A DNA stretch of 64,000 bases from Paramecium tetraurelia (Eukaryota). The position numbers and the translations under genes were made by a program. Positions 1 to 64,000 of this stretch are shown piece after piece. Position 1 is the first letter of the stretch. Every line of letters starts with the position of its first letter. The DNA is taken from the NCBI GenBank assembly GCA_000165425.1, contig CT868130.1, positions 186,001 through 250,000 of the forward strand, written 5' to 3'. Under the pieces are notes generated by a model, which did not search any database, had not been told where the DNA came from, and was given only the letters and a program-made list of their open reading frames with translations.

Positions 1-188
1 AAAGAATTCAAACTAGATTTAGGAAGATTAAACAATATTTAAAAACTCAATCGAAAGTTATCAATAGCAGACAAGTTTAATTGAGCATCAAGGAATCTAG
101 CTTTATCGCTTCAAATCCTTTGTCACAAAATACAACTAGGCCTTTCATATCTACAGAAAGGAACTAAAACGCTAAAATGTTAGAGTGA
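1..188 (+). CDS. 3' end of a gene entering from the left, with a possible IQ-like motif
   Basis: Code-6 frame RIQTRFRKIKQYLKTQSK...NQNAKMLE ends at TGA 186-188 and is followed by an AT-rich gap. The frame choice is by composition only. Confidence 0.45.
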
Positions 189-307
189 ATGATCAATAAA
201 ATCATTAATAGCAATCTAGTTATTCTATAGCATTTACATTTAAGTTTAATTTTACTAAATTAAATTATAATTAAATAAATTAATAAATGAATCAGTCATC
301 CATTATC

Positions 308-1249
308 TCAATTAGCTTTTTATCTTATTGAACATCTCTTTGTAATTCTAGATCTATGGATGGACATCTAACAATCTGAAGCGATTTAATCCAACTTAAA
401 ATAGTGTTAGAAATTTGTTTCTATTTACTCAACACTTAGGAATTGTCTTTCACATTTAAATGAGAAATAAATCACTTATTCTTTAATTGATGTACTTTTA
501 TTTTATTCTGTAAATATTTTAATATCAACATTAGAAATAAATTCTTTTCCTTAATAATTTTTGATATTTGTGGCAAATCTAGACTCACCAATTATCTAAT
601 ATATTTTGTTTAGATCCCAACATTTAGGTAACAAATTGTGATTAAATATATAATCATCGATTATTTCTTGATTAATTCCCATCATTCTAAGAAAATCATA
701 GTTCCATTTTTTCTATATTTTGATTAGTTTGTTATTGTGAAACTACAAAGTGATACATTCATAAGGTAGATTTAATGAGTCTTCATATCTTTTTCTTTCA
801 TTTTACTACTAAGCTAATACTGGTAAACTATTGTATAATTGTAATAATTCATATTAATAAAAACTATTGTTTTTTTTAAGTTCATTTTCCTCTTCACAAG
901 AGTTTGTTGATGACAATTTGCACTCAACAAACTCTGGAGTAATTTTCCTTTCCAAAATTTTATTATTTATCGTAAATTCATCAATTTGTAATCTTCCCAA
1001 AGGAATTAGAATGTTTTGAATTGAACCACAGGATTGATCTAAATATTTGTTATGAGTGATTTCATAGGTCTATTATCTCAGTTTTCTATTATTTTGATAA
1101 GCTAAAATAATAGATTGCTCAGACTTTTTCTTCGTTTAGAGAGTTTACTTTTGTTATTTTTTTATTGTTCTGTTATGTATTTTTTCAAGGCCAGCCTCTT
1201 ACTTAAGCTAGCATTTAGGAGTGGAATGCATAGAATATATAGATGACAT
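308..1249 (-). CDS. hypothetical protein, ~313 aa, intronless
   Basis: Continuous code-6 ORF MSSIYSMHSTPKCQ...FLRMMGINQEIIDDY...RCSIRQKAN-TGA, 942 nt. Confidence 0.7.
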
Positions 1250-2469
1250 AAAGCTGAAATAATATAATAAATGATTTTAGTGTTAAAACTGGCAATTATG
1301 AATGCCAGTTTAAGTGTGTTAATTAAAATATATTACTAGGAAATATCAAGAAAAGATATGTAATTAATAAATAATTTATATTGATTAATACTTATTAATT
1401 ATATTGATTTTTAATAAATATGACAATTCAATAAGTATTGAAAGCCAAGTTGCATTCTTTTCTAAAAATTATGTCTATCTTTGCACTTTTTGATTATACT
1501 CTCCAACTTTGAGAAATTTACATAAAATTTTCAATTGTATAATTTTCAAGTCATTATTTTAATGAATTCAATTATATATTTTAAAATTACTTTTTAAATT
1601 ATCGCCTTCTTTCAGAGTTACGCTTGGGAAGTAATCTTCAATTTAAATACAATATCTCATGTAAATACCTTACATTAAGGTTTGAATTTTAAATAATAAA
1701 ATTTTAAATATTTAAAATTATTATACCAGAGAAATTAATTCACAATATTAATTTGAAATAGCAAATTAATTAAGTCATAAATAAAGAAAGTTCAATATTA
1801 TTCAAAAAATAAAAAGATCAATCCGAATTCAGATAAGTATTTTTCAAAAAAATAGCTCTCTAACTGATTAAAATAATATTAAATAATTTAGAAAGAGAAT
1901 CTTATTAACCCAATTTTATTTTAGAAATCCATTCTGCATATGTCTAAACCCTTAGAGATATTCTAAGTAATATCAAACTGTTTTTAAAGAACCTGCTTAT
2001 TAATTTTTACTTTAAGTAGATAAAAATCAAGACTTATTTTTCTAATATTTTATATGTTCTAATTTTTCATCTCAAATTTTAGTGATCCATCAGTATTTAA
2101 GCATAAATAGTAGTCTTTGTTCTCAACTATTATAATTGACATACTTAGGATTATTTTGAGTATCCCAAAGTTCAAGAATCCGATTTTGATTTACTTTATA
2201 TCAATTTAACATACTTTACATGTACTTCCAATTTACAAGTAAAATTATAAGGAAAATCAATAAAAAGTCTCCTCTATTAAATTACTTTCCAAATATGATG
2301 ATAGTATCCCAATATTTTCATTTAGCTATTTTAATTATAGGGAATTGAAAAATCGATTGATTTTATTAGATCAAATTTAAATTAGTAACATAGGAGTCAC
2401 AATATGTTGTTGCTATATATTCTTAAATCGAGATTAATTATTTTTTATAAAAATATTAAAATAAATAAA

Positions 2470-2722
2470 ATGGTCTTGGCAAAAGTAGCTTTAGGAACAG
2501 CTGGAGCAGTTACTCTCGGATATATATTTGTTCCACCTTTTAATAGAAAGCTAGAAAGAAATGTTCTTCGACCAATTAGGAATTATAGAAGACATTTATA
2601 GTAAGAAGATTCATTCAAAACTGAAGTAAAATGCACTTAAAATTTATTAGGAAGAATTTTATCAATTCTTAGGCAGTGTAGCCTTAGGCACTTTGAGAAT
2701 GTTTACAATCGAAAACGATTGA
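2470..2722 (+). CDS. small single-pass membrane protein, 75 aa
   Basis: MVLAKVALGTAGAVTLGYIFVPPFNRKLER... A 25-nt intron at 2626-2650 (GTAAAA..TTAG) restores the frame to ...EEFYQFLGSVALGTLRMFTIEND-TGA. Confidence 0.75.
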
Positions 2723-2782
2723 AGAATTATTATATATTAAATAATATCAATATTATTTCAAGAATGAGAAAGCTTCATTTCT

Positions 2783-3619
2783 CATGAAATAAGACAGAGA
2801 CTAATAAGCAAAGGATCATATTAATAAGATGAAGAATTCATAATAATAAATACTATATACATATAAAGAGAGGATAATCAAATCATAAGGATATGCTAAT
2901 CAATAAATTAAATCAAAAACTAATGAATAGAGATACTAAAGTACATTTTAAATTGGAATGAAAAATTGATAATCATTCAATTAAAGCGAAACTCAATTCT
3001 CCTTAAATAAATGAGTAGAGAAAAAATAAAGATTTATTTGTAGTTTATGAAAATATTTGGAGCAAGAATAAGTAATCAATAAAACTAAAATCACAAAAGC
3101 ATTAAAAATAAATGTTCGCATAATTTAGAAGTCTGGTCTAATTCATATATTCAGATTTTTTATTTAATTTGAAACCAAAACTCATCGACTAAAACTATAA
3201 ACAATCAAAATTCAATTTTGTAAGTGTATATTTATAAATGGCAATTTTTATCAAGCTGAAAATAAATTTGCAACAACTTTCTTAATGAATTCATGATCTA
3301 TAAGTTTATAAGACATTTACTTACAATAATAAAATAAATTCTAAAACAATATATCTAATAATTTTTAATTTATTATATATCCAACAAATAGAAGCAAAAA
3401 ATTTATTAAATCTCTAGTTTATAAAGAATAGAAATAATTGATTCAAAACTCATGTCTATTTCCATTGAAATTTAAAGTGATCTTTCAGGAACAATCGCAA
3501 TACAATTTAATAAAACAAAAGATGTTGAAGAAGAGAGATCTAATCTTCTAATTAATTTACCCTTCTAAAATCAATTCAATTATATGAAAAGTTACTTAAA
3601 TAATAATGATTTTGGGTGA
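2783..3619 (+). pseudogene. hypothetical gene or decayed pseudogene
   Basis: The 3' part reads like coding sequence (SGTIAIQFNKTKDVEEERSNLL...NNNDFG-TGA), but the 5' frames are interrupted by TGA. Start uncertain. Confidence 0.3.
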
Positions 3620-4024
3620 ATTTCTGCCTTCATTCAATTACATAACTTAACTAATTTTAATAGCTTTATTTATCAAACTAATTCACTATTTTAAATCACC
3701 TTAAAGTAAAGTTGGGATTAGAATAAAAATTAAAATCTAACTAATCACTCCTTATAGTTGTAATTGAATCCAAATACTAATATTCATTGTATTTTCTTGA
3801 ATTTAATATTATTCTTGTTATTCTTTTCTTTGATGCATAGATATATCGTATGTTTTAAAATAAAATATATAAATATATTAGTTCCCTTTGAATTGTTATG
3901 ACTCTATAATTCTAAATCGAGGATATTTTTTATATAATTAGTATAAAAAATATAATTAAAATTGAGTATCAAAATTTGTGAATTGTATTTACGGAGCGCA
4001 TTTTTTATTTTAAATAATAAATTT

Positions 4025-4379
4025 ATGACAGAAAATCCAACTAGTTTTTAGAGAATAAATGCAGACATGATATCAAAATTCAAAGGGTAATATGTGACAC
4101 TTGTTGGAAAATTAATTTAAAGCAAAGGTGATTACGTTGAATTTAGTGTAGATGGAAGTAAAAATATATTTTTATGTAGCAATTGTAAAAGTAACAGAGA
4201 TTGAAGAAGTTCCAGAAAGTACTGAAGATATCCTTTTGGAAATAAGAGGCAAATTAAATGAGGATGGTTATTTAGAAGCAAAAGAATTTACAGAATTAGA
4301 TCAAACATTTGATTTCGAACTATATAAGAAAGTGATAAATATGGTTTAAGGATAATTTAGAGAGTTATTTTATGACTGA
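4025..4379 (+). CDS. RPA3: replication protein A 14 kDa subunit (RPA3 family OB fold), 110 aa
   Basis: MTENPTSFQRINADMISKFKGQYVTLVGKL...LLEIRGKL...FDFELYKKVINMVQGQFRELF fits the RPA14 pattern. A 22-nt intron at 4158-4179 gives 111 codons. Confidence 0.85.
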
Positions 4380-4847
4380 TTTAATTAATATTCAATTGGT
4401 ATAAACACTTAGAATTATTTCTTGAATTTAGCAGTGCTAGATTTACAATTTTTAGCGCTTATAATAAAAACCTTATAAATTCATTTTTTTTTCTATTTGC
4501 GAATAAAACCTTAGAGATTTATGTCAAATTTATGGCTTCTAATCGAATTTTACTATTCACTATTCCATCAAATTTTAATTATTTAATTTTTATTAAGCTA
4601 TAATATTTTTTATTTGAATAATAACATATTAAGTTAAGATGAATAGTTATTTTTTGATCTTTTCTTTACATTAACAATTTTCTTGGGTTTAAGCAAATTT
4701 CAAAGTACTTTTAATAAATTTTGACAAATACTTTGTGATTTTGATCAAATAAAGTAAATGTACTAACAGTAAATTGATTAATTATCTTAGATATCTCAAG
4801 AAATTATTAGGTTAATCAAATATATAAATAATTTTTAGGAAAATTGA

Positions 4848-5384
4848 ATGAATTTTTAGAACACCATATTTTTTTTGCTGTTATTTTATAATGTCTAAAC
4901 AGCCATAGAGACGCCATGCACGTTGAGAGAGTAGAAAATGAGAAAAATTTTGAGAGGAAACTCTAAAAATGTGTTATCCTTTCAAAGTGGTGGCTTACTC
5001 ACCACAGCAAGGATTAATTATTATTAACCTGGTTTTTATAGTAGTATCCCAACCAGAGATACTATTTATATAGTAAATTTTTTATTTGGATTTACATATT
5101 GTGCACTAACTTAGTCATTGGAATTTCGAACAATGTAATCTTATGAGATAAACACAGTTTTCTTAAGTTTGTGGGATTACACATATAGAACATACAATTT
5201 TTAGGTTTTTATTAGTTTCAATGGGATTGAAAACCTAGTATTTGACAGTTTAGCGGCTACAGGAAGTATTTACATAAAATTCGCAGAATAACAAGTCGAT
5301 ACAATTCGATATTATAATAGAGGAGGAAGCACTGATAACTTTGCACTAATTTTAATTAAAGTTGAAGCATTCTATAAACGTTGA
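4848..5384 (+). CDS. secreted protein, 178 aa, possibly a galactose-binding/discoidin-like beta-sandwich
   Basis: Signal-peptide-like start MNFQNTIFFLLLFYNVQTA and C-terminal YEINTVFLSLWDY..YNFQVFIS..RYYNRGGST..LIKVEAFYKR-TGA. Intronless, 537 nt. The fold call is inference. Confidence 0.7.
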
Positions 5385-5478
5385 AGCAAGCAGAAATTTA
5401 ATTGATCATTTTAATTTAATTAATTATCTAATTTTTAAATTTCAAAAAGTTTAAGATTTATTAATATAATATCCAATA

Positions 5479-6753
5479 ATGAAGAATGAGAAATAGGAAT
5501 CTATTTTGTTGAATTTGATTATAAATAACTAGAATTTTATTAATTAATAAAATTGTAAAATATAAAATATATTAATTAGTGTATGTAAGACCTTATATAA
5601 TTTAAAGCTTATTAGATTTGGCTAGCACTTTGTGCTATTATAATAATAATAGGATTAAGGAAGGAATATTAAAACATAATGCTAAGGGATCTGGAACAAA
5701 TATAAGAATTGGAGCTTCCATAATAAAATGTTGAAAATCAGCAAAACAATCAAGTACAATAATTTACAGATTTACCAAAAAATTGATTTCTAAATGTTAA
5801 TATATTTAATATAATTATTATGAAATTTTGGTCAAATATTACTAGAATTGCGAGTAAGATAAAGGAAAAGTGTTTGAGTCTAATCAAGCCTCCTGATCCT
5901 TTATAAGGCTTAAAAGAATAATTATAAGATATTAATTAAATGGAGGATTAATATTAAGAAATAAAAAATAAATTAGATGAACTTTCATTGGAAAGTTAAG
6001 AAACAACAAAATTGCAAAATGAGGACAATTAAATACCAAAAGGGAGTGAGAATTACAAGATTGCAATTAAATAAGGTTATTAATTTGGCTTATTTTAGTC
6101 TATTCGACTTTGACAAAAAAATAAAGGGAATTTTACAATTTGTTAACGGAAGAGGAGTACTATATAGTTTTAGCAGCTCTGAAAACACCATAATACTCTA
6201 GGTTGAAACCAGGAGTTTGGTTAAACGATGAAGTAATCACATTAAATATAATTGTTAGATTATTAAATGACTTTACAAAATTGTTAAGACTTCAAAAATG
6301 GGACTGTCATCTTAAAACTCATTTTAATTTGATTTATTAATAAATGCTGATGATAATAAGTTCAAAAGAATAACTTCAAAGGCCAAAATAGATCAAAATA
6401 CTAAATAAATACTAGCTCCTTTTAATTAAAATAATGTACATTGGTATACTTTTTAAATTGACTTCGAATAATCAGTTATCACCATATATGATAGTATGAA
6501 AAGAAGTAACTATCCTTAATTGTTCCACAATCTTGTCGAAATAGCATAGAGAATAAAGAACTAAGAATATGAACTAAAAGTCGCTAATTGCCCATAACAA
6601 AGCAACACACATGATTGTGGAGTTTTTACTTTAAAAAACATATGGATATTATCGAAATATCCAAAAGCGAAGTTATAAGGTTACTACGATTAATCAACAA
6701 TCTTTTATGACAGAATACTAATTTGCAATTCCTTATTAAAGAAAAAGATATGA
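5479..6753 (+). CDS. Ulp1/SENP family SUMO protease (peptidase C48), locally disrupted; start uncertain
   Basis: Motifs LKPGVWLNDE, PFNQNNVHWY, ITIYDSM and CPQQSNTHDCGVF supply the His-Asp-Cys triad and oxyanion Gln. Intron at 6233-6258. In-frame TGA at 6268-6270. Confidence 0.8.
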
Positions 6754-6833
6754 TTGCTGCTTATATGCTGTATATAATTATATAAATATTGCAAAAAGCT
6801 TAATAATATATCTAATCAACTTAATAAAATTAA

Positions 6834-9150
6834 TCATAATTAATTGTGTAGCATCATTTTAATCCTTTCGTCATAAGTAAAAGTTTATTGTTATGACACA
6901 ATGTTTTTAACAAATTAAAATTCAAGTTAAAGAAACTATTAGATTAATGCAGTGTTTGTCAACAATTGTTATGATATATCTTCTGATTTGTCTGGTAACC
7001 AATAATAATGATCCTGATTCCAATCAATCACAGCAATGGCTTCTAAGACCTAAGAATATAATAAATTGTTACCGGATCCTATCTTAATAAAAAATTGTAT
7101 CCCACATCTGTTGGTTTTTTATCCTCTACAGATGTGATGAACTTCTTGATAATCTTTTATTAATCAGAGTTCAAGGCTTTCTTGTTAGCCCTCTTCTTCA
7201 AGTCTTTTATAATGATAAAAATTTATTAATGAACCAAGTCTTATTGGTTAATATATGGCCAATAAGCCATAATCCACTAAATATGATCCCAAAATTAGCA
7301 ATAATTTGATTACTAATGAAATTTAAATGTCAAAATAGCCAAATGAACCATTAAAGCCTTTAAAATTTCTTAATTGAGATGTGCAATAATATTATTTTAA
7401 CAACTATCATAAATTAATCGAATAGAATTAAGAGCTAATAAATTCTTCTCTTAAAGAATGCATTCTAAAGAATAGGTTAATACTTTAGTAAGTTACTCAT
7501 ATTAAACATAATCTGTCAATCTGATTTGCATGTACTGCATATCTTTCTTATTGACTGTTAATTAAGTGGGAGCCTTTTATGGTTGATTTTAAAGTAACAC
7601 ACTTAACTTTTAAGCAAAGGCATTCATATTCTTAATATCTTAGATTGATTAACCTGTAACATCTCTTATGCTACAATCCAATATTTACCATTTAACATAA
7701 TCATCAATTTTTTTCTAAGTAAAGCAGAGGAAAGTAGCGAAATTATTCAGATGTGGCACTTAAATAGTATTTTTTTGCTGAACCAATTGAATCACAATAT
7801 TCAATCTTGTCAGATATTATTAGAATACTTCTTCTGCCTATTATTATTATTTTAAGAATAGCAATTCCTGATCAACTTTTTGATTGAATTGAACAGCATA
7901 TTACTAGAGGTCTTTTCTAATTAAGGATTCATAAGGTTTCCTATCATCCATATCCAAAAGATTTCCCTAACCCCCTGTAAAACTATAATCACTTTTGAGA
8001 TTCTTGTCTTGATAAACCAAATATACGACAGTGTCTGGAGAATATTGCATTTCTATTTCAAATTTCTTTCTCACTTCTGCAAATCCATCTTCAAAAAAAA
8101 AGCATTGCTCATTGTTTTTGATGTACACGCATTCATAATCGCCATCATAAACAATAACAGCATGTAAGTTATATTCTACCTTATTGAAACTACCCATTAT
8201 TTATTTAATTTGTTAATCCATTTTGTGAAGCTCTTCTTTTAATTTTTCTAATTCCTAATTTGCTTCCATGATCAAGGATATAAATCCCACTATTGCTGGA
8301 TCTCCATCAATCAATTCTGCTCTTTACTCTTATATAATGTCAATCGTCATTTGCAAGATCGAAGGAATACTTTATGAGGTTTGTTAATAATTTTCAATAT
8401 TTTTAATTTTTTGAGCAATTTCTTCTCTCTTCATTGTTAATTCTTTGATATCAGATTAATGTTGTTTAATTGTTCCTTTGTTAGAATACATAAATTAATC
8501 CAAATATATTGTTGGCATTAATACCAAATTTTATTTCCGTGTAATTTCAAATTACAAAACTCTTGGTAACTCTTTTATTGAACAATCTTCTTACTCAAAT
8601 TTCTTTTACAATCCTTCCATAAACGATTCCTCATCTAAATCAATCTTAATCAAATTAAATGTTGTTTCGTCATTTCCTTTTATGAATTTACCAATAAACA
8701 ATTCTCTAATTGGATGCTCTTCCACCAATTAATTAAGCATGGTTCTGTATTTTGAAATTGATTCATCAACTTTCTCGAAGAATCTCACTAAAAACTCTTC
8801 AACACTTTTAAATCTAGTATTATAATCATCCTTCATAAATTAATAAACCTCTTAAGCTGATGTGTCCTTTTTCTTGCAATATATCAATTACACAAATAAC
8901 TTTTGCAATAGCAAAGTCACACCTTCTTCACTTATAATGGAATCCTATATTTATATTATCTTCATACATCGTACTGTAAAATTTACTCCGCAAAAGATGG
9001 AAGATGAAAATATGTCAACATGAAGCAATCAAAAAGTTGAAATTAAGGGGATCTCTTAAGAGCTATAGGTACTCCACTTTTTCTCATCTTCAGATCTATT
9101 TTAGATTGCATTTTTGTTGGAGTGTCAAATTTGGTTGGACTTTGATTCAT
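6834..9150 (-). CDS. USP/UBP-fold protein (USP25/28/Ubp2-like layout) lacking catalytic residues
   Basis: Cys-box region GVPIALKRSPQFQLFDCFMLTYFHLPSF, then IKELPRVLQFEITRK, then His-box region YNLHAVIVYDGDYECVYIKNN..FFEDG..VYLVYQ. Introns at 8945-8967 and ~7050-7072. Confidence 0.75.
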
Positions 9151-10121
9151 ATAATTATGGATTATTTTTAATTTTTAGTATTAAATAAAATCAAAAAAAA
9201 ATCAAAAATATGTTTAAATGGACAAACTAATTGAACATAGTTTTTTAGTTGAATCTATCATCACGTTAATATTAAAATCACTCAAAATAAATAAATAATG
9301 GTATTCATATTATGATCTAAATTTAATTATCATATAATATTTTTAATTTCTTAATTTTGACATAATGATTTTATAGATGTTTCGCAAACATTATGCTATT
9401 CAATAGTAAGGATTATCCTACATTATGAAGAAAATAAGTTAAAAATAAATAAAATTGTATTTTTATTAAATAGACAGAGTCTTTCACATTTAAATTTTAT
9501 AATAGAAATCCTTTTCTGCAAATATATATGTTCTAAATATAACTCTGATTCAATCAAATTACTTAATTATTAAGATAGATTTTTAAAATTAGATAGATAA
9601 TTTATTGAAATAAATAGATTTTAATTTCTTTAATAGATAAAATAAAGTTGATTTTTTGATATTAGATTAAATTTTACAGCAATCCACGAAGTTGCTATAA
9701 GTAAGCCGTCTATTTTATAATGGAGGTTTTGAATTTTTAAAAAAAATCGTCAATTAAATATGCGGTAAGTTAAATATTGACGATTTCATCAAATTGCTTT
9801 GATTTATAGTATAAAAAATGAAGATAAAAATGGGACATACTTTCAAAATTAAAATAGATTCTTACAGATATAAATAGAATTTAGAATAATTATAGATTTA
9901 TTATTTATTGCATTAAAATATTGTGAGATTACACTTTGATAAAAATGGAATCTCAATTGGGATATATTTATAGCATTTTTATGTGAATTTAAAAATTTGG
10001 CATAAAATAATTTGAATTATTTTTATATTAGGTATTAAAAAAGAAGAAAGTAGGAACATTAAATTTTTGTTTCAAAGTTTATAGGTATGTTTAAAATAAC
10101 TTATATTATGTTAATTATTTG

Positions 10122-10762
10122 TCATTAAATTTATTCTTGCTTAAGATCTGATAATGATTCAGGCTCTCCTTGTTATTGCGATTATTCATTTGATTTATAA
10201 AAAGCTCTATCCTTCACTAGTTCTGGATGTTTAAGTTTTATGTGCTAGTTGAGAGACCCTTCAGCTCTAGGAAACACTTATTAAGGAGTTTTACCCGTAT
10301 TTCTTTTAGCAATTATCAACAGGACAAGTAAAATGTCTTTCGATTTCTTATGCTGGCCTTCTCAATCTTTTCTTTCTTTCTTCTCCAGTTTCTTCAACAT
10401 TCGAATTGAGCTCTTGATTTCGACGCTTGAATTTTGGTGATATTAAAAATTACTTCTAATTTATTTAATTTAGTGACTAGTTCATTCTTTTCATTCAAAA
10501 GTTCTTTTAACTAATATAAATTCTAAAGAGTACTTAATTTGTTAAGACGACATTAGCTATGTATAGATCTCAGATATTCATTGTAGTATTCTAAATTTTG
10601 ATCTTATTGTGGAACTAAGATTTGAATATGTTTGTACCTTGTTGTTCATCCTATCCAGCAACATAATTTTGAAATCTCAAAGGTTCATCACCCATAATAA
10701 ATTTTTAATTCTCGCCATCAGATCTAAAGGTATGAATATGTAAAATACTTTGCATTACTCAT
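10122..10762 (-). CDS. C2H2 zinc-finger protein with an upstream coiled coil (probable transcription factor)
   Basis: KRLRRPAQEIERHFTCPVDNCQKKYGSEGSLNQHIKLKHP. Several 23-27 nt introns. One apparent extra base near 10570. Confidence 0.8.
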
Positions 10763-10984
10763 TTTATATATAATTATTAATTTTTTTTATTAATAATTTG
10801 CTAAACTTAAATTAAATTAAGAATTAAGGAAGAAGAAAGATATCGTTTTCATTCATTTTAAAATGAGGGGAATTCGAATTCGGTATAAAATCGAAAATCA
10901 CATAATTAAAGTTAATATTTGAGTGTGAAACAAAATAAAACTATATAATTCTAAAATATAATTATTAATTTAACGGATATATAT

Positions 10985-12204
10985 ATGGACAGATTTATTC
11001 CGAAAAGTAAATCGAAATTGTTGTATCAATCACACACTTAATCAAATTATAATGATGTACTTGAATTCAATATCCTAGTTATTGTATCATATAAATGAGG
11101 AAAAAGTGCTGAATTTTGGAAATCAAAAATAACAGCAGAATTATCCAATATCATTTTTAGACTAGTTACATAATTAATACAGATTGCCTACCTAATAAAC
11201 TGTTAGGTAAATTAGTTCAGTCCCTGAGAAAATATTGGATGCACCAGATATTGCAGATGACTTCTATCTCAATATTTTGGAATGGGGCAATAACAATGTG
11301 TTATCTGTGGGATTGCAAAATAAAGTTTATTTATGGAATGCTTCAAATTGTAACTTAATATAACTATAAAATAGAGCACATTGAATAACTTTTATAAGCA
11401 ACTTCGAATGTTACAGCAGTTCATTGGATCAATGATCATATTTTAGGAGTAGGATTTGATGATGCCTCCATTAAGATAGTGGATGTTTGTTCCTAATAAA
11501 CAATAACCTAGTTATATTATCATAATGAGAGAGTGTCAACGATGAGTAGCAGTTTTGAATTATTGTCAACTTCTGGTAGAGATAACGTTATTTTCAATCA
11601 TGATCTAAGAGAGAAGAATAATAATGTTGTAGGCGTATTTCAGAAACACACTTAAGAAGTTTGTGGATTGAAATGGAATTCCTCTGGAACTACTTTAAGC
11701 AGTGGAGCAAATGACAATTAACTCTTATTATGGGATAAAAGGCAAATGTCTTTGCGTTTATCATGTGAAGGTCATTGTGCAGCTGTCAAAGCTATGGCAT
11801 GGTGCCCATGGTTGCCAAACATCTTAGTTAGTGGAGGAGGTTCCAATGACAAAAACATCAAGTTTTGGAATTCCGATACAGGTTTATGTTTCAAAAGCAT
11901 AGACACTGGATCATAAGTTTGTGCCTTATAGTTTTTACCAAGATATAGAGAACTGATATCATCACATGGGTTTTCCAAATTCTAAATTAGTATATGGAAT
12001 GCTGAAGTAATTCAATAGGCCAAATTGGTCCAAGAACTTTAAGCTCACAAATCGAGGGTGTTGCATTTAGGCATATCTCCTGATTAGTCTATGTTATGTT
12101 CTGCTGCTGGGGATGAAACTTTGATATTTTGGAGACTTGGAACTGAGTAAAATAATTAAGATAAGTAAGAAATGTGTTCCAGCAAAAATCTATTTCTCAG
12201 ATGA
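10985..12204 (+). CDS. CDC20: Cdc20/Fizzy family APC/C activator (WD40), 390 aa
   Basis: C-box [59 protein letters not shown] and a C-terminal ...LFLR (IR-tail variant). Introns at 11057-11078 and 11350-11374. Confidence 0.92.
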
Positions 12205-12257
12205 TATTATATAATTACTACCTTATAAATAATTTAATAATTAATTATCTTTCTATA

Positions 12258-14250
12258 ATGATTAGAGGAGACTCCATTGAGTTCAAGCATCTTGCAAATA
12301 GCTAGGTAGTAATTTGCAAATCTAGCAAAGAAATTTAAGATGGATAAGCCTCAAGAAGAGATCATTTATTCTAAAAATTACCCTCCTTAGATTGCACTTA
12401 ACCTAATAAAATTTGGTAAGTAAAAAAAGGAGGATCTACAAAATGTATTCTCGACTCTGAAAGATTGTCAACTGCACAAAAACCACTTACTCCCTAATAA
12501 TTATAGAAACAAAAAAGTTAAGTAATCCAAATTGAAGAGAACAACCAATTTGATCTTGGTTCAAGTCTTCATTTCTAAAGATTATTTACTGTAAAGAATA
12601 AAGTTAAATCGTCTAATGGATGTGTTAAGACATCAAGAGATGAAAACACAAGCATTGTCAACAGTAATATGGTTCTCAAAAAATCTTACTATCATCATAC
12701 TTAATTATCATAAACACAATCTTCCATCCAATTTTAGTAGTGTCCATTTTAATCAGGAAAATCATTTAAAGATATTCTATCTTAATTTAAAGATAAAAAG
12801 TATAAAATTTAATTAAATTTAGACCTAAAATTGGAACTACAAGACATAGTGAATTCGAGAAAATGGAAGGACTGGATGACTATGCAAAGGAATTTGGATA
12901 AATCTTGGCTTAGGATTAATTAGTTGGACAGGTGATTGGAGATGCTCATGTGATGAAAGGAGTTGTTAAAGCATTAATAGATTTAAGCAATGGAAACAAA
13001 TTGCCATATCATTTTGAAAGTCTTAAACAATTGCATTTGAATCTCAACATAACTGATGAGATGTTCAATCGATTTAAATATCTCTATATAAAAAAACTAA
13101 TAGATATGAAAATAGGGATGGAAGTCATATTTAAATGTGCATAAACAGTTGAGTATTACAGAGGAGCTATTATATGCAATGTATCCATTCTATTTATTGT
13201 AATAGTCTCGCTCAGTTCAAAATGTGAAAGATAGTATAAGAACAATAGCCAAAAATATGTATGCTTAAATTTTTGAAGATTTCTCATTGACTCCATTGTT
13301 CAAAGGAACTAAACAAGAGGAACAAGCGATCAAATTTAGTAGAATCTTTGGGTTCATCTTAGGATCTTCAGAATCTACTAACTATGTGATGGACTCAATG
13401 AGAGACTTTCACAAAGCTTTTCGGATTAACTCTGTTTAATACTCTGTTTTCAAATACTACTTATCAGGTGCTTTATCTAAACACGCCGAAAAAGATGTAG
13501 TCTGGTATATACTTGAATAAACAGATGCCTACAAAGCTGCTGTGATTGATTAGGATAGCATCAAAGATTTAGTTTATAAATAATTTGGCATAGATAACTT
13601 TTGTAGTGAATTCATTAAGCTATGTTAAACCGATCCCTATATCAATAAGAATTTCATACATAAGATCGGATATGATCAATTTGTTTAACATACTAAATAT
13701 TTCCTTACATTACGCGTTTAACAAATAAAATAATTGCTTTACTCTTGAAGATCTTAGTTAATTGCATTGTTAACATTAAATCAATTTACAATTATATCAG
13801 AGTATAAAAGAGAAGTTGATAAATTTGTTGGCAAGACTCAATCCTTAAAGAGTCATCTTTTAGGATTTTGAAGAAGAGTTTGATCTCATATTGCCTTACA
13901 TTATCAATAAAAAATTACCTTGTGATATTGTGGGATAAAAGAGACTGTGTGAGTTTGTTCCTTTGATTTCTGATGAATTGCAATCTAATGTCGAGATCAA
14001 GAACATTTTTGATAGCAATGATGCAAATGTCACAAAAACTCTGCTCAAAAAATTTGAATATTTGCTGTCTGGTAGGAAATATTTTAAAAGATCAGATATC
14101 TAAGCTATACATTCTAGACTTATGATTAGTGAGGAGGTATTTGAAGAATTTATTTATATTATCGAAAAAGTTATCTAATAATATGATACTTCACTTTTAT
14201 GGATGATTGAAGCCATAAAAGAATGGAAATATATTATAATAACTGTCTGA
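12258..14250 (+). CDS. multidomain protein: N-terminal low-complexity extension plus four tandem truncated (2/2, group I-like) globin domains, ~647 aa
   Basis: Four ~115-aa units each carry a proximal-His motif: LKQLHLNLNITDEMF, MRDFHKAFRINSVQY, LSQLHCQHQINLQLY, IQAIHSRLMISEEVF. Unit 2 has MYAQIFED..TPLFKG..EEQ..ILG. Introns at 12800-12822 and 13181-13205. One extra base near 13703. Confidence 0.75.
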
Positions 14251-14492
14251 GTAATTTGTTTTGTTTTGGTATATAGTGTTAAATATAAGTAATTATTCTT
14301 AATTAAAATAATATTTAATACAATTGTTACTCATAATTTATCAAATGTTATATTTTTATAATATTTGCCAAATAATTGAGATAAAGGAAAAAATATGTTG
14401 ACGATTAATTTTTATACAAGTCTCCAATTTTGAATCTGCAAATATTATAAATTTACTTGAAATTAAATATTAATGATTATTAAATTATTTAT

Positions 14493-15176
14493 ATGTTGAA
14501 TTCAACTGCCTCAAACCAAGATGAGATCATCCTCAAATCATCGAGAAGGTTTGTACTAGCAGATCAAGTCAAGGATTTGGAATCTGCTCCTATCTATCGG
14601 CCTAAAAGATCAAGTAAAAAAGTGAAATTATCACTTGTAACAAATCAACCTTTTACTTAATCCAAAATTTGTTATATTTGTCGTAAAAGCTGTGTAATTA
14701 AATTATGTAAATGCGATGATATATAATATCATCCTGATTGTGTGATTGCTGAACTCAAGAAGCCTTCATCCTCAATATCAACTTTGCAATGTCTCTTTTG
14801 TTTATGTTTCTTTAAGACTGAAATTAAGAATAAAAAGTATTACTTATTTTGAAGCTATAGATTTCATTAAAGATAAGCATATCGAAATTGCACAATCATA
14901 CTAGTTATCTTAATTGCCACTCTCTTAATCGTAATAGGAGTACTCTGGAATACGCTTGCTGCAGAAATCACAATATTCTTATTTATTATCACTCTACTAC
15001 TCTCCCTGATCGCATTATATTGCTACAAAAAGCTTTATTACATTGAAATAGAGTGGAGATTAGTACCAGTAGAAGATGAACTAATGGACCTTTCGGGTTT
15101 CGATAATGCAAAATTAATATACCAAGCCTTCAATACAAATACTGCCCATTATATTTTAGATACTGAAATGTCATGA
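14493..15176 (+). CDS. RING-variant (C4HC3, MARCH-like) protein with two TM helices, 227 aa
   Basis: ICYICRKSCVIKLCKCDDIQYHPDC...QCLFC, followed by two hydrophobic segments. Intronless, 684 nt. Confidence 0.75.
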
Positions 15177-15329
15177 ACAACTTGAATTAATTAGAATTTC
15201 TTGAAATTATATTTAAAATCCCAACAAAATCAATATAATGCTTCAAAGTATTATTTTCAGTATTAATTTTCAACACTGAATATTTAAGCATTTAATTATA
15301 ATTAAATTTTAGATATTTTTTTTCATAAA

Positions 15330-15554
15330 ATGGATTTACAGGAACATTATCAAGTAATAGGTGAATCTAATAAGTATTTACAATATTAATCGATAAGTCA
15401 CAATCCCCAATTCATCCAAGAAGTAGAGGAAGAGATTGTAGAATTGTGTGAACCTCTAGTTGTCATTGAATAGATGTAAGAGTAACCTGTCATTGAACTT
15501 GACTAAGTCTAATTTGGAGCTAATTATGATAATGAACCTAAAGAAGGAATGTGA
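15330..15554 (+). CDS. small acidic hypothetical protein
   Basis: MDLQEHYQVIGESN...FIQEVEEEIVELCEPLVVIEQMQEQPVIEL...EPKEGM-TGA. Possible 24-nt intron at 15374-15397. Confidence 0.55.
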
Positions 15555-15603
15555 CAATATGATTTCAATTATAAATTATTTATATAAAATTTATATTTTA
15601 ATT

Positions 15604-17225
15604 ATGGATTCTTCACAAGAATACACAGATCTAAAGGTTTCCAATTAAGCTTAAAATAATTCAACTTAAGATGAAGTGGAACATTTACTGATTGAAAACA
15701 ACATGAACCAAGCAAATAAGGAACTTTAACATAATGTCTAGCATTAGAATAATATTAAAATAGATCAATCGAATTAACATTAGTTAAAAACCGAATAGCA
15801 TTCAGAAATTATAAATATAAGTAAGGATAAAGCAGAAATAACCAAATAATTAGATTACGTTCCTTAAAATTAGAATGACAGTGATTCAATAAAATAGAAT
15901 TAGAACCATTAAGAAAGAGTAGAACATGATAACCATAATTCATAGTTTGTTGAATCTATATATGAGAATGATTCATAACCACTCTAAAAATTGGAATAGG
16001 AATAAAAAGCAGATAATGCATATTCTCAATTTGAAATTTTGGATAAATCTAATGCTTAGTAATTAAATTAGCAAGAACAAATATAGATTCAATTATTTGA
16101 TAATAAACTCTATTCAGCTTTAAACGAATCCAAGGAAGATTAAAATTAAATAGAACCTTAATTAATTTAGCCAACATTAAATTTTGATGCACAAATTAAT
16201 CCTTAAAGGGAAGTTATTGAAGAGGAAGAAAAACAAGTTGAAGAAGGGGTCATTATTGAAGAAACAAATAAAAGCTTTCCTGCTAGTAATTCATTCAATT
16301 CTTAAGTTCAAAGTTCACCTTAAGTAATAGAAATAGATTAGAAATCATAACTCATTCTTTAATTCTAAAAATCTCTAGATGAAGCAATATTTCTCAAAAA
16401 CCAAGGAAACTAATGCTTTCAGTTGAAAATCTATGGGAGAGCTATTGAATAATATAATCTATCTTTAGGATTATGCGATCCATATTATTTAATGTAATGT
16501 CCTGAAGAATAACTTTAATAATTCAAGAAATTACGAATAAACTTGCTATCTAATCTAAGTGCTTGCTATTTGAATCTTGGAGATTTTAATTCTTGTATCA
16601 CTCATGCTAATATTGTAAATACTATTTTAATTAATAGGCAATCCAACTTGATCCTTCCAATTAGAAAGTTTGGTATAGAAGAGCCATAGCATTTTAATAA
16701 AAATAAGATTATGAAGAAGCCTGGAGAGATATTGATTAAGCGTGGAATTTAGTGAAGAACACCACCTAAAATTAAGAAATATTCGAAAAAAGAAAAGAAA
16801 TTAGAGAACTGTTAAGATAATCAAATAAAGAAAGAGCCTAACTTTATTAAACTATGCTAAGCAATACCAATACTTAGAATCAAACTGATAATAAAAGTAC
16901 TGTAAATTAATCTAGAACTACTGATTCGAAATTAGCAACCAGTGAAATGTAATCAAGATTCAACACCAATTAAAATAATTAAGTAAGTTTTCGATTTGCT
17001 GACATTATTTGGAAAACTACAGCTTCAGCCGTTCTTGCCTCTTCAATTACTAAATATATTTTGGAAGAACAACTCGACACAAAGGCGGGTTTAATTGAAA
17101 CTATAGTATTAAGTTCTACTACAGCATCATGTTTATTCGCAGAAAAACAGTGGTAAAAACTTTGTTTTGCAACTGTCACGGCTGGATTTTTAACCTTTGT
17201 TTTATATAGGAAATCAACTAAGTGA
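15604..17225 (+). CDS. TPR co-chaperone-type protein with Q/E-rich N-terminus and C-terminal membrane anchor
   Basis: AIFLKNQGNQCFQLKIYGRAIEQY, LLSNLSACYLNLGDF and AIQLDPSNQKVWYRRAIA form a TPR triplet. Ends ...LCFATVTAGFLTFVLYRKSTK-TGA. Intron at ~16614-16637. Confidence 0.85.
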
Positions 17226-17326
17226 GTTATAATATTCAATGATATACAAAAGAATCTAGTAGTATTATTCTTTAATTTTCAAACTTAATAAGGATTTAGA
17301 TATTATTTTTATAAATATTTTGATAT

Positions 17327-18733
17327 TCAATTGAACCTTAAATTATTGAGTAATTCCTTTATATTCTTAGATGATTTACTAACTACTAATCTTTACACCT
17401 TGGTGATATCTTAGTTCAATTCGTCCTTTTCAATGACCAGTTGATGTTATTATTAAGTGAGATTATGAGATTTGTGCCCTTTTTTAAGATTTTATCTTAG
17501 TTTAACATGTTTTTCCAGAATTCTATCATTTCTTCTTTCCATTTTGATTATATATTTATTCAATAATTCTTATTGTTTCTACTACTTTTGAAGCGCTACC
17601 TATTTCATTTTTGATTGAATATCATCTAATCGTTATTTCGCCTTTGCATTGCTAAACATTATTTTATCCTATAATTCTTGATGAATCATGCTCTCTCTTT
17701 ACGATTACATCTATGTTTTTGATGTTAGATTTTTATGAACCTTAGTAAACTTTCGATCTTATTCATCCTTAAATTTCTATAGTGTCTTTTATATTTCTTG
17801 TTAATTCTTATTAGTCACCTAAGCAGTCTTTTCAACATAATTTCCTATTTTCTAAATGACTTTATTCTGCTGCTCTTATTCAATCAATTAAGCCTATTGT
17901 ATTCTATCTTGACTTGCAATACCATATCGAATAAAAGTGCTTCTTTGTGAAGTTTCCATTGAATATTATAATTTCGTTCTTCGCAATTCGTCTTGTTCTA
18001 TGATGTTCTTCTTCTTTTATCTATGATAATCCAAAGTCTATTGAGTTTTGGATTACATCATAATTTTGAATTTCATTTTAGATTCTTACAAGGTCTTCTA
18101 GATAGGTTCAAATCTAGAGTCAAAGTCAAGACTTTTACTTAGCCTATCATCAAGTTCGTGTTGTCTCCGCTCTCTTAACAAAGATAACTTTCGCTCTACT
18201 CTGTTATTATGTTACTTTGCCTTATGAGAGATGGATTTTAATTTTTCTTCGACTTGCCTATAAATTTTATCAGAATTCCTCTATTATGCTTCTTTGATTT
18301 AAAGTTCAGACTAATATAACTGTTTGAGATCATGATCAAAAATCTTTTTAACAAAGTTATATTATTTCGATTATTTCGGTGTTCTTAGTACTATTTTTAC
18401 TGATGGACCTATGATTTCTCTTCTCCGATTCACTAAATTCAAGAGGTTATCTAAATAAATCTTACAATAAATGACTACCTTTGAGTTATTGTAGATGATT
18501 TATGTACATGGTTCGCGATTCATGATGATATTGTAAGAAATTGGACAAAGTTCTTGTATGATAATTTGGGCACTATTTTACTTAAGTTAGCAATCATATT
18601 TTGTTAAATTAAGTTCTTTCATGGCAAGCTATGTACGTGGTGATTCCAAATTTAGTCTCATGAGCAACTGATTGATTTCTCTTAAATGTGATTAATCACT
18701 CTTACTGTCCACTTCTGTAAAAAAAGTTTTCAT
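17327..18733 (-). CDS. hypothetical coiled-coil protein
   Basis: MKTFFTEVDSKSDQ...LNLESPRTQLAMKEL..., then K/E/Q-rich helical sequence. Intron at ~18451-18477. Ends ...NNLRFN-TGA. Confidence 0.7.
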
Positions 18734-19314
18734 TTTTAATTATAATATTAGATAGTAAATTATTAAATATTGAATCCTTTATTTATTGTTATCTAAGAAA
18801 AAATCATTTTATTGAAATATAAAAAATAATGTAAAAAGCAATACTTATAAATTTAATGCTAAACTTGATTATTTACATATTAAATTAATTTTGGCAGATT
18901 CAATTATTTACTTTTTATGTTCAAGTTATACTATTAATATATTACATCATAGTTTTATAGAATTAACTAATAATTTATTTTCTTTTTGAATAGAATTAAT
19001 GATTAGATTTTTTTATTAAAATGTAAGTATTAAATAGTGAAGTTAACTTGGAATAGATTTGTTAAATGTGAAATAGAAATAGTTAATATCTAAGATTTAA
19101 AATAATGTATTAGATCTTGGATAATAAGAAGGAAGAAATTGATAGGACTATTAGAATTTTGAAATAACCATTATGAGAAATGACGAGTATGCATGATAGA
19201 TAGGTGCAGGTTTGCAATTCTTTCTGACAAGATTATTATTTATCATTGCTATAATTATATAAGGTAATTAAAAAATTTGAATCAGAAACATATCCTTAAT
19301 TATTAAAATTAACT

Positions 19315-20903
<1,589 letters not shown>

Positions 20904-20949
20904 AATATAATTTAATAACATATAGCATAAAATTTAAAATAATCATTAT

Positions 20950-22860
20950 CATTATTCTTTTGATCTACAAGCATCTTATATAATAAATTAGGTATTACAT
21001 ACTTTTATAATAAGAGGAATATTTTTGTAAATTTTTTTTAATTTTCTTACTCCTTAATTTATTTTTTTTCAACTTCCTGAAATTTTAGATGTTTATTAAT
21101 TAGTTGGATTGTACTTTAGAATATTCTTCAAAAGCATAAATTGATTTAACCATCTTATAATAAATTTTGTGGTCTCATTGATAATGTGAAATCTACGTAT
21201 TATTCATTTAATTCCCCTTCTGAATGCATAACTATTATAACTCAATTAAGAGAATCTTTATCTAGAGGATCGTATCTAATTTTATGTGTTAGTATCAAGC
21301 TTTTAATATCCTTGCTTTCCAATTCAAAATGAATATTATTTTATTTGATTGATATATACCAATAATTTAATTTATGAAAAAATCAAATGAACAACAATCG
21401 TATACACTAGAATGTGAACCTCCCCTTAAAAGGCATCTTTATTCCATTGAGAATTTCATTAAACTGTTTTATATTGTTTTAGTATCCTTTTAATTTCACG
21501 CCTGTTATATTGGAATAATAAGCTCAGTTTTAGGGATGATTAGGAGAAAATCCATTCACACTGATTTTACAATGAATATACTGTATTTAATGAATATTAG
21601 TTTTTTTAAATGTACCAACAATTACATGTATCATTTACCTATTTTAATACATTATATAGTTGGTATTTCAGAATACATCAATTTACGAAGAGGATCTATG
21701 TATCAAAGTAAGAAATATTCATATTTTACAGCATGCAAGAATTTTGTTATAACAATATAATAAACTAAAGAATTTTTTTTAGATTTTAGATGCAAATATG
21801 AGTTTATGCTTGTACCTTTAAGTGTAGTTATGGTAATTGTGAGTGATTCTTCATGGTGGCTAGTCATTTTGCACTCATTTTACGTTATAACTAAAATAGT
21901 AGCAATAAAAGTATTTCATAATAAATAATATTTAGGATATGTTTGATATTTATATGAGTTTCAGAAAGAAAATTAGATTGTGATTATTGTAATAATTCTT
22001 TAAATAATAATTTACTGTGATTATTTATAATTATTCGATTAAGCAACTAAGCAATGTTTAAATTTGCATTCTTGATAATTGCTTTGTTAAATTAATAAAA
22101 ATTAGATTTAGGTATAAACTTGATTATCCATTCTGTTTAATAGTTTAGAGAACATTTGACATATAATAATTGATGTTAATTCTTTGATATAATTTAATTG
22201 AATAGTTGTTATTCAAATAAATATTCTTTATAAACTTTTTTCATTCAGTTATCTATAAATTTGTTTAGCATTTTATCTTTCTAAATTATTTAATATGATT
22301 TTATTTTTTATTTTTTTGAAATATTCTATCAAATCCTATTTTGTTTTTAGTTATTTTTTTAGGGTTAAATTTAAAAACATTTGCAGAATCCTTATAAATG
22401 AAGTTTCTATGGTTTAATAAAAGAAAATTCAGTAAGAGAAATATCCTAATTATGCTGTTAATCTCCTAAAAAACATTTTTGGATAAATTACACAAACAAC
22501 CTCTATTAAGTTGATTAAGAATTGTTATTTGAGGAAACAAAATAACTATAAATTTTCATTATAAAACCAATTAGTTTAATAATTATTGAATATCTCAAAT
22601 TTGTAATAATTAAAATTAGCTTTCTGAACTTTTGAATTCAGCAACAAAGCTATTATCTTTACTAAATATTCTAATTAAGAGTAAAGTTCTTTAGAGTTCA
22701 CAAAGGTAAAAGCACATTATTTCTTCGAGTCCTTATAATATAAATTAGTTTAAGTAATGGAAAAGCATAAAATTGAATAGTTAAAAGAACTATTAAATAA
22801 ATTTTATATTTGTTAAACCTTTTTTATTTATTTTTGATTGTATCTTATGATATATTTAAA
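20950..22860. pseudogene. heavily decayed coding remnants (minus strand ~21000-21450, plus strand ~21530-22800)
   Basis: Short coding-like stretches broken by TGA and frameshifts in every frame. This gap is far longer than the usual intergenic spacing here. Confidence 0.35.
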
Positions 22861-22876
22861 GAATATATATAATAGT

Positions 22877-24379
22877 ATGTCATTGAATAAGAATTATTTT
22901 GAATTACTAAGTCAGAATCCATTAGTCGTGAAATTAATTGTGGTCCAGTCATGAGTTGACTAATTGAAGTTATAAATATCACATATTTTGAGATTTTATT
23001 TATGCTATAAATTTATGAAAGAGATTAATATAAATTAATTATGCTATTTAGATCTGCCTTTAGATTTTGCTCTTTTAACAAAGATGTATTCTAAAGACAG
23101 AAGCCACTCATCCAGATTGATAACATAATAAAAATTCTGAGGCCTTTTGATATTGAGATTAATATTGAAGAGATGGTGGAGACGGTTAAGATTGTAGGAA
23201 AATATGTAATATTATAATTTTACTTTCTTTTAGTCCAAGCACACTCTTTACAAATTTCCCATTCCTTAATGTATGAATATTTCAATATGAAGTTTTGCAA
23301 AGTGATTCCGTAAAAATAGATCCAAAATTCATATCAGAAACATAATAAAGAATAATGAAAAATGTAAACAAATATATACTACTCAGATACCATCAAGTCC
23401 TAAAAACTTATCCATTTTTTATCGAATGTACAGATACCCAATGAGATTTGCATTGCCTAAGACAGTGTTTTAAATATCCAAGAGTTTAAGAAAATCAGCT
23501 TTATCTGAGTAAACATTGAAATTGGCAGCCTGTTTAGAGAACATACAAATAGCACTTAGTTTACATATGATGGTAGATCGTAATGAATTAGAATTTCCAA
23601 CATTTTAGGCTACCACGCATAGAAGCCCTCTATCTTCAGTTTAGAAAGAATTATCTACAATAAATTATCAGATAAGAAATTGGTTTTAGGAGGAGATTTC
23701 TTCCATTCAAAAGCGTATTGACATGCCTAATTTCAATGTAGATCAGTCTTAAGTGCTAATATAATGAAACAAGTCGAGGTCCCCCTCTTTTTGTCAATGT
23801 TGGAAGAAGAGGCAGCCAAAGGAGTCTTCTATGAATATGATCTGTTTTAGAAGATAAAGGAAAATGGAGCAAATAGCATAGTGCCTGAAGAAGTGTATCA
23901 ATTGGCATATCATCAATGTGCCAGTAAGTTTGCATTTACAACAATGTATGAGTACTATTAAATCAAGTTTGACCTATTGGGTGTAGAATGGAGATTTGAA
24001 TAAATTGAACGATGCTTTTAAAGCAGGCGTATATTTGGGGTTGTGCATTGATTTTTAGAATCAGATGAAGTACTTTGTAAGGAATCTACCAACTATGTCA
24101 AATACATTAATAAAGGCTGTAGTGAATAACAACGAGTGCAATTTTTATTAGGATAAAATAGCGTATTAAATTTCATTAAATTAAAGATTACCAATTTATT
24201 TTATGCATTAGAAATCTAAGGAAACGACATCTTTACAATAATTACACGATCATGCACTCAAATAATCTGAAAAAGTGATCGAAATTATGAGTCAGAAGTC
24301 GAAGGAGTATTTTCTTAAATTAGGAGCAGATTTTGAAGACATATCTGACCTCATAGAGCATTTTTGCAGATATGAGTGA
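22877..24379 (+). pseudogene. recent pseudogene of a hypothetical protein
   Basis: Long coding-like blocks (e.g. MKQVEVPLFLSMLEEEAAKGVFYEYDLF) joined by several frame changes, with TGA at 24049-24051 and 24268-24270. A remnant intron lies at ~23206-23233. Confidence 0.65.
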
Positions 24380-24416
24380 TAAATTTAGAATAAAATTAAT
24401 AACTATTATTATAACA

Positions 24417-25643
24417 TCAGATTTTTTCTTAAAGGTATAAATTTAATATTTCATTAATTCCATATTATTTTAATTGTAAGTAGTCTTGATCTTAATAAAA
24501 ACAGTCACATATATCTTTATTAAGATGTCTTGTCAAACATCTGATTTTTTGAGGGATTTCCAAACTCTGATATTTGAATTGCGATCGGTGTCTCAAATAT
24601 TCATAGAAGCAATTCAAGCACATATGATGAGAACAAGAAGCTACAAATGATTTATTCCTAATTAATAGTTATATAAGAAATACACTAAATCACATGCGAC
24701 TGAGTGGTTCATATGAAAAGGTTGATTTAATGACTTGTCTATTTATATTCTGAATACTAATTTGCATCTTTCAGTTAACCACTCTTCGTGTTAATCGTAG
24801 AACTCTTCATCTATTAAATCATACATTTTTCCCAAATAAATCCCCTCGATCGTTTTGATCCAAGGATTTTCGTACTTATTAATAAAGAATAGTAATGCAC
24901 TAAGGTAGATGATTTTTTCAGGATTGGCCTTGAGAGTATCAGCAAACACATTGAATAATTGGGGACTCACTTGTTTAAAGGCTAAAAATAGGTGATGATG
25001 GTACATTTTTAAATCTACTCTTGGGCATCCTTTTTATTATGATTATGTAATTCTGTGTGTTTTATGATGATGGGGGAATTATCTATAATCATTCTCTCTA
25101 AGAACTTTTATGCCTTTTATTTGGAGAGTAAAGTTTAGGTGTAAGTTTCGTCATTAAAAATATCACATAAGAACTTTAGGAAAAAATTCCTGATTATTCC
25201 TGATTGCTTTGGTTAATTGAGTAAACTTTGGATGAGAATGTCACATTAGAAGTAGATGGCTAATTTGAGTAAGGGTATATAGTGCTCCCTTACCTTGTAT
25301 ACCAACTTTCCTGTGTATAAAAATGACAAAAATAATTAAAAGAGAATCTTTGGGTCCTGATTCTCCAAATAAAAATCTGTGGTATAGGGAATGACATGTT
25401 GACTTGGTTTCAAGAATTGATGATATATCCTATCCAATTTGATTTCTTGTAGAATAAAACCGTCTATTATCTAAAATTATAGGGGGGGAAATTCTATTAG
25501 CCTTTAGCTATTGAATTACTTTGGTAGAATATTAAAGTTGCGTTGTTGGCTTGTTTCAGCTTGAGGTCCACAAAACATTACTAAACAAGCAGAGAGTGAT
25601 TGCCGAAGACTTGTTTTCCTAAATCTATTACATCTGTCTCCAT
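24417..25643 (-). CDS. BTB/POZ-like domain protein with a C-terminal RING-like Cys/His cluster
   Basis: DPKILFQLFLSFLYTGKL...LLKLAIYFQCDILIQ is BTB-like. ACDL..SCSHHMCLNCFYEYL..KIRC..ICDC is RING-like. Two ~26-nt introns restore the frame. Confidence 0.65.
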
Positions 25644-25661
25644 TTTATAATTAAATTAATA

Positions 25662-28600
25662 ATGCAAAAAGAAACTTCTTCTGTTAATACTTCACATCAA
25701 CAATAACAATAACAATAACAACAAAATAAGGAGGAGAGTAAATTAAAAAGTCTATTGTAGGGCAGCTATGATTACATTCATAGGGAGACTGGCAAGATGA
25801 TTTAGAAAGTAAATTCGATATAAATTATTTGATTAGAAACTCTATAAGCGTGCATTCTAGCTTTTAGAGAAATTTTACAATCAACGAAAGGACCTTGAAT
25901 TAGGAGAAATGGTTATGTTGAATCGAAGGATGATTAATTGCATCAACAAAATACTCAAGTAAGGATTGCTTAAGCCTGATATTGAATAAGACAGGCCAGA
26001 GATTATGCTCCAGAAATTTCATAGGGGAAGCCAAGCTATTTTTGAGTTATACAAATACATTAATCTGTATATTTAAAAAGTTATACCGAACGAAATGAAG
26101 GGAGTTGTGTAAGGCAATTAAATATGCTATTTAGTTTGGAGGAAGTGTCTCATTTGACAAGCTCTGATGAGGAAGGGGAAGAGAGAATAAAGGAACACGA
26201 AGTTACAGTACTCTTTTATAAGATCAACGAATACGATAAGCCCAAAAAGGAGAGAAGTAAAAAGTAAGTTAAGGAGTTAATGAACCCTTATGAACAAGAG
26301 ATTTCAGAAACCAGTCGAATTGCAAATATGATTGTAAAAACCGTCAAACCTTTGAATATTCAATTTGAATTGGATCAGTACTTTTACAATTTGATTGAAC
26401 TTCAATTAATGGCCAATTTAATTTTCAAGAAAGCAAACAAACCAAAAGTGGCCTATTATTATTTGGTGGAAGCTCAAAGAATTGCCAAGCAGATTATTGA
26501 CACTCCCAATCCTAATTTAGTCAATGCATGTGCCAGGGTAAAGATGCATTTGGCCAATTACTTGTACGAAATAAGTGAATATAAAGAGTCATTAAGAGTT
26601 GCAGAGGAAGCCATAGTAATCTTATGTGGGGAGATGAGAATAAGGATTAATTAGGAAAAGTTCGTATAGAAGAAAAACAAATAGAGGTATATTAGTGTTA
26701 CTTATCCAAAAATAGGGAGAGAAGAAGAATGAAAAGATGTGTGATAACAACACTGTCAGCATTAATCATTATGATGTGTAATTATGAAGCAGAAAATAAT
26801 TATCATAGGATTGTTGAAACCTTAACTACGGCCAGTTGGTTGGCTGACAAATACATTCAAGGGATTGATGAATTCAAAAAATACATTATTAAATTGGCAA
26901 GTGAAGGCAAACATAAATTGGAACAGAATCTAAAGGATTTAGCAGATTTGAGTTACATAGCTGAGTCTATTTTGGATTCAGAATTACATAAGATCAGAAA
27001 GAATCAAAGAGATTAGAGAGAGTAATCAGAATCTGATTATCTAAAGAAATTCAATAGTGACATGTTTAATCTCTTCTAAATCAAATCATTGAACGAATAG
27101 TTGCATTTTAAGACTTAGGTAAAGGAAGAATAGAAAAAAAAACAATAATTTGATAATAAAATAATTGAATAATCATAACCTCATGGCACTGATGCTTCAA
27201 TCAATATTTTTGATAGTGATTCAAATAGTAAAGATAGCTTTTTTGAAGGCAGTTTCTTTGCTCCATCTATGGACAATTTATAATTCGACTCGAAGTTGTT
27301 TGAAGAAAAAAGACCATTATCAACTTCCAGAAAGCCTAATAATAGAAAAATAGTCAAACCCACCAGATAGAAGGGTAAATCTGTGGGTTTAATTAAAATT
27401 GGTCTAGAAAGACCATAAGATTATAAGTCAAGGATATTGACAACCACTCAATATTTTAATGAATATTAGAAACCAAAAGTATAAGAAGAGAGGAATGTAA
27501 GCAATACAGGAGCTTTGTTAAAAAGACAATTGGAAAATCTAGAATATAGAGAACATCCAGATAGAGATGAACATCACAAGTAGGATTTAGATGTATATGT
27601 TAACAAAATGGTAAATGGAAAGATTCAATCCAATGAGATCAGAGATTATAATGAGTAAAATAATTGTGTATTTTAGTATATTAGGTCAATTATTCACTTT
27701 GAGAAAGAAGGAAGATTTTGATAAAAAAGAGTTTTAGTTTGGAAAAAGGATGTTAAATCTGAAAGCCAAAGAAGAGATTATGTTTTATAAAGAATCTTTT
27801 AAGACTCCTCCTGTAAAAGTTGAGATTGATACCAAAGTTAAAGATCTTGCTCATATTATAGATGGTAAAATTACTGCTGAAAAGGATCTAAGAGACTTAA
27901 AAAGAAGAAAGATTGATAAAATGGTTGCTGGCAAAAAAATAGTTCAAACCAATGTGAATATAGATTTAAAGGATCCAGAAGAAACTAATTATTTAAAAAA
28001 GGTCTTAGAAAAAAGCAAAAAGAAGAAACTTAAAGATTTAATCTATAAGCATAGGGAATCATTAGGATTAGCTAAATTCTTTGCCAATTAATTAAGAGAG
28101 ATGAGAGAAAAGGAAAGAATTTTAAAACTCAAATCAGCTTTAGAAAAAGAATTATCTTTAGATGTTCCTGATAATTAGAGCCAATAATAGCAACATGTAA
28201 AACAAAAGAAGAGTGTGAAAATAGTTGTACAATAAGGAGATAAATAATAAACATAACAAGTCTCTCTATAACCCTCTTAATTGCACCAATCTCAAGTTGT
28301 GGCAGAGGATCCAAAGAACTTAGGCCAAGTATCTTTGAGTTAGCAGAAATCAAATTCATAAACAAGCTTACCTAAAACCATACTAAAGAGACATAAGGAA
28401 GTTAAAAGTGTTAAGGAAAGTCCTTAAATAAGTTAAACTGTGATTTCTATGGATGCTTAAGGAACAGACTTAATATTATAATAAGAGAAGCTTTAGAAAG
28501 CAAAGAGAGTAATAAAGGATCAAGTTGAAAAGCAATAGAAAAAGTCTCATTAAGTTATTGGAATGATAGTAGATGCAGTTGAAAGGAAAATGGATATTGA

Positions 28601-28862
28601 AAATAAAGAGTTGAAGAAGATGCTTTTTAAATAGAAGGGGGGATCCAAATAATATGTTGATGATGATGAGAGAACATATTTAAAATTTATGCCGAAATTT
28701 GCAGAAATGAGCAGATCAACATATCTTATGTATATCAAGAAGGAATTAGCAGAAAAATAAGTTATCTCCTTAGAAGATATTGTAAGAGCTAATTTGAATA
28801 GAAAAAATTAGCTAGCCGATATGGCTGCATAAATGTTTAAAGATATTGGATCTCATCCCTGA
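25662..28862 (+). CDS. large hypothetical protein (~1,000 aa) with a TPR-like helical region and coiled coils
   Basis: Continuous code-6 frame with several tiny introns. TPR-like AYYYLVEAQRIA..RVKMHLANYLYEISEYKESLRVAEEAI. Ends FKDIGSHP-TGA. Confidence 0.75.
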
Positions 28863-29020
28863 TTTATATAATAATATTTTATAATAAACAATACATAAAT
28901 ATTCCAAGCAAATTAATCTCACAAATAATTTCTTAAATTTTTGGAATTTTAAGATCATGAAATCCATACGAATTAACATTTAAGTTGAACTTATAATTAT
29001 TTTGTTTAATAAATTTAATT

Positions 29021-31576
29021 ATGATTAGAATACTGCAATAATAATAGTAGTTCAGAAATAAAGTGAGGTATTCCTTAACACATTCTGAAGCCAAGTTGAG
29101 AAAATCATTATTCTCAAACTCTCCAATTGAAACTACAATGTTCATTGAGCTATTAAAAGGATAAAAGTACAGAGGAATAGCTTAGATGAGTTTCTAATTG
29201 AAAGAAGCAAAGTCATTATTTCTTGACTGCTAGGGTTAGGATATATCTTCATTGATTGTTAATAATTAAACACTCTAAAATGTTAAGCAAGATGGAAATA
29301 AAGTATGGATAGAGTAAGGTTTGAAAAAGGATTAAAATAGAATAGAAGGTATAATAAGCATATCAGTATATAGTCTACTTTCAGAATCAGTACTCAACAA
29401 CAGGTCATGGATTGCACAGTTTTATGGACAATGAAGATCAATATGTTTATTCATAATGTGAACCTCATCATGCATCCAAAATGTTTCCGTGTTTTGATTA
29501 GCCTGATTTGAAGGGAACATTTAAACTATTTGCCTATGCACCCAAAGAATGGAAAGTCATTAGTAATGAAAGATATCTAGAAAATCCCAGAATCCCTCAG
29601 TTTGTTTAAGAAAAAGGGTATTTTCCTTTTGATTAACAATATAAAATATGGGAATTCGATTAGACAAAGCCTCTATCAACTTATTTATATGCAATCCTAG
29701 CAGGACCTTATGTAGAAATCAAAGCACCTGAGGAGTTGTTACATAATTAAATTCCACAAAGTTTATATTGCAGAAAATCCCTATTAAAGTTTGTTATGAA
29801 TGATGCATATTCTATATTCAAAGTGACTTCAGATAGTATGAAGTTTTTCGATGATCTATTTTAATACAAATATCCTTTTGGAAAATATGATTAAATCTTT
29901 TGTCCTGAGTATTCGACTGGAGCCATGGAGAATGCAGGAGCAGTAACAATTAATGATTTGTATGTTTTCAAAGAACCTGTGCCCAAATCTTAAGTGGCTT
30001 CCAGAGCTAATACAATAATCCATGAATTATCTCATATGTGGTTTGGTGATTTAGTAACAATGGAATGGTGGGATGATCTTTGGTTGAATGAGAGCTTTGC
30101 TGAATTCATTTCCCATTTATGTTAGGATAATGTTTGCTAAGGAGAAAAAGTAAATTATTGGGTATAATTTTTGGAAAGAAAACTATGGGGTTACGTAACA
30201 GATGAGAAGTCAACTACTCATCCTATTTATTGTTAAATAGACAATACAGATTAGGCTGAAAATATATTTGATGGCATTACATATGCCAAGGGAGCTGCTT
30301 TGATTAAATAGATTTACTTTACAATGGGAAGAGAAGGATTTTCAAAGGCAATGGGATTATACTTTCAGAAACATGCTTATGGGAATACAAAACTAAGTGA
30401 TTTCTTTGAATCTATGAGTATTAATAAAAATGTGAATTGGGAAGAATTTAAGTAAGAATGGATTATGACATCAGGATTTAACGTTCTTTCTTATACCACT
30501 GAAACTAACTAGATAGTCATCAAATAAAGTGGTTCACATTTAAGAAAACATGCCATTACTATTGGTTAATTCGTTAATAATTCATGGATCACTCACAAGA
30601 TTCAAGTTGATGCTAAAGAAAAACACAACTGTAAAAATTAACAATTTAAAAGAAGGGAGCTTACTCATTCTCAATTATAATGATGAAAATTACATCAAAG
30701 TAAGTTATAATAAAGAATTAAACCTAATAAATCTTACAAAATTTATCAACAATTTAAAATAGTTTGAATCGATTATTGGTTCTTCAATCTATCTTTGATT
30801 AGGTTAGAGATGGACAAACTTGCTTTTTGGATTTCTAATAAGGTGTTTCTAACTTTCTCTTGCATGAGACCGATGATACAGTCATAAAAATTATATTGAA
30901 TTGGTGTGCTGCAGGTGTTAATAATTATACACCCTATAGTTATAGGGCAGCAGTAAGAGAAAACTTAGCATCTACAGTAAAGTAATTGATTGATTGCACT
31001 TAAGAATAGAGCAAATTGCTAACCTTGAGATCTCATTACATCAGTTGGTCTAGAACAATTGAGAGATTGTCATCTATTAATATTGAGGAGATTGGAGTGA
31101 AGGATGGTTGGACTTATATTTATAATTAGTTTTTATATAATAAAGTTCAATGGAATCTCTATGATAAAGTGGCTCTTAAGGATGCAGACCATAAGAAACA
31201 CAAAAGGTTCTTAGAGTCTTTGAGTGTGGATAGAGATTAGCTTTGGTCATATTTCATGAATTTTGATAAGAACGAGAGTGTTTAATAAGTATCTTAAGTA
31301 ATGAGAGCATTTAATCATGAGAAATTTATAGATTAATTGGAAAAATATGAGGTAAGATTTTTTGAAGTCATCGTTTAAATATTTGAGACAAAGGAATCTG
31401 AATATGCTAAGGCATTCTTCAACAATCTATATCCAGTAGGTGAAAATCTAGAAGCTTATCAATAATTATCTAAGGAGGCACTTACTAAGACAAAAAATGA
31501 CTTTTTAACTAAGTTATTAAAAGAGGCTATTGATATCAATGACAAAAGATTGAAGGCATACAAAACGTTTAAATGA
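29021..31576 (+). CDS. M1 family alanyl aminopeptidase (aminopeptidase N), ~840 aa
   Basis: [46 protein letters not shown] and [10 protein letters not shown] 25-nt intron at ~29349-29373. Two extra bases near 30624 and 30758. Confidence 0.93.
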
Positions 31577-31763
31577 GTTATTTATAGTTTATTCTATTTA
31601 TTTAGAGGATTGTTTATTATATGCCTTAGAATTTTTATTATTAATTTGTGATTATAGCAAATAGGGGTTTATAAATTGGAAAATTTAAGTAATAATAATT
31701 AGATACCAAGATAAAAAATTTATATAGATCTCCAATCGTATTAAAAAGCAAATGAATTAAATA

Positions 31764-33633
31764 TCAATATTTCTCATAAAGCAATACATAGGCTGATCTA
31801 TCAGATAATTATTTCCCATTAATCTTTGATACATTTTCATCATCAAATAAATACCAATTATCATATCTTTCAGCATAGGCCTTATAATGTCCACCATTAA
31901 TCTAACCCATATGAGTGATAAGAGCTTTTAGTTTATATTGAGTTTGCAACCCTTTGGAGCAGAATCTACAATAAAATAATAACACTACTCTTAAATATCC
32001 AACTTTTCAGGGTAGGAAATAGAATCATTAATCTTTTGAGAGGTTGGAAAAGTAGTAAACCTTTTGAATTGAATGATTAGATATCGAGGAGTCTAACTAA
32101 TAAACATCCTCCTTTTAACTGATTTATTTGATTTCTTGCACTTGTCACATTTCCAAGTGTCATTAATAACTTCTTCTCTATAGTAAGATTTTAGACAGTC
32201 CATCAAATCAATTCCAGTATATGATTTACTAGGAATACTTCTAATACTCTTACTTAATTGACAAAGACAAATCCCAGATCGGATCATACCCCTCACAAAC
32301 TTAATTACAAGATTTACAATAAGATTAACTTGTAGATTACCCTGCAAAGATTAAATCAATAATATCTTGATTTTTGGATGTATAATCACTCCAAGCTTAT
32401 TCGGCTGAGTTGAATTCTTATTTATTCTTATATTTGCCAACCAGTTCTTCCTGAATCTTCCCCAAAAAAAACAAAAGAAATTCATGACTATCTTATTATT
32501 AATTAAATTGGAATTTTCCAGAACATGCATCCCAAACACTCTTGGCTGCTATTGAAGAATAAGAGCCTGTTTTTTTAATCTAAAGCTATAACAATAAATA
32601 TAATACTGATCTTAATAATTCTTAATACGCAGTAAGGAATTTCTATCCATATTTTGGTTGAATTGCTAAAATACCTTCAGTAAGGGAGTCAATGCTCAAG
32701 AGAACTTGTAAAGCTGAGTTCAAATAACAATAATATCTCGGATTTGACAACCCAATTATTGGAATTTAGCCTTGAGAAGTGTAAGTTATTTTTTATTCTT
32801 AATGTACTTTTCTAGAATTTTGAGCACTGTCGTTTCTTGATTGTGATTGTACAATCTGCGATACTTGTCTATCGACAGATTTTGGAGTCGCCATGACTGA
32901 AATGGTTTAGGCCATAGGGTTTTATTGAATGAATCTTGAATTGGTTTATGTTTATCTCATAGATGATTATTGTATTGGTGGCTTAGATTGAGTGTTATTA
33001 ACACTGGATTATGGTTGTCTTGGTGGTTTAGATTGAGTGTTATTAGGTTATGCTTAAGATTCGGGTTTCGGAGGAGGCATGATTTTTAATTCTGGACCTC
33101 CTCCATACATCTACTGTATGAAGACCCAAGCTTGTTCATTTAGGGCGACATAGTCTCCATCCTATTTCAATCCACTTTTCAATTACTAATTAGGTCCTAC
33201 AAGTTTTGAGTTATTTATTTATCCAATTCCAGGTTTTCCTTTTAAATGATTTGTATAATTAACTGCCCATGTAAATTCGAGTGCATATTACTGTTGTACA
33301 TTCTCTTTATTTATCAACTAGGTAATGTAACTTTGTTCATATTAAACACTAAGAACTTAGGATTTAAATACCTTCTCTCAAATTAACCTTGCTCACGTAA
33401 GTCTTTAATCTATTTCATTTGTCTCAGCATTTCCTAATTTGAGTTAATTTTTATAAAAACTTAGTCAATTTGTTTTACAGGGGCAGGTGGTGGAACATAA
33501 ACTTTTTGGGATTCTTCTTCCTTTTTCAGAGAATGCGTGTCGGAATTGGTGGATGGCTCTTCTGGCTTGGCACTCTTCCTAAAATTCCAAAAAACTACTT
33601 CGATTTCTTCTTTTTTGAACCGCAACAGAACAT
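31764..33633 (-). CDS. ubiquitin-specific protease with an N-terminal DUSP domain
   Basis: DUSP: IGQINNSKL..DYVALNEQAWVFIQQMYGGGP. Cys box GLSNPRYYCYLNSALQ, QQQDSHEFL, WKCDKC and His box HMGQINGGHYKAY..WYLFDD. Confidence 0.9.
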
Positions 33634-34512
33634 TATAATATATAATAATATTTTATTTATATTTATAAAATCACATACCTGCCCATCTATTATCTTTATC
33701 AAATAATAATTAATTAAATTATATTTTAATCCAAGGTTAGATGCTTTGAGTTATTTTTACTGTCTCTTCGATCGCTTGACCTCTCCCTTTATATAAAATA
33801 AATAATTATATTATCACTTAATAAATTTAAATGATATAGTCTTTCAATTTCAATAAATATTATCCAAACTCAAGATCAAAATAGAAGATATTATTGAATA
33901 TTTTAATTACCCCTTTAAATTAATGGTAGTGAGATTACAAACTCATTCTAAATTGCTAAAATTATCTTTTATAATACAAAATCTGACCTGTATTCTAAGT
34001 ATCAGCTAGATAAAATGGAAGAAAATTCCAATTCAAATAGATTTATTGAAAAGGTTCAATTCATATTATTGGAATAATCATTAGATAATTGCGGGCTCTA
34101 AATTTTAGAAATAAGGAAGAATTGAAAAACCTATATAAATTATGATTCTTATTATAAATATGAACTAGTTTAATCATATTCAGATAATTAGTAATATGTT
34201 AATAAGTGCATGACAATCTGATAATAATTCACATCTTTTATATTTCAATTAAATTTAATAAATGAAAAAATAATGAGAATACTAAAATATAAAGATTTTT
34301 TAAGTTCAGAAATTGATTTGGAAATAAAAAGTGCATAATTTTTAAACGAAAATTTAATAAATAATATATTTCATAATGTTTATCCCTAATTAGATTATTT
34401 GGTATTATGTTTAAGGACATATGTGGTTAGTATAAGGAAGAATATATTTGAAGTGATTTGATAAATGAATTGATAAAATAAAGTTAAGTAAAATAATTTT
34501 AATTAAAAATAA

Positions 34513-35743
34513 ATGAGTACTTTGGCAATTTCAAGATGCCCAATTGTAGTTCGTCATGATTTCCCAGACGAAATGATGAACTATATTGATGAAAAGATGG
34601 ATGAGGGACAATACAAAAAGAGGTTTCGATATGATCGTCCTGACAAAGTAATATCATATTTTTAAAGGGTTACTAGAAAAAAAGTAAACAAACAAAATCG
34701 ATTCTTAATATGAATTCACAAGAGATCTTTCAAAAATTAGTATCGGGAAAGAAAGAACCAAAGGAAGAGAGATTTCGTATCAAACCGAAATAAAAAATTA
34801 ATACAACTGCGTTGCATTCTGCTCTTTTGAAAGTGAAAAAATAAAAAGAGGAGCTCGACATGTGTTTGGCTGTATTATAGAATTGTATTATTAGATTGCA
34901 GATAAGGCCAAATAGTGTGTGAATGAGAATGATATATGTATGTTGGCAAATGAAGGCGCTGTCCGATTTATCATGTCACAGAACCTAGATATAGACGAAG
35001 CTGCACTACTAAGGACCAAGAAGGGGAACACCTTCCACCCAAAACCCAAGAAATCATAGTCTGTAAGATAGGTAGTGATGGATGAACCAGAGAACTTATT
35101 GTCAGTAGAAGGGAGATCATACAACATGGCTGTCTCAACTTCCCTTTGTAAACATAGACCGACTTCTGCATTTTCAACTATGAGACCAGTTTCTTCGACT
35201 AAAAATTATTCTGAAAAAGGAATCTCAGAACATTTGCTTTAGTAATATGCAGATTTCAGAAATTAACTGTTTGAAAAATTGGTAGATAGCAATGAGAACT
35301 AAAATGAAGAAGTTCAAATAAATGTTGGGTATCCATAGTACCTAACCCCAGCGGTGGGTTTGAAAGGCAGCAGGGTTCCTCCTGGGTTTCTACCAAAAGG
35401 TTTAAAAAGAATCCACAGTGCAGCTGCCACTCAAAATATAGAATTCAGACCTTTCATAAACCCAGGAGAAATCTTATTTAATGAGCAATAGCAGCATGTA
35501 TAGGCTAAACGACCATAGACTGCTATGATTAGTAAGATCTAATCAACAAGCAGATTGAATGATCATTTGAAGGTGATAGAAGAAGTCCGACATTAAGAGG
35601 ATGTAAGAATGTTTGATCTATGAATTTATTAGTTGAGTCAATTGAAAATGTCACTGGATCAATCATTTAGAGAATAATAACAAACTTTGAATGTTACAGG
35701 CAAAAAGAGAATCTAAAGTGCCTATCCAAAAACTAGAATTTGA
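34513..35743 (+). CDS. hypothetical protein
   Basis: MSTLAISRCPIVVRHDFPDE... Code-6 frame with tiny introns, including 35603-35632. Repeated RPxSA/RPxTA-type motifs. Ends YPKTRI-TGA. Confidence 0.7.
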
Positions 35744-35760
35744 TTATAATAATAATTAGA

Positions 35761-36261
35761 ATGATTTAAAAACCATTTCTTTATGTGACAAATCCTGAGA
35801 CTTTCACAATTTACAAATATCAATATTAAGTTGGAAAATATAAAAAGATCGGCCCTCATATTCCTTAGGAATTTGAATTAATGACTGTGAGATAGTAATA
35901 GTAATATCGCTAATGGAAAGCCTTAAAATTTATGATGTGGAGTGTTTTCAATAAAGATAAGATTCAAAATCCTATTGATCATCGAATTATTCTATGCAGA
36001 TTAATGGATTTAAATACAAATGTGTTATTGGCAATTGTTAGTACCATTGGATTGAGATATTTCCTTCTGAAATTACAATCTCAATTTATGGATTACTATT
36101 TCGAAGACAGGCTAATAACTTTTCCAAAACTCAAGAAGTAGTCAATTATTATATATTTTAGAGGCTTAGCTTATTCTTACTTTGGTTTTGCATTGTATTT
36201 TGGAGTAAAGAGTGTAATCAATTAGGAACATATATTTGATTTAAGTTTGGAGTATGAGTGA
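35761..36261 (+). CDS. small membrane protein with two hydrophobic segments
   Basis: MIQKPFLYVTNPETF...VLLAIVSTIGLRYFLL...GLAYSYFGFALYFGV..LEYE-TGA. One intron at ~36138-36161. Confidence 0.7.
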
Positions 36262-36285
36262 TTATTATTATAACATTTCTGTTAA

Positions 36286-39200
36286 ATGAGAGTTACAGTT
36301 GCGCCATTATAAATCTCAAGATCATTGCCTCCAGTTCCCTTGCCAGTAATGGCAACACCAGTGATGGTTGATAGAGGTAAGAAATCCTACCCATTTTCTT
36401 AGTCGTTAACATACATCATTCACAAGTATTTCACACGGATTCACCATTAAAATAACAAAGTGAATAGAAATTGAAATAATTGGAATCCAGAGTGTAAAAT
36501 CTAGAAAGCCAATCTCCAACTAAGGGGAAGGTGGAAAAGCTACTCGAGGAAAATGAAAAATTGTTGCAGTTGGTTCTTGAGAAGACTGAACATGCCTCAA
36601 AATATAAAGGGGAATTACTTACTGCTAAAAAGGAAATCACAAAGTAATCTTATTATCTATAGTCTTAGGTTGAAGAAAGTCCTAGATTTGAAGGAGGAAG
36701 CATTAACGGATATGAGAATAAAAAGTCAGAGTCGGAGTATGTCAAGAGCGAGTGATAGAAAGGCTGAATAAATTATGTACGAGAAATAACTACTCGAATA
36801 ATAATATGCAAGTGAAAAACAATATTTGCAAAATCAAATACATTAGCTCAAAGAAGTCATAGAGTCACAATCATCTTAAAATCAATCCTTCTAAAATATA
36901 GATTATCAACAATAATACATTTCTAATCCCAATCAATAAATAGAGCTATTTGGTTAACAACCATAATAGTCAGGTTAAATTATAAGAGGTAGTTAAAAGA
37001 GCATAAAGAAGCCCCCATCATAAAATTAAATATAATATGAAGTTCCTGAATACACCAATTAGTAATCCAGGAATCCTCCAGCTTAAGAACACCATAGAAA
37101 GCTCTCCTCAGCATTTTAGGGTAATGATCAGAAATAAATTTCGCCTATAAAAAATGATTATGCTTATGATTAACCTTTGTAATCGGTCTAACATTCCAAG
37201 CGATAATCCTATACATAATAAGACTGTCAAAGACAAAATGTCATACCATATGAAGTAGAAGGAAATGCCTAAGATCAAAGAGCTATTAGAAAAGATAGCT
37301 AAAGATAATAATCTTATAAACAACCTGAACAGGTCCAAAGAAAATCCATATCTCCAACATTTGAATAATAATAATAAGATTAACTTAATTCAATTAGATA
37401 AAACTAAAGATAATAATCATATAAACAAGGTGATATTTAAAGAAAATCAATCTCTCCTAATCAAGAGGAGGCTGTAATTGAATTAAGAGGAGGTTAACGA
37501 TAAGATCATTCAAGATAACCATCTTATAAATAACAAATTCCAACCTCAGAATAATAACGCAATACTCATAGGAAGCAGTCTAGTACTGTTGAATAATATT
37601 AGGTGTAAATTTACTAATTGAATGATGAATTACTTTAGGCAAGACATTTAGAGGATGAATTGAGATCACAGATTAATCTATTGAATTAATAACTCTAGGA
37701 ACACAAGCTAATGGTAGATAATTTGCAATAAGATTAGAGAAAATAATAGGAATAGATTGCTAAATATAAATAAGATTTATATAATTAAAACTAAGAATTA
37801 CAGAAATAGATATCTGGTAATAAGGATTTGCAGTTGCAGCTTCAAAAGTTATAACGCAACACTGATTCTTAGAATAAATTACAAGATTAAAAGTTACAAG
37901 AGCATTTGCGAAAATAAAACATTTTAGAAAAGTAATTAGAAGAATCGAATTAAATTATAGAAAGACTTGAATAAGAAAGCTAAAATATCTCTCATAAATT
38001 TGAATAGGAGAAAGATGATTTAATCAAGGAGTATGAAGAATAACTAGAGTTGAAGTAGTAAGAACTCATTGAGTTGAATCAATCTGCTCTTTTGGAAAAA
38101 ACTTCCAAGGTGGAATTTGAAATTTAATTGAATCAATTAAAACAAAAGGAAGCTAATTTCAACTCTGAAATAGATAAAATACGCAAATAAAAAGATTTGA
38201 TGAAAGCCTAGTTGGAAGAAACTCAAAAAAGTCTTAATTAGGCTAAAATTTAAATAAGTCAAATTGAGTCAGAACACTCAGCACAAGTTGAATTAAGGGA
38301 ACAATTGGAGACTAATTATGCAATTCTATAAAAGGAATATGGGGAGTTTAAGGAGAATTCTGCATCTTAATTTAATAGCAAAATGAATAGCTATTAATAA
38401 AAGGCTTAATTGGAGTATGACAAATTAAAGAAATAGAGTCTGCAGTAATAATCAGAGTTGGATAGGGTGTTACTAGAAAAATCAGAGTTGGAACAGGAGT
38501 TGAATAACACTCAATAGGATTTGGGACATCAATATAAGGAAGTTACCTAATAGTTGTAGACAGCAAAGTAAACAATTAATGAACAGAAAAAGCATATAAA
38601 ATAGTTAGGGTAGTAGAATTAATAGTTAAGTCAGGATCATCAAGAACTATCAGTGCATTATTAATAATAGGAGAGTGAGTTAAATCAATTAAGATAGGAA
38701 TTGTAAACTCAATAGGATCAATGTTAATCACTTAGATTTGATATTTCTAGAATTTAAGTGGATAAAGCATAATTGGAATCATCAAATAAATAACAAAGAC
38801 AAATGGATTAATTAATATTAGAGAATGATTCTATTTTGCATAACAATGAGCAATTATAAACTGATCGTAATCAGTTGTCTGATACTCTTTAATAAAAGGA
38901 GAGTGAAATTGAAAGACAGAAAAAGAAGATAGAGCATTTGAAATAATTAAATTAATAGAATATTGAGCAGATTAAGAAATTGTAAGCAGAATTATCAGAG
39001 AAGGAGGGAGTAGCTGAAAAATGTTAAAATGAATTCAACAATTTTTAAAGATAACTTTAGATATTGAGAAAGGAGAATGAGAGATTGTCAGCAGATACTT
39101 AAAAATATGTTGAATAGCTTGAATCAGAGAAGATGAATTCAGGAAAGAAGCTTGATCATTTGCAATCTTAATTGTAGTAATAAATTATACAGAGAGATTA

Positions 39201-40166
39201 GGAATATGAAGATTTGGATAAATCAAGTAGGTCAGCCTTTGTTGAAATATAATCTCGAAAATAAGAGGCCGCCTTATAACAAAGAAGGTTAGAATAATAG
39301 AATGATCTCATTAAACAATTGAGTGAGTAATTAGAGAAAGTTTCTCAACAAAATAAGAATTTATTGAATGATCAATAATTGAATAAGTAATAGCACGAGC
39401 AATAACAATAAGAGTTCGAATTCACTATCAAGGATCTCTAAGCTAATCTTTAGAAGTAATAGTATATACAGGATGAGCTATAAAAAGAAATTTAGAAATT
39501 AAAATTACAGGAAGCCAAGTAAAAAGAAGCTAATGATTTGGAAAAAGAAAAAATGAATCAAATGATGTTAAAGCTGGAAGAAAAGTTGGAGTAACACAAA
39601 ACTGATACAGCAGCTGATTTATAAGAATATGAGATATTCAAGTAGACAAATTCATAATTAAATGGAGAATTAGAAAGGGTTAGAGGAGAAAATGCTGATT
39701 TACATGAAATAGTTATATAACTTTAGAAAGAAAATGTTTCACTTAGAGATCATCATTAATAAATGATTTCATAAATAGAAGAAAATCATCAGGCAACCGA
39801 AAGGTTGAAAACTGTATGTTAGTAATATGAATAAGAAGTCATTTTGTTAAGGAGATAGGTAATTATTCTATATATATATTATTTTAGCCTGATCAAGGAC
39901 TCTATGAACAACCAAAGGCAGGATTTATTAAGACTAAAAATACTAAGAGAATGGAGGATATGGAGAGAGAAAACATGAATTATTAAAAGGAGATCTAGAG
40001 ACTAAAGTCAGCTATTGATGAAATTTAGAATAATTAAAATTATAATTCCACTCCAACTCCGGAGAGGAAATAATTTAATTAGTCGCAAAGTATGTCATAA
40101 AAAAAACACTTGTTTGAATAAAAACCTAAATCGATTGACAACACAATAAGAAAGCATTTATAATGA
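36286..40166 (+). CDS. large Q/E/K-rich coiled-coil protein (~1,250 aa)
   Basis: Long code-6 frame with heptad-like composition, degenerate internal QxxxSYKQ repeats at ~37300-37530, and introns near 36377, 36645 and 39859. Confidence 0.75.
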
Positions 40167-40784
40167 AATACTATCTATTTTTATATGAAATTGATTCTTC
40201 ATTTTGTAATACATATTAACAAAGTCTTTGACTAATTTCGAATTTTTTGAGATTGTTTATTTAAAATAATATTAAATATTAATAGATATGTTAACGTTGA
40301 GGATGAAGGACTAATAAATCGGAAACTAAATGAAGTATTTCAGTGTGCAAAAACTACTTTCTAGTGATTTTTGAGCAGTATCCTTAGACCTATTGAAATG
40401 TTTTGATGAAGTATTATATAAAATCTTTATTTAATAAGGATACTACCTCATATTATATTTTGTAAAGTTTATGATTCATGGAAGTTTGAATGGAGCAAAA
40501 AATATTCATGTTATGTTTTATGTGAAAAAGTAGAAGGAGCGATATGCTTTGTTAAAGCATAGGATTTTTATTAATTTTTCATAAGGTTTAAAATACTTTA
40601 TATTATGTATTTGAGAGAGATAATCAAAATGATGTGTTTAGCTTGTTTATTATGAGAATTATATGATCAATATTTGATTATGATTTTATTGTAATTCCGT
40701 TTTATTGAGAGTTATTTATATGTTGATATTTAAAAGATGCATGCATACTTATGATTAATATTAATTTATTATCTATTTTGCTCC

Positions 40785-43700
40785 ATGATATTTATTCTTC
40801 TATGGTTATCCTTTTCATCAGTTTATTCTATAGATAAATGTCTTGAATTTAGAACTTAATTGGATTGCGTTTAGAGCTCAGATAGTCAGTGTATATATAA
40901 ATAAAGGAATTAATAGGTGTATGGGATTCTGGGTATTGCCAATACACAAAAAATTTAGAACTTGGCTGTTCTAACTTACTGAATAAAATGGCCTGTATAA
41001 AATAATTAGCTTATCCATCAGGCTAAATAGCTAAATGTAATTGTTTTTATAAAACCTACAGGTATTTTTATGAAAGTGTGTTAACAGGTGTATGATTTAA
41101 CTTAATTGGCATGCACTGATACAATTACTAAACACTCTTGTTTGAGCATTTAGAATATCAATTAACTTTGTTATTGGGATTCAAAGTCTTATACCTGTAA
41201 TGAAATAAAAGAGTAAACATATTAGGAAGATTTTGAGGATGTTCTTTATAGTGCATCTGTGTGTGGAAGGATTAAAAGTAAAAAAAACTCACATATTTAG
41301 ATTACTTAATAATTCACAGTTCTTTGATTTGGCCACTTATTTCTTACACTCCAGATTTTGCATCTGAAGCTTAAGACATTTACAGATAGGATTTAGGTTT
41401 GGAGAAACAGAGCTCAAACAAAGAATATGATGGGGGTTTATTGGCCAACAATAAACTGTATAATAAATGTAACGATGGCAACTAAGCCACCTATTTTTAG
41501 TGGTATCATTTTAATGATGCATAGTCATATGCTCTAAACAATTGTAATAAGTTCCTTTAAATTTTTTAGTAAAAATAAGCGATAGAACGAGGGAGGGATG
41601 CATTGCGTTGTAGATTGCAGATGATAGTGATTATTTGTAGATATTTTCAACAAAGATCGAGACAATCGGAATCAATCATATTTATTGTAGATATCAAGGA
41701 GGGATTTTTACTAATTATAAATGCTTGTATTTAAACAGCGAATTAGATTTGAAAGACAAAAATTTCTTGTTAGCCAATAAGATATATTGTGATCAACTGA
41801 ATTTGAACTAATGTCAATATGTAGAAGCAGAGTGCTATCCGATTATGTTGGATGGAAATAACGAACAAGAAGTAACATGCACATTTTCAGAGCTGAAACT
41901 ACAAGAGGCTTAGGGTTGCTTATCTCAAACATAGTAATATAAGACTTATAGGGATTGTGCTACAGTGACTGATGCAAATTAAGGAAGTTATTTGGATATA
42001 TCCTAAGTTCCCTCCGTTTGTAGTTCAAGCTGTGTAAGTAAAGAGTAGGACAATTGTGATGCCAATCTTTGTAAGTGGATAGATGAACAGCCTGATTTTT
42101 ATGGTTGCATTCCTAAGTTTGGATGCAACCAGCCAGGAGTGAATCGTCATTATTGCATCTATATGGCTTAGCCTTGCTAATGGGATGTGGATTTAAACTA
42201 GTGCAAATTAATCTATGATTACGAGTTAAATATAATAGAATGCAATGATGCCATGTCTAAGTTTTTATGTGGAAGTATTAGGACAATGGGTTAAGAGTGT
42301 ATATGGATTGACGAGGACGAAAAATGCTTAAATGTTATGAGTGTTCCTGCCCTGAAGGTGTTTACAGCTTTCCCTTCTAAATATATTGTAAATCGAAATC
42401 TTTGCATGAATTACAACGGAAAGCATCGATATCAGAATTTTAAATGTCCAATTTACACAACAAGTGGTAGTTGTGCCACAGAAGATCCTAGTGAATTTAC
42501 TAAGCAAATGTGTTTAACTACAACAAATTGTCATTGGGACACATTATATTAACGATGTTCATAGTATCAAGTCAAATCAAGCTGTGAGTAAATGGTGAGT
42601 GTTTCAGCTGATGCATGCAGTTTATTTTCAGATTGCTTATATGATTAAGCAAGCGAGAGTTGTAAGGCTTAGTAGACTAATTAAAATTGTAATACCCCAG
42701 GTTTAGCAAAGGCTAAATGTTTAGCATTAGATGATTATCCATGTTAATGGATAGGAGGAAAATGCAATTAAGTTACTTAATTTAGAGAATTATGTACTTC
42801 ATATAGAAATGTCAGTAAGTTGGTTTGTACTTCTTTGGAAACTCAGTTATGTTAATATTCAAATGGAAACTGTTTTTTAGTTGATGTATAGCCAACCAAT
42901 TGCTCAGACACTTATAATCGTTATGCCTGCCAATATAGCACAGATAAATGCTACTTTTTTAATAACAAATGTCAAAGCTTTACAACTTAATAACTCACAT
43001 GTACAGGATATTATCTGACTCAGAAGGCTTGTCAAGCAATTACAACTCCAGGGTAGGAATGCATTTGGCAATCAGATCAGTGCATTTCAATTAATAAAAG
43101 CGTTAATTGTTTGAGTACATCCACTTTTGTTTTGAATAAATTGGCGTGTATTGGGATTTCAGCAGAGAGGTCTGCTTATTTGGATGATCAGTTTTATTGC
43201 GAATACAATGATACCACGAATGAATGTAAATCTAATGTAACAGATATTGTTAATGATTGCGGAACTAGTTTGAATCTCAATAGACAAAGATGCAGTGCTT
43301 TTACAACTGGAAGGTTTTGTCTTTTCTAGGATTACAAATGCAATGAGATAAATTTGAATCACAAATATTGGGATGATAAATTAGACACTATTAATTGCGA
43401 GTAGGCCAATAAATCCCTATGTAGATTTGTTCGAGGACGAATATGCTAATGGGTTAAGCAAACATGGGCTGGCTATACTGATTAAAGATGTGCCGAAGTT
43501 AAAATCTTTAATATAAGCTGTCTCGATACTCTTTCTTATGTGGAAAAACCATATTTTAAATCCAAATCCTATAATCCTCAATCATGCTCAGCACTCATGC
43601 GTTATAGCGTGATTGAAAGATGTAAGCCTTCAACTGCCCCAGCTGAACTATACACTAAATGCGTAGTTGATGATGACAGCCCAAAAAACTACTACTCTTG

Positions 43701-46700
43701 TGAATAACTTGGAATCAGTCCCTCAATTTGCGTGACTACCACTTATGGCAAATGTGCTTATATCAATAATGTTTGTGTTCAGGCCCCTGAATATTCGTCT
43801 ACTTGTTCCACTCTCAATAAATTAGGCTGCCTTAATTCCAGATCTTATTGCTCCTTGTTATCTGGATACACATTGAATTTCGATATGGGAAGTATCACGT
43901 CGGATGAATATGTTACCCAAGTGTGTGATCTACAACAATCCAATTAATCGTGTGATTAGTTCAAATATGACATGTAATCATGGACACTCTGTAGTGGAAT
44001 ATAGAAATGTTATGGTAGATATTAGTCTTGCATTTTGCTATTAAATGCAGAGACTCCAATCACTAAATGCGATTCTCCAGGTGTTAGTTAATATGTGTGT
44101 TTGCATTCTGATATGATATGCTAATTCAGGAATAGTCGTTGTTAGAGTATATCAACAAATAGATGTGAATTCGAAACCACTCTGGAGGATTGTGTTCAGA
44201 ATTTGTATTACAATTGCGTGTATTCAAATAAATAGTGTTACACTCAAAATTTAATAACCAAATGTGACAAGTATAGCTACACTAATAAGAAATTCTGTAG
44301 ACAATATCCAAATTGCAGATACGACTCATCAACTTTCAAATGTATTGACCTAGCAATGTTGATGGATGTTTAAAATAATTTAGTAACCTATGCTGTTAAT
44401 TGTTCAACTTATAAAAATCAATTTGATTGTTTGAATTAATGGTAAGTTCAATGTTAATATTCGAGCAGCCTTTGTTCTGCTCCCTCCACTACACCTTCAT
44501 CTTGTCCTCATTTACAATAATATAGTAAAATATTGTGTTAAAGATTTGAAAATTGTGATTTCAAATTTGGGTATTATTGCTTCGACAAGACCTAAACCTT
44601 AGATTGCACAAAATTGTCAGAGACTCTCTGCGTCTAAGATATAGATTAAAGTCTTTAATGTTATTGGGATGGAACCACATGCCAGATAATCAATACCTAA
44701 ATATGCAGTGATATCTAAAATAAAAAAATAAATTACTTTGGTTGTTAAAAAGTGAGTTCTAATGATGGTTCTAAATGTTTTTATTCAGAAGAATAAATGT
44801 TTTGTAAATTGGTAACTGAAGTGAATTAATGTTCTGATTTCACTACAAATATTGGATGTGCATTAAGAGCATAAACACCATGTATTGTAGCCAGTCCAAG
44901 CACAGATAGTTCAAGTTGCTCGACTGCTGCATTAACATTCAATTCAAAATTGAATCAATTTGGATGTACTCAATTAGTAGGGAACGTTTATAGATATGAC
45001 ATGTATGAATATGAATGTAAATTATTAATTGCCACAGAAATGAGTGGATGTGAAAATTTGAATTTTAATGCTTGTATCAAGAGTACAAGTATTTATTTGA
45101 CTTTGATGTGTGCATGGATAAACCAAAGATGTTAGTAAATCAATGATTTTACAAATGTAAATGATTGCACAAAATTAAATAAATACGCTTGTATGAAAGT
45201 TGAAAAGAATGACTTAATATGCAAATGGGATGACACAAACTTTTGTCTTGCTTCTACTGAGAGTTCCACTTGTGCATCAATTTCTCCTACAACACCAATA
45301 ACAAGCGATGACTTTCCACCAACACCGTATGTTAAAGCATCAGCTCCTTACAACTCTCTTAGTTTGTGCAGCAAGGGAGAAAGTACGAAGGCATGTATGG
45401 CAAAAGTAGGACAATAAGGTTGCGTTGAATTCAATTACACAGTGGAGATTTGTTCAGGATTAGGTTTGAATAAGAAAGCCTGTATAGAATAGACAACAGG
45501 ATATTGTATTTGGTTGAATAATCAATGTCAAAATGCATAATTGGATAATTAGAGTTGCACAGCTTAAGTGAATAAGAAAACATGTTTAGCTATGAATGAT
45601 GAAATGTGTCAATGGAATGTCAGCACTAACACATGTTCAAATATCACATTGGTTGAATGTTCAGATGCAACAACTTATCTTTAATGTATGAATGTACCCA
45701 ATAAGGAATGCTACTATATCAATACATGTCAAGAGTTGAACATTCTCCCTTTGGTTTGTAAGAAGGGATTCAATAAAGTGGCATGCAGGAAAGTTTAAAA
45801 TCAAGTTTGTTAGTTTTCAAATAATGAATGTTCTCTTATTGGAGAGTTCGATTACTGGTAGGTCTGTCCATTATATAAGACTTTAGCTACTTGTCCGACA
45901 TCAACCTGTCAATGGTAAAATTCACAATGCATTATAAAAACTGAATGTTTGCATGCATAGTAGTCATTGACAACTCCTCTTGATGAAATTCCACATATGT
46001 TGGATATATGTACAAGCATTAAGTTATCTGCTTGTATTTAAATTTACAATAAGATTGGTTGCATGAAAAGTAGTCTATATTGTAAATGGGATGATGTTAC
46101 TGGATGCTCTTCCTTTGTTACATATCTGAACACAATTACTTGCGATGATTCCATCAAATATAATAAAAAGGTTTGTGATAAATATGCTCCAAAGTTCTGC
46201 GAGTTCAAAGATGATTCCTGCTCACCCAAAATTACTGATTACTATTTTACTAATATTCCCTCTTAAACCTTAGCAAGTACTGAAATTAATCAAGATATTG
46301 AAACTGAATAGTGTGATTTTTACACCACCAGAGAATCTTGTCTTTTATCTACCAAATTTGCATGTAAATGGACTGGATTTTGTGAATCCTTAAGCAATAA
46401 TGAAATCAATATAACATATTCTGAACTCAATTTGAAAGCATGTATCAAATTCAAATAACAATGGAGATAAAGACAATGTATAGAAACTAGCTTTTTATTC
46501 ATGCCAAATGAAGTCATAGATCGAAACATCCAAGTTTGTGAAACTCCATTTATTTCTAAGTCTACTTGTTTGAATATCAGTGCTTAACCTTGTACATTTA
46601 ATACCGCATATAATAAATGTGAAAAAACTACCTAACTATCCAATAATTGCTCCTCCTATGTGAACGTCAATCAAAAGACGTGTTAATTGCTGAAAAACTA

Positions 46701-48282
46701 TGATTGCCGATATAATGAACTGACATTTACATGTGTAAGTGTAAATTAGAATCAATTACCTTCTAATTTAGATGGAGTGTCACTTAAAGCCTGCATCTCC
46801 TTATCTATTCCAGTATATTGGAATGATGGATGCAAATAAGCAACCAAATTTTAATGTGATTCTGTTTATAAAAGTTCCCCTTCAGCTTGTACATTAGCAT
46901 TAGGTCCTTGCATTTATGATCCATCTACATCCTAATGTGTGTCCACCTATAATATAAATTCAATATAGTGTGACACTCCAGGAATCAGCCAAGAACTCTG
47001 CACTTCAATCCTCAGATAACCTTGTATTTTTAAGTCAAATCAATGCTAAATAATCCCAAACACATATTCATGTAGTCAAGCCAAACTTGTTAATCAAATG
47101 GCATGTGCATCTCTAAATTAATCCTGTGTCTACGATTCCTTAAATTAATCCTGCAAGGCTGTTATTTAAGCTTTGAAATGCTCCTCCCCAGGATTATCTA
47201 AGAATGCTTGTCTTCTAAACCCATCCTGTGCTTTCAATTATGACTACACTTAATGCTAATGTTAATACATTTTATCACCATAAATTTGTCACAATCTTTC
47301 AAGTACTGATTGCTCAGCAAATTCCTCATGTTTCTATGATACACTCCTTCAAATATGCAGACGTAAATATTGTGAAGATCTAGCACCAAAATAATGTGTA
47401 GGATCATTGGAAGGCAAACAATGTTACCTCAACAATAGAAATAATTGTTAATCTGCAGGGAAATGTGAAGATATCATCCATATTGATAATTCCTATTGTG
47501 AAGATATTTTCTTTGATGGATTCCCTTGTTTAGGTTCCAATAAGAGATGTTTCAGCTAAAATAACTTTTAGGATTACTGTCCCAATTCTGACTGTTCTAA
47601 TAATAGTTGTAAATATAATCAATAAAATGTCTGTCAAGCTTTGACTTGCTTTTAGCTTGAAGATTGCTCAAAATTAGGTAATCATTGTCTCCAACTATCG
47701 GATGGTTAGTGCATTGAAAACAATAGTTGTCAAAGCCTGGAATCAGATATGTGCAATGGTGCTACTGTTCGGACTTAAGCATCATGTTTGTTGCAGAAAT
47801 ATAATCTCTATTTAGAGGATGTCATGTGTACCTCGTAAGTATGTGAATTATACGGTATTTCTGACTTATGCAATGGAAATGAATATAATGGATACACATG
47901 TTTATTGGTAGATTAAAAATGCATCCCTTGCGATTAGATCCTTGATGTTTGCACTTGCATGGAAGCTACAGGAATATGCTTATGGAAAAACAATAAATGC
48001 CATTCTGTTTAATGTAGTGAACTGTTAAATGCAGCCTCGTGCAATTCCTTATAACGATGTTCTTGGAGCAATCTCAATAATGCATGCATGATCCATTGCA
48101 ATAAAGTCATCAACTCAGATGATTGTGATTCCAGAACTGGAGAATGCTATTTTGATTATGCAACCAATTTCTGTTTTGCCGGAATTTACAAGACACCCAA
48201 TCTATCTATTCAGATAGACATTTCATCGATCTATGCAATATATCTGACATTGTCCATCATTACATATACCTTGATTTTATGA
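40785..48282 (+). CDS. giant cysteine-rich surface protein (surface-antigen-like, ~2,400 aa) with signal peptide and C-terminal hydrophobic anchor
   Basis: Starts MIFILLWLSFSSVYS. Dozens of LNKxAC..C.W/Y...C periods. Four 5' introns (~40890, 41037, 41278, 41545), then one ~6.7 kb exon. Ends SIYAIYLTLSIITYTLIL-TGA. Confidence 0.85.
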
Positions 48283-48837
48283 TATATTGACAAATTAAAT
48301 ATTATACCTATTTAATCTACATTATACTATATCAAAATAATTATATAGATATATAGTTTCATTATGATATCATTAAAGAAGATTAGGTAATTTGAAAGTA
48401 TTTTCGATTTGGATTACTCAATATTTCTTATTCTCTTTTTCTTCAATAATCGGAAGTACTGGAATAAGAAATCAGTAAACTAATGTTGTTTAATCTTCAA
48501 GATATTTTTCTATGTTCTATCATCTTATTTAAAAAAATTGAGGAAGATGGAATTTAAACTGATAAGTATTTCTATTTAAATTTATAAATTTATAAATTTT
48601 ATGAAATATAAATATTTTTGGATGACCTTGACCTCTCTAAAGTAAAACTAATATTTTTAATTTAAGATGATATTTATACATTTCTATCAAATTTTAGGTA
48701 TTATTTAAACTAATGAATGAGAATAGCTAAATATTAGTTTATTTATAAATAAGAATTAAACAGTTAAAATTATTTTCTTTTATTAAAATGCATTAGTTTA
48801 TAGTGAGGACAACCAGATAATTATTAATATTTTAAGG

Positions 48838-50671
48838 ATGAACAAGAGAATAGTGTATCAAGGTGAAAAAGCAACAGTTAAATATGAAGGACCATTAATG
48901 CATGAAAATAAGGGCGATGAAATATGGTTGGGTGTAGAATGGGATTAAATTGATAGAGGGAAACATAATGGCACTGTTTAGGGGTATACTTATTTCAAAA
49001 CCACTGATGGAGCCAATTCTGGCAGTTTATTAAAGAAAGAGAAGGTGAAATTCGGCAATAGATTATGGGAAGCATTGTTTCTGAAATATTTCAAGGAAAT
49101 CCCTCCCATTCTATTGCAGGAAATGCAAGTTTAAGAATAAGTTAAAGATGAATTCCTTTAAGAGCATTAAGATTAAGGAAACAATAAAGACTAGAAAAGC
49201 TAAATGATCACCCTTATCAATTAAAAATAAGTGAAAATTGAATTTGATGACACTGCTTTTTTTGAAACAATGAAAATGAAAAAGAAAATGGTTGAATTTT
49301 ATGGATTCGATGAAGTTTATAAGAAACTAAATAATTTAGAGACTTTGTCAGAGCTATCTTTAGAGTCTTAAAATGTTTCAACAATTGGACCATTTGGTTT
49401 TGTTGGAAGTATATTTAGTAATATCAAAATTTTGGGTTTAGAGGATAACTTGTTCCATTCTTGGCATCAAATATTTGTTTTAGTAGCTCAATTGCCAACC
49501 TTAAGAGAGTTGTCTATTTCAAGTAATAAATTATCAAAACTTGAAACTTTTGGATAACAATAAATTCTAAATTAAATATTCACTTAAACTCCAGATTATT
49601 TGATTTATGATTACGAGTAAGGAAAACACTTAGAAATTCCTGTAGATGGCTGTGGTAAACATATAGAAATTTTGGTTTTGATTGATATGTAATTGAATTG
49701 GAAGGATATTTCCTTGATTATCCCTGCGTTTCCAAAGGTTTAATAGTTATTGTTGTGTAAAAATACTTTAGTTGATTATGAGAATTTGTAATTTAGGAAT
49801 ACAGATTTATAAGACTTAAAGATATTAAATTTGGAACAAACTGGATTATAAGATTTTGATTATGTTTAAAAGTCATTTGGAAATCTACCAAATTTAGAGA
49901 GACTTATTTTAAATAAAAATAATTTAATAGACTTACCTTTGGTTACTGAATTTAAAGCACTTAAACATTTAGCTTTAGATCACAATCACTTTGCTATGCC
50001 ATAATTTTTGAATAAAATTGGAAAACTATAATTAAATTCTCTTTCAATAAAACACAATCCATTAGTTGATAAATTTGGAAAGTTGTATCTGAGACAAAGA
50101 GCAATTGCAGAAGTAACTAGTGTTTAAATCATTAATGGCAGCGAAATCACTAAATTCGAAAGGAAGGATTCTGAGATATTCTACTTGAAATCTTCCTTTG
50201 AAGAATACTTCTTATTGAAGAATGTCAAACATTATTATTATGATTATGATGATTTTATCAATTATGCTCAGATAAATCATCCAAAAGCTATAGAACTAAT
50301 AAAGAAATTTGGAAATCCTTACGAAATTGATCCCACTGTTAAAGGAGGGTATACTTAAACCAAATAACAACTCTAATAACCTTAATATTGTACAATCAAA
50401 ATTATTGATCATGTTGGAAAATTATAGGATAAACCTACTTCAAAAAAATTGATGGGAGGCACAGGCTTACAACCTGTGAAACTGATGATCTCAAAATTAG
50501 TGAACATACCAATAAAGTAGATAGCTTTATCGATATAGGTATAATTTCATAACTAAACTTTAGGTAACTGATGATGCTGAAATTGTCAATATGGAAGGAA
50601 AGGACATGACTTTGAATGATTTTGGAGTTCAAGACAATAGTCTTATTCATGTAAATGTACTGCCAGAATGA
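48838..50671 (+). CDS. TBCE: tubulin-folding cofactor E (CAP-Gly, LRR, ubiquitin-like), 602 aa
   Basis: WLGVEWDQIDRGKHNGTVQG, LRRs (LRELSISSNKL, LERLILNKNNL), INGSEITKFERKDSEIFYLK and a UBL ending TLNDFGVQDNSLIHV. Intron at 50539-50563. Confidence 0.92.
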
Positions 50672-50701
50672 TTATATTATATAATAATAAATTTATTTTT
50701 T

Positions 50702-50980
50702 ATGAAAGCATTGAAACCTTGGAAACAGCCAAATAAAGCTGATATCATATTAGAATAACACATAATGATGAGGAGGTTACTTAGTTTGGAAAATAAAATA
50801 TTTGTTAACTTGAATTAGCAAATGAAAGATTTCAAAGTACATCAAGAAATCATTGAAAATCGAAAAAAGTGGTTTCTCTAATAATACAATTTTTCTCATA
50901 GATAGAACAAAAGTAAGATATACTAGGCAGCAACTGATAAAATTAGCAAATCAAAATCAAGTAAATTAATGCATTAATGA
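50702..50980 (+). CDS. small basic hypothetical protein, 92 aa
   Basis: MKALKPWKQPNKADIILEQHIMMRRLLSLENK...KLMHQ-TGA. It fills the gap between its neighbours exactly. Confidence 0.55.
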
Positions 50981-51027
50981 AATTTAATTATTCACATTAT
51001 TGTATTATTTATAATTATTATTATTAT

Positions 51028-52114
51028 ATGGAATTTCAAAAAGTAGTAACCCTCATCATAAAATCAGAAGATTAATTTATATATTAATCGGAAGCTTTGG
51101 ATCTCTATTCAATTAAGTATTCACCAAGTTTTGATACTAATGACTTTTTTGCAGCTGCTCGCCTTCTCTTTTAAATCTCATAATAATAAATTCATTAAGA
51201 TCTAACCATAGAACTTTATGCAGATCTTCTACTTACTAAGGAGTTCAAAGAAATTTTGGGTATAATAAATCAAGGAGTAATATTAAAATCAACCACATAA
51301 GAAAAGGTGATCTAAATAAATTATAATGCTACATTTGGATTTAAATCAGATACCCTTCCTGATATTCTTAAATAATACATTCCTAAAGAAAATAAAAAAC
51401 GTTATGCACTATTGATAACGGAACCATTTTATTATACCAAATTTGTGAACATAATGGAAGCAATGCATTTGGGGATTTATAAAGAAGAAGACGAAAATTG
51501 GGAAGTATATTTGGTATGATTAGTACTTATATTTCAAGGTAATGGAACATAAGTTTCCAAACTTACAAGGTTTGGATGGTATAGTAATTACAGGATCAAG
51601 CAGTGCAGCCTATGATTTGAGTGAAGATTGGAAATAACCATTATTTGAATTTTTAAGAGAAGCTGATAAACTTAAAATAAGAATATTAGGAATATGTTTT
51701 GGGCATTAAGTCTTGGCTCATTGTTTGGGTGGAGAAGCCTAAAAGATGCCCCATGTAGATAGAATGTAGGTAGGTAGGAAGGCTATATCTACTTAATTTA
51801 AATGGAAAGATTAGGTAATAGAAAATCTGAATGTGTATTAAATTCATGGAGACTATGTCGCAAAATTGCCCAAGGATACAGAAGTTATCATGAGCACAGA
51901 TCACTGTCAAAATTATGCATATAAAAATGATCATATTTTGAGTGTGCAATTTCATCCTGAATTCAATGCTTTAATTTTATTGTACATTTTTAGGAATTCT
52001 TAAAACCCGTTGAGGGAGGTCTATGCCAAAGATTGTTATGAGAGTTTTAAACAGGGATATGATCATTAATACATCATTTGGGAGTTTATGACTAATTTCT
52101 TAAAAAACAAATGA
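51028..52114 (+). CDS. class I glutamine amidotransferase-like hydrolase with an N-terminal extension, 353 aa
   Basis: LDGIVITGSSSAAY, RILGICFGHQVLA (nucleophile Cys), IHGDYV and SVQFHPEF (His-Glu). Intron at 51514-51538. Confidence 0.9.
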
Positions 52115-52175
52115 TTGAATATTCATTGAATAATTGTAATTTTGTTATTTAAATATGGTTGGAATAAGAATAAAA

Positions 52176-52632
52176 TCATTATTGTTTCTATTGTTTATGA
52201 TAGACTCCACTAGTTATCGATTTAAATATCTTTAAGCGATGCCTACAATATTCTAAACTTATAGATACTTTTTTTTAATTGAGCCCACTTCTATGTTCTC
52301 AACTGAAGTCCAATACTTTAGTTGAGGCATTTAATATTTGGTCAATGTATGTGAAAATTAACATCTCTGACCATATTTACAGCAAATTTCTTAGAAGTTC
52401 TTGCATTCTTTAGTTCTGTAATTTTTGGGAACATCTTTTGACAACAATTATTCATCACCGTGTGCAAAGTAACACTAAGAATCTCATATTATTTTCTTAC
52501 TTTATTTTCGTATGGACATATTTTCCCCTCAATCCAAAATTTACAGAATTCTGTCTTCAATTTTACATTCAAAGTTCCATAATCATCTTAGGTTGATGTA
52601 GAAGACAGATAGTCTTCACAATCTGCATACAT
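52176..52632 (-). CDS. tristetraprolin (TTP/ZFP36)-like tandem CCCH zinc-finger protein
   Basis: KLKTEFCKFWIEGKICPYENKCYFAHG and YRTKECKNFQEICCKYGQRCQFSH. C-terminal HRLKIFKSIT. Two introns. Confidence 0.88.
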
Positions 52633-52768
52633 TCGATAAGTTTGAGTTTTATTAAATATATTTATATATAATAATTCACAATCAACTCATATGATTCAAA
52701 AATATGTCATGTGACTTATTAATTAATAAACCAGTTATTCATTATAAATTTTAAATTCATATTTATAG

Positions 52769-53963
52769 TCAAATTAGATTCAAATATTCTCCTGATTGAG
52801 TCCATTTGGCCATTATTTACAACTATAAAATAGTAACAGTAATTAATTACCCTTCGAACTCGAGTAAGGAGAAGTTGAGCACGTTCATTTTCTTCCAGAA
52901 CACTCTTTAAATCTGTTATAGCTGTACTCCAAGGATATGCTCCATTGGTCAAAAGCAGATGTGCAACATCTAGATGGTTTTCTTAAATCGACAGCATCAA
53001 TGGAGTTCGATATAGGATATCAACTCCATCAATATCAGAATGATACTTAAGTAAAATCTCTACGATTTCAAGATAACCCTTTTTGCAAGCCCAATGTAGA
53101 GCGGTCATGTTGTAAAAATCATATTCAAATACCAAATAAGGGTTGATTTAAAGGTAGTTTTTGATATCTTCTTTTTTGTTCTGTTTGGCGGCATGAATGA
53201 ACTCCTTTGAATTCATCTTTTCATAAGGTTTTTTTGAAAATATTTTATGTTCCATAACATACTTAATGGTAAGACCTAAAGCCTTGATTTTCTTAAGTGC
53301 TCTCAACAGAAATTATCTCAATTGTTTTTTTGTTCTTGGAGGATATGGCAATACGCTTTTTGGAATTTCAGGTTTTATGTAGGGTTGAGGTTAAACTACT
53401 TTTTAAGGCTGAATCTATTTCTTGCAAATGCTTGTTGTGTCTACATGCAGAGGGGAATGATTAAGTTTTGTAATTATGTTATATAGTTCTTCATTTGAAT
53501 GGTCGCTTTATTTTAATCTAATAAACTTATGCACACTCCTGCATTGAGACGATGATTTCTTGCTTGGCTCAGTAATAACCCTTGTTGACGGTAATTACAA
53601 TGGCCTTCTTTTGACTGGAAATAATTGTCGTCCCGTTGGAGTATTTTTAGGAATTGGTATTTATATTGAAGGTCTTTGTACTTTCAAGTCTAATGTGCTT
53701 TGCAGGGTTTCACCAAAATCAACTATTTATTTCAAAGAATGGCTATGCAAGAATTCCTTTATCCTATCGTTGGGAGCAGACAATTTATTTTTTTTTAGTA
53801 AGGTGATCATTTTGTTTGGAGGTAACATAAAGAATCTAAATTCCTCCTTCTTGGTTTCATTTTATAGTCTTTTTGGGTACCATGGTCTATCAGTCTTAAT
53901 TTCCTTTGGAGTTAGTTTACATTACTATTTAATGAGTCTCCTATAATAATCTTCAACAAACAT
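52769..53963 (-). CDS. ankyrin-repeat protein with a low-complexity N-terminus
   Basis: DFYNMTALHWACKKGYLEIVEILLKYHSD and DILYRTPLMLSIQENHLDVAHLLLTNGA. Intron at ~52823-52850. Confidence 0.85.
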
Positions 53964-54130
53964 TATTTTTAATTAAATCAATCTGAGTCAATATTAAGAA
54001 CATTTATTACACACAAATAACATAAATATACCATATTTAAATTATATCAATAGGACTACATTGATTATACAATTGATTTCCTCTAAATTTCTAAGTATTT
54101 CCTCTAATTTTTCAGGTATTTGAGCATCAT

Positions 54131-54170
54131 TTTAGATTATTTTAGATTATTTTAGATTATTTTCAGAAAT
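54131..54170. repeat. 10-bp tandem repeat (TTTAGATTAT) x3 plus one degenerate copy
   Basis: Read directly: tttagattat tttagattat tttagattat tttcagaaat. Confidence 0.9.
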
Positions 54171-54966
54171 AAGTTAAATATATTCTAATTCAATCGAATC
54201 AGATTTATAACACTAATATGAACTACTTTAAATAATTTGTAAAATAAAAATATTATATATGAATTGTTTAAGAACAATTAGATCTGGTCACCTTATAAGT
54301 AACATGCATGGATTTCTAAAAATAATTTTATCTTACATCAAGAAATATCAGTTCATCTAAGTGATACAAAATGTAAATAAGTACATATCAAACTAGGCTA
54401 CATATAAGAAAATTAATTTATAATTAGACTTTTACTAAAATTAATTGAATAGGGATGAAATTATATTGTATTATCTAATGATTTTATCAGGATGAATTTA
54501 TAATTATAAAATACTTTAATGAATGGGATGCCTGATGCAAATACATAATTTTATCAAAGTATTTGATAATTATTTTAAAATTTATCTACTCTTTGTGACC
54601 ATGTGTAGATGTGATAATTTATTAGTTTATAAAGTTAATAATTATTATTAATTTTGACAGATAATTAAGTCATAAAATATAATTTAAATGGAAGCCATCT
54701 AAAATCGATTTTATGACTATTAGGAGTCTTAGGTTTGGGAAGAAAGTGAACATTTTAAATTAAACTGATATTTATTAAGCTAACTGTTATTCAGTTGACT
54801 TTAATATTAATCAAAATAAAATAATTTCATTAAATTATACTCTTTCTATTATGTAAAGTTAATAAAGCTTGAGTTATCGTTTAAATAATTATCAAAAAAT
54901 AAGTAAATAATGATAAATTAGAACTAATATTTATATTTGTTAATAAAATATTAATTATTAATATTA

Positions 54967-55799
54967 ATGAATAATAATAAAGATATTTCAATCACAATTT
55001 AAACTAATTTGTTCTAAGGGTTGATGAATAGAGACCAATGTAAACAGTTGGCTCAAAAAATCATGAAACTCTATGACTAGGATAAAAACGATTTGATGGA
55101 AGTAAAAGATGCCGGAAATTTGCAATCCGATTGCTATAAAGCCATAAACCTTGATTTCAGTCCTTCCTAAAATGATATCAAAGGATATGCTAAAATATTT
55201 GATCGTAAATGATAGAATATAATACAATAGGGGATGGTACTGGAAAAATATCGGTAAACGATGTTGAACGCTTATGCTTTAAATATTTTGGAGGAGGTAC
55301 TGACTCAGCAAATTAGAAAGTATAAAAAGGAGAAACTATTGAATTAAGCCCCATATAAGCAGAAGATAAGGTGGATACTCCTTCAAAACTATAATATCAA
55401 TCTCCTTACAGAAGATGGGGGTCTTAAAAATCAACCTAAGGTTCCTAAACTTCTATATAATCTAACAAATAACCTGCTACGTAATCTTGCGTTGTACCTT
55501 GCACAACCTAAAAAGAACCTCAAAAATACAGTAAACTAGCTGAAGCTCGTCTTTAAGTAGCAAGAAGAATTTTTAAAATGCTAGATTAGGAAAATAACGG
55601 ATATATAACTGAAAAACATGTCACCCCATTGTTGGTCGAAACTTACAACAACATGGGAATGAAGATTGAACCAACAAGAGAGGATATAGAAATGTGGATG
55701 GAAATGGCTGATTAAGATAGAGATGGAAAAGTCTACTTGATTGATTATGAGTCTCTAGTCTTGAAAAGTCTAAAATCTTAAGGTATTGAAATTGATTGA
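54967..55799 (+). CDS. four-EF-hand calcium-binding protein of the ciliate TCBP-25/PCBP-25 type
   Basis: YKAINLDFSPSQNDIKGYAKIFDR..DGTGKISVNDVERLC and ARLQVARRIFKMLD..ETYNNMGMKIEPTREDIEMWMEMADQDRDGKV..YESLVLKSL resemble TCBP-25 as I recall it. Intron at ~55205-55229. Confidence 0.85.
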
Positions 55800-55804
55800 C
55801 AAAT

Positions 55805-55987
55805 TCATGTTCGTTAAATTTATAATTTTATATTTTGCAATTTTCCGATATTTTTAATGCACTCATCTAAAGAATAGTAACATTCACCTATTTCTATGCA
55901 TTGAATTATCATATCGCTATTCTATCCAGCACAACAAAAAATAATCGTGTCTATCATTACATTTTTATTATCTTATTAGGACTGCAT
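55805..55987 (-). CDS. putative 60-aa microprotein
   Basis: MQSQQDNKNVMIDTIIFCCAGQNSDMIIQCIEIGECYYSLDECIKNIGKLQNIKLQIQRT-TGA, 183 nt, with AT-rich sequence upstream. Confidence 0.45.
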
Positions 55988-56076
55988 ATTAATTAGTTCA
56001 ATACTGTTTTCTTTATTAATAAGTAAATTATTTACAATATATATCAATTATAATAATATATTCTATATATATTTAT

Positions 56077-58042
56077 TCATTTTTAAAGCATACTTTCTTA
56101 AACACGAGACAAAAAAGACTTTCTTGTTTTGAGTTATTCTAATGGCACTCTCTTTATAGTTTAATCAATAGATTTAATAATTAAATTATTTTTATCCCTT
56201 AATCTCTTAGAAATTTGTGATTGCTCAGTTGGTTATTCATGTATTGTAGTTTATTTGGATAAGTTTTATTCATAATCCGATACTAATGACTTAAGATTCT
56301 AATAATAATTTCAATTTAATTACCATTAATTCTCCTTCATTATAAATAGACTTTTTTTTAATTATTTATTGTATTTATAATCTCATTTTATTTTCTATAT
56401 CGTGTGATCCTTGTATAGCCAGCCTGGCTTTATTAATACCTTCTAGATGTTCTTATTCCTTAGATATATCTGATACAATTTTCATAATATTCGAATGAGT
56501 TGCCACTCTTTGATGAGTATACTTTTGGAATTTTAATAGTTTTTTTCCAACTATTAGATCTGATTAACAAACTTTATCAATTTCTTCTTATGAATTTATC
56601 TATTATTTCACCGATTTAAGTGATTTAATCTAGTTTTCACCTTAAAATGAAGTGAGCACTTTTTATTAATAATATAAATCTAGTTCTTTTTTAGCCTTTA
56701 GGGATTAAAAGTTTTCTATTTCCCTATGAGGAACTCTCATTAAAATTTGATCTATATCTGTCGTGAACCTAAAAGACTTGCTTTTTTAATGTGTTAAAAC
56801 AGGAGTTCTGTGAGAATGTTAAGGTGAAGGATTATTAGTAGTCTGTTTACTAATTTTTACATCATCCAATGAATTGATAGTTCTACATTTTTCATATTGA
56901 CGAGGAGTGTGTATATAAGATTATATAGTAGTTTCTTATTCAGTTAATCGAACTTGCTTTTTATTATTACAAAGAGATTCTTCAGGTTATTGTAATATGG
57001 AATAAATCTGTAGATTAATCTCTTTGTTATATTTTCCATAAAATCCATCATTTATTTTGGTCCAATAATCATTACTTATAATCTCAACATCGTTATGATT
57101 AGATTGGGGGAAGATTGGAGCCAAAATTGAGTTCAATTCTTTTGATTCTATCATGAATTATTTATACTAAAAATTACATATAAAAATTACCTAGTGAGAA
57201 TATCGAATATACTATTCTTCAATAAAAGTACTCAAACCATTATTATTTGTTATTCTGGACAACCATAATGCGATTTTATAAGTTTCCAATAATTTATTGT
57301 AATCTGATTGTAATTCATAAATAAAACCAACAATGTAGAGTGTAAAAACAATCCATGAAATTACTTTAAAATATTAATCCTCTAAATTTTTAAGGTGGTA
57401 ATCTTGATTAATTATATCAGCCAAAAGAAATTAACATTCAGTTATGGCTTCAAAGTAATAATTAATTGCAGGTTTAAATAACTTAAATTAAAAATGCAGA
57501 TGTCCAACTAATAAGTTATACTAGAATTTTAGCTTATTGAATCGAGAATCCTTATTATAACAAATGGGTTTCCAATAAAGTACACATCTAACATCTTCAT
57601 GTTATTTTGATAATTAAAATGTCAGCAATTAAATTTATGAAAATCTATAAAGAATATCCTTCAAGTAAAACTTTTCTATTAAATTTCTAATCAATTTTTA
57701 CTATATTCCTTGGCTTAGTTGTTTAACATTTCCATGTAAAACAAAAGGAATTGTTGTAACTTTCTCTGTAAGTTTAATGAACATTCTTATTTGTTCCCAT
57801 CTCTAGAATACTGCTTTAGAATCTTGATCAGACACACTATTCCTCTTCTTAGTAATTGAATACGAATTCGCCACCCTGTTTGCATAATCAATGATCTTTC
57901 GAATTCTTTATTAATTAATGCAAATCCAGTTTTGTATTTACCAGAACCTATTTTTTAATTCTCTCAATACGTATTAGCTTTGCTATTTCTAAGATTTGAT
58001 TTTAGAAATGATTATCTTATATAATCGTTAACTACTTAGCAT
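56077..58042 (-). CDS. hypothetical TPR-like/coiled-coil protein (~645 aa), distant paralogue of 25662-28862
   Basis: MLSSQRLYK...YNLLVGHLHFQFKLFKPAINYYFEAI...IVGFIYELQSDYNKLLETYKIALWLS...SLKAKKELDLYY...ESMLQK-TGA. Probable 24-nt intron at 57167-57190. Confidence 0.75.
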
Positions 58043-58393
58043 GACTTCTCATATTAAAAAAATTATAAAATCAATAATAGATTATTTTTTGTTTTTAGAC
58101 TTTATGTTATCTAATAAAAACAAACGGAATACCAATCATTTCTCTTCTTTCAATATATATACCCACTTCATTTGTGGAAAAATAGAAACTATTTTAAATA
58201 AATGAAACTCATAGGATTTTTTAAATTTAACATATTAAAAAGGTCAGTTATATTATATTTTGTTTAATAAGTATAATATTTAACATTGAAGTCAAGTAAC
58301 CATTGCATCAGTTCTTCGACTTAAAATACGATTTCTAAATTAATAATGCTTATCTTAGTTAAATTTTATGTTAATTTTAGTAATTATAAATAA

Positions 58394-60155
58394 TCATTTA
58401 TTATGTAGAGAACTTTTCAATCTTGAAGTACTACTATAGATGTTTTGCTAATTTAACGAAGTAAGGGTATTCACCCTCTCTTACAATGGCTTTTGCTGTT
58501 AAACATCAACTTAAGAGGAAGTTCCATGGCCATTACCACCACTTAACATTTAACTAAGTATCTCTTTAGTGTATTTAAGTCTTTTAACCATTTAGTTGTT
58601 TTCGCTTTCTAAAGCAGTGCTTAACATATAGGTTGATTTAACTAATTCCTTATCGATATAAGTAACCACCTTTAATTATTAAGTCAAAATAATTTGTGTA
58701 TTATCATTAAAAACTACTTAGACAGTCTTATCAGAGAGTCTAAAAATGATGGCATGCTTTGCCTTCATCCATTTTTTAACATAAATTTTTTGCCAAATTT
58801 ATTAATCAGTTTCATTAACAATTTCATTTTCTATTAAGTATCCCTTAAAATGAATCATCAAAGTGGATTTCTTTTGCATATCTGGAGTTTGTTCTCTTAA
58901 GGTTCCTTCCTTTTCTTCTCCATTTCTATCAATATAAATGTATTTGCTATGATATTAAATGATAAAATTACTCATCATTCAACATCAGCATTTTTGAACA
59001 GTCATTATAAAAAACTCCACATTGAAAATTATTGAAAACATATCCCAACCCATATTTACTTGAATAATCAACCCTGAAATTAAATTAATATAATTACCAT
59101 TTTTTAACATAGATTTGTGGCTCTTAAATGACATAATTCTAATTAAGACAACTTTCGATATTGGAACGTAATGGAATTCTATCCATACTTGCATATTGAG
59201 GACGTTATTTGAGATCAAGAGGTCTTTTTTCAGTGTTTTCAAATTTTGGTATACTGGTAGATTGTTATTTCTGATACTATCTCATGTATTATGAGGAGGG
59301 TGGACAAGCCAATGTGCTTAAAGGTAATAATTAAGGAATAAGACCGTGAAAGAATTCGTGATCTTAAATTTCTTAAAGAGTTAATCGTTTAGATGGTTCA
59401 GTGATAAGAATCTTACTGATCAGCTGTCTTGCTGCATTGCTAATGATACTAGATTCAGGGAATTAGTAAGCATTCATTTTGATTCTTCTATAAGTAGTTT
59501 TGACATCAGTTGTTTCAAAAGGAGGTTTGCCAATCAAAAGGGTATAAGCAATAACACCAAATGACCAAATATCTACTTCAAAACTATGACCACTTTTAGA
59601 TTCCAAGATTTCTGGTGCTATATAATTGGGTGTGCCACAAACAGTGCGTTTTCTTTCACCCTCGAATTCTATCAGAGTAGCTAACCCAAAATCTCCTAAT
59701 TTGACTTCCATTTTATCAGACAAAAATAAATTGCCTAATTTTAAATCTCTATGTATAACTTTATGCTTATGTAAATACTAAAGTGCAATTAGTATTTACA
59801 TAAGATAACATTACACTTCAAGTTCAGTTAATCTTTTTCTTCTTTTGAGTAACTCATTCATAGTCTGATTAGTGCATAATTCTAATAATATATAAACATT
59901 TTCATCATCCTCAAAATATCTATGGAACCCAACTATGTTTTGATGCTATAGACTGCGATGTATCTTGATTTCAGACATTAATTTTTATCTTGCTCTTGAT
60001 CTTGTAAGACTTGCCTTGCTAATTATTTTGCTAGCATAAGATTATTCTCCATGCTAAAATTCATAGCATTTTGCAAACCCTCCTTTCCCTAAGAATTTAC
60101 CCTTTACATATTGACGCACAGTTTTATCCTTACAAACTTCCTCTACAATATCCAT
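58394..60155 (-). CDS. PLK: Polo-like kinase
   Basis: [29 protein letters not shown] and [11 protein letters not shown]. Polo boxes [19 protein letters not shown] and [29 protein letters not shown]. Introns at 59074-59097 and ~58947-58971. Confidence 0.95.
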
Positions 60156-61059
60156 TTTTTTTTTAACGATTAAATTTAATATCAGAATTTATAATCATTA
60201 GTTCTGACCAACAATGCATCCTGGTACCACTTTTACTCTCTTTAAATTCCAGAAGGTGATTGACAGTGTCCCTTAAGGACTATCTCTACTATTTGTTGTT
60301 TGATTCTCAATTGAATGAGTGAATTATGGATAAAATTTGAGTTGAAAAAGTAAAGTAATTTTTACTCCATTCTTCCATAAATTATGCATAAAATTTAATT
60401 ACACACTTGATTCCTACTATGAGTAACTTCATTCTAATATATATATATTGAATCTCTTCTCTTTAGCGTCTTCTATCTGTAAAAATCACTAAATATCCAA
60501 GAGTTCAAATAGATTTTATTATCAATCATGACACAATCAATATTTTGCAGAATGTAGTCAAAATACTCAGTACATTTAATATTTAAAGTAAATGTAAATT
60601 AAATTAAACAAATTTAAATCTTATAATAATATATTCCAATCTTCTTAGTATTGTTCAATCTTCATAACTATTAACCCTTATATATATCTCTTTCATACAT
60701 GTATTAATAAATGAATCATTTATCCTTCGGTGTTCACTATTTCAAAAAGATTAATTAAAGACACATATGTATCTGGGTTATCTACTTTCAACAACATAGA
60801 GCATTATAACAATTTCCTTAACTTAAGTATTACAAATCATACTTTAATTGAAACACCACTTAGAAATATTTTTATTCTATAGTATTTTGCAAGGATATCT
60901 TACTCAAAGTTTAATTTCACTAATCACATTTGTAGAAAGAGTCTAATTTCTTTCTACAAATAAAAATTAAATACTCCACACTCTGATAATCATAAGTATT
61001 ATAAAAATAAGAACAATAAAATATTATATCTGAATGCTTAGTCTATAAATATTTTAATA

Positions 61060-63365
61060 ATGTAATCTATTCGTCAACAGCGTATGAATAAAATCATGCA
61101 AGTTTAAGGAGAAGTTGGATAGCATAAAGGATATGCAGCGATTAAAATTGCCTAAAATGTTCATGAACTCCTAAGAAAGAGTAAATCGGAAACAAAATGT
61201 ATTGGAGAACTAGCAATTCAGGATATTAGAAAAAAACTGCTGCAGGATTAATTTAACTCCATTAAAATGTATGATATTCCCAAAGGCGAAGACAAACCAG
61301 GGATTCAGTTCAAATCAGTTCACAATATGTATGATCTACAAACATTAAAGATGACGAAGCTATACAAAAAGAATTAACGAAATGATATAGAAAAGCAAGT
61401 TAGATCTTAACTAGCCAAAGAGCCAGATAAATAGTTATTCCTGTCTGAAATTTATGAACAGTTGGAAGATAATTCTGATGGCGAAGTACTAAAGAGGAAA
61501 TAAAAAGTTAAAGAAGAATCCTTAGCAACTCAGTCAAAAGAATATGATGACTCTAAAGATCAAATCACAGATCTTAAATAATGGACAAAGAAAATGAAGG
61601 AATTGAAAAAGAAGTAACAAAACAAAAAGAACGAAAGTGACATAATAGAACTACCAAGAAGCAAGGATAGAACCTAAAGCGAAATAAAGAATCCTTTAGT
61701 TCGTTAAGATTGTGCTCGAAATTAAAAAATTGACAAATCAAACTCACCTTAGAATACTTAAAACACTCCTAAATCTTATTAGGATATTATGAAAAATGCA
61801 GTTTCTAGAGCTAAGTAACTTAAGAGTTTAAATGAAGATCCAAGTGTAGAACGATCAATTTAATAATATCTTTAAAAGGCATCCACAGTGGCCTTAAATG
61901 AACTCAAAGAGATTGGAGAACTCAATGTTGACGAAGAGAAAGGTCTCTCAACAAATTTCGATTTCACTAATGAAGATGTCTAACGGATGTACAATACTCT
62001 TGTAAGAGTTCAGTTCTCATAATTCAAATCAGAGGCAGAAAAAGCAAAATTTTATTAAAAACAAACATAATTGATAGCTAATAAATTAATCCAAAAGATT
62101 AAATAAAATGAATAAATCATTGGTGCAAAGATTTCAGCATAAGAAAATCTAAGATTGGAGACACACGATTTCCATGATAAACTAATCCAAATCAAGTAAC
62201 TATCCTTGCAATTACAGCAAGAAATAGAAGAAATGAAAGACCCTAAATCATCATATAATATGTAGGTGAGTTAGTCTCGTAAGTCTTTAGTCAACTAATT
62301 TATGAGTAAGCAAAACAAAGAAAAGGAATTACAACAAGATTTGCACATCCTAAAAGAGAGTCGCATAGCTTATATACACAAAATTTTGTTCAATAAAAAA
62401 ACATTAGAATAAATAGATTCAGATCTACAAACCAAAAAAAAGGAAAATAAAAATATATAGAAGTGTCTCATCAATTTCTACTTCTAAATTTTAAAAAATG
62501 CTTAAGATGTTAGGAATACAGGAATAGCCTGGGTAATATCAAGACTAAATGCTCTTAATGAGAAATTGAATTATTAACACTTCCCAGATTATTTAGATCA
62601 AAAAGCGAAGGAATATTTACTACAAGTATATTTAATATTTAATCAAGAAAGCTTCTTTGTTGTAAGAAATTGAATAACTAGAGAAGGAACTAAGTGAATC
62701 CTTTAAATAGTACAAATAAGAATAATCATTTGATAATAGCTTAGCAATCATTCAACAAAGCTTATCTCATAATGACTCTTTAGAAATCTCTTCTCTGCCC
62801 TCTATATTTCCTTATGATAGCAATAAATTATCAGCCATTGACTTAACATAAGCAAGAATACAAGCAAGTAAAAGCAGTCGAAATAATTATCAACTTGACA
62901 AATTAGGTCCTATAACTCTCGGTTTGAAAAATGAAGATCTTGAAAATTTAGAGAATATGTTAATAAGGTTAAACTAAAAAAATCTACCTGTGACTAATGG
63001 GACTCTAATTTATAGAGAAACTTAAAAAAGAATCAAACAATAAATAAAATAAGAATAAGGAGGATCTATTGAAGTTTCTCAAATTAATGATTCATCAACA
63101 GTTTTAAAAGAGCAAGCCATTCATTCTTATGATAAATGCAACACTCAATTAAACAAAATAAAAATAAAAGTATATCTAAAAATAAATTAAGTTATTGCAC
63201 TTAGATGATGAATAAGTTACTCGAATTGTAAAAGAATTTGACTATAAGAATTATAGTAAACGATTTAACATAGATCCAATAACAGTAATCTCATGTTTAG
63301 TGGGAGGATTAAGATGCGATAGAGAGATAATTAAATAGGGAATTAAGTAAACTCACTATGATTGA
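61060..63365 (+). CDS. hypothetical coiled-coil protein with a conserved-looking C-terminal module
   Basis: MQSIRQQRMNKIM...; FYFQILKNAQDVRNTGIAWVISRL..FPDYLDQKAKEYLLQ; IVKEFDYKNYSKRFNIDPITVISCLVGG. Two tiny introns. Ends THYD-TGA. Confidence 0.75.
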
Positions 63366-63587
63366 ACCAGAGTATTGATTATATCATTTTTTTAAATAAC
63401 TAATCTAAAAGAATATTAAATTAAAACTAAAGTTGTCTAGGCTTTATTCAATATATCATTCATTTCTCTATTCATAATAATTGAACCACCGTAATAAAGA
63501 TAAAAGAAATAATAATGAAACATTAAAGTAAAATAAGGTTCACATAATATATTAAAAAGGATTTATAATATGATAATTTTTTTAATT

Positions 63588-64000
63588 TCATTTATTCTTT
63601 AAAAATGTCTTTTTACTTAATAAGTATCCTCCTGTCAATATCAATGTCAAGAGTGTCACAATACTAGCTACATCAACAATGGATATGCCATTTTGCTTTT
63701 TCAACTATTAAATTTAATAGTCAGAATAACCGAAGGGACTAAATGATAATGAAATTAGGAGAATACTTTTGATGTAAGATATCATTAACTTTCTTGATTT
63801 GTTCCAAAAAAGGTTTATCATCATATGAAGAGATTGGGATAAGTTAAGCAGTTTAAAAGTGACAATTTTATTCAATAAGTAAAAAGTCTATAATGCTTAA
63901 TAGTCTTTTTTCAATTTGTTATTCAGCTTCCAATTCATCGTATAAACTAATAGCATATGTTTTACTGTGAATAGATGTTATAATGAGGGACTGATTTTCA
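63588..64000 (-). CDS. 3' end of a tail-anchored membrane protein (partial; identity not determined)
   Basis: A 28-nt intron at ~63738-63765 gives ...NDILHQNPFGYSDYQIQQLKKQNGISIVDVASIVTLLTLILTGGYLLSKKTFLKNK-TGA, a TM helix plus basic tail. Confidence 0.65.

Follow-up and report, generated by a model that had tools for sequence, protein, structure and literature searches.

The window, a stretch of 64,000 nucleotides of Paramecium tetraurelia DNA, contains a gene that is intact, transcribed and spliced, and its product is, as judged from the amino acid sequence, a predicted disordered tail of 185 residues followed by four 2/2 (truncated) globin units. According to the alignments, the haem-pocket residues of these units are specific for the position of the unit in the chain and are conserved across the genus. 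Tentatively, we propose a cytosolic protein that carries four haems, divides the labour between its truncated-globin units in a fixed manner, and works as a redox protein that processes O2 or NO and relays electrons internally. What goes beyond fold and residue identity in this proposal, haem binding and function included, we infer.

Gene structure and transcription

A reading of the DNA made from its letters alone (hereafter the sequence-only reading) had predicted a gene in ciliate code 6 with two introns and a single-base indel at 13703-13704. When both introns and base 13703 are removed, a coding sequence of 1944 nt without any internal stop is obtained, and the reading frames as well as spliced contigs of runs X17 and X19 bear out the introns and the code (Table 1). 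For the sequencing check, contigs of four public runs (X11, X17, X19, and X20) out of 24 listed were aligned to the gene; X20 contigs do not reach the introns or base 13703, and three covering runs count at those places. Both introns are spliced out in X17 (depth 17/17) and in X19 (10.6/10.6), which are runs from two studies, and neither is removed in X11 (0/22.2). The RNA label of X17 and X19 is a guess and their status rests on the spliced form; because this form is seen, we consider them to be transcripts. Two X17 contigs (12242-14095 and 14066-14279) comprise the entire coding region.

Base 13703 is absent from X11 (22.2/22.2), X17 (17/17), and X19 (12/22.6, the other X19 contig ending at that place). 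As it is absent from all three covering runs, the surplus base is an error of the assembly and does not exist in the organism. The contigs that lack the base rule out a pseudogene as well as a frameshift, whether genuine or programmed, and a cryptic intron is ruled out by the lack of a suitable GT..AG of 18-35 nt at the shift site. The sequence-only reading would have been undermined by cDNA proving a real frameshift in an unexpressed gene; the transcripts, in which base 13703 is missing, come from a spliced gene. A second X11 contig, at 14076-14494, in which 18 differences are counted and the intergenic stretch is exchanged, is most simply explained as the ohnologous copy.

Table 1. Positions in the window of the globin gene, its parts and its pocket residues (bits and hhalign percentages refer to a profile built from 45 canonical units of truncated globins)
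Feature	Position	Strand	Remarks
Whole gene	12258..14250	+	647 aa, ciliate code 6, two introns, TGA stop 14248-14250
N-terminal extension, aa 1-185	12258..12835	+	rich in S, K and Q; basic (net +14); disorder predicted; intron 1 lies within
Cys-Pro-Phe, aa 162-164, candidate haem-regulatory motif	12741..12749	+	18/18 in own subfamily
Short amphipathic motif (S/T-F-x-D-hydrophobic)	12762..12779	+	once per tail in 7/7 lineage representatives; model helix 170-175
Intron 1 (23 nt, GT..AG)	12800..12822	+	absent from X17 and X19 contigs, retained in X11
Globin unit 1, aa 186-301	12836..13208	+	HisF8 13034; spans intron 2; 34 bits; hhalign 99.0%
Intron 2 (25 nt, GT..AG)	13181..13205	+	absent from X17 and X19 contigs, retained in X11
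Globin unit 2, aa 302-416	13209..13553	+	HisF8 13410; best conserved unit; 32 bits; hhalign 99.2%
Unit 2 TyrB10, PheCD1, GlnE7, LysE10, PheE11	13260, 13299, 13323, 13332, 13335
Globin unit 3, aa 417-536	13554..13914	+	HisF8 13765; candidate bis-His haem; 17 bits; hhalign 96.2%
Unit 3 CysB13 (Cys440)	13623..13625		34/36 full-length relatives; distal side
Unit 3 HisE10 (His462)	13689..13691	+	36/36 full-length relatives; aligned to E10 by HMMER and hhalign
Surplus base, apparent frameshift, in assembly only	13703..13703	+	absent from X11, X17, X19; full-length relatives all read through
Globin unit 4, aa 537-647	13915..14247	+	HisF8 14110; 26 bits; hhalign 97.1%

On the forward strand, a CDC20/Fizzy WD40 gene (11113-12204; Pfam E 1e-86) ends 53 nt upstream of the globin ATG, with no functional link seen, and a gene at about 14490-15176, encoding a Cys/His cluster and hydrophobic segments, follows downstream without a Pfam match at 1e-4; by eye, we take the latter to resemble a RING-CH membrane ligase. 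An open frame of 2254 aa (41518-48282, forward strand), rich in Cys and hydrophobic at its C-terminal end, looks like a surface protein by eye and has no Pfam match. Further neighbours recognized by Pfam are ATP synthase alpha/beta (19702-21144), an M1 aminopeptidase (29325-31576), a DUSP-UCH deubiquitinase (31247-33377), a CAP-Gly plus LRR protein (48721-50571), an ankyrin protein (52707-53987), and a Polo kinase (58929-60194).

Four truncated globin units

That four 2/2 globin units stand in tandem had been suggested by the sequence-only reading, and truncated-haemoglobin profile matches for all four units together with fold matches for units 2 and 3 speak for it. With the profile of 45 canonical truncated-globin units, the real score of each unit was reached by none of 1000 shuffles, and the tail scored like background. 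This canonical profile was drawn from proteins found with the family and is partly non-independent; those of its proteins that were checked with Pfam give strong Bac_globin matches, and the matches of the family profile to PDB entries are independent. A profile of 32 family sequences matched the group I truncated haemoglobin 3AQ5 over unit 2 (E 3e-12) and cyanoglobin 1S69 (E 1e-9), the best stretch of the latter lying in unit 1.

Pfam, which the earlier reading had named as a check, did not call the protein: Bac_globin (PF01152) reached 16 bits (E 0.015) with a unit-2 piece, below the curated cut-off of 21 bits, and Pfam Globin gave E 0.061 on unit 1. Bac_globin matches one of eight close relatives, and paralogues P0024, P0025, and P0027 pass at 23-42 bits. 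Since the unit scores sit below the cut-offs, Pfam by itself is insufficient for calling four units. Weak Pfam matches to Rgg_C, Cas2, WHD_MCM8, and DUF6590 were below cut-off and were dismissed. In single-sequence searches of the PDB, pieces of unit 1 and of units 3/4 and profile A1 remained without any match, and unit 2 gave only weak HbN hits (E 0.17-0.62), ranked below matches to artificial alphaRep proteins that were rejected as chance. The profile of unit 3 alone retrieved no globin from the PDB by sequence and gave one irrelevant match (E 0.71). Best matches in the ESM Atlas were Bac_globin-type clusters or unnamed ones, which at 0.82-0.86 lie under 0.9 and serve as leads only.

In an AlphaFold2 model of the intact Paramecium octaurelia orthologue (P0014), residues 1-195 have a pLDDT below 50, the all-helical core lies mostly at 60-95, and the pTM is 0.57; such a value, obtained despite 30% of the chain being disordered, suggests that the four units are packed in a defined way. 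The model of unit 2 superimposes on 1DLY (Z 15.6, rmsd 2.6, 115 residues aligned) and unit 3 modelled alone (pLDDT 79.5) superimposes on THB4 (6BME; Z 12.6, rmsd 3.0, 117 aligned), so that the predicted structures of both show the 2-on-2 fold that the earlier reading had expected. These fold matches occur at 11-20% identity to known truncated haemoglobin structures, and the models contain no haem. For unit 3, THB4 is followed at Z 11.6-11.8 by 1DLY, 1UVY, and RsbR, a globin without haem (Z 11.6); three of the top four are group I truncated haemoglobins, RsbR is the fourth, and THB4 is within 1 Z of the others. With Foldseek, no match at an E of 0.001 or better was found for the models of units 2 and 3, the first match for unit 3 being THB4 and Synechocystis 1MWB ranking third, weakly (E 0.17). 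For units 1 and 4, a 2/2 fold is predicted from the clear profile matches, and the helix pattern of the AlphaFold2 model is compatible with it. A complex prediction of units 2 and 3 with two haems, run without an alignment, obtained a score of 0.10 and a mark of 0.34 and carries no weight on either side.

All four His codons named by the earlier reading are found at their places in the translated coding sequence, and their residues align to the F8 column, a position occupied by His in all 45 canonical units. The His motif from which they had been recognized occurs five times in the 127,996 six-frame codons of the window, four times inside the globin gene, and at least once in 0.5% of 20,000 shuffles of the core; as the motif was defined from these very sites, this comparison is a sanity check only. 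The likeness of the C-terminal IITV to truncated haemoglobins, also pointed out earlier, is no family feature, other subfamilies ending otherwise.

Relatives and unit phylogeny

The window product is 96.6% identical (625/647) to the intact P. octaurelia protein CAD8136477.1 (P0014) and shares 72-89% of its residues with three records from P. tetraurelia. Its sister in the tree is the P. octaurelia protein (100/97), and the place it occupies is the one expected for a fourth P. tetraurelia ohnologue. A profile search of 1.84 billion representatives returned 37 matches at E 0.001 or better; they comprise three more full-length Paramecium subfamilies that are 22-25% identical, together with short environmental fragments and multi-unit globins of the canonical type. 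The Paramecium bursaria member (P0092, KAM3136492.1) has 609 aa. For the study of conservation, 36 full-length Paramecium proteins, window product included, were compared, and all 36 possess four units per chain; as these proteins are related, the count reflects about five deep lineages. Between subfamilies the units are 16-37% identical. A tree of 72 units groups them by position and not by protein (UFBoot/SH-aLRT for units 1-4: 88/86, 98/96, 99/93, and 60/0), unit 4 not coming out as one clade, as a quick tree places unit 4 of P0027 outside. Grouping by position indicates that the specialization of the units is older than the subfamilies.

The window protein is unnamed in NCBI and UniRef, and all members of the family are either unnamed or carry unrelated automatic labels. 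Among them, the four-unit paralogues P0024 and P0063 (UniRef A0EA34 and A0BK74) are labelled as HECT-domain and FHA-domain proteins, respectively; Pfam finds only Bac_globin in P0024 and in P0025, the representative of the P0063 cluster. Another four-unit globin is the unnamed P0032 cluster (493 aa), with no TyrB10 in any unit and a short N-terminus that by eye resembles an organelle-targeting peptide. Word-based homologue searches gave only Paramecium records, and no named orthologue was found in ciliates other than Paramecium; since the collections searched contain code-6 genes in pieces, the latter result speaks only weakly for absence. A scan of metagenome loci produced 299 pattern matches, none of which was confirmed.

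Haem pockets of the four units

The proximal HisF8 is invariant in each of the four units in all 36 full-length relatives, that of P. bursaria included. Only five of the 17 His residues of the protein are invariant, namely the four at F8 and HisE10 of unit 3.

In unit 2, positions were calibrated by alignment to Tetrahymena truncated haemoglobin 3AQ5 and its Y25F and Q50E mutants, and TyrB10, PheCD1, GlnE7, and HisF8 turned out to be where the sequence-only reading had placed them. TyrB10, PheCD1, and LysE10 are conserved in 36/36 proteins, GlnE7 in 35/36, and PheE11 in 34/36; further Phe residues occur at E15 (34/36) and G8 (36/36). TyrB10 combined with polar residues at E7 and E11 is not encountered in units 1, 3, and 4, and unit 2 has Tyr and GlnE7 but PheE11.

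The loss of the distal Tyr and Gln from units 1, 3, and 4, claimed earlier, holds for the window protein, where B10 is Gly, Ile, and Ser, respectively; the invariant distal HisE10 of unit 3 had been missed. Apart from this His, the distal side of unit 3 has an apolar B10 (Ile/Val), PheE7 (34/36), and CysB13. A second Cys, equally on the distal side, is present at E11 in 16/36 proteins. Without TyrB10 and GlnE7, in place of which Ile/Val and Phe occur, unit 3 looks unable to stabilize a bound gas. In the P0027 subfamily the canonical profile alone sets the unit-3 His at E11, a register ambiguity of one residue that is restricted to this subfamily. Short environmental fragments covering E10 of unit 3 have His in two of three cases and Tyr in the third (P0049, which by eye has no F8 His); the distant unnamed four-unit protein P0048 has His and P0032 has Lys at this position. 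HisE10 is not rare, being found in 6/45 canonical units; this frequency, the P0027 register, and the Tyr of P0049 weigh against the mechanism proposed below.

In the window protein the distal side of unit 1 is apolar (E7 Met, E10/E11 Val), and unit 4 combines PheCD1 with apolar E10/E11. The P0024 subfamily retains TyrB10 in unit 1. Phe at G8 is present in 36/36 proteins in units 1, 2, and 4, and these three units keep the G5/G8 aromatics. Gly-Gly doublets at AB and EF are conserved in group N globins (PMC4720485); no unit of the window protein has one (a single Gly at most), and paralogue P0024 retains them in units 2 and 4. Because of the lost Gly-Gly motifs, we regard the protein as group-I-derived and not as a canonical member of group I.

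Should unit 2 be the sole working globin, units 1, 3, and 4 would be haem-free structural repeats; these three units do lie under every Pfam cut-off, the unit-3 profile by itself lacks a globin match in the PDB while RsbR ties in fold, and no unit has kept a Gly-Gly doublet. The presence of HisF8 in all four units of every full-length protein and the retained aromatics at G5/G8 argue against this reading, and we assign little probability to it.

N-terminal tail

The S/Q/K-rich extension of about 190 residues noticed earlier corresponds to the tail of Table 1, which has neither a confident model nor a globin score. In 31 of 36 family members the tail contains CP[FI], in each case as the sole CP, at a position that varies. 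Shuffled tails of the individual lineages contain the pattern by chance in 0-2% of cases, and window ORFs contain it 0.03 times per 190 aa. The S/T-F-x-D-hydrophobic pattern of the amphipathic motif was chosen after inspection. Both the CP motif and the short helix motif may be of functional interest and are offered as leads.

Haem can be drawn in by CP motifs and passed on to His sites (PMC10377097), and the frequency of CP[FI] would suit a haem store or chaperone whose units shield haem from gas and whose Cys-Pro tail recruits or senses labile haem. In the P0025 subfamily and P. bursaria (5/36) CP is missing, its placement is variable elsewhere, and unit 2 retains the ligand-stabilizing TyrB10/GlnE7, all of which speaks against haem storage and makes it improbable.

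Proposed mechanism and alternatives

We prefer a model with a gas-processing unit 2 and a bis-His unit 3 because it uses most of the anatomy of the protein. In a first step, every unit would very probably bind a b-type haem via HisF8. In a second step, HisE10 of unit 3 would, with good but lesser likelihood, close its haem to give a six-coordinate, cytochrome-like centre that receives electrons from an outside donor. In a third step, unit 2 with TyrB10, GlnE7, and LysE10 would hold O2 or NO, become ferric after turnover and be re-reduced through unit 3, the chemistry possibly being that of an NO dioxygenase or nitrite reductase. Units 1 and 4, with their apolar pockets and Phe at G8, might serve as low-affinity or electron-storing sites, and through the disordered Cys-Pro tail free haem may adjust loading, location, or turnover. 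The earlier idea of a multi-haem protein with unequal sites thus stands as to the four units and their unequal, conserved pockets, its haem part being a prediction; the earlier suggestion of an O2/NO domain accompanied by electron-relay or sensor domains gains, on the relay side, the invariant HisE10 of unit 3, the function being likewise predicted.

Invariance of HisE10 (36/36) supports the electron-relay idea, and conservation of the four HisF8, TyrB10, LysE10, and HisE10 counts for it despite the low identity between subfamilies; the best fold match of unit 3, by less than 1 Z, is moreover the hexacoordinate THB4. A residue at E10 may act as a sixth ligand and promote the passage of electrons (PMC11904497), and His or Lys in this position is a sign of six-coordination (PMC4720485). 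Globin NO dioxygenases of a single domain depend on an electron donor, and electron transfer can be controlled through bis-His ligation (PMC3820574). Chlamydomonas THB10 and THB11 keep LysE10 and are five-coordinate when reduced (PMC7082302), and therefore the identity of E10 does not settle ligation. The tie in fold with the non-haem globin RsbR is a point against a haem-bound unit 3. No reductase domain was detected in the chain by Pfam or among 35 ORFs of the window that were scanned, a partial list broken by introns. In unit 2, Phe at G8, described as blocking the short tunnel (PMC4720485), and the absence of GlnE11, which belongs to the high-affinity Tyr/Gln/Gln set, argue against fast NO turnover.

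Close behind the relay comes a gas or redox sensor, a possible but doubtful reading that draws on the same crowding of the unit-2 pocket, on the missing reductase, and on the conservation of the tail motifs. Closed, slow pockets, to which the invariant Phe G8 of units 1, 2, and 4 is suited, would report O2, NO, or redox state, the tail would signal to a partner, and unit 3 would be a redox switch and not a relay. The tail is indeed long, disordered, and basic, has its short motif in 7/7 lineages, and finds a parallel in the long extensions of Chlamydomonas THB8-12 (PMC7082302); however, Pfam shows no recognizable output domain, the tail is the least conserved part within a subfamily (60-80% as compared to 71-95% for the units), and four haems would exceed the needs of a simple sensor.

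Four units could also provide more capacity or a wider affinity range, and multi-domain invertebrate haemoglobins offer a precedent for such a means of storing or buffering O2. Tyr/Gln/Gln pockets are described as binding O2 tightly and apolar distal pockets weakly, with a low, transport-type affinity (PMC11904497), and the pockets of units 1 and 4 are apolar; Paramecium species have 21-46 globin genes and P. bursaria only 2 (PMC6474222). A bis-His unit would be a poor holder of O2, the sites are unequal and conserved instead of being homogenized repeats, and the family persists in P. bursaria (P0092), so that storage of O2 appears unlikely. We consider that O2 storage, haem storage, and haem-free repeats fit worse than either the relay or the sensor.

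Comparison with known systems

The window protein shares the 2/2 fold and HisF8 with group I (N, T1) truncated haemoglobins (Tetrahymena pyriformis 3AQ5, Paramecium caudatum 1DLW/1UVY, Chlamydomonas eugametos 1DLY, Mycobacterium tuberculosis HbN), and its unit 2 has TyrB10, PheCD1, and GlnE7 in common with them. It differs by its four units, where the solved ciliate proteins are single domains of 116-121 aa, by its tail, the loss of Gly-Gly, PheE11 of unit 2, and the presence of TyrB10 in only one of four units. As in cyanobacterial GlbN, a six-coordinate truncated globin with a distal His, a His is found at E10 of unit 3 by HMM and hhalign, and LysE10 of unit 2 recalls Chlamydomonas THB1/2/4, which are six-coordinate too; GlbN and these THBs are single domains.

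The sequence-only reading had implied that the architecture is new, which is not the case since T1 globins of several units have been described from ciliates by in silico work (PMC7475203, citing Hade 2017, PMID 28394017) and in Chlamydomonas THB5 four 2/2 domains follow one another (PMC7082302). These proteins share with ours the tandem arrangement of group I-type 2/2 units in a single protist chain; from what is described of them, the window protein differs in that it lies below the Pfam cut-off, is position-specialized, and has an invariant HisE10 in unit 3. Many group I units are also present in Perkinsus olseni KAF4665176.1 (P0075, 2375 aa; 16 Pfam stretches), Lacrimia lanifica EP01063_P030903 (P0059, 1882 aa; 12), and the unnamed P0031 (705 aa; 6), in contrast to the family as canonical units that fall outside the Paramecium unit clades. 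The Perkinsus units alternate in two types, and the Perkinsus and Lacrimia records are hypothetical or unnamed.

With flavohaemoglobin and with the nitrate reductase-truncated haemoglobin fusion, both of them NO dioxygenases to which a reductase is fused (PMC3820574), the proposed logic would be shared, a gas-binding haem and an electron source residing on one chain. In contrast to them, the window protein has no flavin or NAD(P)H domain; the proposed relay is itself a globin unit, and an outside donor would still be needed. By Pfam, no fused reductase domain and no output domain as in globin-coupled sensors was found, the rest of the chain being disordered.

Significance

A fixed division of labour between the units may be a new feature. 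In the open-access literature we found no paper on the Paramecium four-unit family or on unit specialization, and no description of a globin whose tandem units act as catalyst and relay for each other; family members may already be among the globins enumerated by Hade 2017 and in the supplementary data of PMC6474222. The boldest version of our proposal, a redox chain built wholly of truncated-globin folds, in which a gas globin, an adjacent bis-His globin, two store haems, and a haem-sensing CP tail were fixed before the radiation of Paramecium, is conceivable but speculative.

In the literature surveyed, multi-unit truncated globins are known from sequence surveys only, and the family is a testable case for why units are chained. 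Its four pockets stay distinct across about 75% divergence, and His462, Tyr319, Lys343, and Cys162 would predict different spectra. If it is true that unit 3 feeds unit 2, this would be one answer to how globins that lack a reductase are recycled. For Paramecium itself, the family has been hidden: besides the window gene, at least seven P. tetraurelia records that can be named belong to it, all of them unnamed as to product or mislabelled as HECT or FHA proteins, and automated counts of globins may miss them.
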